Source: a bacterium (GTDB taxonomy: Bacteria; Planctomycetota; JAFGQW01). From it: a stretch of 64,000 nt of DNA. Shown here piece by piece: positions 1 through 64,000 of this stretch (positions are counted from its first letter, which is position 1; the number at the start of each line of letters is the position of its first letter). Below the pieces are notes generated by a model that did no database searches, was not told the DNA's origin, and saw nothing but the letters and a program-made list of their open reading frames with translations. The stretch covers positions 768,861-832,860 of the forward strand of contig JAUHXU010000001.1 in assembly GCA_030426805.1 (NCBI GenBank), in the 5' to 3' direction. The translations under genes were made by a program, and so were the position numbers.

Positions 1-117
1 CGGCAAGTTCGGCGTGCCGGCGCTGCGCGGCCTGATCGGCGTCTGCCTGTCGCACGCGTCGGTCACGCTGAACCCGCTCTGCTGCACGAACACGGTGACG
101 ACCGAAATCGTCCCGTA
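1..117 (+). CDS. 3' fragment of a secreted-protein paralog of the next two genes; carries the shared C-terminal domain and ends ...CTNTVTTEIVP*
   Basis: In-frame translation of the window start gives ...GKFGVPALRGLIGVCLSHASVTLNPLCCTNTVTTEIVP then TAA. Near-identical to the C-termini of the 280..1257 and 1286..2269 products. Confidence 0.5.
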
Positions 118-279
118 ACGAATCTCGCACAGCGGCTTTACACAACGGCGACGTTCCGCGCACGCGGGCGTCGCCGTTTCTCGTTCGGGGTTTGCGCGCC
201 CAGTGCCCATGGTAAGATGGGCGAGGTGAATGAACCGCAAGTGCGGACCAAGGGGTCCGCGAACGTTGGAGATAGTCTC

Positions 280-1257
280 ATGCAGATCCGTACCGCCGTC
301 GCCGCCGCACTCCTGGCGATTGCCACCACCGCGACCGCGCAGAACTACATCGCCTGCCCCGATCTGAACCCCGCCGCGAGCGCGAGCAACAACACCTGGC
401 CGATGGGCGCCGACACGGAGTGGCGGTACCAATACCTGCTCCCCGCTTCGTGCTTCCCGAACACGCCGTTCAGCATCTTCGACATGGCGATGTCACAGCA
501 CGGCAACTGGACCTCCTCCAACCCCGGCACCTACTCGAGCTTCCAGATTCGCATGTCGCTCACGACGCTCGCCACGGTGACGACGAACCTCGTGACCAAC
601 CTCGGCTCGACCTACACGACCGTGATGAACCGCCCGTCGTTCCGGTGGGCCTACCAGAAGGACACGTGGGTGGACTTCGGCCTCGACGCGCCGATGATGC
701 ACGACGGTGCGAGCAACCTGCTGATCGAGATCCGATACACCGGCGGCAACACCGCGAGCCTGATCAAGCACGCCGAGAACCCGCCCGGCGGCTGGCGTGT
801 GATGGCGAAGGGCGCGGGCTCCTACAACGCGACGACCGCGACGAACGGCCCGTTCTCGACGAGCCTCCCGAAGACGCGGTTCACGATCACCCAGGGCTTC
901 GTGATGCGCGCGCTCACGCCGAGCGTGTCGCTCGGCAACAGCGGCGCGATCCGCGGCGAGTTCGCGACGCCCGGCGCGACCTACCTGATGGCGGCATCGC
1001 TCGGCAACACGACCAAGATCCCCGTCGGACCGAACTGCTCGATCAACCTCGACGTCGGCCCGCTCTTCAAGCTGTCGGTCCAGGGCAACCCGCTGTTCAC
1101 GAACTACGTGGGCCTCGTCGCCGCCAACGGCACGTGCGTCGGCCAGTTCTTCGTTCCGAATCTCGCGCCGCTGGTCGGCACGACGATCTACCACGCCGGG
1201 CTGACGGTGAACCCGCTGCAGTGCACCAACACGGTCGCAACCGCGATCGTGCCGTAG
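280..1257 (+). CDS. Secreted hypothetical protein, tandem paralog A, with the shared C-terminal domain
   Basis: Internal start of ORF 217..1257 at MQIRTAVAAALLAIATTATAQNY, a signal peptide, with GGAGAT Shine-Dalgarno 8 nt upstream. About 75% identical to the next gene. Ends TVNPLQCTNTVATAIVP. Confidence 0.75.
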   Translation: MQIRTAVAAALLAIATTATAQNYIACPDLNPAASASNNTWPMGADTEWRYQYLLPASCFPNTPFSIFDMAMSQHGNWTSSNPGTYSSFQIRMSLTTLATVTTNLVTNLGSTYTTVMNRPSFRWAYQKDTWVDFGLDAPMMHDGASNLLIEIRYTGGNTASLIKHAENPPGGWRVMAKGAGSYNATTATNGPFSTSLPKTRFTITQGFVMRALTPSVSLGNSGAIRGEFATPGATYLMAASLGNTTKIPVGPNCSINLDVGPLFKLSVQGNPLFTNYVGLVAANGTCVGQFFVPNLAPLVGTTIYHAGLTVNPLQCTNTVATAIVP

Positions 1258-1285
1258 TCATCACGAACCGAAGAGGAACCCAGGG

Positions 1286-2269
1286 ATGAGCAATCGTCGA
1301 ACCGCCCTCGTCGCGGCGATCGCATTGATCGCCACGACGAGCCTCGGCGCCCAGACCTACGTCGGGTGCCCGGATCTGAACCCCGCCACGAGCGCCAGCA
1401 ACAACACCTGGCCGATGGGCAACTACACCGAGTGGCGCTTCCAGTACCTGTTGCCCGCGTCGTGCTTCCCGAACACGCCGTTCACGATCGTCGACATGGC
1501 GTTGGCGGCGCACGGAGGCTTCTCGTCCTCGCACCCGGGCACCTACTCGAGCTTCCAGGTGCGGATGGCGCTGACGACGCTCGCGACGGTGACGTCGAAC
1601 CTCGTGACGAACCTCGGGTCGACCTACACGACCGTGATGAACCGCCCCACCTTTCAGTGGGCCTACCAGTACGACACCTGGGTCGACTTCGGGCTCGACG
1701 CCCCGATGGCCCACGACGGCTCGAGCAACCTGCTGATCGAGATCCGCTACGTCGGTGGCAGTTCCCAGACGCTGTTCAAGCGCGCCGAGAACCCGCCCGG
1801 AGGCTCCCGCGTGGGCGCCAACGGCCCGGGCAGCTACAACGCGACGACGTCCAACGCGTGCCCGTGCACGACGAGTCTTCCGAAGACGCGCTTCGAGATC
1901 GTCAACGGCTTCTCGATGCGGGCGCTCACGCCGCAGGTGTCGATCGGCAACACGGGCACGATCCGCGGGGAGTTCGGCAACGCAGGCTCCACCTACCTGA
2001 TGGCCGCGTCGCTCGGCAACACGACGACGATCCCGGTCGGCCCGAACTGCTCGATCAACCTGGACGTCGACCCGCTGTTCACGCTGTCGGTCCAGGGCAA
2101 CCCGCTGTTCACGAACTACGCGGGCGTCGTCGCCGCCAACGGCACGTGCATCGGCCAGTTCTTCGTGCCGAACCTCGCACCGCTCGTCGGCACGACGATC
2201 TACCACGCCGGCCTGACGGTGAACCCGCTCGAGTGCACGAACACCGTCTCGACCGCGATCGTGCCGTAG
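1286..2269 (+). CDS. Secreted hypothetical protein, tandem paralog B, with the shared C-terminal domain
   Basis: ORF with signal peptide MSNRRTALVAAIALIATTSLGAQTY, AGAGGAA RBS. Colinear with the 280..1257 product including the CPDLNPA.SASNNTWPMG motif and the ...CTNTVSTAIVP end. Confidence 0.8.
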   Translation: MSNRRTALVAAIALIATTSLGAQTYVGCPDLNPATSASNNTWPMGNYTEWRFQYLLPASCFPNTPFTIVDMALAAHGGFSSSHPGTYSSFQVRMALTTLATVTSNLVTNLGSTYTTVMNRPTFQWAYQYDTWVDFGLDAPMAHDGSSNLLIEIRYVGGSSQTLFKRAENPPGGSRVGANGPGSYNATTSNACPCTTSLPKTRFEIVNGFSMRALTPQVSIGNTGTIRGEFGNAGSTYLMAASLGNTTTIPVGPNCSINLDVDPLFTLSVQGNPLFTNYAGVVAANGTCIGQFFVPNLAPLVGTTIYHAGLTVNPLECTNTVSTAIVP

Positions 2270-2293
2270 CGAAACGGCACGCCGCGCGCGGTA

Positions 2294-3070
2294 TCACATC
2301 CCGAGGATGTGATACCCGCTGTCGACGTGGACGACCTCGCCGGTGATGCCGGCGGCGGCGTCGGAGAGCAGGAATGCGCCGGCGCCGCCGATCTGGTCCA
2401 GCGTGACGTTGCGGCGGAGCGGCGCCTTCTCGGCGACGTGTTGCAGGATGTCGGTGAAGCCCGAGATGCCGCGCGCGGCGAGCGTGTTGACCGGACCGGC
2501 GCTCACCGCGTTGACGCGGATGCCGCTCGGGCCGAGGTCGTTGGCGAGGTAGCGCACGCTCATCTCGAGCGCGGCCTTCGCGACGCCCATCACGTTGTAG
2601 CCCTGCACGACGCGCTCGCCGCCGAGGTAGCTGACGGTCAGCACGCTGCCGCCCGGCTTCATCATCGGCGTCGCCGCCTGGCAGACGCGCGTCAGCGAGT
2701 AGGCGCTGATGTCGTGGGCGAGCGCGAAGCCCTCGCGCGACGTGCGCACGAAGTCCTGGTTCAGGTCGTCGGACTTCGCGAACGCGATCGAGTGGACGAC
2801 GAAATCGATGCCGTCCCACCGCTCCTTGACGCCGTCGAAGAACGCGTCCACCTGCGCGTCGTCGGTCACGTCGAGCGGCAGCATGAACGCGCCGTCCAAC
2901 GAGCCGACCAGCGGCGTGATCTTGTCCTTGATCTTGTCGCCCTGGTAGGAGAAGCCGAGTTGGGCCCCGGCGCCCGCGAGCGCCTCGGCGATGCCCCAGC
3001 CGATACTCCGCTTGTTCGCGACGCCGAGGACGACGCCCTTCTTGCCAGCCATCGAGAACGGGTTACTCAC
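2294..3070 (-). CDS. fabI: Enoyl-[acyl-carrier-protein] reductase (NADH), FabI
   Basis: 258 aa. N-terminus GKKGVVLGVANKRSIGWGIAEAL, Y-x6-K region SYLGGERVVQGYNVMGVAKAALE, and the overall SDR FabI-family layout. Confidence 0.9.
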   Translation of the reverse strand: MSNPFSMAGKKGVVLGVANKRSIGWGIAEALAGAGAQLGFSYQGDKIKDKITPLVGSLDGAFMLPLDVTDDAQVDAFFDGVKERWDGIDFVVHSIAFAKSDDLNQDFVRTSREGFALAHDISAYSLTRVCQAATPMMKPGGSVLTVSYLGGERVVQGYNVMGVAKAALEMSVRYLANDLGPSGIRVNAVSAGPVNTLAARGISGFTDILQHVAEKAPLRRNVTLDQIGGAGAFLLSDAAAGITGEVVHVDSGYHILGM

Positions 3071-3256
3071 CGGTCAGATCCTCCGTCGGGTCGGTTCGTT
3101 TGCTCCTGAAGGATGGCACTCCCCGGCCGATCGAGCAATCTCGCAAACCGCTTGCATCGCTCCGGCGGCGATCTCCGCTACAATGCCGCGGTCGGCGGGG
3201 TGGCCGATCCGGGCGCTCGCCCGGGGTCCGCCCCGTCCGGGATCAAGGAGAGTAGC

Positions 3257-4459
3257 ATGCGTCTGATGACCCTTGCGGCGTTGTGCCTGATCGGCGCGCC
3301 CGCCCTCGCACAGTTCGACCCGCCCGCCGTCGTGGACAACGAGTTCTCGATCGGCTCGGCCTACTCGCCGACGCTGACCGGCGACGGCCTCACGATCTAC
3401 TGGACGGCGAGCCGTACGGGCGGCGTCGGCGGCCGCGACGTCTGGACGATGACCCGCACCGCGATCGACCAGCCGTGGACCGGCCCGACGAACGTCACCG
3501 CCGTCAACACGACCGCGAGCGAGAACTACATCGACGTGCGCGACGACGGCAAGGAGATGTATCTCTCGGTCGGCGCCGGCACGAACAACCTCTACGTGTC
3601 GAACAACGGCATCACCGGTTGGGGGACGCCGACGATCGTCACCGAGTTGAACTCGACCGGCACCGAGGACGACCCGACGCTGACCGCCGACGGCCTCGAG
3701 ATCTACTTCACGTCGAGCCGCACAGGCAGCAACGGCGGCGCGTCGATCTACCGCGCGTTCCGGCCGAACACGTCGTCGGCGTGGAGCACGCCGGCGATCG
3801 TCACCGAGGTCGACTCCTCGTCGATCGACCACTCCCCCGCGATCTCGGGCGACGGCCTGACGCTGATCTTCGCGTCGACGCGCACCGGCGGCGGTGCGGG
3901 TTCGAGTGACCACTGGATCGCGACGCGGCCGGACCGCGGCACGCCGGGTGCGCCGACGCCGTTCGGTACGCCGGTGCCGCTGACGAACCTGAACACGACC
4001 GGCTGGGACCACAACGGCCAGCAGAGCGCCGACGGCTTCTCGTTCTACTACGCGCGCCCGTCGGTCACGGTGCCGGAGATCTACCGCGCCGACCGCACGC
4101 TGCCGGTCGTCTACGGCCCGTCGGGTCCGCCGCAGGTCGGCAACCCGTTCTCGATCTACGTCCGCCACGGCGTGGGCAGCGGCCAGGTCGGCGTGATCGC
4201 CGGCTCGACCTCGGTGCTCTCGACGCCGGTGACGATCCCGGGCGTGCAGGGGCAGCTCGAACTGACGTTCGCCCCGGGCCTGCTGTTCTGGCTCACCACC
4301 GGCGGCATCGCATCGAGCGACGGCAAGTACACGACCGTCGTCCCGGTGCCGCCGCTCGCGGGCCTCGCCGGCCAGTCCGTCTACTTCCAGGGCGCGGTCC
4401 AGAAGAGCCTCGCCGACCTCCGGCTCTCGCCGTCCAAGAAGTTCGTGATCGTGCCGTAA
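3257..4459 (+). CDS. Secreted PD40/TolB-like WD40-like beta-propeller repeat protein with the shared C-terminal domain
   Basis: Start at MRLMTLAALCLIGAPALAQ (signal peptide) with strong AAGGAGAG RBS. Repeated PD40-like blades (SPTLTGDGLTIYWTASRTGG..GGRDVW, DPTLTADGLEIYFTSSRTG, SPAISGDGLTLIFASTRTGG). Tail ...VYFQGAVQKSLADLRLSPSKKFVIVP. Confidence 0.75.
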   Translation: MRLMTLAALCLIGAPALAQFDPPAVVDNEFSIGSAYSPTLTGDGLTIYWTASRTGGVGGRDVWTMTRTAIDQPWTGPTNVTAVNTTASENYIDVRDDGKEMYLSVGAGTNNLYVSNNGITGWGTPTIVTELNSTGTEDDPTLTADGLEIYFTSSRTGSNGGASIYRAFRPNTSSAWSTPAIVTEVDSSSIDHSPAISGDGLTLIFASTRTGGGAGSSDHWIATRPDRGTPGAPTPFGTPVPLTNLNTTGWDHNGQQSADGFSFYYARPSVTVPEIYRADRTLPVVYGPSGPPQVGNPFSIYVRHGVGSGQVGVIAGSTSVLSTPVTIPGVQGQLELTFAPGLLFWLTTGGIASSDGKYTTVVPVPPLAGLAGQSVYFQGAVQKSLADLRLSPSKKFVIVP

Positions 4460-4485
4460 CCCGGCCGACGAACCGCGCAAACCGA

Positions 4486-4518
4486 CGGGCGGCCCGCTGC
4501 GGGCCGCCCGTTCTCGTT
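4486..4518 (+). terminator. Rho-independent terminator downstream of the PD40 protein gene
   Basis: Perfect inverted repeat cgggcggccc / gggccgcccg (10-11 bp GC stem, short loop) followed by ttctcgtt. Confidence 0.6.
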
Positions 4519-4623
4519 CCGGGCCGCCCCGGGGCTGAAAACGGTAGGCGCCTGTATTACCGTTGCGCTCGCCGCGGACCGCACGCGGCCGCTTGAAAAC
4601 TGAACGCCTTTCCCCGAGCAGCC

Positions 4624-7532
<2,909 letters not shown>

Positions 7533-7536
<4 letters not shown>

Positions 7537-8894
7537 GCGGCACGTTCACCCGGACGCTGCGCGTCGACGTGCCGGTCGACGCGCTGTTTCGCTGGCACGA
7601 GCGACCGGGCGCGTTCGAGCGGCTCTCGCCGCCGTGGGAGCGGGTCGACGTCGTCGAGCGCACGGGCGGCATCCGCGACGGCGATCGCACCGTGCTGCGT
7701 GTCGGGATCGGCCCGATCACCCGACGCTGGGTCGCCGAGCACCGCGACTACCGCGAGAACGAGCGCTTCACCGACGTGCAGGTCGAGGGGCCGTTCGCGT
7801 CGTGGACGCACACACACGCGTTCCGGGGGATCGACGATCGACGTGCGGAGCTCGTCGACACGATCGACTGGGCGTTGCCGCGCATCGCGGCGCCGTTTGC
7901 GAGCGGCTCGGTCGAACGGACGCTCGAACGCGTATTCCGCTACCGGCACGACACGACCGGTGCCGACCTCGCCGCGCACGCGGCGGTCGATGCACTCGGC
8001 CCGCGCACGATCGTCGTGAGCGGCGCGAGCGGACTCATCGGGGAAGCGCTCTGCGCGTTCTTGACGACCGGCGGCCACACGGTGCGCCGCCTCGTGCGCC
8101 GCGAGCCGACCGCGCCGGACGAGTTCCGCTGGGACCCCGCCGCCCGTTCGATCGACGCGTCCGTGCTCGACGGCGCCGACGCGGTCGTGCACCTCGCCGG
8201 TGCGTCGGTCGCGAAGCGCTGGACCGATGCCCACCGCCGGCGCATCCTCGACAGCCGCGTCGACGGCACCGCGACGCTCGTCGACGCGATGCGCGAGGCG
8301 AGCGATCGACCGGCCACCTTCGTCTGCGCGTCGGCGATCGGCTACTACGGCGATTGCGGCGACCGCCCCGTGGACGAGTCCGCGCCCCATGGTCACGGCT
8401 TCCTCGCCGACGTCACGCGCGCGTGGGAGGAGACCGCGTCGCACGCCACCGACGTCGCACGCACGGCGATGCTTCGGTTCGGCGTCGTGCTCTCTCCGCG
8501 GGGCGGCGCACTCGGAACGATGCTGCCGGCGTTTCGCTTCGGCGGCGGCGGCCGGATCGGATCGGGCCGCCAGGTGATGAGTTGGGTCGGCGTCGACGAC
8601 GCGGTCGGCGCGATCCACCGCGCCCTCTTCGACGACGCGCTGCACGGACCGGTCAACGTCGTCGCGCCGGAGCCGGTGACGAATCTCGTGTTCGCGAGCA
8701 CCCTCGCCCGCGTGCTGAAACGACCGTCGATCCTGCCGCTGCCGGCCGCCGTCGCACGGGCGGCGTTCGGCGACATGGCGAACGAGATGCTGCTCGCCGG
8801 CTGCCGCGTCACGCCAAGGGCCCTCCGCGACGCGGGGTTCACGTTCCGCCACCCGTCGCTGGAGGCGTGCCTGCGCCACCTCCTCGGCCGCTGA
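7533..8894 (+). CDS. SRPBCC (polyketide cyclase-like) domain fused to NAD-dependent epimerase/dehydratase family protein with DUF1731-type C-terminus (TIGR01777/YfcH-like)
   Basis: GTG start overlapping the gcvP stop (GTGA). The N-terminal roughly 150 aa reads as SRPBCC. It is followed by a Rossmann segment [18 protein letters not shown] and a YfcH-like C-terminal domain. Confidence 0.75.
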
Positions 8895-8936
8895 CTCGAT
8901 TCCCTGGTATCATCGGGGCCACGAAGGGACCCGACG

Positions 8937-10616
8937 ATGCACCCCCGCCTGCCAGTCCTCCTGATCCTGCTCGCTGCACCGCTCGCCGCACAGGCGCCCG
9001 TTGCCGAGCACTACGCCGACCGCATCCAGCTCAAGCTCGTCGATGCCGCACGGCCGGTCTGGACCGCGGACGGGCTCGTCTCGCGCAGCGGCCACGACCT
9101 GCGCCGTGTGGCGGCACTGCTCGACGTCGCAGCTTCGGTCGAGCCGCTGATCGACATTCCGCCCGCGTCACTCGACGCGTGGCACGCGCGGGCCAACGAC
9201 GCGGCGCGACCCGGCGAGCGCATCGCCCACCTCGGCTCGTGGTTCCGCGTGCACGTCCGCAGCGAAGCGAACGGCGCGGCACTGATCGCGGCGCTGCGCG
9301 AACGGCCGTCGGTCGAGGTCGCGTGCTTCGAGCCGATCCCCCGCCTCCCGGGCGGCACCGACATCCCGCCGACGACGCCCGACTTCCGCAGTCGGCAGAA
9401 CTACGCGGACGCCCCGCCGAGTGGTATCGGCTCGGCGCGCGGGCGCGTGGTCGTCGGCGGTCGCGGCCGCGGCGTGCAGATCGTCGACATGGAGCAGTCG
9501 TGGATCAACGACCACGAGGACATCTGCAAGCTGACCGCATCGGCGCACATCGGCACCGTCCGCACCGGCGGCAACCACGGCACCGCGGTGTGCGGCGAGA
9601 TGGTCGGCGACCGCAACGGCTACGGCGTCACCGGGCTGAGCGACGCGGCGAGCCTGCGCGTGTCGTCGTGGGACAACGGCGGCGTCGCGAACGCGATCGC
9701 GGCCGGCATCAACGCGAGCACCGCCGGCGACATCGTGCTCCTCGAGGTGCACTACAACACGTCGCTCGGCTACGTGCCGGCCGAGTACTACCAATCGAAC
9801 TTCGACGTGATCCGCACCGGAACCGCGATGGGCGTGCACATCGTCGAGGCGGCCGGCAACGGCGGCAACGACCTCGATGACACGAACCGCTTCCAGCGCC
9901 GCTTCGACCTGACGTTCCGCGATTCGGGCGCGATCATGGTCGGCGCGACGAGCGCCGGGACGACGAACCGCGCCGGCTTCTCGAACCACGGCGCGCGGAT
10001 CACCGCGAACGGCTGGGGCACGCAGGTGACCTCGACCGGCTACGGCAACATCTTCAATCCGAACGACGCGCGCCAGCGCTACACCGGCTCGTTCAGCGGC
10101 ACGTCGAGCGCGTCGCCGATCGTCACCGGCGCGGTCGCGCAGCTCGTCGGCGCCGTGCGCTTCCAGGACGACCGCACGCTGACGATCGACGAGGTGCGCC
10201 AGTCGCTGCGCAGCTACGGGACGCCGTGCAACGGCAAGATCCAGAACCGCCCCGACGTCGGCGCAATGCTCGCCGCGTGGGGGCTGCCCGACGGGCTCGA
10301 CCTCGCCGCCGAGGCGACGCCGATCGGCACCGACGCGGTGCTCGCGATCCGCGGCGCGCCGGGCCACTGGGCCTACGTGCTCGGCAGCGACACGCTCGCG
10401 AAGTCCTCGGTCGGGCTCAACCGGCAGCTGCACTTGGATCTCGGGCGAATGCTCCTGCTCGCGTTCGTCCGCCTCGACGCACAAGGCGACGCGACCGTGC
10501 GAATCCCGATCCCCGCCGTCCCCGCCCTGCGCGGCACCGAGTTCTTCTTCCAGCGCGTCACCGTCGGCGGCTCGACGTTCCACATGTCCAGCAGCGTCCA
10601 GATCTGGATCCCGTAG
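8937..10616 (+). CDS. Secreted S8 family subtilisin-like serine peptidase with the shared C-terminal domain
   Basis: Signal peptide MHPRLPVLLILLAAPLAAQA. Catalytic motifs D (VQIVDME), H (GGNHGTAVCGE), N (AAGNGGND) and S (GTSSASPIVTG). Tail ...FFFQRVTVGGSTFHMSSSVQIWIP. Confidence 0.85.
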   Translation: MHPRLPVLLILLAAPLAAQAPVAEHYADRIQLKLVDAARPVWTADGLVSRSGHDLRRVAALLDVAASVEPLIDIPPASLDAWHARANDAARPGERIAHLGSWFRVHVRSEANGAALIAALRERPSVEVACFEPIPRLPGGTDIPPTTPDFRSRQNYADAPPSGIGSARGRVVVGGRGRGVQIVDMEQSWINDHEDICKLTASAHIGTVRTGGNHGTAVCGEMVGDRNGYGVTGLSDAASLRVSSWDNGGVANAIAAGINASTAGDIVLLEVHYNTSLGYVPAEYYQSNFDVIRTGTAMGVHIVEAAGNGGNDLDDTNRFQRRFDLTFRDSGAIMVGATSAGTTNRAGFSNHGARITANGWGTQVTSTGYGNIFNPNDARQRYTGSFSGTSSASPIVTGAVAQLVGAVRFQDDRTLTIDEVRQSLRSYGTPCNGKIQNRPDVGAMLAAWGLPDGLDLAAEATPIGTDAVLAIRGAPGHWAYVLGSDTLAKSSVGLNRQLHLDLGRMLLLAFVRLDAQGDATVRIPIPAVPALRGTEFFFQRVTVGGSTFHMSSSVQIWIP

Positions 10617-10641
10617 CGACGCAGAAGGGCGACCGCGAAAC

Positions 10642-13114
10642 GATGCACCGAGTAGTGCTGTTGCTCCCGGTCACGATCGCCGTCGCGATCGTCGCGTCGG
10701 TCTGTACCGCACAGATCACCGGTGATTTGTCGCGGCAGTTGTGCTTCGAGCGCAACGAGGGCCAGTTCGCCGAGACGGCGCGCTTCGTCGTTCGAGGGCG
10801 GGATCGGACCTACTTCTTCACCGACTGCGGGGTTCGCGTGTTGTTCCCGGGTGACCGGCCGTGGGCGATCGACGCGTCGTTCGTCGGCTCCGCCGCGAAC
10901 GTGCGAGCGGAGGCCGGCGGCCTGACGGACTTCAGCGTCAGCGTGTTTCGCGGCGACGAAGAGGAGTGGGTTCGCGGGGCCCGTACCTATCGGTCGATCG
11001 TCTATCGCGGCGTGTGGCCGGGGGTCGACGTGCGGTGGGAAGCCGGCGACGGGCGGCTGAAGCAGACGTTCGTCCTCGCACCGGGTGTCGACCCGTCGGT
11101 GATCGCGGTCGCCTACCGTGGCGCGACGAAGACCCGCATCACCGATGCCGGCGCGCTCGAGCTCGAGACCCCGGCGGGCACGCTCGTCGACGAAGCGCCG
11201 ATCGCGTGGCAGAACGACGGCGCGGAAAAGCGGGCGGTGCGGTGTCGGTTCACGCTCCGGGACGCGGGGCCGGACGGGACGCGTGTCGGGTTCGCGGCCG
11301 GGTCGGTCGATCCGAACGCCACGCTCGTCATCGACCCGATGATCTACGAGTATTGCGGCTACATCGGCGGGTCACGCACCGCGTTCGTCTTCGCATCGAC
11401 CGTCGATGCCAGCGGCTGCCTCTATGTCACCGGCGTGACCAGTTCCGACGAGACGATGAACTTCCCGCTTCGCGTCGGCCCGCAACTGAAGACCAATAAC
11501 TTGACGCCAGCGGGAGACGTTTTCGTCGCGAAGCTGAGCGCGGACGGGCGCTCGTTGGTGTTCTGCGGTTTTCTCTCCGGGCCGGCTCACGATGAAGGCG
11601 ACGCGATCGCGGTCGATTCGCAGGGTGCCGTGTATATAGCCGGAATCGGTGGTGGCAGCGGGTTCCCGCACAAGGGCGGGCCGGCACCCAGCCTCACGGG
11701 CTCCGCGTTCTTCGCGAAGATCAAGTCGGACGGTAGCGACGTCGTGTATTGCGGTGCCCTTCCGGGTTCGACCTATCCCAAGGGGATTGCTGTCGACACT
11801 CAAGGCGCCGCGTATCTCACCGGCTGGACGGACGCCGATCAGTCGACGTTCCCGGTCACCGTCGGCCCCGACCTGACGTTCAACAGCCCCGGCCTCGCCG
11901 CCAACGGCGACGACGCGTTCGTCGCGAAGATCGCACCGGGCGGCACCCACTTCGAGTATTGCGGATACATCGGCGGGACCGGCGACGAAGAGGGGCTCGG
12001 CATTCAGGTCGACGCGCTCGGCCGCGCCTACGTGTGCGGTGCCGTGCGCTCGAACGAATCGACGTTCCCGGTCACGGTCGGACCGGACCTCACGTTCAAT
12101 GGGCCCGGGCCGAGCTTCGACGGGTTCGTCGCGCGCGTCAACGCGACCGGCACCGCGCTCGAGTATTGCGGATACATCGGCGGTGACGGCACCGACGCCG
12201 TGCGAGCGATCGCCGTCGATTCGGCGGGCAACGCCTACGTGACCGGTAGTTCCTCGTCGACGCCGTCGACCTTTCCGCTGCTCGTCGGCCCGTCGTCGAT
12301 CGGGCCGGCGCCGTTCGTCGCGAAGGTCGACGCGACCGGCAGCACGCTGCACTACTGCGGCTACATTCCGTGGACGGGGAGCTTCACGCCGGGCATCGCG
12401 GTCGACCGCAATGGCGCCGCCTACGTCGCCGGGCTCGCCGGGCCGCAGATGCAGGCGAAGGTCGGGCCACAGACGACATACGGCGGCAACACCGACGGCT
12501 ACGTCGGAATGCTCCGGCCCTCCGGCACCGACTTCGTCTACCTCGGCTGGGTCGGCGGCGCCAACTTCGACGAACTGACGAGCGTCGCGGTCGACCCGAG
12601 CGGCAACGTCTACGTCGGCGGCCACACCCGCTCCGACGAGACGACGCTGCCGGTCGCGGTCGGGCCCGACCTGACGTTCAACACGCCGTCGTTCACCCCC
12701 TATTGGGGCGACGCGCTCGTCGCGAAGATCTCGCTCACGCTACTCGAAACCCACGGCACGACGCGGCCCGGCGACACCGTCGCGCTCGAACTCTACGCGA
12801 CCGCCGACCCCGGCCAGCGCTACCAGCTCGGTTCCTCGTTCGGCACCGGCCCGATCGCGGTCGACACGCGCACGCTCGGGCTCGCCGTCGACGCGCTCCT
12901 CTGGCTCTCGACGAGCGAACTCGCACCGGCGGTGTTCCAGAACTATCGCGGCTCGATCGGCCTCGACGGACGTGCCACCGCAGCACTCGCGATCCCCGTG
13001 ATCCCCGCTCTCGTGGGCACCCGCCTGCACACCGCGTTCGTCACCCTCGATGCACTCGCGCCGTCCGGGGTCGCCTCGATCTCAAACACCGCGACGGTCC
13101 AGGTCGGGCCCTGA
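10642..13114 (+). CDS. Secreted SBBP beta-propeller repeat protein with the shared C-terminal domain
   Basis: Start MHRVVLLLPVTIAVAIVASVCTAQ. Repeated modules YIGG.../GIAVD..G.AY..G...../FPV..GPDLTFN...DAFVAKI characteristic of SBBP (PF06739-like) repeats. Tail ...HTAFVTLDALAPSGVASISNTATVQVGP. Confidence 0.75.
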
Positions 13115-13143
13115 GCCACCGTCCGGCGGGCACCCCGTAGACG

Positions 13144-14082
13144 CTATGCGTCCGCGTTGCCGCCCGATACGACGACCGCGACCGTTTGGCCTGCGACGCG
13201 ATCGCGTTCGGCGAGGAGTGCCGCGAACGCGCACGCGCCCGACGGTTCGCAGACGACCTTGAGGCGGTGCTCGATCAGGCGGCGGGCAGCGAGGATCGCG
13301 TCGTCGTCGACCGCGACGATCCGGTCGACGTGGCGCTGCAGGATCGCGAACGTGCGGTCGCAGAGCGGTGCGCGAAGGCCGTCGCATACGGTGGTGCCCG
13401 GTGGGTGCTCGACAATGTGTCCCGCTTCGAGGCCGCGCCGCGCATCGTCGGCCGCAGACGGTTCGGCACCGACGACCGACACCGACCGCCCGTCCGGCGC
13501 GAACCACGCGGCGGCGAGCGCGATCCCGGCCGCGAGCCCCCCACCGCTCACCGGCACGTAGATCGCGTCAACGTCGGGTGCGTCGTCCAGGATCTCGAGG
13601 CCGACGGTCGCCTGGCCCATGATCGTGTGGTCGTGATCGTACGGCGGGATCTCGATCGCGCCGGTCTCGGCGATGATCCGCTCGACGGTCGCGTGGCGCG
13701 CCGCAATCGTCGGCTCGCACAACACGACGGTCGCGCCGTATGCGCGCGCCGCCTCCTGCTTCACGCGCGGCGCGGTCTCCGGCATCACGACGTGCGCCGC
13801 GATCCCGTGCTCCCGCGCGACGAGCGCGACCGCCTGGGCGTGGTTGCCGCTGGAATGACACACGACGCCCCGGGCGCGTTCGTCCGGCCCCAGCCGGCTC
13901 ACGACATTCGAGGCGCCGCGCACCTTGAACGCACCGGCGCGCTGGAAGCTCTCGCACTTGAAGACGAGCCTGCAACCGGCGATATCGTCGAGCGTCTGCG
14001 ATCGCAGGCTCGGCGTCCGGTGCACCATCGACGCGATCCGCTCGCGCGTCTCGATCAGGTCATCGGGTCGAATGTCGGTCAT
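13144..14082 (-). CDS. PLP-dependent threonine/serine dehydratase family enzyme (fold-type II; threonine ammonia-lyase or serine racemase-like)
   Basis: 312 aa. PLP-lysine motif ESFQRAGAFKVRGA and glycine-rich SSGNHAQAVALVAR and VSGGGLAAG loops. Confidence 0.8.
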   Translation of the reverse strand: MTDIRPDDLIETRERIASMVHRTPSLRSQTLDDIAGCRLVFKCESFQRAGAFKVRGASNVVSRLGPDERARGVVCHSSGNHAQAVALVAREHGIAAHVVMPETAPRVKQEAARAYGATVVLCEPTIAARHATVERIIAETGAIEIPPYDHDHTIMGQATVGLEILDDAPDVDAIYVPVSGGGLAAGIALAAAWFAPDGRSVSVVGAEPSAADDARRGLEAGHIVEHPPGTTVCDGLRAPLCDRTFAILQRHVDRIVAVDDDAILAARRLIEHRLKVVCEPSGACAFAALLAERDRVAGQTVAVVVSGGNADA

Positions 14083-14155
14083 CTCGGCGTTCCGCGAAGT
14101 TTGGTATCCTGGCGCGATCCCGCAACCTTAGCTCCGTCCGGAGGCGAGTCGACCC

Positions 14156-15235
14156 GTGATCCGTATTGTGCCGTTGCTCCTCGCGTTCGTCTCCCTCCTC
14201 GCGCCGGCGCAGGATGGAATCGGCCCGCTCGTCCCGATCGACGCGATCACCGAAGTCGTCGAGCGGGCTCGGACCGAGCAGGCCATTCCGGGCGTGCAGG
14301 TCGCGATCGGCCTCGACGGCCGCCTCGTCTTCGAGATGGGCTTCGGCAAGGCCGACGTCGAGAACGACGTCGCCACCTCGCACCACACGCGATTCCGCAC
14401 CGCGTCGATCGCCAAGCCGATGACCGCGGTCGCGGTGATGCAACTCGTCGAACAGGGGAAGCTCGACATCGACGCGACAGTCGAGGGCCTGATCGAGGGG
14501 TGGCCGAAGAAGCCGTGGCCGATCAAGGTCCGCCAGCTCCTCTGCCACACCGGCGGCATCCGGCACTACAAGCGCCGTGGCGAAGCGACCGGCACGCGCC
14601 ACTACCGATCGCTCGCGGCGACGCTGCGCCTCTTCGCGAACGACAAGCTCGTCGCGGAGCCCGGCACGAAGTTCCGCTACACGACCTACGGCTACACGCT
14701 GCTCGGCCTCGCGGTGGAAGCCGGGAGCGGGCTCACGTTCGAGGACTACATGACGCGCCACGTGTGGGCAAAGGCGAAGATGCAACACACGTGCGTCGAC
14801 CACACGCTGCGCCTCGTGCCGAACCGCGCACGCGGCTACCAGCGCGCGCCGAAAGCGCTGCGCGAGTCGATGCCGGTGATTCCGGCGATGCTCCACGACA
14901 CGAGCATGAAGATCCCGGGCGGTGGCTTTCGCTCGACCGCGGGCGATCTCGTCCGCTTCGCGAACGCGATCCTCGACGGCACGCTCGTGCGCGACGAGAC
15001 GCGCGAGCAGATGTTCACCGCGCAGCGCCTCACCGACGGCAAGCCGCTTCGCTACGGCTTGGGCTTCTCGATCGGCAAGACGCTGGTCGCACACAGCGGC
15101 GGCCAGGCCGGCACCGCGTGCCTGCTGCAGATCGACCCGAAGACCCGCGTCGTCGTCGCGGTGATGACGAACCTGCGCGGCGCGAAGCTCGGCCCGCTCG
15201 CGAAGGCGATCCGCGCAACGGTGACGAAGCGATGA
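14156..15235 (+). CDS. Secreted serine hydrolase, beta-lactamase/transpeptidase-like (class C-type fold)
   Basis: Signal peptide (V/M)IRIVPLLLAFVSLLAPAQ. S-x-x-K active-site motif FRTASIAKPMTAV and a YxN-like region. Confidence 0.75.
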   Translation: MIRIVPLLLAFVSLLAPAQDGIGPLVPIDAITEVVERARTEQAIPGVQVAIGLDGRLVFEMGFGKADVENDVATSHHTRFRTASIAKPMTAVAVMQLVEQGKLDIDATVEGLIEGWPKKPWPIKVRQLLCHTGGIRHYKRRGEATGTRHYRSLAATLRLFANDKLVAEPGTKFRYTTYGYTLLGLAVEAGSGLTFEDYMTRHVWAKAKMQHTCVDHTLRLVPNRARGYQRAPKALRESMPVIPAMLHDTSMKIPGGGFRSTAGDLVRFANAILDGTLVRDETREQMFTAQRLTDGKPLRYGLGFSIGKTLVAHSGGQAGTACLLQIDPKTRVVVAVMTNLRGAKLGPLAKAIRATVTKR

Positions 15236-15774
15236 GCGACGCCCCGCGCCTGCTGCTCGTCGACGGCGACGACCGCGTCGTCGGCTTCGAGGATGCGTGG
15301 ACGTGCCATCGCGACCACGGACGCTTGCACCGTGCGTTCTCCGTCTACTTGTTCGACCGCGACGACCGCCTGCTCGTCCAGCGCCGCGCCGCGCCGAAGC
15401 CGTTGTGGCCCGGCCACTGGTCGAACTCGTGTTGCAGCCACCCGGTCGAGGACGAGGCGCTCGAGGAGACCATCGCGCGCCGCCTCGCGGAAGAACTCGG
15501 CATCGACGCGGGCGCGATCGAGCGGCTCGACCATCTGTTCGTCTTCCGCTACCACGCGCGTTTCGAGCCGGTGGGGCTCGAATACGAGTCGTGCCACGTG
15601 TTCGCCGGCCGATACGACGGCCCGGTGAAACCCGATGCGGCCGAGGTGGACGGCTGGCGCTTCCTGTCGCGCGACGCGCTCGACCGCGAAGTCGCAGCCG
15701 CCCCCTACCGCTTCACGCCGTGGTTCCGCTACGGCTACCCGCTCGTGTTCGGCCGGCTCGCCGACGTCGACTGA
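15232..15774 (+). CDS. idi: Isopentenyl-diphosphate delta-isomerase, type 1 (Nudix)
   Basis: ATG overlaps the upstream stop (ATGA). Diagnostic type-1 IDI motif WPGHWSNSCCSHP and Nudix E-rich segment EEALEETIARRLAEELGI. Confidence 0.88.
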   Translation: MSDAPRLLLVDGDDRVVGFEDAWTCHRDHGRLHRAFSVYLFDRDDRLLVQRRAAPKPLWPGHWSNSCCSHPVEDEALEETIARRLAEELGIDAGAIERLDHLFVFRYHARFEPVGLEYESCHVFAGRYDGPVKPDAAEVDGWRFLSRDALDREVAAAPYRFTPWFRYGYPLVFGRLADVD

Positions 15775-16982
15775 CCCCGCTCGACGGCGATCGCCCGCTC
15801 GATCGCCGCGACGGCACGATCGACCTCCGCCTCGGTGTGGTAGTGGAGGAACGACGCGCGAACGACGCCGCCCACCGCGTCGAGGCCGAGCCGATCGATC
15901 AAGCGCTTCGCGTAGAAGTGCCCGTAGCGGACCGCGACCCGCTCGCGTTCGAGGTGCGGCGGCATCCGGTCCGACGCAACACCGTCGACGACGAAGCTCA
16001 CCGTCGAGAGGCGTCGCTCGCGATCCGGTTCGGCCGGACCGATCACCGATACGCCGGGGATCGCGACGAGCCCGGCGAGGAACCGCGCCTGCAACGTCGC
16101 CTCGCGCTGAACGATCCCGCCCCATCCCCCGTCGAGCCCACGGACGTAGGCAGGAATCGCGACGAGCGACGCGACCGCCTCGTAGTTGACGTTGCCCGGC
16201 TCGAGCACCGCGGGAAACGCCTGACCGATGAACTCGTGGTTCTGCGACGCGAGCAGCGCCTGCCGGTCTCGACGGACGAACAGCGACGCGACGTGCGGTC
16301 CGAACACCTTGTAGAGACTGGTCACGTAAAAATCGACGTCCCACGCACCGACGTCGACCCGCCCGTGCGGCGCAAAGGCGACGCCATCGACGCAGAGCAT
16401 CGCCCCGCGCTCGTGGATGAACGACGCGTAGTCGGTCACGGGATGGATCGCGCCCAGCACGTTGGACGCGTGGGTGAAGCACACCAACCGCGTCCGATCG
16501 CCCATCAACGGCGCGAGATCGTCGAGTTCGAGCCGCCACGACTCGGTGGACACCGGCCACGTCCGAATCGTGATGCCGAGCGACGCGAGGCGTCGCCACG
16601 GGCCGATGTTCGCCTCGTGATCGACGTCGGTGACGATGATCTCGTCGCCCGGTCGGATCGCGTGGGCGCCGGGCCCGCCGAGCGCGAGCGCGAGGCGCGA
16701 GAGCAACTCGGTCGACGACGCGCCGAGCGCGACGTCGGCGACGGCGGCGCCGAGCAGATCCGCCGCCGCCGCGCGTCCGGCGGCAACGCGCGCCGCGGCG
16801 GCCTCCGACAGCGCATAGCTCGCGCCGAGCTGCACGTTCGTCGTGCGGAGGTAGTCGGCGATCGCGTCGACGCACGCGCCGAGGATCTGCGATCCGCCCG
16901 CGCTGTCGAACGTCACCCAGTCGGTCGCGAGCCCGGGAAAGCACTCGCGCACGGCCGCAAAGTCTCGGTCGAGGGGGTTCAT
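15735..16982 (-). CDS. Class V aminotransferase / cysteine desulfurase family PLP enzyme
   Basis: 415 aa. Fold-type I motifs (FDSAGGSQI..., ...HASNVLGAIHPV...) and PLP-lysine context TSLYKVFGPHVASL. The 3' end overlaps the idi 3' end convergently by about 40 nt. Confidence 0.7.
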   Translation of the reverse strand: MNPLDRDFAAVRECFPGLATDWVTFDSAGGSQILGACVDAIADYLRTTNVQLGASYALSEAAAARVAAGRAAAADLLGAAVADVALGASSTELLSRLALALGGPGAHAIRPGDEIIVTDVDHEANIGPWRRLASLGITIRTWPVSTESWRLELDDLAPLMGDRTRLVCFTHASNVLGAIHPVTDYASFIHERGAMLCVDGVAFAPHGRVDVGAWDVDFYVTSLYKVFGPHVASLFVRRDRQALLASQNHEFIGQAFPAVLEPGNVNYEAVASLVAIPAYVRGLDGGWGGIVQREATLQARFLAGLVAIPGVSVIGPAEPDRERRLSTVSFVVDGVASDRMPPHLERERVAVRYGHFYAKRLIDRLGLDAVGGVVRASFLHYHTEAEVDRAVAAIERAIAVERGQSTSASRPNTSG

Positions 16983-17020
16983 TCCCCCCTTCTACCGCGT
17001 CGCGACCCGGCGGTCACGCG

Positions 17021-19777
17021 TCAGCGGACGTAGTTGCCGGCGTCGCCCTGCAGGTTGCCGTCGGCGTCGATCCACGCGTTGAGCACGATGCCGGTCGTCG
17101 GATCGGTCAGGCGGCGGATCAGACGCGCACCGAGCGGGCCCGCGAGCCGCGGGTTCCGCGCGCCGTCGCGCATCACCGGCCCGATCGCCGGGTTGCGCAG
17201 CGCGTGGTTGCTCGACGCGGTCTCGGCGCCGGTCGCATCGACGATCTTGTCCAGGTTGTAGACGACGTTGTTCAGGTCGAACTGCGCCGCCGGCGCGGTG
17301 CCGGTTCCGCCCTTGCGGTTGTTGTCGTTGTCGAGCGGGTTGACCGGGAAGCCGTCCTTGTCGAACAGGAACAGCCCGCTGCCGAGGCCAGCGACCATGT
17401 GCACCCACATCGGCGACTCCATGTGGTTGCCCGGGTTCTTGCCGATGTGGTCGCGCAGCATGTTGAAGTCGAGGCTCGAGAAGTCGTCGTTCGCCATCGC
17501 CGCGCGGAACGCGTTGTACTGCGTGCCGTAGGTCTGCAAGCCGGTGTTCGTCAGGTGGCACGCGGCGCAGTAACGCGGCCCCTCGTCGGTCGGCGTGACC
17601 TTGCCGCGGATCGAGTGGGCCATGATCACGTTGTGCGACAGCGACGGGAAGCGGCCGGTGTTGCCCTGGCCGTTGCGATCGCTGAACGCGAACGTCTGCG
17701 ACTCGGTGTTGTTCCGGTCGTGCCACGTGAAGAACATCTTCGTGTTGGCGCACGTCTGGTGAATCTTGCCGTCGGCGCCCACCGCGAGCTGGAACGGCAC
17801 CGGGGACTGGTAGACGAAGTCGGCTTCCTTCTCGCGGAAGACGATCCGATCACCCGTGATGTTGCTGAAGTTGTTGCCGGTGTTGTATTCACCCTCGAGG
17901 TGGCAGCCCATGCACGTGTTCGTCCATGCGGAGTGGCACGACTGACACGTCATCGTGTCGGCGTGGCTGAAGCCGCTCAGCGGCGCACCCGTCTGCTGCG
18001 GACCGATGCCGGTCTGCGAGTTGCCGTCGGCGCGCCCCATCGCGAACGACGCCTTCGGGCTGTAGATCGGCGTGTTCGTGAACGGGTTTCGGCGGCCGGA
18101 GTCGACGACCGTATCACGCGTCTGCACGACGTAGTGCCGCTTGCCGGTCAGCTTGCTCGTCATGTAGAAGTGACCGTCCGGCTCCTTGACGACGTGTGCG
18201 AGCGGGTTGCCCTTGTCGTCCACCGCGACCTCGGCCGGGTTGCCGTTGAGATCGACGCCCTGGACCGTCGCCGCGTAGCCGTCGGCGGTGCCGTGGCACG
18301 AGACGCACTGGATCGACGTCGCGTGCTCCATCCGGCTCGCGATGTTGCTGCGCGGGTCGTTCACGTTGCCGCCGTGGAGGTCGTAGCTCCCGTGGCAGTC
18401 GATGCAGCCCATGCCCGCGTCGTAGTGCACGTCGGCCGGCGTGTCGTCGCGGCCGTCCCCGTCGTAGTCCTCGAACAGGATGTACTGGTTCGCGTTTCGC
18501 CCGTTGAACGTCCGGTTGCCGACGGCCGGGTCGAACAGGCGCGTGTCGTTCGCCGTGTTGCGGAACGCGACCGGCTGCGCCGGATACTGGTGGCGACGGC
18601 GCAGATCCTGGTTCTGATCGAGCCGGATGCCCCAATACTGCATCACGGTGCGGTTGGAGCCCTGGTGGCAGCCCGCGCACGTGTAGTCGTCGATGCCTTC
18701 GACCGTCTGGTTGTTCGGCAGCGTCCGCTTGACGCTGCGGATCCGGTGCGCGCGGACGTGCGCGAGTTCCGGCGGGTCGATGTCGTCGGGGTCGACCGGC
18801 TCGAGCTTGTTGACGTTCGGGTCGCGGCTGCGACTCTTGCCGTCGAGGCTGTACGGCATGTGGCACGCCGTGCAGCCCGACGAGCGGAAGTCGCCGTAGC
18901 GGTTGTTCGCCCCGGCGCTGCCCAAGTGGCAGTCGCCGCACGTGAACGCGACCTGCTCGTGGTAGAGGTGCGCCAGCGGCGAGTCGGTCGTGACGCGGTT
19001 GTCCGCCTCGAGATACTGCGGCAGGTTCGCCGAGTCGTAGGCGGGGTTGTTGAAGATCTGGTTCGGCCCGGTTTGGCGCTGGCTGTAGACCGGGAACTCG
19101 ATCAGCTCCCCGACGGTCCCGAAGCGCGTCGGGTCGATCTGGAACGACGGATCGACGACCGCGCGGAACGACATGTCGGCCGCGGTGTTCTCGTAGAGCC
19201 CGACGTTCTGCGACACCTTGTTGTCGGCACCCGCAGCGTACAACGCGCCGGAGAAGATCCCCGTCGCCGTCGCGAGCGTGCTGCCGGCGACCTTGTCCGC
19301 GTGCGGGAGGTGGCACTGCCCGCAGCCGCGCGCCTGCGTCGCGACGCGGAGGTCACCCGGGTTGATGAACTGCAGGTAGTCGAGCGCGGTGTAGGACCGG
19401 CCGCCGGCGGTGTAGTCCGCGACCTTGTCGAGCCCCGTCAGCGTGAGGCGGTTGAAGTAGGCCGTGCGGTTGTTGCGCCAGTTGTTGCGGTCACCGATCT
19501 CCGGCGGCGGCGGCACGTGGCTCGAGTCCTTGTCGGTGCCGTTCGGGTTGCCGCCGTGGCACGTCACGCAGCGCAGCTGGTCGGCACCGGGGAACGGGTG
19601 CGGGTTCTCGAGGCCGGGTCCCGCGTAGTCGTGCTCGAGTGATCCGTTGTGGCACTTCATGCACGACGAGGCCGCGGCCGCGACGTCGACGCGGTTGCCG
19701 GAGTCCCCGCACCCGGTCGCGACGAGCGCGAGCGCAGCAGCGAGCATGAAACGCAACGTGAGTTGAACCGGTGCCAT
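17021..19777 (-). CDS. Multiheme c-type cytochrome lipoprotein with 11 CxxCH motifs (candidate outer-surface electron-transfer cytochrome)
   Basis: 918 aa. Lipoprotein signal MAPVQLTLRFMLAAALALVATGC. CxxCH motifs: CMKCH, CVTCH, CGQCH, CGDCH, CTACH, CAGCH, CIDCH, CVSCH, CQSCH, CMGCH, CAACH. Confidence 0.85.
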   Translation of the reverse strand: MAPVQLTLRFMLAAALALVATGCGDSGNRVDVAAAASSCMKCHNGSLEHDYAGPGLENPHPFPGADQLRCVTCHGGNPNGTDKDSSHVPPPPEIGDRNNWRNNRTAYFNRLTLTGLDKVADYTAGGRSYTALDYLQFINPGDLRVATQARGCGQCHLPHADKVAGSTLATATGIFSGALYAAGADNKVSQNVGLYENTAADMSFRAVVDPSFQIDPTRFGTVGELIEFPVYSQRQTGPNQIFNNPAYDSANLPQYLEADNRVTTDSPLAHLYHEQVAFTCGDCHLGSAGANNRYGDFRSSGCTACHMPYSLDGKSRSRDPNVNKLEPVDPDDIDPPELAHVRAHRIRSVKRTLPNNQTVEGIDDYTCAGCHQGSNRTVMQYWGIRLDQNQDLRRRHQYPAQPVAFRNTANDTRLFDPAVGNRTFNGRNANQYILFEDYDGDGRDDTPADVHYDAGMGCIDCHGSYDLHGGNVNDPRSNIASRMEHATSIQCVSCHGTADGYAATVQGVDLNGNPAEVAVDDKGNPLAHVVKEPDGHFYMTSKLTGKRHYVVQTRDTVVDSGRRNPFTNTPIYSPKASFAMGRADGNSQTGIGPQQTGAPLSGFSHADTMTCQSCHSAWTNTCMGCHLEGEYNTGNNFSNITGDRIVFREKEADFVYQSPVPFQLAVGADGKIHQTCANTKMFFTWHDRNNTESQTFAFSDRNGQGNTGRFPSLSHNVIMAHSIRGKVTPTDEGPRYCAACHLTNTGLQTYGTQYNAFRAAMANDDFSSLDFNMLRDHIGKNPGNHMESPMWVHMVAGLGSGLFLFDKDGFPVNPLDNDNNRKGGTGTAPAAQFDLNNVVYNLDKIVDATGAETASSNHALRNPAIGPVMRDGARNPRLAGPLGARLIRRLTDPTTGIVLNAWIDADGNLQGDAGNYVR

Positions 19778-19878
19778 CGGTGCTTCTCCCGATGCCTACA
19801 TCGGCGCCACCCTGCAGAAGCTGAGCCGATTTCTTTTCTTACGGGAGTTGCGTATCCCGTGTCTCGATCTGACCCCCG

Positions 19879-19908
19879 TTGACACGCCCCCCGACATTCC
19901 CGTACGAT
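19879..19908 (+). promoter_or_regulatory. Sigma-70-like promoter TTGACA-N18-TACGAT reading toward the 20012 gene
   Basis: Consensus -35 TTGACA (19879-19884) and near-consensus -10 TACGAT (19903-19908) in a locally AT-richer intergenic region. GGGAGAG RBS lies just before the ATG at 20012. Confidence 0.45.
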
Positions 19909-20011
19909 CCGGGCTGGACAAGTGTGGGACACCGGCAGACCCGGCCGCGGTCGATGAGCGCCACGGCGGCGCTCGCTGCACACATGAATCGAGAGTTTCT
20001 TAGGGAGAGTA

Positions 20012-20944
20012 ATGAAGATGCGTCAACGCCTGATGACCGTCGCACTCGCGACCCTGGTCGGCACCGCCGCCGCCCAGAACCAGCCGTGGATCGACCTCGA
20101 GGCGAACCGGACGACGACGTTCAACTCGTCGTCGACACGAGGCCTCCAGTGCACCGCCCCGATCGACTTCACCGTCGTCGGCGTCGAGGTGCCGGACCCG
20201 AACAACCAAGGTCGCCAGTCGGTCGCGGTGTTCAGGATGACCGCCAAGGCGCCCGCGTTCAGCGCCAGCACGATGCTGACACCGGACTTTGCGGCGATCG
20301 ACGTCGCGTCGGGCTCGATCATTCCGGTCTCCCCGCCGGTGACGATCCAAGGCAGCCAGGGCGAGTGGCTCGGCGTGCTCGGCGCGTGCAACACGGGTCC
20401 CGGCGCGACGATGAACAACGTCTACGCGGCGAACTCTGGCGTCTGGATGAACGGCCGGATCGGGGGCAATACGGTCCCGGTCTACCGCTTCCTGACGCAG
20501 TCGAACTTGTCGACCCTCGGCACCACGGTCGTCGCGTCGAGCGAGGACGCGGGCTTCGTCAGCAACGTCCACGTCTACATCGTCGCGCACGGCGTCGACA
20601 ACGCAGCGCCCAACCCGGGCAACACGGTCACGCTGACGTGCGAGGCGGGCGCCGAGGCGACCTCCGGCCAGTACATCTGCGCCCTGTCGCTCGGCACCGG
20701 TCCGATCGTGCTTCCGTTCGGTTCGATCGGCCTTTCGCCGGACGGGCTGTTCCTGATTACCGCGCAGAACCTGATCCCCACGATCTTCTCGAACAGCCAG
20801 AGCCTGCTCGACGGCAATGGTGAGGGCCAGCCGCAGGTGAACATCCCGAACATCCCGGCGCTGATCGGCACGTCGATCTACTCGACGTTCATCACCCTCC
20901 CGAGCCTGACGATCGCGTCCACGAGTTCGTTCAAGATCTCGTAG
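20012..20944 (+). CDS. Secreted hypothetical protein with the shared C-terminal domain
   Basis: Signal peptide MKMRQRLMTVALATLVGTAAAQ. C-terminal ...LGTGPIVLPFGSIGLSPDGLFLITAQN...LLDGNGEGQPQVNIPNIPALIGTSIYSTFITLPSLTIASTSSFKIS aligns with the other tails. Confidence 0.7.
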   Translation: MKMRQRLMTVALATLVGTAAAQNQPWIDLEANRTTTFNSSSTRGLQCTAPIDFTVVGVEVPDPNNQGRQSVAVFRMTAKAPAFSASTMLTPDFAAIDVASGSIIPVSPPVTIQGSQGEWLGVLGACNTGPGATMNNVYAANSGVWMNGRIGGNTVPVYRFLTQSNLSTLGTTVVASSEDAGFVSNVHVYIVAHGVDNAAPNPGNTVTLTCEAGAEATSGQYICALSLGTGPIVLPFGSIGLSPDGLFLITAQNLIPTIFSNSQSLLDGNGEGQPQVNIPNIPALIGTSIYSTFITLPSLTIASTSSFKIS

Positions 20945-21008
20945 CGCCGTCTCGACGGAGAACCACGACGCCGGCACCCCTCGCGGGTGTCGGCGTTTTT
21001 TCGTCGCG

Positions 21009-21668
21009 TCAGCGGACCGACACCTGGTCCCAGCGCGTCGGCATGTGGCAGCGGTCGCAGCGGTCGACGAGTCCCAAGTTGATGTGCGGCGGGTTCGTGG
21101 CTCGCTGCAGATCGTCGCGGTGACAGGTCACACACTCGTTGTCGACCGGCTGGAACGTCCCGACCCAGCCACCGGGGTGGCAGCGGTGGCACGCCGTGTG
21201 CGCGTGGGCGCCGGTGAGCGGGAATCGCGTCCGCGAGTGCATCTCGATCATCCCGACCGGTTGCCACGTCGACTCCTGGTGACAGCGCGTGCACGTGGAA
21301 CCGAGTGCGCCCTGGTGCACGTCCTCGTGGCAGCCCGCGCAGCCCTTCGCCGCGAAGACCCGCACCGGCCCGCGATCGTTGTGGCAGCGCAGGCATCGGG
21401 CGTTCGCGTGCGCCCCCTCGAGTGCGACCCCGGTCTCTTTCTCGTGGTCGAACGCGAAGTCGTCGCGCAACGTCTCCCAGTCGTCGCCGACGTGGCAGAG
21501 GCTGCAGTCGGCGGGAAAATTCTCGTGTGGCAGCACCGGTCCGAGGCCGGCCCACCAGCGGTGCAGGCCGCTGCTGCGGACGCCCTGCGTCACGCACGCG
21601 GCGATCACGAGCGGCGCGACGAGTGCGAGCAGCGTCGCGCGGGCGCGAAACGAGGGGCGCTCGGACAC
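21009..21668 (-). CDS. Heptaheme c-type cytochrome (probable periplasmic lipoprotein), last gene of the cytochrome/porin operon
   Basis: 219 aa. Signal peptide with possible lipobox LVIAAC. Seven CxxCH motifs: CSLCH, CLRCH, CAGCH, CTRCH, CHRCH, CVTCH, CDRCH. Confidence 0.8.
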   Translation of the reverse strand: MSERPSFRARATLLALVAPLVIAACVTQGVRSSGLHRWWAGLGPVLPHENFPADCSLCHVGDDWETLRDDFAFDHEKETGVALEGAHANARCLRCHNDRGPVRVFAAKGCAGCHEDVHQGALGSTCTRCHQESTWQPVGMIEMHSRTRFPLTGAHAHTACHRCHPGGWVGTFQPVDNECVTCHRDDLQRATNPPHINLGLVDRCDRCHMPTRWDQVSVR

Positions 21669-21669
21669 G

Positions 21670-23376
21670 TCAGAAGCTCCTCTGCAGGAAGAACCCGAAC
21701 GACACCGACGTATCGCGATCGAAGAAGACGGTGTCGAGGTAGACCGACCCGTCCCAACCGCGCCCGAACGAGAGCCCCCCGCTCGCCCGCACGCGGTGCT
21801 GGACCAGATCGTTCAACCGATCATCGAAGCCGACCTGATGGCGGTTGGAGAACTCGTAGAAGAGCTCCCACCGCCCCGTCGCTCCGATGCGACCGTAGCT
21901 GATTCGACCGCCCGCGTCACTCTCGAAATCGGCGAGTGTGCCGAATGCGGTCAGGTCCAAACGGTCGCCGCCGGCGAACACGTCGAGGAACTCGAGCCCC
22001 GCCTCGGCGGCTCCGCCGGCGTCGTCCTCGTCGTTGAAGCCGCTGAGGCTGCCGTGGAACCGCGTCGAGTCGCCGAGCCCGAACCACCCCTCCAGCGCGA
22101 GCCGATCGTAGTGGTTGCGATCGATGTCGCGCGCGTCGGGCGGCAGGTAAGCGGTGCGCAGCAGCTCGGGGAACCGGTAGCGCGTGTAGACGAGGTCGAG
22201 TTCGTCGCCGTTGTCGAAGCGCCGTCCGATCGACGCGACCGCCTGCGTCAGTTCGACGCCGTCCTTCAGTTGATCGCGTCCGTAGTAGACGTCGATCCAC
22301 GTCGTCGCCCGCATCTCCCAGCCGTCGAGCGGGATCGAGCGCACCTTCGCGACGATCAGATCCCGGTCGCTCTTGCCGTGGTGCCACGTCTTCTGCAGGC
22401 CGGCGGTGATCGTCAGCTGCTCGTGGACGTCGGACGTCCACTGGTAGAACGCCGAGACCTGGAAGTCGGCGCCCGTCTCGAAGTCGTCGGTCGGCTCCGG
22501 GAGGAAGCCGATCGCGGCGCCGAACGACGACCGCTCGCCCCGGCGCATCCACTCGACGCCGTCGAGCACGCCGAACTCGGGCATGCCGACCGGCAGGAAG
22601 CGCCCGATCTCCCACCGCGCCTCGTCGAAGCGGGTGCCGCCGAGCGCGTACGACAAGCGCCGCGGGAGGATGTCGAGGCCGCTCTTGTCGTTCTGTTCCT
22701 TCTTGTAGTTGATCTCGGTGTCGAGCTGGAAGCGACCGCCGTAGCCGAACGCGTTGTCGACGTCGAGGGCCGTGCCGATGCGGAAGAACGAGTTCGCCCA
22801 CCCGTCGAACTCGGTGTGCGTCAGCGCGCCCGACGAGTAGATACGACCGGTGACCCGCCGCCGTCGGTCCTCCGGCTGCAGCGGTTTCACGCCCGCGAGC
22901 AACGGCATGCCCGGCTTGTAGGCGTCGTCCTTGTTCTCCCACGTGACCTTGACACCGGGTGCGTTCGCACCGGCCGACGGCTCGGCCGGTTTCGGCTCCT
23001 GGGGGACGGGCTCGGCGGGCTTCGGGTCAGGCTCGGACGGCCGCACGACGCGCTCGGCCCGCGCTCGCGGGATGCGAACCTCGCCGCGCATGCCGACCGT
23101 CGGCTTCAGCCCCGGATCGGTGACCTCGACGACCGCGCTCCGTTCGTCCACCCGCACGACGACGCCCGCGTAGCGGCCACCCGAGCGCGGGAAGAAGTGG
23201 ACGAGATCGCCCCCCGCGACCTTGTCACGCGCACCACGGTCGACGACGACGGTCCGCTCCTGCCCGACCGACGTGATCCGCAGACGGACGCGCCGATACG
23301 GATCGTCTTGCGCGGACGCCACCGTCACGGACGAGCAGGCGAGCGCGCAGAGCAGGAGCAGGCCGACGAGTCGCAC
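21670..23376 (-). CDS. Outer-membrane beta-barrel (porin-like) protein, candidate porin of a porin-cytochrome conduit
   Basis: 568 aa. Signal peptide MRLVGLLLLCALACSSVTVASAQ. N-terminal soluble domain plus Pro/Glu-rich linker (PKPAEPVPQEPKPAEP), then alternating amphipathic strands rich in G/Y/F/W/D, and a C-terminal ...FGFFLQRSF (terminal Phe). One-nt gap to the next gene. Confidence 0.7.
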   Translation of the reverse strand: MRLVGLLLLCALACSSVTVASAQDDPYRRVRLRITSVGQERTVVVDRGARDKVAGGDLVHFFPRSGGRYAGVVVRVDERSAVVEVTDPGLKPTVGMRGEVRIPRARAERVVRPSEPDPKPAEPVPQEPKPAEPSAGANAPGVKVTWENKDDAYKPGMPLLAGVKPLQPEDRRRRVTGRIYSSGALTHTEFDGWANSFFRIGTALDVDNAFGYGGRFQLDTEINYKKEQNDKSGLDILPRRLSYALGGTRFDEARWEIGRFLPVGMPEFGVLDGVEWMRRGERSSFGAAIGFLPEPTDDFETGADFQVSAFYQWTSDVHEQLTITAGLQKTWHHGKSDRDLIVAKVRSIPLDGWEMRATTWIDVYYGRDQLKDGVELTQAVASIGRRFDNGDELDLVYTRYRFPELLRTAYLPPDARDIDRNHYDRLALEGWFGLGDSTRFHGSLSGFNDEDDAGGAAEAGLEFLDVFAGGDRLDLTAFGTLADFESDAGGRISYGRIGATGRWELFYEFSNRHQVGFDDRLNDLVQHRVRASGGLSFGRGWDGSVYLDTVFFDRDTSVSFGFFLQRSF

Positions 23377-23379
23377 GCG

Positions 23380-25467
23380 TCACTTCCCCTGGTTGCGGAA
23401 CGGATCGCGATTGCCACCGTGGCAATCCACGCAGCGCCTGCCGAGCGGCTTGTATCGCACGAAGGTCACGCCCTTCTCGCGCACCGGCTGGTGGCACGCG
23501 CGACAGGCGAGACCGCGGTGCGCCTCGTCGAGCGGGAACCGCGAATCGCGATCGTGATCAAAGGAGAGATCGGTAAATCGCGTCGTCCCGCTGTGGCACC
23601 GCTCGCAACTCGTCTCCCCGCCGATGCGGAACTGCCCCGCATGGGGGTCGCCGTGGCAGTCCGCGCACCGGGTCCCCTTCGCCCACGTAACCGCCCGCTG
23701 CGTCACGGGATCGGGCGCGTCGAGCGGCGCGTGACACGCCGCGCAGCCGGCCTTGGCGTGGGCGCCGTCGAGCGCGAATCCGGTCCACGCGCCGTGGTCG
23801 AATCCTCGGGGAAAATCCCGGAACGACGCGGTCGTGTGGCAACGCGCACAGTCCGTTCGGCCTTCGACCGACGTCGGAAGGCCGGCTCGGTCGAACGCGC
23901 CGCGGTGCGGATCGGCGTGGCACGCCGCACATCCGGTCGCCCCGGCGATCGGTGCGATCGCACGCCCGAAGCGCCGCCCGAATGCGTCCGGCGTGTCGCT
24001 GCGCCCGTGGCACGCCTCGCACCCGATCTCGGCGTGCGCGCCGTCGAGCGCGAAACCCGTCCAGCGCGCGTGATCGAATCCACGCGGACGCTCGGAGAAA
24101 CTCACGCTGTTGTGGCAGTGCGCGCACCCGCCGCCGTCGCGGACGGCCGGCGAGAGGTCGTCGGCCTTCGCGAGGAACGGCTCGAAGAACCCGCGATGCG
24201 CGTCGCCATGGCACGCGACGCAGCCGGAGCGGATGCCGCGGAACCGTCGCGGCCCGCCGCCGTCGGGTTCGCGATGGCACGACGCGCACCGCGCCTCCCG
24301 GTGCTTGCCCGTCAGCGGGAACCCGGCCGCGGCGTGGCGCTCGAGCGTGAACGCGTGGGGCGTGAACTCCGTGCGACCGTGACAGGCGATGCACGACGTG
24401 CGCTCGGTCGCCGCATCGCGGAACTGCCCCCCGTGCGGGTCCGCGTGACACGCCTCGCAGCCCGACGGATCGCGGCCCGGGTGGCGCGCGCGGTAGTTGC
24501 CCTTCGGTCCGCGGTGGCACTCGGCGCACTTGACCGTGTCGTGCGGCGCATCGAGCGCGAAGCCGGTGCACGCGTGTTGTTCCGGTGTCACCGTGAGTCG
24601 CTCGTCGTGCCACGACGTGTGCTCGGGCCGGTGGCACGACGCGCACGCGAGGCCGCTGGCGACGCCGTCCAACGCCGCAACGCCCTCGACGAGTGCGGCG
24701 CGGTGTGGCGATTCGTGGCAGTCGGCGCACGTCCGCGCGAGCACGCCGTCGTCGCGGCCGAAGCGCTCGAGCGCGTGCGACGAACCGTTTTCGTGGCACG
24801 TGCGGCATGCGACCCGTGCGTGCGCGCCGGTCAGCGCGAGAAAGCGCTCGTGCCCCACCGGTATGCGCTCGGTGAACGACTCCTGGTGATGGCACGTCGC
24901 ACACGCGAGCCCCATCTGTCCGCCGTGCGGATCTTCGTGGCAGCTCCGACAGTCACGGCTCGCCCCGAGGAAGCGTTTCGCGCCGGCGGGCAACTCGGCC
25001 GTGTCGGCGTGCTCGTGGCACTCGACGCACGCGAGTTCGAGGTGCTTGCCCGCCATCGGAAAGCCGATCGCGGCATGGTCGAAGCCGTTCTTCCCCGTGA
25101 ACCCGGCGAGCTCGAAGCTGCGGTCGTTGACGAGCGCGAAGGACGCGCCGTGGTGGTCGCTGTGGCACCGGGCGCACGCGGACGCGAGCGCCGGCTCGAG
25201 CGCACCGTGCAATCCGGTGCGGTTCGCGAGTTGATCGCCGATCGGCTCGTGGCACTCGAGGCACGCACTCGCCATGTCCCCCGACCAGCCGCCGTGGCAG
25301 GCCGCGCACGCCGCGCCGCCGTCGAGTCCGTCCGCGTGGGCGTGAACCGCGGCGATCGGCCCCGGTGACGACCGGTCGAGGTCGCCGAGCACGACGTAGA
25401 GCACGCCGATGACCGACAGGCACGCGACGCCGAGCGCGCGACGTCGGGCGGCCGGGGAGGCGCTCAC
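23380..25467 (-). CDS. Giant multiheme c-type cytochrome with 23 CxxCH motifs (c7/c3-like tandem repeats)
   Basis: GTG start overlapping the upstream stop (GTGA). Signal or TM segment ALGVACLSVIGVLYVVLG. Twenty-three CxxCH motifs in repeated F.L.G.H....C..CH...PH units. Confidence 0.8.
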   Translation of the reverse strand: MSASPAARRRALGVACLSVIGVLYVVLGDLDRSSPGPIAAVHAHADGLDGGAACAACHGGWSGDMASACLECHEPIGDQLANRTGLHGALEPALASACARCHSDHHGASFALVNDRSFELAGFTGKNGFDHAAIGFPMAGKHLELACVECHEHADTAELPAGAKRFLGASRDCRSCHEDPHGGQMGLACATCHHQESFTERIPVGHERFLALTGAHARVACRTCHENGSSHALERFGRDDGVLARTCADCHESPHRAALVEGVAALDGVASGLACASCHRPEHTSWHDERLTVTPEQHACTGFALDAPHDTVKCAECHRGPKGNYRARHPGRDPSGCEACHADPHGGQFRDAATERTSCIACHGRTEFTPHAFTLERHAAAGFPLTGKHREARCASCHREPDGGGPRRFRGIRSGCVACHGDAHRGFFEPFLAKADDLSPAVRDGGGCAHCHNSVSFSERPRGFDHARWTGFALDGAHAEIGCEACHGRSDTPDAFGRRFGRAIAPIAGATGCAACHADPHRGAFDRAGLPTSVEGRTDCARCHTTASFRDFPRGFDHGAWTGFALDGAHAKAGCAACHAPLDAPDPVTQRAVTWAKGTRCADCHGDPHAGQFRIGGETSCERCHSGTTRFTDLSFDHDRDSRFPLDEAHRGLACRACHQPVREKGVTFVRYKPLGRRCVDCHGGNRDPFRNQGK

Positions 25468-27695
25468 CGCCCCGCTCCGAGCGACACCGAGCCGTAGACG
25501 AGCGCGTGCACGATGTGGACCACGACCAGCAGCACCATCCCGGCGGCGACCCAACGGTGGAAGTAGCGCCACGATCCGAGCAGCGCGCGCAGATCCTCGA
25601 AGTGCGCGACCATCACCGCGGTGCGATGGGCCGATCGCGCCAGGCGCACGGTCGCCTCGACCTGCGGCGTCGCGATCCCCTCGGCGCGGCCCGCGGTCCG
25701 CAACGTCGTCACGAGTCGGCGAAGATCGCGGTGCCCGCCGAGCAACGCGACGAGTCGTCCGAAGAACGTCGCGCGCCATCGGCGACGCTCGACGAGCGCT
25801 TCGACCGCGTCTTGGGCCCGACGATGAAACGTGCGGTCGCCCTCGGGCCATGCGTCGACGATCCGACGAAGACGGTGACGTACCTCGGAGAGTTCGAGCT
25901 CACGCCCGTTCGCCGCACGGGGCACGTAGGCGTAGAAGTAACGACCGATCGCACCGGTGACGAGCAGGATACCCAGCGCCCAGAACGCATGCCCCCCCGG
26001 CGTGTCGCCCGGTGCCATCGCGCCGTGCACGAGTGCGCACAGCATCGCGAGGATGCCGGTCGCGACGTGACTCGTCATCCACGCGCGCAGCGAACCGAAC
26101 GAGAACGGGACGCGCGGCGCGCGGCGCAGCAGGTAGAGCAGGTTCACGACGATCATCGTGACCGACGCGATCCCGAGCGCGAGCCCGAGGCCGCGACCCG
26201 GGCGCAACCAGTCGTGCTTGTCGTGCGTCGGGCGTGCGACGAGTTCGAGGAAGTAGTAGTCCGCATGCACGAGCGTCCAGGCGAGCGTGACGAGCGCGAG
26301 CGCCAAGCCGGTCCCGAGCGCGAGGCGCAACCCGGTGCCCTGCTCGACGACCGGCGGCGGCAGCGTCCGGTGCGTCGGGTCGAACGACACGCCCGAGCGC
26401 TCGAGCGTCTCGTGCGGCGCGACACCGCCGATCATCACGAAGACGTCGTCGTTCGCGAGGATCCGGGTCTCGACCGTGTCGCCGTCGTCCACCTCGAGCT
26501 CGACCGCGTCCGCACGGATCTCGGTGACACGGCTCCGCAGCACGACGTCGATCGCCCCGCGCGCGACCGCTTGTGCGAGGTGCTCCTCGTTGCGCGACCG
26601 AATGCGGTGCCAGGCATCGCGCCGATACGAGAGCGTCACCCGATTGTCCGGCTGTTCGGCGAGCGCGACCGCGGTCTCGACCGCGCTGTCGCCGCCACCG
26701 ACGACGAGAATCCGTCGGCCGGTGTACGCCTGCGCATCGAGGAGGCTGTAGACGACCTTCGGCAGCGACTCGCCGGGCACGTCGAGCTTGCGCGGCAGTC
26801 CGCGACGACCGAGTGCGAGGCAGACGTGTTCGGCGTCGATCGCGTGGCGATCGGTGTGCACGCGATACCCGCCTCGGGCGGAGCGCTCGACGCCGGAGAA
26901 CGCGGTGTTGTGTTCGATCGGCAACGCGTGCGCGGCGGCGACGTCCTGCCACAGCGCCATCAGCTCTTCCTTCGAGTAGCTCGACCGATCGAGCAAGCCG
27001 TGCAGCGGAAGCTCCACCGGTTGGGTCATCACGAGCTTCTGACGGGGATACGTCGCGACGGTGCCGCCCACACCGTCGGCCTGGTCGATCGTCACGAAGC
27101 GAAGCCCCTGTCGCTTCGCCTCGAGCGAACACGCGAGCCCGGCGGGGCCGGCGCCGACGATGCAGAGATCGAAGCGCTCGGGGTGTGTGTGCGGCCGTTC
27201 GGCGACGCGACGCGCGACCTCGCGACCCACGGACGCCCCCTGGTCGATCGCGGACTTGATGCGCGCGTGCGCGGTGACTTCCCCGGCGAGGAAGAGGCCC
27301 GGCGAGCCGACCGCTTCGAGGTCCGCCTCGAGCGCCGGCACGTCACGGCGGTCCTCCAGGTTCGCGAGCGTGACGGTGATCGCGCCGACCGGGCACTCGC
27401 GCTCACACGCCGAGATCCCGACGCAACGCGCACCGTTGACGACGGTCGCTTGCCCGTGGGCGATCGCGAGGACACCGTCCTCCGGGCAGACCGCGACGCA
27501 CGTCGCGCACCCGAGGCACCGCGTCAGGTCGATCACCGGGTGCTGGAGCCGCGCCTCGGCGACCTCGGCCTGCGCCGCCCGATCGCGGTCGCGCAGCGTC
27601 CGACGCATCCGATCGATTTCCGCACGCCGCGACCGCATCGCGAGACACGCGATGCCGAGCGCGAGTGTGAGACCTACGAGGAGGGCCCAACCCAC
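25464..27695 (-). CDS. Membrane-anchored 4Fe-4S ferredoxin plus FAD/NAD(P)-binding pyridine-nucleotide-disulfide oxidoreductase, fused to a C-terminal multi-TM His-containing (cytochrome-b-like) domain
   Basis: 743 aa. N-terminal TM. 2x[4Fe-4S] motifs CLGCATCVAVCP and CVGISACERECP. Rossmann GxGxxG (DLCIVGAGPAGLA). C-terminal roughly 250 aa with several hydrophobic helices bearing conserved His (LVHAD, SHVATG, LVHGAM). Confidence 0.7.
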   Translation of the reverse strand: MGWALLVGLTLALGIACLAMRSRRAEIDRMRRTLRDRDRAAQAEVAEARLQHPVIDLTRCLGCATCVAVCPEDGVLAIAHGQATVVNGARCVGISACERECPVGAITVTLANLEDRRDVPALEADLEAVGSPGLFLAGEVTAHARIKSAIDQGASVGREVARRVAERPHTHPERFDLCIVGAGPAGLACSLEAKRQGLRFVTIDQADGVGGTVATYPRQKLVMTQPVELPLHGLLDRSSYSKEELMALWQDVAAAHALPIEHNTAFSGVERSARGGYRVHTDRHAIDAEHVCLALGRRGLPRKLDVPGESLPKVVYSLLDAQAYTGRRILVVGGGDSAVETAVALAEQPDNRVTLSYRRDAWHRIRSRNEEHLAQAVARGAIDVVLRSRVTEIRADAVELEVDDGDTVETRILANDDVFVMIGGVAPHETLERSGVSFDPTHRTLPPPVVEQGTGLRLALGTGLALALVTLAWTLVHADYYFLELVARPTHDKHDWLRPGRGLGLALGIASVTMIVVNLLYLLRRAPRVPFSFGSLRAWMTSHVATGILAMLCALVHGAMAPGDTPGGHAFWALGILLVTGAIGRYFYAYVPRAANGRELELSEVRHRLRRIVDAWPEGDRTFHRRAQDAVEALVERRRWRATFFGRLVALLGGHRDLRRLVTTLRTAGRAEGIATPQVEATVRLARSAHRTAVMVAHFEDLRALLGSWRYFHRWVAAGMVLLVVVHIVHALVYGSVSLGAGR

Positions 27696-27722
27696 GGTGT
27701 CATCCCTCCCCGCTGCGGTGGT

Positions 27723-28481
27723 CTACCGCGTCGTGTCGGTGCTCCCGGTGTCCGACGACGGGCGAATCGTCGCCGGCTCGTCGGTCGGCTCGACGTCCAC
27801 CGCGGGCGTCTCGACCGAGACCGGCATCGCCGCCGAGTCGTTGTAGCGCCGTGCGGCGTCGAGCAGCGTCGCGATCTTGACGTCGAGCGACTCGACCATG
27901 CCGATCAGCCGGGTCGCGTCGCCGCGCAGCGACGCGAGCGTCGCCGGGTTGAAGTCGTGGCTGAGGAACAGCGCGCGGTCGCGCAGGACGCGGTTCAAGT
28001 TGTCCAGCTCGGTCTGCACCGGCATCGACGCGGTGACGACCGCGTCGTAGCGCTCGCGGCTGCCGACGAGGCGCGTCAGGCTGCGCAGGCGCATCTCGGA
28101 ATCGCTGAATCCCTCGAGGCTCGTCGTCCACTGCTCGAAGACCGGCGCCGCATCGGTGCGCATCTGCTCGACCGCGGCACGGAGTTCCTCGGCCTGCTGC
28201 TCACTGCGGTCGATCGCATCGGTGAGCTGCTGATGCCCCCACTGCGCGTTGCCGTCGAAGTCGGGCGACAGGATGGTCCCGAGCACCTCGATCGCCGCAT
28301 GACTGCGCGTCCGGGTCACCTCTGCCGCGACGTGCACGCGCTCGACCGAGTTGACGAGCACGTTGACCGACGCGGGGCCGGTCTTCTTCGTCGACAAGAG
28401 CGAGCATCCGCCGAGCACCGAGACCGCCAACCCGATGGCGCAGGCGCGGTTGAGTAGCGTAGTCATATCCCGTAACATCCT
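27723..28481 (-). CDS. Hypothetical lipoprotein, first gene of the cytochrome/porin operon
   Basis: Internal start MLRDMTTLLNRACAIGLAVSVLGGC (lipobox). Mostly helical, Glu/Arg-rich periplasmic protein. 27-nt gap to the next gene. Confidence 0.55.
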   Translation of the reverse strand, partial: RMLRDMTTLLNRACAIGLAVSVLGGCSLLSTKKTGPASVNVLVNSVERVHVAAEVTRTRSHAAIEVLGTILSPDFDGNAQWGHQQLTDAIDRSEQQAEELRAAVEQMRTDAAPVFEQWTTSLEGFSDSEMRLRSLTRLVGSRERYDAVVTASMPVQTELDNLNRVLRDRALFLSHDFNPATLASLRGDATRLIGMVESLDVKIATLLDAARRYNDSAAMPVSVETPAVDVEPTDEPATIRPSSDTGSTDTTR

Positions 28482-28612
28482 CTCCACTTCCTCTCTGCGA
28501 CGATCGGCAGTTCTCCCGGCGGGCTTTAGGACGATCCGCGGCGGTTCCCCGGCGAGACGATCCGCACGCCGGCTAACGCTGCCTGGGGCCGGCGGCCGAC
28601 ATACGGGACACG

Positions 28613-29698
28613 ATGAGTACGACAATCTCCAGCCGACTCGGCCTCGCGATGATGCTCGTGGCGCTGCTGCTGGCCGGGTGCGGCGTCGACGGCCCCCGCC
28701 AGATCACCCGTACGCGCACGGGCGCGCCCATGCGCCAGCTCGACGCGTCGACCGCGCTACGCTTCGGATTCACCGGCGCGGCGTCGCCGCACGGTGGCGG
28801 CACGCCCTCGACACGCCCGAGCCCCGAACAGGGGATCGCCGAGTTGCTGCGGTGGACCGTGCCGCCCGGGTGGGAGTCGCTGCCGCCCAAGCCGTTTCGC
28901 GTCGTGAACCTGCTCGCCGACGGCGCCGAGTGCTACGTCACCTACGTGGCCGGCGGCGGCGCACAGGGCAACATCAACCGCTGGCGCGGCCAGATGGGCG
29001 CCGACCCGCTCGACCCCGCGGCGATCGACAAGCTCGCGACATCCCGGATCCTGGGCCGTCGCGCGCACCTCGTCGACCTCGAGGGCACCTACCGCGGCAT
29101 GGGCGGCAAGGCGCGCGACGGCATGCGCATGCGAGCGATCTACGTCGGGTTCCCCGCGTTCGCGCTGTCGATCAAGATGATCGGCCCGCGTGACGTCGTC
29201 GAGGCGAACCGGGCCAAGTTCGACGCGTTCTGCGTCTCGCTCGCGTTCGCGCAGGAGACCGCGCCCGCTCCGACCGAAGGGGCGAGCAGCGCCGGAACCG
29301 GATCGCTCGGGTGGACCGCACCCGACGGATGGCGCGAGGAGCGGGGCAGCGGCATGCGCCACGTGACGTTCCGCCCGTCCGACACGTGCGAGTGCTACAT
29401 CCTCTTCCTGCCGGAGCAAGGCGGCGGACTGCTCGCGAACGTCAACCGTTGGCGGCAGCAGATGGGGCGCGGGCCGCTCGATCGCGACGGCCTCGCCAAG
29501 CTGCCGACGACGACGATCCTCGGCGCGAAGCAACCGTGGCTCGAGGTCTTCAGCGAGGCGGGCCAGGGCATCCTCGCGATCGCGAGCCCCTATGCAGGTC
29601 AGACATTGTTCGTGAAAATGATCGGGCCGGCCGAGGAGCTGCGCGCGCAGCGCGACGCGTTCCTCGCGTTCTGCGGATCCCTTCGGAGCGACCGATGA
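28613..29698 (+). CDS. Hypothetical lipoprotein built from an internal tandem duplication of a roughly 140 aa domain
   Basis: Lipoprotein signal MSTTISSRLGLAMMLVALLLAGC. Two homologous halves (WTVPPGWESL...CYVTYVAGG.QGNINRWRGQMG...FALSIKMIGP...FDAFCVSLAF versus WTAPDGWREE...CYILFLPEQGGGLLANVNRWRQQMG...LFVKMIGP...RDAFLAFCGSLR). Confidence 0.6.
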   Translation: MSTTISSRLGLAMMLVALLLAGCGVDGPRQITRTRTGAPMRQLDASTALRFGFTGAASPHGGGTPSTRPSPEQGIAELLRWTVPPGWESLPPKPFRVVNLLADGAECYVTYVAGGGAQGNINRWRGQMGADPLDPAAIDKLATSRILGRRAHLVDLEGTYRGMGGKARDGMRMRAIYVGFPAFALSIKMIGPRDVVEANRAKFDAFCVSLAFAQETAPAPTEGASSAGTGSLGWTAPDGWREERGSGMRHVTFRPSDTCECYILFLPEQGGGLLANVNRWRQQMGRGPLDRDGLAKLPTTTILGAKQPWLEVFSEAGQGILAIASPYAGQTLFVKMIGPAEELRAQRDAFLAFCGSLRSDR

Positions 29699-32600
29699 CG
29701 ACGTCCTCGACCGACGCGCGCACGGCGAACCCCGCGCGGTGGCTCTTTCGCTTGATCGCATCCCAGGGACTCGCGTGCCTGATCCTGATCGCGCTGATGG
29801 TGATCACCTACTTCGGCACGCTCGCACAGATCGATCGCGGACTCGTGCAGGCGCAGAAGGACTACTTCGACAGCTGGATCTGCTGGCTCGACCTGCCGCT
29901 CGTCGGGATCCCGTTCCGCATGGCCTTCCCCGGCGGTGTGACGTTGCTCACGCTGCTCGCGGTGAACCTGATCGTCGGCGGCCTGTTGCGCCTGCGCTGG
30001 AACAAGCGCACCGCCGGGATCGCGATCGTCCACCTCGGCATCATCGGCCTGCTCGTCTCGGGGCTCGTCAAGTTCGTCGCGTCGACGAACGGGTTCCTGC
30101 AGCTCGATCCCGGCCAGTCCAAGTCGAACTACACGAGCTTTCACGAGTGGGAACTCGTGATCGGCGAACCGAAGGGTGACGGCACGCTCGTCGAACACCT
30201 GATCGACGACCGCGCGATCCGCACGCCGGGCGAGCACGCGTCGCCGGCCCTGCCGTTCACGGTCCGCATCGATCGCTTCATCGAGAACGCGCGGCCGCGC
30301 CGCGCGCGGACGTCCGACGCACGCGACGTCGTGGACGGCTTCTACCTCGAGCCGCTCGAACGCACCGCGCAAGCGAGCGCGAACACGCCCGGCGTCTACG
30401 TCGACGTGCTCCCGCGCGACGGCTCGCGCCAACGCGGCCTCCTGTGGGGGCTGCAGCGCCAACCGTGGACGGTTCGAATCGACGGCGTCCCGTGGACGAT
30501 CGATCTGCGACGCCGCGTCTACGACCTGCCGTACGCGGTGCGCCTCGAGCAGTTCCGCAAAGAGGAGCACCCCGGGGTCACGACGCCGCGCCATTTCTCG
30601 AGCGATGTCACGAAGATCCAGGACGGCACGGAGCAGAAGTTCCACATCGCGATGAACCGGCCGATGCGTGACGGCGGGTTCATGCTGTCGCAGAACAACT
30701 GGGGGCCGCAAGACGGACGCCCGGGCCCCTACTTCACGGTGCTCGAGGTCTCGAGCAACCCGGCCGACCAGTGGCCGAAGTACATGTGCTACGTCATCGC
30801 GTTCGGATTCGTGCTGCACTTCGGGCGCAAGCTCCTCACGCACGTTCGACGCCAGCGCGCGAAGGCGACCGCCGCGGCCGCGCTCGGACTCGTCGCGCTG
30901 TTCGGCGGGTCGGTCGCGGCACAGGACGCGGCACAGGGCGCGCCGCGGCCGCGCACCGAGCCGTGGCCGCAGGAGATCCTCGACCGCGTCGGAAAGATCC
31001 CGGTGCAGGAGGGCGGCCGCATCAAGCCGCTCGCGACGTTCGCCGGGTTCCAGATGCTCGGCATCAACGGCAAGCGCACCTTCCGCACCGAAGACGGCGA
31101 GACGCTGACGCCGGTCGCGTGGCTGCTCGACTGCTGGTTCTTCCCCGAGCAGGCCACCCACTACCGCGTGGTGACCGTCGACGACCTCCGGGCGCTCGAG
31201 AGCGTCGGGATGGACGTCACGGGGCGCGAACGGCGCGACCGCTACTCGCTCACCGAACTCGACCCGGTGCTTCAGAAGCTCGGGCTGCAGGCGCGGCGCT
31301 TCAGCCTCAAGCCGTCGAACGCGCGCACCGCACTCGAACGACAGGTGATGACGGTCGCCCGACGGGCGTCGCAGCTCAAGTACCTCGTCACGTTCCTCGA
31401 CTTCGCGCGCAAGCGCATCGACCCGCGCGAGCACGACGCGCTTCGCGACGCGTTCGCCGGCCGCGAGTCGATCTCGTTGCTCGACCTCGTCGCGGTGTTC
31501 CCGAAGGTGCGAAGCGCGGTGATGGGTGATCCCCACGATCCCCATGGCGAGAAGCCGAACGCACTGCTCGAGGTGCTCGGCCGTACGCTCGACGGCGCGT
31601 CCGCCGTCGCGCTCCTGCCGCCCCGCGACGCGAACGACGAAGCGTGGCGCACGCCCGAGACCGTGATGACGATCGTGCTCCGCGGCGACGGCGATGCGAC
31701 CGCGCTCGACGAGCTGCGCCGCTTCGAGCCGCTCGTCGCGGCACGGGGCGACTTCACCGCGCTCGGCGAGGGAATCGCCGCCTTGGAGAGCGACCTCGTC
31801 GCCCGCGCGAGCGCGCGGGGCGAATACGACCGCGTGGAACTCGAGGTCTCGTTCTATCGGATGGACTGGTTCTACCGGGCGCTGTGCTGCTTCCTGCTCG
31901 CGTTCGTCGTGTGCGCGATCGGTTGGATCCGACGCCACGGCGCGATCTACGCGAGCGCGTGGGTGCTCGTCGTCGCCGGCGAGCTCCTGCTCGTGACCGG
32001 CATCGTCATCCGGTGCCTGATCCGTCAGCGCCCACCGATCACGACGCCCTACGAGGCGATCCTGTTCATCATCGCAGTCGGCGTGCTCGTGATCCTGTTC
32101 ATCGAGTGGATCCGACGCAACGCGATCCCGCTGTCGTTCGCGACCGTCGTCGGTTCGCTCGGGCTCGTCGTCGCCGCGTGGCACGAGCGCATCGAAGGCG
32201 TCGACACGATGCAGCCACTCGTCGCCGTGCTCGACACGAACTTCTGGCTCGCGACGCACGTGACGACCGTCACGCTCGGATACTGCGGCGGCCTGCTCGC
32301 CGCGCTCGTCGCCCACGTGACGATCTTCGGCCGCCTCTTCGGCTTCCGTCGCAACGACCCCGGGTTCTACCGCGACCTCGGCCGGATCACGTACGGCATC
32401 CTCGGCTTCGGCGTCGTGTTCGCAACGGTCGGGACGATCCTCGGCGGCGTGTGGGCGAACGACAGCTGGGGCCGTTTCTGGGGTTGGGACCCGAAGGAAA
32501 ACGGCGCGCTGATGCTCGTGCTCGGCTACATCGTGATCCTGCACGCGCGGATGGGCGGCCACATCAAAGACCACGGCATGGCCGTCGCGTCGGTCCTGCT

Positions 32601-32790
32601 CGGCATCATCGTGATGTGGGCCTTCTGGGGCGTGAACCTCTACCAGGTGGGTCTCCACAGCTACGGTTTCACCGAGACCAAGCGTCAGGCGACCGACCTC
32701 TACTACGCGGTCGAGGGCGTCGTCGCGCTGATCGGCCTGATCACGCCGCTCCTCCCCCACGTCCACCGACGCGACCCCGGCCCCGCGTAA
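29695..32790 (+). CDS. ccsBA: Fused cytochrome c biogenesis protein CcsB(ResB)-CcsA(ResC), System II heme export and ligation
   Basis: ATG overlaps the upstream stop (ATGA). The N-terminal half is a ResB-like polytopic region. The C-terminal half has the CcsA WWD signature WGRFWGWDPKENGALM and conserved His. Confidence 0.8.
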   Translation: MTTSSTDARTANPARWLFRLIASQGLACLILIALMVITYFGTLAQIDRGLVQAQKDYFDSWICWLDLPLVGIPFRMAFPGGVTLLTLLAVNLIVGGLLRLRWNKRTAGIAIVHLGIIGLLVSGLVKFVASTNGFLQLDPGQSKSNYTSFHEWELVIGEPKGDGTLVEHLIDDRAIRTPGEHASPALPFTVRIDRFIENARPRRARTSDARDVVDGFYLEPLERTAQASANTPGVYVDVLPRDGSRQRGLLWGLQRQPWTVRIDGVPWTIDLRRRVYDLPYAVRLEQFRKEEHPGVTTPRHFSSDVTKIQDGTEQKFHIAMNRPMRDGGFMLSQNNWGPQDGRPGPYFTVLEVSSNPADQWPKYMCYVIAFGFVLHFGRKLLTHVRRQRAKATAAAALGLVALFGGSVAAQDAAQGAPRPRTEPWPQEILDRVGKIPVQEGGRIKPLATFAGFQMLGINGKRTFRTEDGETLTPVAWLLDCWFFPEQATHYRVVTVDDLRALESVGMDVTGRERRDRYSLTELDPVLQKLGLQARRFSLKPSNARTALERQVMTVARRASQLKYLVTFLDFARKRIDPREHDALRDAFAGRESISLLDLVAVFPKVRSAVMGDPHDPHGEKPNALLEVLGRTLDGASAVALLPPRDANDEAWRTPETVMTIVLRGDGDATALDELRRFEPLVAARGDFTALGEGIAALESDLVARASARGEYDRVELEVSFYRMDWFYRALCCFLLAFVVCAIGWIRRHGAIYASAWVLVVAGELLLVTGIVIRCLIRQRPPITTPYEAILFIIAVGVLVILFIEWIRRNAIPLSFATVVGSLGLVVAAWHERIEGVDTMQPLVAVLDTNFWLATHVTTVTLGYCGGLLAALVAHVTIFGRLFGFRRNDPGFYRDLGRITYGILGFGVVFATVGTILGGVWANDSWGRFWGWDPKENGALMLVLGYIVILHARMGGHIKDHGMAVASVLLGIIVMWAFWGVNLYQVGLHSYGFTETKRQATDLYYAVEGVVALIGLITPLLPHVHRRDPGPA

Positions 32791-32936
32791 GCTACCGCTC
32801 CGCGTTTTTCTGGATCGCGCGTAACGACCTCGGCCATCGGGACCCCGTGTCCGGCGAAGGCGGTCGGCGACGGACGATTTCGTCGCTCTCTTCCGCCGCC
32901 TGGCAAACCCGAACCCCGATTCCGAGGAGAATCACC

Positions 32937-34130
32937 ATGCATCGTTTCGCATCGGCGCTCGCAGTCGCGGCGCTCCTCTCGTCCACCGCCGTCGCGCAAG
33001 TGCAGCACGGCGACATCATCCTGATGTCGACCGGTGCCGGCGCCGGCATCTTCGCAATCGACCCGTCGACCGGCGCCGAGACGACCGTGCGTGCCGGCTT
33101 CACGGTCCGTGCCGGCACGATCGCGCACGACAACCGTCACCTGATCGGCCTCGGCGGCACGAGCGGCAACGTCTACAGCTTCGTGCGCAACGGCAACTAC
33201 ACGACCGTGAAGACGTTCACCGACGGCGCCGCCGGCGGGATCGCCGTCGACCAGAACGAGAGCATGATCCTCGCGCAGACGACCGCGAACCGACTGATCC
33301 GAATCGCCGCCGACGGCTCGACGTCCACGCTGACGTCGTTCCTCGCCGCATGGGGCGGCCCGACCGCGATCTGCCGCGACGGCGACACCGGCCACTTCAT
33401 CGTCGGCTTCAGCGATGGTCGCATCGCCGAGGTGAACCGCCAGACCGGCTACAAGAAGACGATCACGACCGGCCTCGGTGCGGTCGCCGGCGTGGCTTAC
33501 GTGCCGATCAGTGGACGCTACGTCGTCGCGACGCCGTCCGGGATCAAGTTCGTCAAGCGTGACGGCACGGTCTCCGGCACCCTGTTCTACCCGGACCTCG
33601 GCGGCATCGCGGTCGATCCGCGTTCGAGCTGGATCTACGCGATCGAGCGGACGACGGGGCTCCTCCACACCGTGCTGCCGAGCGGCACGCCGCTCGCACC
33701 GAAGGGTGTCGCGAAGCGCAACTACCGCGGGATCGCGATCTGGGGCACCCGCCAAGTCGCGCTGAAGACCTCCGGTGTGGCCGGCACCACCGCCGAGATC
33801 TCGCTCGACTTCCGCCGCTCGCAGCGCGCGAACTACTGCGTCGCGCTGTCGTTCGCGAATCGGCCGGGCATCGTGATCGGCAACGTGTGGAACCGGATCA
33901 ACCTCGCCGCCGACCCGCTCTTCTTCCTGACGGTCTGCGGCGGTCTGCCGGGCGCGACGACCGGCTTCGCCGGCAAGACGAGCATCGGGGGCCTCGCGAA
34001 GGCGAGCTTCGAGATCCCCGCGCTGCCCGTCGGCACTCGCCTCTACGTCGGTGCGGCGGCCGTCAACGGCAGCCTGACCGGTGGCCTCGACTTCATGAAC
34101 AGCGAGGTCGTGCGCATCGAGGCGCGCTGA
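32937..34130 (+). CDS. Secreted hypothetical (beta-propeller-like) protein with the shared C-terminal domain
   Basis: ATG at 32937 preceded by a GAGGAG RBS. Signal peptide MHRFASALAVAALLSSTAVAQ. Tail ...IGNVWNRINLAADPLFFLTV...FEIPALPVGTRLYVGAAAV...SEVVRIEAR. Confidence 0.7.
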   Translation: MHRFASALAVAALLSSTAVAQVQHGDIILMSTGAGAGIFAIDPSTGAETTVRAGFTVRAGTIAHDNRHLIGLGGTSGNVYSFVRNGNYTTVKTFTDGAAGGIAVDQNESMILAQTTANRLIRIAADGSTSTLTSFLAAWGGPTAICRDGDTGHFIVGFSDGRIAEVNRQTGYKKTITTGLGAVAGVAYVPISGRYVVATPSGIKFVKRDGTVSGTLFYPDLGGIAVDPRSSWIYAIERTTGLLHTVLPSGTPLAPKGVAKRNYRGIAIWGTRQVALKTSGVAGTTAEISLDFRRSQRANYCVALSFANRPGIVIGNVWNRINLAADPLFFLTVCGGLPGATTGFAGKTSIGGLAKASFEIPALPVGTRLYVGAAAVNGSLTGGLDFMNSEVVRIEAR

Positions 34131-34137
34131 TTCCGCC

Positions 34138-35661
34138 TCACGCCGTCGCCCGGTCGATGAAGCGGTCCGCCGCCTCGACGATCCGGCGACGGCGCCCGCG
34201 GTCCATGCGTTCGTACGTGTGGACCGCGCGGCCCATCCGGGCGTTGCGCGACAGGAAGTCGGCGTGCTTGCCGACGAATCGCCAGTAGAGCCCGTCCATC
34301 ACATCGGCCCACGTCGCGTCGTCGTCCGGGGCGACCGGCTCGCGCGGCTTCGGATAGTCGCTCATCTTGCGGATGTAGTTGCTCCCGCAGATGTAGGGCT
34401 TCGTCGCGAAGATCCCGCCGTCGGAGAAGAGCGCCATCCCGTAGACGTTCGGGCCCATGACCCAGTCCGCACTGTCGACGAACATCTCCATGAACCAGCG
34501 GTGCGCCTCGCGCGGGTCGATCTCGCACAGGAGCATCAGGTTGCCGGCGACCATCAGGCGCTCGATGTGATGCGCCCACCCGTATCGCACGCACTTCGCG
34601 ATCACGTCGTCCAACGGCCGAAGCCCGGTCGACCCGTCCCACCACGCAGGCGTGAGCCGTCGGGTGTGCCCGAAGTGATTCGCCTCGGCCTGCCGATCGC
34701 CGTGGACACGGTAGACACCGCGGACGAACTCGCGCCACCCGATGACCTGGCGGACGAACCCCTCGAGCGAGTTCAGCGGCACGTCGTGGTCGCGCGCGAA
34801 CGCGAGCGCCCGGTCGATCACCTCGCCGGGCGTCACGAGCCCGAGGTTCAACACCGGCGACAGCACCGAGTGAAACAGGAACGCATCGCGGGTCGACAGC
34901 GCGTCCTCGAACGGGCCGAACCGAGCGAAGCGATCGGCGAGGAACGCGCGGAGCCACGACAGCGCCTGGCGACGCGTCGTCGGGAGCCACCACCGTTTGG
35001 CGTCGACGTCGCCGGGGTGGTCCGCGAAGCGGGCGCGGACGACGTCGATCGCCGCGCGCACGTGCTCGGTCGCTGCTGCCACCGGCGGCGACGGCAGCGG
35101 CTCCTTTGCCGGCAGCGGACGGCGGTTCTCGTCGTCGAACGACCATCGCCCGCCGATCGGCTCGCCGTCGTCGTCGACCAGCACCCCGAGCCGGCGGCGC
35201 TGCCATCGGTAGAAGTCCGCCATGAACGGGCGGTTCTCGCGGAGCCACCCTTCGACCCGCGCACGTGGCGTCAGAAAGGCCGGCGTCTCGAGCAGATCGA
35301 GCGTGAGGCCGCGCTCGTCCGCGAACCGACGGATCCGCCGCTCGAAGAACGCGTCCTCGATCTCGAACATCCGCAGTCGGTCGATGCGATGCTCGTCGAC
35401 GAAGCGCCCGAGCTTCTCTTCGTAGGGCGCGTCGGCGCCGGTGGGGTCGAGCGCGTCGTAGTGGACGCGAAACCCGCGATCGCGAAGTGCGTCACGGTGG
35501 GCGCGCATCGCCGCGAGAAACAGCACGAGCTTGTGCTGGTGGTGGCGGACGTGCGTGCAGAGGCCGACGTCCTCTGCGAGAAAGACCCGCCCGCCGTCGG
35601 GGAGCGACGCGGGCGGGAAGAGCTGATCACCGAGGACGACGAACGCCGACGTCTCGGTCAC
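34138..35661 (-). CDS. Cryptochrome/photolyase family protein (COG3046-type, (6-4) photolyase / FeS-BCP-like)
   Basis: GTG start with a GGAG RBS, overlapping the upstream stop (GTGA). Architecture is an N-terminal photolyase alpha/beta domain (SAFVVLGDQLF...) plus a C-terminal FAD-binding helical domain (WWDGSTGLRPLDDVIAKCVRYGWAHHIERLMVAGN). Confidence 0.65.
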   Translation of the reverse strand: MTETSAFVVLGDQLFPPASLPDGGRVFLAEDVGLCTHVRHHQHKLVLFLAAMRAHRDALRDRGFRVHYDALDPTGADAPYEEKLGRFVDEHRIDRLRMFEIEDAFFERRIRRFADERGLTLDLLETPAFLTPRARVEGWLRENRPFMADFYRWQRRRLGVLVDDDGEPIGGRWSFDDENRRPLPAKEPLPSPPVAAATEHVRAAIDVVRARFADHPGDVDAKRWWLPTTRRQALSWLRAFLADRFARFGPFEDALSTRDAFLFHSVLSPVLNLGLVTPGEVIDRALAFARDHDVPLNSLEGFVRQVIGWREFVRGVYRVHGDRQAEANHFGHTRRLTPAWWDGSTGLRPLDDVIAKCVRYGWAHHIERLMVAGNLMLLCEIDPREAHRWFMEMFVDSADWVMGPNVYGMALFSDGGIFATKPYICGSNYIRKMSDYPKPREPVAPDDDATWADVMDGLYWRFVGKHADFLSRNARMGRAVHTYERMDRGRRRRIVEAADRFIDRATA

Positions 35662-36005
35662 GCGACTCCGCGCGTCGGCGCGTCGGACGCGCACGCGATA
35701 CACAATCGCGTATAGGGGATGGCGTCCAACCGCGCGACGCCGATCGCCTCGTCGCACGACTCGCACGCGCCGTACTCGTTCGCGTCGAGCCGCTGGAGTG
35801 CGGCGACGATCTCGCGGTAGGTGTCGCGGTCCTTCTCGAGGAACGCGATCGTCGCGGACTGCCCCTGGGTCAGTGTCGCCAGGTCGTCCTCGCCGGCGTC
35901 GATCGCGGCCGTCTCGCCTTCGAGACGCTCGAGATCCGAGCGGTACATCCGCCCGAGTTCCACGAGGCGCCGGCGCAGCCTCGCCTTCGGCAGGGAACGT
36001 GGCAT
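35658..36005 (-). CDS. DksA/TraR-family C4-type zinc-finger protein
   Basis: Start MPRSLPKARL with a strong GAGAGGAG RBS. C4 zinc finger CESCDEAIGVARLDAIPYTRLCIAC, preceded by a coiled-coil region. Confidence 0.65.
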   Translation of the reverse strand: MPRSLPKARLRRRLVELGRMYRSDLERLEGETAAIDAGEDDLATLTQGQSATIAFLEKDRDTYREIVAALQRLDANEYGACESCDEAIGVARLDAIPYTRLCIACASDAPTRGVA

Positions 36006-36177
36006 GGTTCGTCTCCTCTCTGAGCTCTCCTCCGCGGCCCGGTGCTCTTCCGTTCGCTCCGGCGCCGCGGGCAGATGCAACAACGCGCCGAGCGTCCGAA
36101 AGAGCAACACGATCCGGTTCCCGGGTCGCGGGTGTGCCCACTTGCCCGTCCGACCCGGCCGCGATAGGCTCGCGGCC

Positions 36178-38274
36178 GTGTTCCCACCCCGCACCTCCGT
36201 CGCCGTCGGGCTGATCTCGGCCGCCATCGCCGCCGCGGTCATCGCGGGTTGCCGCTCGGCGACCCCGCCCCACGCCGCCCGGCCGGGACCGCTCGCCGGC
36301 TCGCGCCCGAACATCGTCTTCATCTTCTCCGACGACCACGCGCCGCACGCGATCAGCGCCTACGGGTCGCGGATCAACCGAACGCCGAACATCGATCGCA
36401 TCGCGGCATCCGGCGTCACGTTCGACCGCTGCTACTGCGGCAACAGCATCTGCGGACCGTCTCGGGCGGCGATTCTGACCGGGAAGCACGCGCACGCCAA
36501 CGGCTTCATGCGCAACGGCAACGACTTCGACGGCACCCAGCCGACCTTCCCGAAGCACCTGCGGCGCGCCGGCTATCAGACCGCGATGATCGGCAAGTGG
36601 CACCTCACGTCGGACCCGACCGGCTTCGACCACTGGGAGGTTCTGCCCGGCCAGGGCAGCTACTACAACCCCGACTTCCGCACCCCCGGCGGCCGGCACC
36701 GCCGCGAGGGCTACTGCACCGACCTCGTCACCGAGATGGCGCTCGACTGGCTCCGCGACGGGCGCGACGCATCGCGACCGTTCCTGCTGATGTGTCAGCA
36801 CAAGGCGCCCCACCGCAGCTGGATGCCCGGTCCCGAGGAACTCGGGCTCTACCGCGACGCACCGATCCCCGAGCCCGCGACGCTGTTCGACGACTACGCG
36901 GGCCGTGGTCCGGCGGCGCCCCTGCACGAGATGGGCATCCGCGACCACCTGACGATGTTCTACGACCTCAAGCTCGTCCCGACCGCAGGCGAGCGCGAGT
37001 CGCTCGAAGGCGCGGACACGGTCTGGAAGAGTCGCCTCGAGCGAATGACGCCGGAACAACGGGCGGCGTGGGATCGTGCCTTCGCGGCCGAGAACGCGGC
37101 GTTCCGCCGGACGAACCCGACCGGCGACGCACTCGTGCGGTGGAAGTACCAGCGCTACATCAAGAACTACCTGCGGTGCGTGGCGGGCGTCGACAAGAGC
37201 GTGGGCCGGATCCTCGACCACATCGACGCCGACCCGGCGCTTCGTGCGAACACGATCGTGATCTACTGCTCCGACCAGGGCTTCTACCTCGGAGACCACG
37301 GCTGGTTCGACAAGCGGTGGATGTACGAGGAGTCGATGCGGATGCCGCTGCTCGTTCGCTGGCCGGAGCGGATCGCTTCCGGCACGCGCACGACCGCCCT
37401 CGCGCAGAACATCGACTTCGCCGCGACGTTCCTCGACCTCGCGGGTGCTCCGATCCCCGCCGACCTGCACGGCACCTCGCTCGTGCCGGTGCTCGAAGAC
37501 CCTGCCGGCGCGACCGTGCACGACGCGCTCTACTACCACTACTACGAGTCACACGCGACGCACAACGTCGCGGCCCACTACGGCGTGCACGACGGTCGAT
37601 ACAAGTTGCTCCGCTTCTACGAGCCCGAGCACGACTACTGGGAGTTGTTCGACCTCCAGCGCGACCCCGACGAGTTGCGCAGCGTCTGGAGCGATCCCGA
37701 TTACGCCGCGATCCGGCAGCGACTCGAGCGACAGCTGGTCGCGCTCCGCACGCGCTACGGAGACGACACCGGCGTGCTCGGCGACGGCGCCTTCGACGTG
37801 ATCGCGGGCGTCGCGTCGGCGACGCCCGACGGCGACGGCTGGCGCATCGACGGCAACGCGACGATGGGCTACGCGCTCCGCCCGCTCGCCGAACCCCTCC
37901 CCGCGCGCGCGACACTGCGCACGACCGCGGTGATCGAATCGACGCGCGGCCCCCGAACGGTCGCACTGTTGCTCGCGACCGAGGACGGCGCGCGTGCGCC
38001 GCTGCGTTTCGAGGTGCACGTCGGGGACGGCGAACTCGCGATCCGACGCGAACGCCGTACGGCGCTGGCCGATCGCGCGGCGCCCGGCATCGACCCCACC
38101 CGCGTCGAGATCGCCGCGACGATCGACCGATCCGCACGCCGGTTGACGCTCCGCAGCGCAGACCACACACTGCACGCCGACCTGCCGGCCGACCTCGGCG
38201 CGATCACGCGCATCGGCTACGGCACGGACAACACGGCCGCTCGATTCGGCCCGATCCGAATCGCCCGCGACTGA
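36178..38274 (+). CDS. Secreted sulfatase (arylsulfatase family, formylglycine-dependent) with an extra C-terminal domain of about 200 aa
   Basis: Sulfatase signature CGPSRAAILTGKHAHANGF (C-x-P-x-R) and metal-binding NIVFIFSDDHAPHA. The start is uncertain: GTG 36178 gives a signal or lipobox-like VAVGLISAAIAAAVIAGC, while ATG 36004 would add a non-signal 58-aa extension. Confidence 0.75.
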   Translation: MFPPRTSVAVGLISAAIAAAVIAGCRSATPPHAARPGPLAGSRPNIVFIFSDDHAPHAISAYGSRINRTPNIDRIAASGVTFDRCYCGNSICGPSRAAILTGKHAHANGFMRNGNDFDGTQPTFPKHLRRAGYQTAMIGKWHLTSDPTGFDHWEVLPGQGSYYNPDFRTPGGRHRREGYCTDLVTEMALDWLRDGRDASRPFLLMCQHKAPHRSWMPGPEELGLYRDAPIPEPATLFDDYAGRGPAAPLHEMGIRDHLTMFYDLKLVPTAGERESLEGADTVWKSRLERMTPEQRAAWDRAFAAENAAFRRTNPTGDALVRWKYQRYIKNYLRCVAGVDKSVGRILDHIDADPALRANTIVIYCSDQGFYLGDHGWFDKRWMYEESMRMPLLVRWPERIASGTRTTALAQNIDFAATFLDLAGAPIPADLHGTSLVPVLEDPAGATVHDALYYHYYESHATHNVAAHYGVHDGRYKLLRFYEPEHDYWELFDLQRDPDELRSVWSDPDYAAIRQRLERQLVALRTRYGDDTGVLGDGAFDVIAGVASATPDGDGWRIDGNATMGYALRPLAEPLPARATLRTTAVIESTRGPRTVALLLATEDGARAPLRFEVHVGDGELAIRRERRTALADRAAPGIDPTRVEIAATIDRSARRLTLRSADHTLHADLPADLGAITRIGYGTDNTAARFGPIRIARD

Positions 38275-38290
38275 CCGGGGAGGAGTCCGC

Positions 38291-39058
38291 GTGACCCGTT
38301 CCACGAACGACCAGCCGAATGCCGACTGGGGCAAGGCCAGCGCCACGCACGAAGAGCGCGTGTTTCTCCACGGACCGCAATCGCGCTGGTTCGAGTTCCG
38401 CCGCGCGCTGCGGATCTTCCGCGAGTGCATCCGAGGCTTCCGCCAACTTCACTTCATCGGCCCGTGCATCACGGTGTTCGGCTCCGCGCGCTTCAAGGAA
38501 GACGAGCCCTACTACCAACTCGCACGCGAGATGGGCCAGGCGATCGCGAACTCCGGCTACACGACGATGACCGGCGGCGGTCCGGGCATCATGGAAGCGG
38601 CGAACCGGGGCGCGCACGAGACCGGCGGTCCGTCGGTGGGCTGCAACATCGAGTTGCCGCACGAACAGCACCCCAACCCCTACCTCGACAAGTGGGTCGA
38701 CTTCCGGTACTTCTTCGTGCGCAAGGTGATGCTGCTGAAGTACTCCCACGCGTTCGTCGTGTTCCCCGGCGGCTACGGCACGCTCGACGAGGTGTTCGAG
38801 ACGCTCACGCTGATCCAGACCGGCAAAATCCACGACTTCCCGGTCGTGATCGTCGGCCGCGACTACTGGAACGCGCTCATCGACTTCCTCCGCGAGAGCC
38901 TGCTCGCGCGCGGCGCGATCGACGAGCGGGACCTCGACCGCTTCATCGTCACCGACTCGGTCGACGAGGCGATGCGCTACATCCTCGACATCACGAGCGA
39001 GCGCTTCGAGGTCGCGAACCGTCCGAAGGCGCGAGTGCTGCTCGGCGAGCGGACGTAG
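38291..39058 (+). CDS. LOG family protein (cytokinin riboside 5'-monophosphate phosphoribohydrolase-like, TIGR00730)
   Basis: Motifs GGGPGIMEAANRGA and PGGYGTLDEVFE typical of the LOG/YvdD family. Confidence 0.8.
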   Translation: MTRSTNDQPNADWGKASATHEERVFLHGPQSRWFEFRRALRIFRECIRGFRQLHFIGPCITVFGSARFKEDEPYYQLAREMGQAIANSGYTTMTGGGPGIMEAANRGAHETGGPSVGCNIELPHEQHPNPYLDKWVDFRYFFVRKVMLLKYSHAFVVFPGGYGTLDEVFETLTLIQTGKIHDFPVVIVGRDYWNALIDFLRESLLARGAIDERDLDRFIVTDSVDEAMRYILDITSERFEVANRPKARVLLGERT

Positions 39059-39186
39059 GCTGCAGGCCGACAAACCCGCGAACGAATTTCCCGGTGCGCG
39101 CATCTCGCTCCGAGTCCGCTAATGCAAGTGGTATCAACTGCCTAAGATAGGAAAGGATCGCACGGCGGCAGAAACTGGAGGACTCG

Positions 39187-40362
39187 ATGAAGCGATTGCT
39201 CGGTGTGGCCGTGATGGCGGCCACGATAGCCGGCGGCGACGCGCTCGCGGATGCGCAGCGCAAACGACCGACCCTGCTCACCCGGAAACTCCCCAAGGTC
39301 GCGCCGGGCGCGGGCCTCTGGGCGCACGTCTTCTGGCGCGGCGGCACGACCACGGCGACGTCGCTGCGCGTCACGGTCAAGGCGCCGAAGGACTACGTCG
39401 TCCAGTATCCCGATGCGCGGAGTCACACGTCGCTCAGCGGCGGCCCGACCCTCGACGTCGGTGAACTCGACTTCACGTCGTTCAAGGTCACGCCGCCGGT
39501 CACCGCCGGCAAGCAGAACGCGCGGCTCGAGCTGACGCTCGAATGGGTCGCCGACGGCAAGAAGAAGAAGCGCAAGCACCGCGTTCGCCTGCCCGTCCGC
39601 CCGAACCGCGGCGACGCTGCCGAGATGGTCTGCGACGTCGTCGGCCCCCTCGCGCCGGGCGGCGGCGGTTGGGTCCACATCGACTTCGAGGGCCACGAGC
39701 GCGTCACCGGCTTCAAGGTCGTCGTCACCGATCCGGGTGCGTGCGGCATCGTCTATCCGGGTGGCCGGACCTACACCGGTCTCGCGAAGGACTCGACGCT
39801 CGACGTCGGCGAGATGGACTACTGCGCGTTCCGCATCGAAACCTACGGCATGACCGAGGGCTGGCACGACCTCGCGCTCGAGATGCGCTACCTCGAAGAC
39901 GGCGCGACGGCCGAGACGGTCGTGCCGCTGGCGCTGTCCTGCCTCGTCTCGACGGACACGCGCGCCATCGCGCCGTCACTGACGACGACCGCGCAACAGG
40001 TCACGTCCACCGATCGCTCGCTGACGCTGCGGCTCGCGGCCGGCGCCACCCACGGCTACAAGCCGTTCCAGATGCTCGGCTCGCTCGCGGGTAGCGATAC
40101 CCCGACGACGGTCGGCGGGATGAACGTGCCGCTCACGACGGACGCGTTCTTCCTGAAGACGCTGCGTCGCCAGAGCGTGCGTCCGGTCGCCGACGGCGTC
40201 GGCACGCTGGACGAGTCCGGCCGCGCGACCGCGACCTTCGCGCTCCGTCAGCGCGACTTCCCCACGCTGACGGGGACGGTCTACCACTTCGCCTACGTCG
40301 TCTACGGTGACGCCGGCGTCGAGTTCGTCAGCAACGCGGTGCCGGTCGTCGTCGGTCGATAA
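39187..40362 (+). CDS. Secreted hypothetical protein with the shared C-terminal domain
   Basis: Signal peptide MKRLLGVAVMAATIAGGDALADAQ. Internally repeated roughly 100-aa modules (VKAPKDYVVQYPD... versus VVVTDPGACGIVYPG...). Tail ...VYHFAYVVYGDAGVEFVSNAVPVVVGR. Confidence 0.65.
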   Translation: MKRLLGVAVMAATIAGGDALADAQRKRPTLLTRKLPKVAPGAGLWAHVFWRGGTTTATSLRVTVKAPKDYVVQYPDARSHTSLSGGPTLDVGELDFTSFKVTPPVTAGKQNARLELTLEWVADGKKKKRKHRVRLPVRPNRGDAAEMVCDVVGPLAPGGGGWVHIDFEGHERVTGFKVVVTDPGACGIVYPGGRTYTGLAKDSTLDVGEMDYCAFRIETYGMTEGWHDLALEMRYLEDGATAETVVPLALSCLVSTDTRAIAPSLTTTAQQVTSTDRSLTLRLAAGATHGYKPFQMLGSLAGSDTPTTVGGMNVPLTTDAFFLKTLRRQSVRPVADGVGTLDESGRATATFALRQRDFPTLTGTVYHFAYVVYGDAGVEFVSNAVPVVVGR

Positions 40363-40371
40363 CCGGACGCG

Positions 40372-41514
40372 TCATTCGCCGGCTCGGGCGAGCCGCTTCA
40401 GCAGCCCGAGCAGGCGCGCATTCTCGGGGTGGGCGTGCAACGCCACCTTGAGCGCCGCGAGCGCATCGTCGCGCCGCCCGGCGCGCTCGAGCGCGAGCAC
40501 CCGATTGTAGTGAACCGCGAGCGTGCGGTCGCCGAGCGCGACCGCGCGCTCGTAGTGTTTCAGCGCGGCTGCCGTGTCGCCGTCACCCAGCGCGAGGTTG
40601 CCGAGCGCGACGTGGGCGTCGGCGAGGCGCGGGTCGCGCTCGAGCGCCGCCCGGAAGTGGGCCGCGGCCCCCTTCGCGTCGTCCTTCTGGAGCGCGACGT
40701 TGCCGAGGTAGAGCCGGCAGTTCGCGTGCTTCGGGTCGAGCGAAGCCGCGCGATCGAAGTGCCGCTGCGCCGCGACGTACGACTTCGCCTGGAAGTAGGT
40801 GTAGCCGAGCCGAAACCAGTCCTCGGCGCTCGCGTCCTTCCGACCGGCCAACGCGCGCTCGTAGTAGGACGCCGCCTCGGCGTAGAGATCGCGCGACAGG
40901 CACAGATCACCGAGCGTCCGACCGAGGCCGTTGGATCGATCCCCGAGGCGCCACGCGACTTCGAGCGCGGTCATCGTCTCGTCGGCACGACCGAGCGCGG
41001 AGAGTTCCTGTGCGATGAGCCGCAGCCACTTCGGATCGTCGGGGTGCTGGCGCGACTTGTCGCGATACGCGAGCAACGCCGATTCGTGCCGGCCGAGACG
41101 CGCGAGGAGCGTCGCCCGGCGCGCCTCGGCGTCGGCGTCACCGGGGGTGAGCGTGAGGTGTGCGGTCAACGCGCGTTCCGCCTCGGCGACCCGACCGCGA
41201 CGCAAGTGGCACTCCGCGATCCACGACCATGCATCGGCCGGCTCCGCGCGCGCATACGCCCGGATCGCGCGGTCCCATTGTTCGAGCCGGAGGTGTGCGT
41301 GGCCGAGGTTGAGTTGCACCGCACGCGACGGCTCGAGCTTCAGCGCCTGCTCGTAGCTGCGCACCGCCTGCGAATACCGCCCCGCGCGGTAGGCGGTGTT
41401 GCCGGCCCGCGCGTGGTCCGCGGCGGTCGGTGGCTTGGGCTTCGACGGCTGATCCTGCGCGCCCACCGCTCCGACGGCGAGCACGACGACGATCCACGCA
41501 ACTGCGGTCCGCAT
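40372..41514 (-). CDS. Secreted TPR-repeat protein (TtpD-like accessory protein of the TonB2-type locus)
   Basis: Signal peptide MRTAVAWIVVVLAVGAVGAQ followed by at least 8 TPR units (AxxxYxxAxxxYxxAL pattern). Confidence 0.75.
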   Translation of the reverse strand: MRTAVAWIVVVLAVGAVGAQDQPSKPKPPTAADHARAGNTAYRAGRYSQAVRSYEQALKLEPSRAVQLNLGHAHLRLEQWDRAIRAYARAEPADAWSWIAECHLRRGRVAEAERALTAHLTLTPGDADAEARRATLLARLGRHESALLAYRDKSRQHPDDPKWLRLIAQELSALGRADETMTALEVAWRLGDRSNGLGRTLGDLCLSRDLYAEAASYYERALAGRKDASAEDWFRLGYTYFQAKSYVAAQRHFDRAASLDPKHANCRLYLGNVALQKDDAKGAAAHFRAALERDPRLADAHVALGNLALGDGDTAAALKHYERAVALGDRTLAVHYNRVLALERAGRRDDALAALKVALHAHPENARLLGLLKRLARAGE

Positions 41515-41518
41515 CGTT

Positions 41519-42217
41519 TCAGTCCTTCAACCGGAACCGGACGGTCTTGCGGCAGTGCACCGCGACCTTGCGGCCCTTGTCCATGCCGGGTTGGTATTTC
41601 CACTGCTTCGCCCACGCGAGGATCGGCCCGCGAAAACGCTGGTCGCCGTCGAGCCGGCTGATGCGCACGTCGCTCACCCGGCCGTCCACCCCGACGACGA
41701 AGCGCACGAGCGCGGTCGCCTCCTTGTTCGATCGCCGCGCCCAACGCGGGTACTCGAACGGCGGGGCGTAGGTGCGACGCGGGTCCTGATCGACCGTGCC
41801 GGCGCTCATCGGTCCCGCCGGGCCCTTCACGACCTCCACCGGTGGATCGGTCACGTCGGGCGACAGCTCCAGATCGGCCGCCGTCTCGATCGACGGCATC
41901 CGCGGGACGAGCGCTGCCGTCACCGGCCGCATCGTCATCGGCTCGATGACCTCGTCTTCGGGCTCGCGCTCGTCCTCCGGCGTCTCCTCGATCGGCGGCG
42001 GTGGCGGCGGCGGCGTATCGTCCACCGCGGCGAAGATCTCGATCGCGTCGGGGATCTTCTTCGGCAACGGCTGCTCGAGCGAACGGTTCACCAGCGACAT
42101 CGTCATGAACAGCACGACGTTGATCGCGAGCGCGAACAACACCGACAGCCACCCGCTGCGGCGCAGGCGCTTCTGCCGCGCGAAGCGTGGGCTCATCGTC
42201 TGCAACATCGGGCTCAC
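41519..42217 (-). CDS. tonB: TonB family energy-transducer protein
   Basis: N-terminal TM (WLSVLFALAINVVLFM), Pro-rich spacer (PPPPPPPIEETPEDEREPEDE) and a C-terminal TonB domain. Confidence 0.8.
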   Translation of the reverse strand: MSPMLQTMSPRFARQKRLRRSGWLSVLFALAINVVLFMTMSLVNRSLEQPLPKKIPDAIEIFAAVDDTPPPPPPPIEETPEDEREPEDEVIEPMTMRPVTAALVPRMPSIETAADLELSPDVTDPPVEVVKGPAGPMSAGTVDQDPRRTYAPPFEYPRWARRSNKEATALVRFVVGVDGRVSDVRISRLDGDQRFRGPILAWAKQWKYQPGMDKGRKVAVHCRKTVRFRLKD

Positions 42218-42624
42218 TCCTTACTCGACGCGACGGCGATCTTCGTCGCGCCACCCAGACGACACTCGTCCATCACATCGATCAGCGCCGAGGTCGGCGC
42301 ACCCCGGTCGGCGATCAGCACGACCGACAGCTCCGGCTGGGACCGCATCCGCCGTTCGACGAGCGTGCGCAGCGCGAGCAGATCGACGCGTCGCTCCTCG
42401 ACGAACACGCGCCCCTTCGGATCGATGCCGACCAGCAGGCTCTTTCGGTCCAGCGCCTGAGCGGTCGACGCGCTCGGCCGACGGACCGAGATCCCGGTCT
42501 CGCGGACGAACGTCGTCGTCACGAGGAAGAAGATCAGCAGGATGAACACCATGTCGATCAGCGGGGCGATCTGAACCTCCGCCGCCGCTCGCTCGCGCCG
42601 GCTCCCACGCACGCTGCGGAACAT
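42214..42624 (-). CDS. exbD: Biopolymer transport protein ExbD/TolR
   Basis: 136 aa. Start MFRSVRG. ExbD motif QIAPLIDMVFILLIFFLVTT and a C-terminal periplasmic domain. Overlaps neighbours by 1-4 nt. Confidence 0.85.
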   Translation of the reverse strand: MFRSVRGSRRERAAAEVQIAPLIDMVFILLIFFLVTTTFVRETGISVRRPSASTAQALDRKSLLVGIDPKGRVFVEERRVDLLALRTLVERRMRSQPELSVVLIADRGAPTSALIDVMDECRLGGATKIAVASSKE

Positions 42625-43229
42625 CACGCCACCTCCCGCACGGGCAGCCGCCCGAGATGGTGTGCGGCGAGTTCGAGCGCGGTCGCGAGCCGCGTCGCCT
42701 TCGAGCGCAGGTAGCGCAACAACAGCAGGACGGGCACCGCCGCGCACAAGCCGGCCTGCGTCGTGAGCAGCGCCTGGCGGATCCCGTCGGCGAGCATTCG
42801 AGCATCGCCGGTGCCGTGCGCCTGGATCGCCTCGAACGTGTGCAGCATGCCGAGCACCGTGCCGAGCAGTCCGAGCAACGGCAGCAGTCCGGCGAGCGCG
42901 GCGATCGGCGTGAGCCCGGCCATCATCCGTCCGTGGGCCGCATCGACGAGCGGTGTCGCGATCGCGCGGAACTCCGACCGTGGCGCGCCGCTCGCGTGGA
43001 CGAACTCGCGCAGCACGTCGCCCTCCGGCGACGCGACGCCCAACGCCGCGCGGTCGGCTTCCTCCCACCGATCGTCCGCCGCGGCGTGGATCACGTGCTC
43101 GATCGGCAACTTGCGCCGCAGATCGGCCCACTTGAGCGCGACCGCGATCCACGCGACGAGCGACGTGACCGCGATCGCGACCATCACCGGGCCGCCTTCG
43201 ACGAAGAGTTCGCGCACGAGTTCGATCAC
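42624..43229 (-). CDS. exbB: MotA/TolQ/ExbB proton-channel protein (short ExbB)
   Basis: 201 aa. GTG start with GGGAG RBS. Three TM helices and the conserved LGLLGTVLGMLHTF / LLTTQAGL segments. Confidence 0.85.
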   Translation of the reverse strand: MIELVRELFVEGGPVMVAIAVTSLVAWIAVALKWADLRRKLPIEHVIHAAADDRWEEADRAALGVASPEGDVLREFVHASGAPRSEFRAIATPLVDAAHGRMMAGLTPIAALAGLLPLLGLLGTVLGMLHTFEAIQAHGTGDARMLADGIRQALLTTQAGLCAAVPVLLLLRYLRSKATRLATALELAAHHLGRLPVREVA

Positions 43230-44599
43230 GACCGCTCCCGGAGCACGTTGAGCATCGTCGCCGAGAACCGTTCGGTGTCGGCGATCAGGCGGTCGGCCCG
43301 CGCCGACAGGAATGCATGCGCGAGCAGGATCGGGATCGCGATGATCAGACCGGCTGCGGTCGTGATCAGCGCCTGCGAGATGCCGCCGGCCATCATGCGC
43401 GGGTCGCCGCTGCCGAACGTCGCGATCATCTCGAACGTGAGGATCATGCCCGTCACGGTGCCGAGCAGGCCCAGGAGCGGCGCGACCGCCGCGAGGATGC
43501 CGATCGTCGAGAGGAAGCGCTCCACGCGCGGCATGTCGTGGAGGATCTGTTCCTGGATCGCGTCTTCCCGCGCTTCGACGCCCGCATCGCGCGACGCGAG
43601 GCACGCGGCGAGTGCGCGGGCCGTCGGTCCGCGCGCGTTCGAGCACGCCGCGATCGCCTGGTCGTGATCGCCGGACTCGGCGAACCGAATCGTCCGCTCC
43701 GCGAGGCGCGCAGCGCCGCGGCCCTCGATCGCGAACCAGCCGACGCGCGCGAGGATCAACAGCAGGGCGAGCAGCGCGACGCCGGCGAGGGGGACCATCA
43801 CGGGGCCGCCGGCCTTCACGACGTCGAAGAACGTCTCGCGCCGCGTGCGCGCCTCCGAACGGAGTTGTTGCGTCGGATCGATCGGAACCACGGCCGTCGT
43901 CGCGCCTCCGGCGGCCACCGCGTCGAACGCGGCGGACAACGCCGCCGCGTCGTCCGGCTCGAGCGCCTCGACCCACCGTCCATCCTCGTCGCTGCCGGGA
44001 CTCTTCAGCGACAGCGCGACGCGCCCGTCCGCGCGGTAGGCCCAGCCGACCTGACCGATCCGCATCACCTCGGCGTCGATCGGCTTGCCGGCCGGTCCGA
44101 CGATCGTCTCGCGGGTCAGCGAGACGCCGCGCCCACGCGCGAGAATTTGCCGCATCGCGTCGAGCAACGCCGGCACGTCGGCGTCGGCGGCCACCGGTGC
44201 CTCGCGGTCGCGCCCCGGCATCGCGTCGACGAAATCGCGCAACCGGCGCGCGACGTCGGCGCGGATCCGCCCGACCTCGGCGGCGTCGGCCTCGATGCGA
44301 TCCAACTCGGCGGCCAGGGTCTCGCGCTTCTCGGCGAGGGCGCCGAGGTCTGCCGCACGGCGCTGCGACTCGAGTGCGACACGCAGGTCCACCCGGCGGT
44401 CGGACAGCGTGTCGCGTTGGCGGACGAGCGTATCGCGCTCCGCTTCGAGTGCGCCGCGCTCGGCGGCGATCCGCGCCTTCTCGCGCGCCAGCTCCGCCTT
44501 CGCCTCGGCGAGGATCGTCGCGAGTCGATCGTCCTGCGACGACGCGGCCGTGACCGCCGCGCACAACGCGAGCGCGACGGCGATGACGTGGCGGCGCAT
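43226..44599 (-). CDS. Long MotA/TolQ/ExbB-family protein with about 250 aa N-terminal periplasmic coiled-coil extension (TtpC-like)
   Basis: 457 aa. Signal peptide MRRHVIAVALALCAAVTAASSQ. Coiled-coil N-terminal region. C-terminal ExbB core (LLGLLGTVTGMILTFEMI, ISQALITTAAGL). Confidence 0.8.
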   Translation of the reverse strand: MRRHVIAVALALCAAVTAASSQDDRLATILAEAKAELAREKARIAAERGALEAERDTLVRQRDTLSDRRVDLRVALESQRRAADLGALAEKRETLAAELDRIEADAAEVGRIRADVARRLRDFVDAMPGRDREAPVAADADVPALLDAMRQILARGRGVSLTRETIVGPAGKPIDAEVMRIGQVGWAYRADGRVALSLKSPGSDEDGRWVEALEPDDAAALSAAFDAVAAGGATTAVVPIDPTQQLRSEARTRRETFFDVVKAGGPVMVPLAGVALLALLLILARVGWFAIEGRGAARLAERTIRFAESGDHDQAIAACSNARGPTARALAACLASRDAGVEAREDAIQEQILHDMPRVERFLSTIGILAAVAPLLGLLGTVTGMILTFEMIATFGSGDPRMMAGGISQALITTAAGLIIAIPILLAHAFLSARADRLIADTERFSATMLNVLRERS

Positions 44600-45390
44600 C
44601 AGCGACCCTCCTCGACCCGCTCGAGCCGGAGCGGCAAGCGCACGAGCGACGGCACGCGGCGGCGATCGAAGATGTCGACCGCGGTGCGCACCGCCTCGGG
44701 ATGCACACGCGCGGGGTCGGTCACCCAGCCTTCACCGGGGACCCACAGCGCGACGTCGCCGCCGTCTTCGGTGACGAGGCCGAGGAAGTGATGGCCGACG
44801 CGAACCATGCGCGCGTCCTTCTCGCGCCCGTCCGGCAGCTTCGCGCGATCGGCGAGCATCTCGCCGCTGCGCGCCAGACGCAGCTCCTCCTGGAAGTAGG
44901 ACCACGCCCCGCCGAACGCCTCGGCGCCGGTCGTCGCGTCACGCACGACGTCGAGTCGCCCGACGCGGCGCGACAGCCGGACCGGCAAGCCGGACTCGAC
45001 CGGGCCACGCTCTTCGCCGGCGAAGCGACCGCACGCGTCGAGGATCGCCGCACGCGTCGCGCGCGCCGCCTCGAGCTTCGTCGACAACTCCGCGACCGCG
45101 CTCTTCGCGGCGGTCTGCTCGGCCTCGACTTCGGTGCGCTGCTCGTCGAGCGTGCCGACCTCGGCCTCGAGTCGCGTGATCGACACGCGGACCGTGTCGA
45201 TCTCCGCCTCGAGCGTGCGGCGGTCGGCGTAGTGGCCGCGCCGCAGTTCGCGCAACTCGGCCAGGACCTGTTCCAGTTCCTCCGCGACGCCGCTCGGCGC
45301 TTCGGCGGGGGCGGCCGCGACGCCGGTGAGCGCCGCGCACATGAGAATCAGACCGGCGAGTCGCCGTAGTCGAGCACCGTTGCCGTACAT
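44599..45390 (-). CDS. DUF3450-like secreted coiled-coil protein (TtpB-like)
   Basis: Start MYGNGARLRRLAGLILMCAALTGVAAAPAEA (signal peptide) with GGAAGG RBS. Roughly 230 aa of coiled coil. The 5' part of ORF 44599..45699 is Arg-rich non-coding-like. Confidence 0.65.
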   Translation of the reverse strand: MYGNGARLRRLAGLILMCAALTGVAAAPAEAPSGVAEELEQVLAELRELRRGHYADRRTLEAEIDTVRVSITRLEAEVGTLDEQRTEVEAEQTAAKSAVAELSTKLEAARATRAAILDACGRFAGEERGPVESGLPVRLSRRVGRLDVVRDATTGAEAFGGAWSYFQEELRLARSGEMLADRAKLPDGREKDARMVRVGHHFLGLVTEDGGDVALWVPGEGWVTDPARVHPEAVRTAVDIFDRRRVPSLVRLPLRLERVEEGR

Positions 45391-45410
45391 CCGGCTGCCT
45401 TCCATCGGGG

Positions 45411-46655
45411 TCACGAATTCAACGGAAACGACGCGTCGCCGATCACGGTTCGGCTCGGTCGCTCCTCGATCCACAGGATTCTGAATGATCGCGCCGCGGG
45501 AACAACCCTCGGGTGGTGCGCCTTCGCCGAGCGGGCGACCGCGACCGGAGCGCTCCAGGTGCGCCCCCCGTCGGCCGAACGCGCCGCGAACACGCCGGTG
45601 CCGGGCTCGTCCCACACCGCGGCGAGCACGCCGTCCGCGCCGATCGCGACGTCGGGGTGCCGCGCGGACTCGGCGCCGAGCCGCACCGGATCGCTCCATG
45701 CGCCGCTGCCGTCGCCCACGGTGTAATGGACCCCGCGGACGCCGATCTTGTCGGTCCAGACGACCGTGTGCACGCGACCGTCGTCACCGGTCGCGATCCC
45801 GGCGCCGATGTGCGGACACGCCGTCGTACCCCAGTCGAACGCGCCCGCGCGCCCGAGGCTCCGCCAGCCGTCCGCACCGCCGCGCGCGACCGCCATGTCG
45901 CGCGGCGCGAGGTCGCGGTAGACGACGAGCACGTCGCCGTCGCGACCGACCGCGGCGCGGTTCCAGCAGCACTCGCACGTCGACGCGTCGACGGTCAGCG
46001 GTTCGGACCACGTCTCGCCACCATCGTCGGTCCACGCATGCTGCAGCGCCTTGCGTGCCCCGTCGGCGATCGACCGCTTGTCGAGCCAGACCGCATGGAT
46101 GCGCCCGTTCGCGTCCGTGACGAGATCGACGAACGCCTGACCGCTCGCGTCGTCGAGCGGTGCGGGGCAGGGACGTGCTTGCCACGTGCGCCCCCCGTCG
46201 GCCGACGTCGCGGCAGCCAGCGGGCCACGCCCCATGAACCCGGAGCCCTTGGTGGTCCAGATCGCGACGAGGCGATCGCCGGCCGCGGCGATCTGGGGTC
46301 CTTTGCCGGGCTTGGCGTGGTGCGGCGGCGTGTCGCCGAGGGCGACCGACGACGGTTCCGACCACGAGGCACCGTCGTCCACCGACGTCGCGTGCCAGAG
46401 CGCGGGCGCGTCGGCCGGGCCGGCCGCGAACAACAGGTGCAGCCGGTCGCCGTCGCGCGACACGTCGAAGCACCGGAACGACACCCGGCTCAGATCGGTG
46501 AGCTGTCGCGCCGGTTCGCGCGAGCAGGCGCCGACCGCAAGGAGTGCGATCAACGCCGCGCCGAGCTGTCCGCACACAGACAGTCCGCACACAGACAGTC
46601 CGTCAACGGACGATCCGCGAACGGAGCGGCGGCGTCGAATGAGACCGCGTCCCAT
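45411..46655 (-). CDS. BNR/Asp-box repeat protein (sialidase/glycosyl-hydrolase-like beta-propeller), probable lipoprotein
   Basis: Start MGRGLIRRRR... with a hydrophobic stretch ending LLAVGAC. At least four BNR-type motifs (DGGRTW, DDGGETW). The N-terminus contains a 15-nt tandem duplication encoding LSVCGLSVCG. Confidence 0.7.
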   Translation of the reverse strand: MGRGLIRRRRSVRGSSVDGLSVCGLSVCGQLGAALIALLAVGACSREPARQLTDLSRVSFRCFDVSRDGDRLHLLFAAGPADAPALWHATSVDDGASWSEPSSVALGDTPPHHAKPGKGPQIAAAGDRLVAIWTTKGSGFMGRGPLAAATSADGGRTWQARPCPAPLDDASGQAFVDLVTDANGRIHAVWLDKRSIADGARKALQHAWTDDGGETWSEPLTVDASTCECCWNRAAVGRDGDVLVVYRDLAPRDMAVARGGADGWRSLGRAGAFDWGTTACPHIGAGIATGDDGRVHTVVWTDKIGVRGVHYTVGDGSGAWSDPVRLGAESARHPDVAIGADGVLAAVWDEPGTGVFAARSADGGRTWSAPVAVARSAKAHHPRVVPAARSFRILWIEERPSRTVIGDASFPLNS

Positions 46656-46913
46656 CGACCATTCCTTCCATACCTCTCGGCGTGGTGGGCCCCCGCGGTT
46701 GGCATGACCGCCGATGAGAGCCCCCTCACCCGAGCTGCCATCGTAGCGAAGCATATGACGTGCGACAACCCCATGCGGCGACGGCAGTTGGCTCGCCATG
46801 ACGTGCCGATCAAGTCGAGACGCGCGGGCGCCCGAGAATGAGATTGGACCTCGGGCTGCTATCCTTCAGCGGCGCGGGCAGGGTGTCCGCAAGTAGAAAG
46901 GAGCGCTGCAGGG

Positions 46914-48643
46914 GTGGCGCAACCCGGTATCGCCGGCGTCGTGGTGCGCTGGATCGCGACGATCGGTGTCGTGCTCGGGCTGCTCGGGGCGAGCTTCGCG
47001 CTCGGCGTCCGGACGGCCGTCAAAGCCGACGAGGACCCCGTAGACGCCCCGCCGACCGAGACCGGCGAGGCGAAGCCGCAGTATGCGTGCTCGATGTTCT
47101 GCGTGCCGCCCCTGGACGACCCGGGCAAGTGTCCGACCTGCGGCATGGAGATGGTCGAAGTCGGCGAGATCTCGAACCGGCTGACGCTGTCGGATGATGC
47201 ACGCCGCCTCGCCGCGGTCCGCACGGTCGCGGTCGAACGGCGCTTCGTAACGAAGCCGATCGACCTCGTCGGCAAGCTCGCACTCGACGAGCTGCAGACG
47301 CGCTCGGTCACCGCCCCCGCCGACGGCACGATCCGCACGCTCGCGTTCGGCTTCCCGGGGCTGCACGTGCGTCGTGGCGACAAGCTGCTCGAGTTCCGTA
47401 GCGACGCGCTCCTCGCCGCCCAGGAAGAGGCGATCCGGATCGCCGCGCGTGTGAAGCGCGCCGACGGCGACGAGAAGGCCGAGGCGCTGCAAGCGCAGCA
47501 GAAGATCCGCGCCAAGTTGCTCGCGATGGGCATGGTCGGGCAGGACGTCGTCGCGATGGAACAGCGCGGCACCGCCGACGGCACGACGTGGATCCGCTCG
47601 GACTACGACGGCCGCGTGATGGGCAAGCACGCCAACGCCGGCGCCTGGGTCGAGGCCGGCACGTTGATCTACACGCTCGGCAACCTGCACGCGCTGTGGC
47701 TGATGCTCGAAGCCTACGAGTCGGATCTGCCGTGGCTGCGGCTCGGCCAGGAGGTCGAGTTCGAGATCGAGGCGATGCCCGGCAAGAAGATGGGCGGCAA
47801 GATCGCGTTCATGGCGCCGAAGATCGGCGCGACCCGCACGACGATGGTGCGCGTCGCCGCGGACGCACGCCTCGGCGAATCGTTCATGCTGTTCATGAAC
47901 CCGACGACGATGATGAAGCCCGGCATGTTCGTGCGCGCCCGCATCAAGGCGCTGCTCGGCGAAGACGGCGTCGCGGTGCACGAGCAGGAGATCGAAGACG
48001 CCCGCCCGCCGATGATCATCCCGGTCACCGCCCCGCTGATGACCGGCAAACGCGCGCTCGTCTACGTCGAAGTGCCCGGCGAACGCGGTGTCTTCGAGGG
48101 GCGCGAAGTCCTCCTCGGCCCGCGCACCGACAGTCACTACATCGTCTACGCCGGACTCGCCGAGGGCGACCGCGTCGTCGTGCACGGCGCGTTCAAGATC
48201 GACAGTTCGGTGCAGATCGTCGGCGGGCCGAGCATGATGAACGTGCCGGCCGGCGAAGACGATGAGACCGCACGCTTCCGTCAGACGCGCTGCCCCGTGA
48301 CGGGCGCGATCGTCAACCAGGCGTTCTACACCGACCACGACGGCAAGCGGATCTACTTCTGCTGCGCCGCGTGCGTGAAGATCTTCGAGGCGACACCGCG
48401 CCCCTACCGTGAGCGACTCGACCGCGACGGGATCGAACTCGCGGACTCGCCGAAGCCGCAGACGATCTGCCCGATCATGGAGAAGCCGATCGTGCGGACG
48501 ATCTTCGCCGACCACGACGGCAAGCGCGTCTACTTCTGCTGCCCGCCGTGCATCCCGCGCTTCCTCGACGACCCCGAACGGTGGCTCTCGAAGATGCGCG
48601 CGAACAACGTCGAACTCGAGCCCACGCCGGCCGACGCGCGCTG

Positions 48644-48644
<1 letters not shown>
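46914..48644 (+). CDS. cusB: Heavy-metal RND efflux periplasmic adaptor (CusB/CzcB-like) with an N-terminal Cys-rich metal-binding domain and two C-terminal YHS/TRASH-like domains
   Basis: GTG start with AAAGGAG RBS. N-terminal TM. Motif YACSMFCVPPLDDPGKCPTCGMEM. HlyD-like barrel-sandwich, beta-barrel and MP domains. Two C-terminal repeats CPVTGAIVNQAFYTDHDGKRIYFCCAAC and CPIMEKPIVRTIFADHDGKRVYFCCPPC. Confidence 0.8.
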
Positions 48645-52474
<3,830 letters not shown>

Positions 52475-52820
52475 GCGGAGATCGTTCGTAACCGATCGAC
52501 GTCCCGCCCGACTATCAGGGCATGACACCCTTCGTCCACGTCGCGATCCGCCAGCGAAGCACGACCGACTCCCTCCTCGTCGACGACCGCCCCGCAGCGG
52601 GGTCCCGTTCGAGCGACGTTCATCGCGCTCGCGGCGCATCAAGGCTGGCGGGATCGGCACGCGTTGATGCACGCGGCGGGATGCAGTCGCGCGACCGTGG
52701 GTCGATTGCTCGCGGCGCCGAGCGAGCCGGCCGCGCTGGACGCCGCTCGCGTCTGCCTCGGCGACGATCGGCTGCTGTTCCCATTGGGGGCGTGAACGCG
52801 CGGCGCCGAAACGAGCGTGA

Positions 52821-52870
52821 GAGGCTCATTCAACCCTCGCGCGTCAACGCGCGGCGGTCGAATGAGCCTC
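52821..52870. repeat. Large inverted repeat (11-bp arms gaggctcattc / gaatgagcctc) enclosing an inner palindrome cgcgcg-tcaa-cgcgcg; likely a bidirectional terminator or structured element
   Basis: Seen directly in sequence. Lies 28 nt past the stop of the minus-strand gene 52898..55447, in a 423-nt convergent intergenic region. Confidence 0.5.
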
Positions 52871-52897
52871 CAGCGCTCGAAAAGGGCCCGCGCGTTG

Positions 52898-55447
52898 TCA
52901 GCGGGTGCGGTGGTCGGGGACCTTGGCGCTCTCACCGGGGTGGGTCAGCGTGACGGTCGCGATCTTCGCGTGGTCGACGACGATCGGGTAGCGGCCGGTC
53001 GGGAGGCCGGTGAACGTGAAGCGGCCGTCGCGGTCGGTCAACGTGTCGCGAGCGTCCTTGCCGCCGCCGGTCAGCACGCGCACGCGGTCGAGCGGGCGGC
53101 CGGACGCGTCGACGATGCGACCGCGGATCGTGCACTCGCGCACGAGGCGGATCGGCTCGAGCGCCGCCGGCCGCGGCTCGCCGCGCTTGACGACGACCTC
53201 GCCGCGCAGGTAGCCGGGCTTCGACACCCAGACCTTCAGGTCGAACGCGGTCTCGTCGGTGAGACCGGTGGCGGTGAACGCACCGGCCGCGTCGGTCTCG
53301 AACTTGCGGCGGTTCACGCCGTAGTGTCGCGGGCTCCACTCGTAGCAGTCGACGAGCGCGTCGGCGATCGGCTCGCCGGTCGCGTCATCGACGACCGCGC
53401 CGCGCAGCACGCCGGACGCGGCCTCGAGCGCGAACCGAACCGTCGTCGTCGCATTCGACTCGGGCACGTCGATCCGTTGCTCGAGCGGGCGGTAGCCGTC
53501 GGCGAAGACCCGTGCGATCCAGGGGCCCGGGCGCAGACTCTGCAGCACGAACCGCCCGGCCTCGGTCGCCTTGGACTCGTCGATCGTGATGTCGGACGCG
53601 GGCCAGCCGTAGCGCTCCGCATACGCCTTGTCGAACACCGCGCGATCGGGTCGCACCGAGACGCGCCACGCGGTGAGCGGCTCGGCGCTCCCGGCATCGA
53701 CGACCGTCAGCGCCACCGCACGCGCGGCGTCGACCTCGATCACGTTGTCGGTGCCGCTCGTGCATTCGCGCGTCACGCTCCACGCCGGCGGCGACTCGAC
53801 GCCGATCCGCCCCTTGCGATCCGGCGGCACGACGTTGACCCGGTAGGTGCCGGGCGCGATGCCGCGGAGCGTCGCGCGGCCGTCGGCGTCCGTCGTCGCC
53901 CGCTGGATCGAGACGACATCGTAGCGGTTCTCCATGCCGGGGTCGTGCAGGCGCACCGCGGCGCCGGCGACCGGCGTGCCCGTCCGGCCGTCACGAACCG
54001 AAACGGTCATCGCGACGCCTTCGGTCAACCGCAACTCGACGTCGCCGTGATCGCGGTCGGCGGTGAACGGGTGCTCCGCGGGGATCGACGTCGCGGTCCA
54101 CGCGCCGAGCACGAACGGGCGCCCCTCGACGAGTCCTCGCACGTCGAACCGGCCGTCGGCGTCGGTCTCGCTCATCCGGAGCGCGCCCTCGTGCCCGCTG
54201 TAGCCGGTCGCACCGCGTGGGATCGCGACCGCGACCGATGCGCCGGCGACCGGCTCGCCCGACGCGTCCACGACCCGGCCGGAGACGCGACGCCCCTGCG
54301 CGATCCGCACGTCGCCGACGTCGAGCGCGCCGTCGCCGCGAACCGTGCTCCGCGCGCGATCGATCGGCTGCTTGCACTCGCGGTAGTCCGGGTGCAGCAC
54401 GAGCACCTTGCCCCGCATCGGCGAGCCGACGTTGCGGACGTGGAAGCGGCCGTCGGGGCCGGTCGTCGCGGGGCCGTAGGTGCTCGGCCCGATCGCGAAC
54501 GTATCGATGAACGCCGCCTCGCCCGAGAACGTCCGCCACGGCACCGACGGCTCGCCGGCGCCGTCCATCACGACACCGGTCTGAAACGGCGTGCCGTTGT
54601 CCACCCACACCTTCGCGCCGGCGACCGGCGACCCCTGCTCGTCGATCACCCGGCCGGCGACCGACCACGTCGTCAGCGCGCGCGACTCGCCCGCGTGCAG
54701 CGTCTCCTCGCCGATCACCGATCGCACGAGCACGACGCCCGCGAGCACCGCGACCGTCATCGCCGCACCGACCGTCATTCGCTTCGTCATCCTGGGTTCC
54801 TCCTCATCGGGCCCATCGGGCGTGTCGTCCACGAGTACGTCGCATCCCACGGTGAATGTCGTGCCGAGCGCTTCGGCGGTGCCGGCCGGCGTGCGCAGGA
54901 TGAAGCGGCCGTCGGCGTCGGCGACGTGGGCGGTGACCGAACCGCGCACGACGTCGATCCGGTGGCGCTCGCCGCGTCCCGGCGCGTTGAACGCGACCGT
55001 GCACGCCGGCGCGAGCACGAGGCGCGAACCGTCGGTGAGCCGCACGGTCGCGTCGGCGCCGTCACCGGCGACGACCGTTCGCCCGCGCACCGACGCGCCG
55101 TCGACCGACGCGATCGGCGGCGTCCACGTGTCCGGGTCGCTCGACAGCACGAGCCCGAGCACGATCCCGGCGATCGGCGCGACGAGCAGCGCCGCCGCGA
55201 TCGCGAGCCTGCGCCACCGGTGCGGGCGCGGCGCGACGCGGGCGAGGACCCGGTCGGCCAGCGCATCGGCGGCCGCACGGTGCGCGAGGGCATCGCCGAT
55301 CGCCGCGACGTCGCGCGCAAACGTGGCGCACGCGTCGCACGTCGCGACGTGGGTCGCGACCGCACGCTGCTCGTCGGCAGTCACCGCGTCGTCGGCGGCC
55401 TGCGAGATCAGGCGGCGGATCCGCGCGTGTTCGTCGTGTGCGTTCAT
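52898..55447 (-). CDS. Anti-sigma factor (zinc-finger HxxxCxxC, TM, FecR domain) fused in-frame to about 650 aa of carboxypeptidase-regulatory-like (CarboxypepD_reg) repeats
   Basis: ATG overlaps the stop of the upstream ECF sigma gene. N-terminal HVATCDAC anti-sigma zinc motif. TM WRRLAIAAALLVAPIAGIVLGLVL. FecR-like region (VRLTDGSRLVLAPACTVAF...RFILRTPAGTAEALGTTFTV). Then a second hydrophobic segment MTKRMTVGAAMTVAVLAGVVLV and at least 7 repeats of the G(R)V.D..G.PVAGA.V type. Confidence 0.6.
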   Translation of the reverse strand: MNAHDEHARIRRLISQAADDAVTADEQRAVATHVATCDACATFARDVAAIGDALAHRAAADALADRVLARVAPRPHRWRRLAIAAALLVAPIAGIVLGLVLSSDPDTWTPPIASVDGASVRGRTVVAGDGADATVRLTDGSRLVLAPACTVAFNAPGRGERHRIDVVRGSVTAHVADADGRFILRTPAGTAEALGTTFTVGCDVLVDDTPDGPDEEEPRMTKRMTVGAAMTVAVLAGVVLVRSVIGEETLHAGESRALTTWSVAGRVIDEQGSPVAGAKVWVDNGTPFQTGVVMDGAGEPSVPWRTFSGEAAFIDTFAIGPSTYGPATTGPDGRFHVRNVGSPMRGKVLVLHPDYRECKQPIDRARSTVRGDGALDVGDVRIAQGRRVSGRVVDASGEPVAGASVAVAIPRGATGYSGHEGALRMSETDADGRFDVRGLVEGRPFVLGAWTATSIPAEHPFTADRDHGDVELRLTEGVAMTVSVRDGRTGTPVAGAAVRLHDPGMENRYDVVSIQRATTDADGRATLRGIAPGTYRVNVVPPDRKGRIGVESPPAWSVTRECTSGTDNVIEVDAARAVALTVVDAGSAEPLTAWRVSVRPDRAVFDKAYAERYGWPASDITIDESKATEAGRFVLQSLRPGPWIARVFADGYRPLEQRIDVPESNATTTVRFALEAASGVLRGAVVDDATGEPIADALVDCYEWSPRHYGVNRRKFETDAAGAFTATGLTDETAFDLKVWVSKPGYLRGEVVVKRGEPRPAALEPIRLVRECTIRGRIVDASGRPLDRVRVLTGGGKDARDTLTDRDGRFTFTGLPTGRYPIVVDHAKIATVTLTHPGESAKVPDHRTR

Positions 55448-55992
55448 CACTCGTCTCCCTTCATCAGCCGACGCATCATCTGCCGGGCGCGATAGAGGCG
55501 CGCGTTGACGCCGTTGACCTCGAGGCCGAGGCGCGCGCCGATCTCGGCCAGACCGAGCCCGTCGACGTGGCGCAGTTCGAGAGCGACCCGGAAGTGCGCC
55601 GGCAGGCGCTCGAGCGCCGCGGCGATCGCATCGCTCTCGGGCGCTCGGTCGGCCGCGGTCGCGGCCACGGCGCCCTCGGGGATCGGGGCGGCGTCCGCGT
55701 CGGGGCGCTTTGCCTCGCGGGCCACGTGACGGCGACACCGATTGCGCGCGATCTCGTGCAGCCAGCCGCCGAAGCGCGACGGGTCGCGAAGCTGGCCGAG
55801 CCGCTCGTAGGCCGCGGCGAAGACGTCTTGCAGGACGTCGTCCGAAGCGTTCCGGTCCACCCCGAAGCCGTGGGCGATCGCCGCCACCCCGTCGGCATGG
55901 CGCCGAACCAGCAGCCGAAATGCGGCAGGCTCCCCGCCGAGCACTTGCCCGACGAGGCGCTCGTCCGGTGGGGTCACGGGCACGGCACTCAT
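55447..55992 (-). CDS. ECF (extracytoplasmic function) RNA polymerase sigma-70 factor
   Basis: 181 aa. Sigma-70 region 2 (LLVRRHADGVAAIA...DDVLQDVF) and region 4 HTH (LGLAEIGARLGLEVNGVNARLYRARQ). Confidence 0.85.
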   Translation of the reverse strand: MSAVPVTPPDERLVGQVLGGEPAAFRLLVRRHADGVAAIAHGFGVDRNASDDVLQDVFAAAYERLGQLRDPSRFGGWLHEIARNRCRRHVAREAKRPDADAAPIPEGAVAATAADRAPESDAIAAALERLPAHFRVALELRHVDGLGLAEIGARLGLEVNGVNARLYRARQMMRRLMKGDE

Positions 55993-56044
55993 CGCCCCCC
56001 AGGATCCTCGGCGGGGCCCGTGCTGCGCAAGAATCCGGTTTTTG

Positions 56045-57553
56045 TTACGGGCCGATCGTCAGCGGCTGGGGCTTCGACACGGTCCGGACGCCGTTGGGCG
56101 CCGACGGATCGAGCGTGATGAACGCCAGGTGCAGCGTCACGTTGATCAGCCCGGGATCGCTCGGCACGTTGAAGAACATCACGCTCTGCCCGGACGGGCT
56201 GAACGTGCCGATCGTCCCCTGGAAGACCGGGAGTTGGTTGGCGAGCGTGAGCAGGAGCAGCGGATCGAACGAGAGCGGGATCACGCGAATGTCGGCACCG
56301 CCGAGCGGGATCCCGGCCGTCCCGAAGCTCACCGCGGCCACGTGCGTGAGGCCGCCGCCGAGCACGTCGTCGAGGCTCCACACCGCGGTCGACCCGATCG
56401 ACGGACGCGACTGCCCCGGGATGAACACGCCGGCCGGACCGAACACGCAGTCGCGGAGCGTCCCGAGCGGGGTCGCGAGCGGCGGCGTGCCGGCGTTCTG
56501 CACCCACGTCGTCACCTCGCCCGTGTCGTTCGCGTCGCCGTCGACGTTCAGGTCCTGCAGGCGATAGACGACGTCCTGGCTGTGGTTGCTCGCGTAGACG
56601 ACGCCGATCGACTCGGGCGTCGTCGTCAGCGTGAACGACGACTTGAGGGTCACGCTCGACGCGTTGTTCGCCGAGTCGAAGAAGCGCGTCGCCTCGCCGG
56701 CGTCGAGCGCGTCGCCGTCGCGGTTCACGTCCTCGAAGCGGAACACGTCGCCGGACGTGAGGTCCATCGCGTAGAGGATGTCGCCGACCGCGTCGAACTC
56801 GAGGCTCCAGACGCTGGCGGCGCCCGCGGCCTTCGGCGCGGCCCAGCGCACGACCTCGGCCGGGTCTTGCGCGTCGCCGTCGTTGTTCAGGTCGCGCACG
56901 CGCAGGATCGAGTCGGGCGTCGCGTTCAGGTCGGCGATGAACAGCTCGCCGCGGCGCGTCGTCATCGCGGCCGGCACCGCGAGCCACGCACCCGACGCGG
57001 CGTTGTTGTCGAGGTAGACGGTCGCCTCGCCGGTGTCGAGCGCGTCGCCGTCGTTGTTCCCGTCCACGAGGCGCAGGATCTGGTCGGCCGGTGCCGAGCC
57101 CTGGCCGGCGACGCAGAGCAGCAGTGCACCGCGTGTGTCGAAGCACATCGCGTTCACCGCGCCGAGCGGGATCGCGCCGGTATTGTCGTAGTAGATCGAC
57201 CATTCGCCGGCGTCGTTCGCGTCGCCGTCGCCGTTGCGGTCGGAGAGCCGCAAGACGATGTCCAGCGTCGCGTCGGCGACGACGACGTCGCCGGTCTTCG
57301 GGTCGATCGTCAGTGCCTGCGGGTTCGAGAGATCGGGCCCGGGGCTCGCCGCGTCGTAGAAGACGATCTGTTCACCGGCATCCTGGACGTCGCCGTCGCC
57401 GTTTCGATCGGCGAAGCGATAGACCTCGTCGTTCGTGCGGTCGGTCGCGTAGAAGTCGCCGAGCGAGCGGAACGGCAGGTCCTGAGCGCCGGCTGTTCCG
57501 GTGCAGAGGCCGAGGGCGATGCTGGCCGCCGCCGCGAGTCCGAGGCTTCGCAT
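56045..57553 (-). CDS. Secreted repeat protein with six D-x-N-x-D-G-D-x-x-D-x-G-E (EF-hand/calcium-binding-like) loops and the shared C-terminal domain
   Basis: Start MRSLGLAAAASIALGLCTGTAGAQ. Six repeats: DRNGDGDVQDAGE, DRNGDGDANDAGE, DGNNDGDALDTGE, DLNNDGDAQDPAE, DVNRDGDALDAGE, DLNVDGDANDTGE. Tail ...FFNVPSDPGLINVTLHLAFITLDPSAPNGVRTVSKPQPLTIGP. Confidence 0.7.
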   Translation of the reverse strand: MRSLGLAAAASIALGLCTGTAGAQDLPFRSLGDFYATDRTNDEVYRFADRNGDGDVQDAGEQIVFYDAASPGPDLSNPQALTIDPKTGDVVVADATLDIVLRLSDRNGDGDANDAGEWSIYYDNTGAIPLGAVNAMCFDTRGALLLCVAGQGSAPADQILRLVDGNNDGDALDTGEATVYLDNNAASGAWLAVPAAMTTRRGELFIADLNATPDSILRVRDLNNDGDAQDPAEVVRWAAPKAAGAASVWSLEFDAVGDILYAMDLTSGDVFRFEDVNRDGDALDAGEATRFFDSANNASSVTLKSSFTLTTTPESIGVVYASNHSQDVVYRLQDLNVDGDANDTGEVTTWVQNAGTPPLATPLGTLRDCVFGPAGVFIPGQSRPSIGSTAVWSLDDVLGGGLTHVAAVSFGTAGIPLGGADIRVIPLSFDPLLLLTLANQLPVFQGTIGTFSPSGQSVMFFNVPSDPGLINVTLHLAFITLDPSAPNGVRTVSKPQPLTIGP

Positions 57554-57676
57554 GGTCCGTCCTTTCGTGGGCACGCGTCGTACGCCATGATACGCGCCCG
57601 GGCGGCGTCCGCGGCACACCGCGTCGATGTCGATTCGAGACCCCACGCCCCGGAATGCGACGGAGGATCTTCACGG

Positions 57677-58195
57677 ATGACGAACGAGTCGAGCCCTTGC
57701 GTCGCGATCGTCGGCATGCGCGCCGCCGGAAAGACCACGCTGGGTGCGGCACTCGCGGCTGCGCTCGGCCGCCCGTTCGTCGACACCGACGCGCGCTTCG
57801 TCGAGCGGTGCGGCGCGATCGGGGCGTTCGTCGAGCAGCACGGATGGGACGCGTTCCGGCGCGAGGAGGCCGCGGTCGTCGACGAAGCGCTCGCACCGGG
57901 GGCGGTCGTCGCGCTCGGGGGCGGCGCGGTCGAGACCGATGCGGTGCGCGACGCGCTCGGCGCACGTGCGGTCGTCGTGTTCCTCGACGAAGGACTGCCG
58001 ACGATCCGGGCCCGCCTCGGCATCACCCCTCGCCCGTCGCTGACCGGCGACGACGTCGTGGCCGAGGCCGAACGGCTCCTCGTCGCGCGGCTCCCCCACT
58101 ACCGCGCGCTCACGTCGATCACCGTGCCGCCGGCGCTCACGACCGATGCGCAGGTCGCCCACGTGCGGGCGGCGCTCGACGCGCGATGTTCGTAA
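57677..58195 (+). CDS. aroK: Shikimate kinase
   Basis: 172 aa. P-loop VAIVGMRAAGKTT and the overall AroK/AroL fold. The 3' end overlaps the next gene by 10 nt. Confidence 0.75.
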   Translation: MTNESSPCVAIVGMRAAGKTTLGAALAAALGRPFVDTDARFVERCGAIGAFVEQHGWDAFRREEAAVVDEALAPGAVVALGGGAVETDAVRDALGARAVVVFLDEGLPTIRARLGITPRPSLTGDDVVAEAERLLVARLPHYRALTSITVPPALTTDAQVAHVRAALDARCS

Positions 58196-59505
58196 CGACG
58201 CTGCCACCGGCGCACGCGGACGACCCCGCGGCGTATTCGCGCACCGCGCGCGACGCCGGCGTCGACGCCCTCGAAGTGCGCGGCGATCTGACGCCGGGCG
58301 TCGGGGGGTTCGCCTCGGTGCTGCCGATCGTCGCGACGCCGCGCGGGCGCGACGCCGCGTGGGTCGCCGCACTCGCACCGCGTTGGGTCGACCTCGCGCT
58401 CGACGAGGACGTCGCGGTGCCGGCCGGCGCGGCGGTGATTCGGAGCTGGCACGACCACGCAGGCACGCCGCCGGCCGACGACCTGCGCGCGATCGCCGAA
58501 CGGCTCGCGGCGAGTGGTGCCGCACACACGAAGCTCGTGACGACCGTGCGCACGCCGGCCGACCTCGTCGCGCTCGAGTCGGTGCGAAGCGCGGGAGACG
58601 GCGACGCGACCGTGCTGGCGATGGGCCCGCTTGCGTGGCCGGTGCGGATCCTCTCGCCGTGGCGCGATGCGTTCACCTACGTCGCACTGCCGGGCGAGGC
58701 GGCGAGCGCCGACGGGCAGCTCACGATCGACGCGTATCCGCGCGGCGACGAGCGGCCGGCGCTGTTCGGCATCCTCGGCGGGCCCGGCATGCAGACCGCG
58801 AGCCCGGCGATCCACACCGGGCTCTTTCGCCGCCACGGCGTGCACGCGGTCTACGGGGCGTTTCCGTGCGAGGACGCGCGCGCGATGTTCGGCGCGCTGG
58901 CGCCGTTTGCGCCAACCGGGTTCTCGATCACCGCGCCGCACAAGACCGCGCTGCTCGACGTCGCGAACGCGCTCGATTCGGTCGCGAGCGAGGTGCGCGC
59001 GATCAACACGCTGGTCCGGCGCGACGGCGGCTGGGAGGGCCGGCAGTTCGACGTGCACGGCATCGTCGAGGGATACCCGTTCCTGCGCGGCGTCGCTCGC
59101 GCCGAGGTGATCGGGACCGGCGGCGTCGCGCCCGCGGTGATCCATGCGTGTCGCGTGCTCGGCATCGAGTCGATCGTGGTCCGCGGGCGCGACGCGGCCC
59201 GGGTCGCCGCGCTGGCGCAGCGCTTCGGCGTTCATGGGCGCGCACTCGACGACGCCTCACGCGAGCCGGTCGACGTCGTCTTCTGGGCGATCGGCGGCGA
59301 CCCCGACCTGCCGCTCTCCCGACCGGCGCCCGGTGCGCACGCGATCGACCTCCGCTACGGGGCGACGACCGCGTTTCAGTCGCACGCCGCGGCCCAGGGC
59401 TACACCCCCCACGACGGCACCGCGATGCTGCACCACCAGGCGTGCGCGCAGTTCGAGGCGTTCACCGGAATCGCAGTGGACGTGCGCGAGATCAGCGATC
59501 GGTAA
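58186..59505 (+). CDS. aroDE: Bifunctional 3-dehydroquinate dehydratase (type I) / shikimate 5-dehydrogenase (AroD-AroE fusion)
   Basis: 439 aa. The N-terminal roughly 200 aa is DHQase-I-like. The C-terminal SDH half has ILGGPGMQTASPAIH and GFSITAPHK substrate motifs and a Rossmann GTGGVAPA. Confidence 0.7.
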   Translation: MFVTTLPPAHADDPAAYSRTARDAGVDALEVRGDLTPGVGGFASVLPIVATPRGRDAAWVAALAPRWVDLALDEDVAVPAGAAVIRSWHDHAGTPPADDLRAIAERLAASGAAHTKLVTTVRTPADLVALESVRSAGDGDATVLAMGPLAWPVRILSPWRDAFTYVALPGEAASADGQLTIDAYPRGDERPALFGILGGPGMQTASPAIHTGLFRRHGVHAVYGAFPCEDARAMFGALAPFAPTGFSITAPHKTALLDVANALDSVASEVRAINTLVRRDGGWEGRQFDVHGIVEGYPFLRGVARAEVIGTGGVAPAVIHACRVLGIESIVVRGRDAARVAALAQRFGVHGRALDDASREPVDVVFWAIGGDPDLPLSRPAPGAHAIDLRYGATTAFQSHAAAQGYTPHDGTAMLHHQACAQFEAFTGIAVDVREISDR

Positions 59506-59526
59506 ACGACGACCCGTGACCGACGA

Positions 59527-60789
59527 TCAGTGAACGACGATCTGTGCGCGCGTGACCGTCGCGATGCCCCCCGGCGCCGCGGGGTCCATCGTGATCGCGG
59601 CGACCCAGACGGGCACGCTGGCGATCGTCGCGCCCAGCGGATTCAGATCCAGCGTCGCGACCATCCGGCCGTTCGCGTCGAGCGAGCCGACGTTGCCGGT
59701 GAACCACGGGGCGAGTTGCCCGGCGACGCCGAGCCGCGTCGCGTCGTCGAAGCGTAGCGGGATCGTTCGGCCGCCGGCGATCGGCCTGCCCGGCGTGTAG
59801 CCGGTCACGCTCAGCGCACAAACGCAGAGCTTGCCGGCGTCCTCGGGAATACGGATCCGGATCGCGCGATGGTTCGGCGCGGCGATCATCCCGAACGTGA
59901 TGTTGCGCTCGGCGTCGAACACGATCGCCGACACGGTCGACGGGAACGGGCCGATCGTCCGCACGACCGTGCCCGCGCGGTCGTAGACGTCGATCGACGG
60001 CGCCGGCGTCGAGCGACTGACGTAGATCAACCCACCGCTCGCGTCCGCGGCGCGGTCCACCGCGATGGCACCGTCCAGCCATGCGGGCGTGCCCTGGGGA
60101 ATCGGTCCCGCGACCGTCGTCAACGCCGTCGTGTTCAGGTCGATCCGCACCAGCGCGGACGTCGTCGCTACATGGAGGCTCGGGCCGATCGGGTCGCTCG
60201 CCATCTCGAGGAACCAGCCGAACGGTTGGCGATCCCCGAAGATCAGCGTTCGGAAATCCGCGGAGACGCGCTCGAACAATCCGACGACGCGGTGAACGAT
60301 CCACTGACCGGACACCGAGTCGCGGGCGACGACGGGGAAGTTGATCGCGTTGAGCACCGTCGTGAATTGCGTCCCGGTCTCGTCGATGCGCAGAAGGATC
60401 CGCTTCTCCGACGGAAGCCGCACGCCGACGAGGAAGTTTCCGCTGTCATCGACGGTCAGCGGATATGGCGCGGGGACGTTCGCGAACGTCGTCGCACTGC
60501 CGCTCGCCGGGTCGATGCGCAGGAGCGCTCCGGAGGGGACCGCCGCGGGCACGCCGGTCGCGACGGCGATCACGTGCTCGTTGTCGTTGTCCATCACCAT
60601 CGACCAGATGTTCGGCATCGCGGTGGTCGCGTAGGAGCCGATCGTCGCGATGACGCCGGTGGGCGATACGCGGTAGAGGCCCGCCTGGCTGTCGGCGACG
60701 ATCAGCCCGCGGCGGTGGCTCTGCGCCGTGGCCAGCGAGGCGACCATCGCGGCGACGAGTAGTGCGGCAGCCGTGCGCATGCGCTTCAT
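59527..60789 (-). CDS. Secreted hypothetical protein, tandem paralog 1, with the shared C-terminal domain
   Basis: Start MKRMRTAAALLVAAMVASLATAQS. About 60% identity to the 60815..62083 product, including the identical block YDRAGTVVRTIGPFP and APNHRAIRIRIPEDAGK. Ends ...PGGIATVTRAQIVVH. Confidence 0.7.
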   Translation of the reverse strand: MKRMRTAAALLVAAMVASLATAQSHRRGLIVADSQAGLYRVSPTGVIATIGSYATTAMPNIWSMVMDNDNEHVIAVATGVPAAVPSGALLRIDPASGSATTFANVPAPYPLTVDDSGNFLVGVRLPSEKRILLRIDETGTQFTTVLNAINFPVVARDSVSGQWIVHRVVGLFERVSADFRTLIFGDRQPFGWFLEMASDPIGPSLHVATTSALVRIDLNTTALTTVAGPIPQGTPAWLDGAIAVDRAADASGGLIYVSRSTPAPSIDVYDRAGTVVRTIGPFPSTVSAIVFDAERNITFGMIAAPNHRAIRIRIPEDAGKLCVCALSVTGYTPGRPIAGGRTIPLRFDDATRLGVAGQLAPWFTGNVGSLDANGRMVATLDLNPLGATIASVPVWVAAITMDPAAPGGIATVTRAQIVVH

Positions 60790-60814
60790 GATCCCCCCAC
60801 TTCGCAGGTCGCGG

Positions 60815-62083
60815 TCAATGGACGACAATCGCCGGGCGTGTCACGGTCGCGATGCCGCCCGGTGCTTGCGGGTCGAGGGTGACGGCGACGATCCACACCG
60901 GCACACCGCGGACGGCGTTGCCGAGCGGATTCAGGTCGAGCGTCGCGACCATCCGGCCGCCGGCGTCGAGCGTCTTGATATTACCCCGGAGCAGTGGCGA
61001 GAGCCGACCGGTCACGCTCAGCAGCATCACGTTGTCGGGGCGGAGCGGGATCGTCCGGCCGCCGGCCAGTGACAAGCCCGGCGTGTAGCCGGTGACGCCC
61101 ACCGCGCAGACGCACGTCTTGCCGGCGTCCTCCGGGATGCGGATGCGGATCGCGCGATGGTTCGGCGCCGCGACGACACCGAACGCGATGTTGCGGGCGC
61201 CGTCGAATGCGATCGCGGTCACCTTCGCCGGGAACGGGCCGATCGTGCGGACGACCGTGCCGGCGCGGTCGTAGACCTCGATCACACTGAGCGGCGTCGA
61301 GCGGCTGACGTAGACCAGGCCGCCGGACGCGTCGGGCGCGCGGTCGGCGGCAAGTGCCGCGTCCAGCGCGGTCGGCGTCGCCTGGGGGACGGTCGCGAGT
61401 GACGTGAACGCGTTGCGTCTGAGATCGAACGCCGCGAGCGTCGCCGGCGACGCGGCGTAGATCAGCGGGCCGTGCGGGTCGTGGTCCATCGCAAACAGCC
61501 AGCCGAGGCCGTGCGTGTGGGTCGCGCGTTGCCCGCTGAAGTCGGCGGCGTGGCGCTCCAGGAGTTTGCCGTCTCGCGAGAGCAGCCAGTCGCCGGTCGT
61601 CGGGTCGCGGGTGGGGATCACGAAACCGCCGGTCGCGACGACGGTCGACGCCGTCATCGCGGCTCCCTCGAGCTTCAGCAATGCGAAGCCGGTGCCGACG
61701 AGGAAGCCGCCGTGCTCGTCGGTGGCGATCGAGAACGGTGCGGTCAGCGCCGTGAGGGTCGTCGCGCTTCCGGTCACGGGGTCGATCCGCAGCAGCGCGC
61801 CGGCCGGCGACGAGATCGCGATGCCCGACGCGACGGCCACGACATGGCGGTTGTCGTGGTCGACGACCATCGACCAGATGCTCGGCATCGACGCGGTCGC
61901 GTATTGGCCGATCGTCGTCATCGCGCCGGTTGGCGACACGCGAATCAGGCGCGCTTGCGCGTCCGCGACAATCAGGCCGTTGCGGTAGCTCTGCGCGCCG
62001 ACCATCGCCGCCGCGCACGCGACCCACGCCCCGAGCAGTAGACAGCACCTGACGATCGCGGACCTCCCGTCACGGCAAACCAA
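60815..62083 (-). CDS. Secreted hypothetical protein, tandem paralog 2, with the shared C-terminal domain
   Basis: N-terminal hydrophobic signal (CCLLLGAWVACAAAMVGAQS). Colinear with the 59527..60789 product. Ends ...PGGIATVTRPAIVVH. Confidence 0.7.
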   Translation of the reverse strand: MVCRDGRSAIVRCCLLLGAWVACAAAMVGAQSYRNGLIVADAQARLIRVSPTGAMTTIGQYATASMPSIWSMVVDHDNRHVVAVASGIAISSPAGALLRIDPVTGSATTLTALTAPFSIATDEHGGFLVGTGFALLKLEGAAMTASTVVATGGFVIPTRDPTTGDWLLSRDGKLLERHAADFSGQRATHTHGLGWLFAMDHDPHGPLIYAASPATLAAFDLRRNAFTSLATVPQATPTALDAALAADRAPDASGGLVYVSRSTPLSVIEVYDRAGTVVRTIGPFPAKVTAIAFDGARNIAFGVVAAPNHRAIRIRIPEDAGKTCVCAVGVTGYTPGLSLAGGRTIPLRPDNVMLLSVTGRLSPLLRGNIKTLDAGGRMVATLDLNPLGNAVRGVPVWIVAVTLDPQAPGGIATVTRPAIVVH

Positions 62084-62152
62084 CTGGCCAACGATACCGC
62101 GAACCGCTCCCCCTTCGCAACCGCCGCGCGATCGTGGCGCGACTTCCCAACG

Positions 62153-62205
62153 TGTCCCTCAGACGGGACAGAATCGCGGTTCGGGGCCTTGAACGGCCAA
62201 ACTGC
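62153..62205. repeat. About 50-nt dyad-containing repeat element, copy 1 (tgtccc-N7-gggaca core plus aatcgcggtt...gccttgaacggccaaa)
   Basis: Nearly the same 50-nt string recurs at 63177-63228, and a third core copy at 63227-63256. Confidence 0.6.
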
Positions 62206-62292
62206 GCCGCCTCAGGGACAGTTTTATTCGTCAGCGAGCGAGGTGGTCGCCCAGCAGGGTGTGACCGAAGACGCCACGCCTGGAGACGACCG

Positions 62293-63141
62293 ATGTCGAC
62301 CTACCCGCTCGAACCCGTCATGAATGCCCGCGATGCGGCTCCGTCGAGTGCCGCGCGAGTTCGCGCACTCGGCGCGCTGTTCGTCGTCGCGATCTACGGT
62401 GTGCCGGCGGCGCTCGTCGCAGTGCCGGGACTGCTCGTGCCGTCCACCGCGGTGTGGCTCGCGACCGCGCTCGCCGGGCCGGTCGTGTATGCGGCCGGGA
62501 TGATGGTCACCGCCGGATTGCTCGCGCGGCCGTTCGTCGGCGGCATCGTGCCCGGGCGCTTCGAGCGGAGCCTCGACGATCCGACCTACCGCAAGCGTTA
62601 CTTCTACGGGCTGTGCTGGACGACGCTCTACTACTGCAAGCCCGCCTACTCGGTGTGCCTCGCGATCCCGGCGCTGCGCACCGCGATGTTCCGACTGTTC
62701 GGCTATCGCGGGCAGATGGACTTCGTGATCTACCCGGACACCTGGATCCGCGATCTGCCGCTGCTCGACTTCGGCCGCGGCGCCTACATCGCCAACCGCG
62801 CGACGCTCGGCACGAACATGGCGCTGTCCAACGGCAAGTCGCTCGTGGACCGCATCACGATCGGCGACGGTGCGACGGTCGGCCACCTCGCGGCGGTCGC
62901 GCTCGGCACGCGGATCGGCAACGGCGCGGAGATCGGTGTCGGGACCGCGGTTGGCGTCGGCGTGCGCATCGGCGCGAACGCGCTCGTCAACGGCACGTCC
63001 ACCGTGAACCACTACGCGCGCGTGGCGGATGACGTCGTCGTGGACACGTCGAGCTACGTCGGCCTTCGGGCCACGGTGACCCACGATCTGCCCGCGCGAG
63101 GCGAGGTGCACGCCCGCACCCGCGTGCGAAGCGCTGGCTGA
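62293..63141 (+). CDS. Membrane protein with C-terminal left-handed beta-helix (hexapeptide-repeat, acyltransferase-like) domain
   Basis: Start MSTYPLEPV with a GGAGACG RBS. Two N-terminal TM helices. C-terminal hexapeptide repeats (ITIGDGATVGHLAAVALGTRIGNGAEIGVGTAVGVGVRIGANALVNG). Confidence 0.65.
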   Translation: MSTYPLEPVMNARDAAPSSAARVRALGALFVVAIYGVPAALVAVPGLLVPSTAVWLATALAGPVVYAAGMMVTAGLLARPFVGGIVPGRFERSLDDPTYRKRYFYGLCWTTLYYCKPAYSVCLAIPALRTAMFRLFGYRGQMDFVIYPDTWIRDLPLLDFGRGAYIANRATLGTNMALSNGKSLVDRITIGDGATVGHLAAVALGTRIGNGAEIGVGTAVGVGVRIGANALVNGTSTVNHYARVADDVVVDTSSYVGLRATVTHDLPARGEVHARTRVRSAG

Positions 63142-63176
63142 CCGGCGGCTGACCGGCGGCGCTTGTCTCTCGATTT

Positions 63177-63256
63177 TGTCCCTCAAACGAGACAAAACCG
63201 CGTTTGAAGGCCTTCAAACGCAAATATGTCCCGTTTGAGGGACAAATCGCGCGGTC
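63177..63256. repeat. Copies 2 and 3 of the dyad repeat element (tgtccctcaaacgagacaaaaccgcgtttgaaggccttcaaacgcaaat, then tgtcccgtttgagggacaaatcgcgcggtc)
   Basis: Direct comparison with 62153-62205. The cores are palindromic (tgtccc..gggaca). Copy 3 carries the core in inverted form but the same flank aatcgcg. Confidence 0.6.
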
Positions 63257-63527
63257 AAGAGTAGTTCGCGACCGCCAACCCACCCGACGACTCGTTCACA
63301 ACGACCGACAGCGTCGCCCCCGGCGGCAACCCACCCGGCGGCAGCGTAATGCGCACGATCGTGGTCCCGCCCCACACCGTGCCGATGTCGAGCCGCACCC
63401 GCGACCCGTCGGCGAGGCGGAGAAACACCGCGTAGCTTCCACCGGACGACGTCACGCCGATCGACACGGTGCCGCCATCGGCGGGCAGCGTCCCGTTTCC
63501 CGGCGGCGGACTGAAGGAGACAGCCAT
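63255..63527 (-). CDS. Small hypothetical protein (90 aa, Gly/Ser/Thr/Val-rich, beta-strand-like)
   Basis: ORF immediately (3 nt) downstream of the 63530 gene on the same strand. Composition is protein-like, not the Arg/Ala-rich bias of off-frame ORFs in this GC-rich DNA. No homology recognised. Confidence 0.35.
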   Translation of the reverse strand: MAVSFSPPPGNGTLPADGGTVSIGVTSSGGSYAVFLRLADGSRVRLDIGTVWGGTTIVRITLPPGGLPPGATLSVVVNESSGGLAVANYS

Positions 63528-63529
63528 CC

Positions 63530-64000
63530 CTACGGCGCCCGCAGTGCCTTCTCGAGGTCCGTCATCCCCAGCGCCCCGACGAACTCATCGATCACCGGCC
63601 GCAGCGACGCATCGGCACGATAGAGCGACACGACCTTCGACACCTCCGTCGAGTCATCGCGCATCAAGATCGATCGCACCGCACTCGTCCGCACCTGCAG
63701 GTCGGTGTCCGCGGTCATCGCCCAGTGCGCGGAACGCATCGCTGGATCGTCGAACGCGCCGGAATACGATGCGCACGCCCGACGAATCTCGACCGTCGGG
63801 TGCTGGTAGTAGAGCAGGCAGAGCTGGCGAAGCACCTGCGGATTGGCCTTCGCGATCGCAGGATCCAGGAGCTGCTTCGCGTCGGGCTTGGATGCGCCCC
63901 AGGGAAGGAAGGGCAGTGCTGCGACCGATAGCCCGGCGGCGAGCGTGGCGACGAGAAACGCACGTCGCGGGGCTACCGTGCGGGCCGGGCGCGAGCGCGG
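63530..64000 (-). CDS. Partial (5' end beyond window) secreted hypothetical protein with Tat-like signal (RRAFLVATLAAGLSVAALPFLPWGAS)
   Basis: The frame containing ORF 63530..63835 stays open to the window edge. Its upstream part encodes ...PRRAFLVATLAAGLSVAALPFLPW, a twin-arginine-like signal peptide. Stop at 63530. Confidence 0.45.
   Translation of the reverse strand, partial: PRSRPARTVAPRRAFLVATLAAGLSVAALPFLPWGASKPDAKQLLDPAIAKANPQVLRQLCLLYYQHPTVEIRRACASYSGAFDDPAMRSAHWAMTADTDLQVRTSAVRSILMRDDSTEVSKVVSLYRADASLRPVIDEFVGALGMTDLEKALRAP

Follow-up and report, generated by a model that had tools for sequence, protein, structure and literature searches.

To our knowledge, all characterised Gram-negative electron conduits draw on the quinone pool. 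The closest described counterpart of the locus analysed here is the PCC3 class of He et al. 2017, to which it is likened by gene order, motifs and haem counts. PCC3 clusters (PMC5566968; PMC9900912; e.g., that of Sideroxydans lithotrophicus ES-1) encode, in this order, an inner-membrane protein, a periplasmic cytochrome, a porin and an extracellular cytochrome. The inner-membrane proteins of PCC3 and PCC4, which are not homologous overall, carry the motifs WX3HX13H, SGXXG and WX3HX13H and were likened to the NOX/FRE domain, and the PCC3 periplasmic cytochrome has a median of 21 haems, with 21, 24 or 27 in Gallionellaceae (He et al. 2017, PMC5566968).

The same order is found in the window, i.e., the whole stretch of 64,000 nucleotides of planctomycetotal DNA that was analysed. 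ORF analysis revealed five tightly packed genes at 21009..28487 on its minus strand, a DUF2959 lipoprotein gene being followed by a fusion gene, a 23-haem cytochrome gene, a barrel gene and a 7-haem cytochrome gene. These genes and their relevant neighbours are:

17021..19777, minus strand: 11-haem lipoprotein cytochrome, 918 aa (11 CxxCH; lipobox ATGC)
21009..21668, minus strand: 7-haem lipoprotein cytochrome, 219 aa, last gene of the operon (7 CxxCH; Pfam Cytochrome_C7; lipobox IAAC)
21670..23376, minus strand: outer-membrane protein, 568 aa, predicted 22-strand beta-barrel (pLDDT 84)
23380..25467, minus strand: 23-haem c-type cytochrome, 695 aa, with an N-terminal membrane anchor (23 CxxCH; Pfam Cytochrome_C7, E = 2.3e-28)
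25464..27695, minus strand: fusion protein, 743 aa (Pfam and NCBIfam matches)
27723..28487, minus strand: DUF2959 lipoprotein, first gene of the operon (Pfam DUF2959, E = 1.8e-19; third-position GC 0.92; lipobox LGGC)
28613..29698, plus strand: 361-aa lipoprotein with no assigned family, forming with the next gene a pair transcribed divergently from the operon
29695..32790, plus strand: fused ResB-CcsA of system II cytochrome c maturation (Pfam ResB and Cytochrom_C_asm; TIGR03144 CcsB)

An earlier note on this DNA had proposed a five-gene minus-strand operon, and all five ORFs are present. Their third-position GC is 0.87–0.92 in a window of ~70% GC, which supports genuine coding. The five genes are translationally coupled. 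The GTGA overlap that joins the fusion gene to the 23-haem gene and the 1-nt gap between the barrel and 7-haem genes are both there as previously noted, whereas 3 nt rather than 4 nt separate the 23-haem gene from the barrel gene. The fusion gene is preceded by 27 nt of intergenic sequence that contain a GGGGAGGG ribosome-binding site. The operon had been taken to begin at 28481, but no start codon is found there; the start of the DUF2959 lipoprotein is uncertain, with GTG 28487, ATG 28478 and ATG 28466 as in-frame candidates. In most related loci a DUF2959 match is located immediately 5' of the fusion gene. The sole strong terminator of the region is that of the convergent gene just beyond the operon's last gene (20012..20944), which in this window stands between the operon and the 11-haem gene. 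The divergent pair is linked by an ATGA overlap. Its second gene, read earlier as a fused ccsBA, indeed contains both ResB and CcsA domains, and the lipoprotein-ResB-CcsA set is found upstream of the conduit genes in at least 13 related loci.

The 743-aa fusion protein consists of a TM helix (residues 3-20), a ferredoxin domain, a flavoprotein domain and a 5-TM domain. Pfam and NCBIfam searches identified a 4Fe-4S dicluster and Pyr_redox_3/Pyr_redox_2 domains, followed by a His-rich C-terminal multi-helix part, in agreement with the ferredoxin, FAD/NAD(P) and multi-TM content first read from the letters. The ferredoxin domain has seven Cys that are invariant among 35 homologues (C60/63/66/70 and C91/97/101), and position 94 is never Cys in the homologue alignment. 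The flavoprotein domain (175-442) is of the TrxR/YpdA type and is predicted to bind FAD and NAD(P)H. Among homologues its GAGPAG motif (181-186) is invariant, and GGGDSA (333-338) and YR(R/K)...R (Y357-R358-R/K359...R364) are invariant or nearly so. It scored 137.5 bits against PF13738 (cut-off 30) and matched PDB entries 7a7b, 3cty and 5ygq (best sequence E = 2.7e-20), with which the fold search agrees. In both sequence and fold it resembles the NADPH-dependent YpdA/Bdr, TrxR and TrxR-type ferredoxin-NADP reductases; its score against the YpdA equivalog TIGR04018 was 145.7, below the cut-off of 339.9. A thioredoxin reductase proper was ruled out, as the domain has no CxxC redox disulfide.

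The rest of the fusion protein (445-743) is a 5-TM domain of the di-haem-b type, with the motifs W539x3H543x13H557, TGAIG (580-584) and W709x3H713x13H727. The four His, both Trp and G581/G584 are invariant in 35/35 homologues, and TGAIG differs from SGXXG in that T replaces S. The K+R bias of the loops (positive-inside) puts the Fd/FAD domain and the two nearest His on the cytoplasmic side, and supports a course from cytoplasm to periplasm for both HX13H helices. The domain also contains a cytoplasmic helical insert of ~120 residues. Twelve membrane-domain sequences were searched: all twelve matched DUF4405 (best E 1.6e-5) and eleven matched Ferric_reduct (best 1.2e-5), in every case below gathering, and the domain in the window reached 19.4 bits against PF01794 / PF14358, where gathering is 28. 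A DUF4405 protein has been shown experimentally to bind haem b (PMC11334425). The domain has the motif arrangement of the ferric reductase superfamily and is predicted from its sequence to hold two stacked bis-His b haems. AlphaFold predicts the fusion protein with moderate confidence (pLDDT 73), which falls below 50 in the ferredoxin domain.

The 568-aa protein comprises a signal peptide, a small beta domain (~27-108), a disordered Pro-rich linker (110-150) and a barrel (174-567) that ends in ...QRSF, with Phe as the last residue. The topology check yielded 22 strands where a barrel ending in Phe had been claimed, and judging by this model the protein is a genuine outer-membrane beta-barrel. 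It matched no family in Pfam and NCBIfam searches, and its match to MtrB was a generic fold match only. A TonB-dependent receptor was rejected, since Pfam, NCBIfam and fold comparisons found no plug domain or receptor signature in the barrel protein. Membership of MtrAB/MtoAB/PioAB was likewise rejected, with no MtrB/PioB family match for the barrel and a DmsE/MtrA family score below the cut-off for the 23-haem cytochrome.

Counting CxxCH motifs recovered exactly the 23, 7 and 11 haems noted earlier. The 23-haem cytochrome has c7-type repeats, 56 His and ~30 residues per haem. The 823-aa ORF listed for it is an over-extension: homologues begin at the position of GTG 25467, and the third-position GC of the part upstream of this codon is down to 0.52. 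Its profile matches the GSU1996 dodecahaem 3ov0 (3.5e-9) and MtrA 6r2q_A (2.3e-5), and its score against TIGR03508 DmsE was 64 bits, below the cut-off of 192. By motif content and profile matches, the cytochromes are c7/GSU1996/MtrA-like wires. Exactly 23 motifs occur in 62 of 66 full-length homologues, and variant loci have 26. The protein is presumed to be a wire that is long enough to span the periplasm. Seven motifs are present in 63/67 homologues of the 7-haem protein, and eleven in 56/56 full-length homologues of the 11-haem protein, which has a Pfam MtrC/MtrF domain II/IV match of 31.3 bits. In 56 of 65 loci, the 11-haem gene follows the 7-haem gene at a distance of no more than 400 nt. 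We infer that both lipoproteins are on the extracellular side, where the 11-haem protein is presumed to be the cell-surface terminal reductase.

Next, we turn to the conservation of the cluster. The same gene order was found in ~80 Planctomycetota species genomes, and the order fusion gene, 23-haem gene, barrel gene is kept in 65 of the 66 genome loci that hold these three core genes. This arrangement is far beyond chance. Engelhardtia mirabilis is the only cultured species found with a barrel homologue. This organism is an aerobic heterotroph, and we know of no report of metal reduction by it. The fusion of ferredoxin, flavoprotein and cytochrome b had been called unusual. This is so with respect to the literature, but not in nature, where hundreds of Planctomycetota homologues of ~740 aa exist. 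In metagenomes, the membrane domain is also found outside the fusion, as a stand-alone protein of ~300 aa; in each of the 30 loci that measure at least 7 kb, its gene adjoins one for a separate ferredoxin-flavoprotein. The link with the flavoprotein is thus conserved. The split ferredoxin-flavoprotein (~450 aa) is 40-47% identical to residues 1-438 of the fusion and had its own N-terminal TM helix in 5/5 inspected cases. A c23-like gene is next in 30/30 split loci and a c7-like gene is found in most.

We consider it reasonably probable (about 0.6) that the cluster encodes a trans-envelope conduit from cytoplasmic NAD(P)H, probably NADPH, to an extracellular acceptor. The best reading is a PCC3-like conduit that NAD(P)H feeds directly, after the fashion of NOX or MsrQ and here by way of FAD, Fe-S clusters and two b haems. 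The barrel fold, the wire-like cytochromes, the coupling and the synteny over ~80 species support the earlier proposal of a porin-cytochrome conduit with its own inner-membrane oxidoreductase; of the two feeds named there, NAD(P)H or quinol, the former is better supported. The FAD of the TrxR/YpdA-type domain would take electrons from NAD(P)H and pass them to the membrane-tethered [4Fe-4S]/[3Fe-4S] ferredoxin domain. The inner membrane would be crossed via two bis-His b haems, the cytoplasmic-side one with H543/H713 as its ligands and the periplasmic-side one with H557/H727, and the electrons may then reach the 23-haem cytochrome anchored in the same membrane. This cytochrome would deliver them through the 22-strand barrel to the 7-haem lipoprotein, and the 11-haem surface lipoprotein may then reduce an acceptor that is insoluble or does not permeate, for example Fe(III)/Mn(IV) minerals, humic material or metalloid oxyanions. 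Which cofactors are bound, in which order the cytochromes sit within the barrel, the outward direction, the quinone-pool bypass and the acceptor are inferences. Since an outward flow of electrons is electrogenic and runs down the membrane potential, the step itself would conserve no energy. It therefore probably serves to dispose of reducing equivalents, or to carry out reductions at the cell surface, and not in respiration with proton pumping. In its most specific and more tentative form, the system could be a quinone-independent, NOX-like NADPH:extracellular acceptor oxidoreductase in which FAD, two Fe-S clusters, two b haems and 41 c haems form one hard-wired chain.

The feed and the direction of this chain can each be read in another way. 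The membrane domain might be a quinone-reactive cytochrome b, as was suggested by He et al. 2017 for the membrane proteins of PCC3 and PCC4 (PMC5566968), and would then belong to an NAD(P)H:quinone reductase or to a conduit fed by quinol like CymA, ImcH or CbcL. Its weak profile matches to cytochrome b/b6 helices, below Pfam gathering for the window protein, would fit this, as would the quinone pool being the source for every characterised Gram-negative conduit. However, no quinone-site motif was found in the domain, and its best matches, DUF4405 and ferric reductase, are modules fed by cytoplasmic flavoproteins (NOX; MsrQ with Fre). Direct transfer is also the better fit for a domain that is strictly fused or adjacent to a cytoplasmic Fe-S/flavin module tethered at the membrane by its Fe-S domain. 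We regard a quinone-reactive domain as unlikely, and equally so what it implies, an ordinary quinol-dependent porin-cytochrome route to which the dehydrogenase is an accessory. That the same hardware runs inward, for electron uptake or metal oxidation, and brings electrons from extracellular Fe(II), Mn(II) or a cathode as far as the inner membrane and its flavoprotein on the cytoplasmic side, seems to us a little less probable again. Multihaem wires are in principle reversible, as is the case for Mtr/Mto. PCC3, the closest described architecture, has been discussed as a candidate Fe(II) oxidase in Gallionellaceae, and expression of its inner-membrane component rises in iron-oxidising cells. 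Several carriers of the present cluster (MAGs OFTM L027, L028, L045, L047 and L053) derive from Fe/Mn-oxidising tunnel biofilms (PMC10732223). On thermodynamic grounds, however, reduction of NAD(P)+ (about -320 mV) by electrons at the Fe(II) level would be strongly uphill and electron transfer into the cell would oppose the membrane potential, and Pfam, NCBIfam and locus comparison revealed no energy-coupling subunit in the cluster.

The 11-haem protein raises the question of a dedicated extracellular or periplasmic reductase with a soluble substrate, such as selenite/tellurite or another oxyanion, organic disulfides, or O2 reduced to superoxide as by NOX. The 11-haem protein would then be a catalytic enzyme, with no mineral-respiration conduit. 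It is the most conserved component (mean column identity 68%), with many invariant residues beyond the haem motifs. It also has weak NrfA-like stretches and one region in common with ExtM, a protein of the Geobacter operon for selenite/tellurite reduction (partial NCBIfam match, 4.9e-25, below cut-off). The NOX-like logic of the inner-membrane module is consistent with such an enzyme, too. In contrast, neither a catalytic CxxCK in the 23-, 7- and 11-haem proteins nor another open-site haem motif was found; a catalytic CxxCK was among the features that the earlier note had named as damaging to its proposal. Twelve invariant non-motif His are sufficient to bis-His-ligate all 11 haems, and clusters without the 11-haem protein have a 7-haem homologue that is enlarged to 10-29 haems and is wire-like. 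We find a dedicated reductase improbable. The carriers from Fe/Mn-oxidising biofilms, the discussion of PCC3 as an inward system, the lifestyle of E. mirabilis, the enzyme-like conservation of the 11-haem protein, the moderate confidence of the fusion-protein model and the below-gathering membrane-domain scores are points against the conduit reading.

If this quinone-independent, NADPH-fed conduit is real, electrons bound for the exterior enter at the inner membrane through a class of module that had not been recognised before, one that is widespread in Planctomycetota and present in split form in other lineages. PCC3/PCC4-type membrane proteins would then be transmembrane electron exporters or importers instead of quinol oxidases. 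We found no description of this system in the searchable literature, and a quinone-free route from NAD(P)H to the exterior is not described for known bacterial metal-reducing systems.

The comparison with known systems starts from PCC3. Like PCC3, the cluster has a periplasmic cytochrome of low residue-to-haem ratio with 23 haems (26 in the variant; 21-27 in PCC3) and a five-TM protein in which two helices carry WX3HX13H and the one between them SGXXG (TGAIG here). Unlike in PCC3, the membrane protein is fused or adjacent to a ferredoxin and a TrxR-type flavoprotein, a partner of which the PCC3 descriptions that we found make no mention. The single extracellular protein of 10-35 haems is here split into 7-haem and 11-haem lipoproteins, PCC3 porins are reported to have as many as 42 transmembrane regions against 22 strands in this barrel, and the hosts are Planctomycetota rather than Proteobacteria.

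The likeness to Geobacter OmaB/OmbB/OmcB and Shewanella MtrAB that had been pointed out holds for the shared logic, while the closest counterpart is PCC3 instead. ExtABCD and OmaB/OmbB/OmcB of Geobacter sulfurreducens also combine a periplasmic multihaem cytochrome, a barrel and lipoprotein cytochromes in one cluster. ExtABCD, which has two lipoprotein cytochromes after the barrel, resembles the present lipoprotein layout, and Geobacter GSU1996 shares the c7-type repeats of the 23-haem protein. However, Pfam and NCBIfam showed no significant family matches with the Geobacter conduits beyond generic c7/c3 domains. Those conduits are quinol-fed by separate ImcH, CbcL and CbcBA, in place of a flavoprotein fusion, and their periplasmic subunit is about half the length of the one in this cluster, which in addition has a membrane anchor. 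Shewanella MtrCAB likewise has a barrel-inserted cytochrome and a surface lipoprotein cytochrome; in sequence, the 23-haem protein weakly resembles MtrA/DmsE, and the 11-haem protein the MtrC/MtrF domain. NOX/FRE and MsrQ-Fre of the FRD superfamily share the two HX13H helices, the two b haems and a cytoplasmic NAD(P)H-flavin module that serves the outer face. NOX/FRE have a C-terminal FNR-type dehydrogenase, whereas here the flavin module is N-terminal, of the TrxR/YpdA type and accompanied by an Fe-S domain; the five-helix TM domain with its long cytoplasmic insert and the Pfam Ferric_reduct score below gathering also set the fusion protein apart. The acceptor of NOX/FRE and MsrQ is O2, an Fe(III) chelate or MsrP, and the one proposed here is a multihaem cytochrome chain.

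The earlier note had read five minus-strand genes as a translationally coupled operon encoding a candidate porin-cytochrome conduit. As the window has a G+C content of approximately 70%, long spurious ORFs are common in it, and the coding evidence was examined together with the layout. The following features are used below:

start candidates 28487, 28478 and 28466, minus strand: operon gene 1, DUF2959 lipoprotein; 27 nt to the fusion gene, with ribosome-binding site GGGGAGGG
25464..27695, minus strand: operon gene 2, 743-aa fusion of ferredoxin, flavoprotein and membrane (TM) domains
23380..25467, minus strand: operon gene 3, 23-haem cytochrome
21670..23376, minus strand: operon gene 4, 568-aa outer-membrane barrel
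21009..21668, minus strand: operon gene 5, 7-haem lipoprotein, 219 aa
20012..20944, plus strand: convergent gene, secreted 310-aa protein with no family match
17021..19777, minus strand: 11-haem lipoprotein, outside the operon
28613..29698, plus strand: 361-aa lipoprotein with two internal repeats (GW.xPxGW ... NxNRWRxQMG)

All five operon ORFs had a third-position GC of 0.87–0.92, matching the real genes of the window. The upstream extensions of two of them lacked this high third-position GC, and an 823-aa form of the 23-haem ORF was rejected as an over-extension. Translation reproduced the claimed haem motifs, with 23 CxxCH in 23380..25467, 7 in 21009..21668 and 11 in 17021..19777. The fusion and 23-haem genes are indeed joined by a GTGA overlap, and the barrel and 7-haem genes are separated by 1 nt, as described. 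The spacing between the 23-haem and barrel genes is tight as well, at 3 nt instead of the reported 4 nt. Coordinate 28481 had been taken as the end of the operon and was abandoned, since there is no start codon there; the in-frame candidates of the DUF2959 gene are GTG 28487, ATG 28478 and ATG 28466. A promoter scan gave no match above chance. The sole strong terminator of the region (20967..20997, a 13-bp hairpin followed by a T-run) was assigned to the convergent gene 20012..20944.

The fusion protein starts with an N-terminal TM helix, followed by a dicluster-type ferredoxin domain (residues 60–101). Across 35 homologues, this domain has seven invariant cysteines, not eight; at position 94, where the second motif would have its second Cys, every homologue has I, H or V. 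The seven-Cys pattern is the classical signature of one [3Fe-4S] and one [4Fe-4S] cluster, the complement predicted here. The Pyr_redox_3 domain has NADPH-dependent YpdA/Bdr, thioredoxin reductases and TrxR-type ferredoxin-NADP reductases as its nearest solved relatives, and conserves GAGPAG, GGGDSA and a Y-R-(R/K)...R cluster. As this cluster resembles the HRR motif of thioredoxin reductase, we infer that NADPH is the likely donor. A thioredoxin or bacillithiol-disulfide reductase proper was ruled out, as the flavoprotein domain has no CxxC, does not reach the equivalog cut-offs and forms one polypeptide with Fe-S and membrane domains.

The C-terminal domain consists of five helices. H543/H557 and H713/H727 were invariant in 35/35 homologues, with 13 residues between the members of each pair and an invariant Trp four residues upstream of each pair, as were G581 and G584 on the helix between the two His-bearing helices. 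The loop charges obey the positive-inside rule and would place the Fe-S/flavin domain in the cytoplasm, with both His-bearing helices running from cytoplasm to periplasm. With this predicted topology, one haem can be shared by H543 and H713 on the cytoplasmic side and another by H557 and H727 on the periplasmic side. DUF4405 was matched by 12/12 family members and the ferric-reductase TM domain by 11/12, all below gathering scores; haem b binding has been shown for a DUF4405 protein (PMC11334425). In a fold search with the fusion model, the flavoprotein domain dominated and the TM domain gave no information.

Homologues of the fusion protein are numerous (~740 aa, 56–64% identity), and the named ones belong to Planctomycetota MAGs. 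Three long contigs had a common neighbourhood with, in this order, genes for a ~200-aa protein, ResB, CcsA, DUF2959, the fusion, the 23-haem cytochrome, the barrel, and the 7-haem and 11-haem proteins, with one contig lacking the ResB/CcsA set and another the 11-haem gene. A barrel-profile scan of one genome per species, tabulated for gene order and haem counts by ORF calls and BLAST, identified 80 loci, nearly all labelled Planctomycetota. The fusion, 23-haem and barrel genes followed each other in this order on one strand in 65/66 loci, and the haem counts were 23 in 62/66, 7 in 63/67 and 11 in 56/56. In 56 of 65 loci, the 11-haem gene was the immediate downstream neighbour of the 7-haem gene. 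In the window lineage, 20012..20944 lies between these two genes and is therefore a lineage-specific insertion. A minority variant (genome and metagenome loci L077, L082, L083 and L086) combines a barrel with cytochromes of 26 and 17 haems and lacks the DUF2959 and 11-haem genes; one MAG (isolate 'new MAG-31') has it (L082) alongside the standard form (L039). Engelhardtia mirabilis, a cultured species, also has a barrel homologue (strains Pla86 and Pla133).

A homologue search with the TM domain alone gave almost exclusively fragments of the same fusion family. Two hits that looked stand-alone turned out to be a frameshifted gene and one truncated by the end of its contig. With the membrane domain as query, an exhaustive phmmer search yielded 1276 cluster representatives, comprising stand-alone proteins of ~300 aa, proteins of 380–560 aa with a disordered N-terminal extension, and 740-aa fusions reaching down to 27% identity. 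We aligned stand-alone members, fetched the surrounding metagenome loci and counted genes on those of at least 7 kb (n = 30). A separate ferredoxin-flavoprotein gene was present in all 30 loci, mostly adjoining the membrane-protein gene and in the remaining loci a few genes off. Its product (~450 aa) has 40–47% identity to residues 1–438 of the fusion and kept its own N-terminal TM helix in 5/5 examined. These split-form loci also hold a counterpart of the 23-haem cytochrome (16–29 haems), most of them a counterpart of the 7-haem protein (10–29 haems), and some the barrel and the 11-haem gene. As the separate flavoprotein keeps both its gene neighbourhood and its own TM helix, the fused and split forms are, judging by sequence, versions of one module. 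The link to the flavoprotein is conserved and no accident of fusion.

Six metagenome loci (L149, L152, L153, L155, L156 and L162) contain a 5-haem protein, a short membrane protein (~258 aa), a cytochrome with 16 haems and a ferredoxin-flavoprotein encoded separately, with no barrel in their available sequence. This variant may be a periplasm-only version or belong to another type of cell envelope.

Built from c7-type repeats, the 23-haem protein (695 aa) has an N-terminal membrane anchor, 56 histidines and ~30 residues per haem. A profile of it matches the dodecahaem 'nanowire' GSU1996 of Geobacter (3ov0, 3.5e-9) and MtrA (6r2q_A, 2.3e-5), and the C-terminal third of the protein is MtrA/DmsE-like. 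Of all components, the 11-haem lipoprotein (918 aa) is conserved most strongly (mean column identity 68%); its matches are limited to short NrfA-like stretches and a partial one to Geobacter ExtM that stays below threshold. The earlier note had named nitrite/hydroxylamine-type enzymes and a TonB-dependent receptor as identities that would undo its reading. CxxCK is absent from the translations of the 23-, 7- and 11-haem genes, there is enough His for bis-His ligation, and the NrfA-like stretches are weak and short, so catalytic cytochromes of this type were ruled out. The barrel has no plug or receptor signature and its gene lies between two cytochrome genes in 65/66 loci, which excludes a TonB-dependent receptor or unrelated porin. 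Membership of the MtrAB/DmsE or OmcA/MtrC families was also rejected, with scores far under the cut-offs. Residues 27–150 of the barrel protein comprise an N-terminal small beta domain of ~80 residues and a disordered Pro/Glu/Lys-rich linker (PEPKPAEPVPQEPKPAEP). These are unusual for porin-cytochrome barrels and could tie the barrel to the periplasmic wire or the cell wall.

A fused ResB-CcsA haem-maturation gene is present as described, and is divergently transcribed from the operon. An ATGA overlap couples it translationally to the gene of the 361-aa lipoprotein, which had no match in Pfam or NCBIfam. At least 13 further loci from Planctomycetota have a homologue of this lipoprotein upstream of ResB/CcsA and beside the conduit; the lipoprotein may be a dedicated haem-maturation accessory. 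Genes for a glycine cleavage P protein, a PLP-dependent enzyme, a beta-lactamase-family protein and a sulfatase lie within 4597..7536, 13144..15235 and 35821..38274. With these housekeeping or planctomycete-typical neighbours and no obvious mobile element, the context of the conduit is core chromosome. At 46842..52474 (plus strand), a CusB-like membrane-fusion protein, whose C-terminus bears YHS/TRASH metal-binding domains, precedes a ~1350-aa AcrB/CusA-type RND pump; the pair lies approximately 18 kb from the conduit and is probably a heavy-metal efflux system.

He et al. 2017 defined two hypothetical porin-cytochrome clusters, PCC3 and PCC4 (PMC5566968). PCC3 consists of a ~300-aa inner-membrane protein, a periplasmic cytochrome (median 21 haems), a porin and an extracellular cytochrome, and the PCC3/PCC4 membrane proteins have five TM helices, two WX3HX13H motifs and one SGXXG motif (PMC5566968). 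The membrane domain in the window has the same motif set, with T for S in SGXXG, and the gene order and haem number of its cluster agree with PCC3. Periplasmic PCC3 subunits with 21, 24 and 27 haems have been reported, their function still untested (PMC9900912; 2025 bioRxiv preprint). None of these three sources mentions a flavoprotein partner.

The most economical reading of the cluster, its function predicted from sequence, is an outward electron chain from NAD(P)H. Electrons would pass from NAD(P)H through FAD to the Fe-S clusters, then to the cytoplasmic-side and periplasmic-side b haems, the membrane-anchored 23-haem wire, the barrel with the 7-haem lipoprotein, and finally the 11-haem surface lipoprotein and an acceptor. 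NOX/FRE and MsrQ with Fre are established analogues. The 7-haem homologue is enlarged to 10–29 haems in variants without the 11-haem protein, which suggests that the 7-haem protein is the outward-facing component. The 23-haem protein, with its MtrA/DmsE-like C-terminal third, is one candidate for the cytochrome within the barrel.

Inward electron uptake, as put forward for PCC3, would run the chain in reverse. The outward direction is favoured on thermodynamic grounds, because NAD(P)H is the low-potential end and the membrane potential helps electron export and opposes import. A quinone-coupled cytochrome b is another rival; He et al. saw a likeness between the PCC3/PCC4 membrane proteins and the NOX/FRE haem domain, and their proposal for these proteins was a quinone-active cytochrome b (PMC5566968). 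The cluster could also be a substrate-specific extracellular reductase, a further rival to the outward chain from NAD(P)H.

Neither porin-cytochrome conduits as such nor the motif of the PCC-type membrane proteins is new. Our literature search, with most subscription journals outside its scope, found no description of the Planctomycetota cluster or of a flavoprotein partner of PCC-type membrane proteins. Within the searchable literature, three things appear to be undescribed: the cluster with its fixed 23/7/11 haem stoichiometry, the conserved ferredoxin-flavoprotein partner, fused or adjacent, and the implied entry of electrons from NAD(P)H into an extracellular electron-transfer chain independently of quinones.

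Planctomycetota abound in soils, sediments, wastewater and Fe/Mn-rich biofilms. In current annotation, the key proteins carry the labels 'hypothetical' or 'NAD(P)-binding domain-containing protein', and our results suggest that many Planctomycetota have a surface redox capacity that such annotation misses. Genetics and biochemistry may be feasible in Engelhardtia mirabilis, provided that its genome holds the whole cluster and not the barrel alone. Since 2017, PCC3 and PCC4 have figured in the literature as possible machinery for iron oxidation, and the present reading gives their membrane protein a concrete, testable candidate function. To our knowledge, all well-studied Gram-negative extracellular electron-transfer pathways exit the inner membrane via a quinol-oxidising cytochrome (CymA, ImcH, CbcL or CbcBA). 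Direct wiring of a conduit to NAD(P)H via a flavin/Fe-S/di-haem-b module would be a different solution, with different energetics: such a conduit would serve as a redox-balancing electron sink, not for energy conservation, and would be closer to eukaryotic NADPH oxidases and ferric reductases than to respiration.
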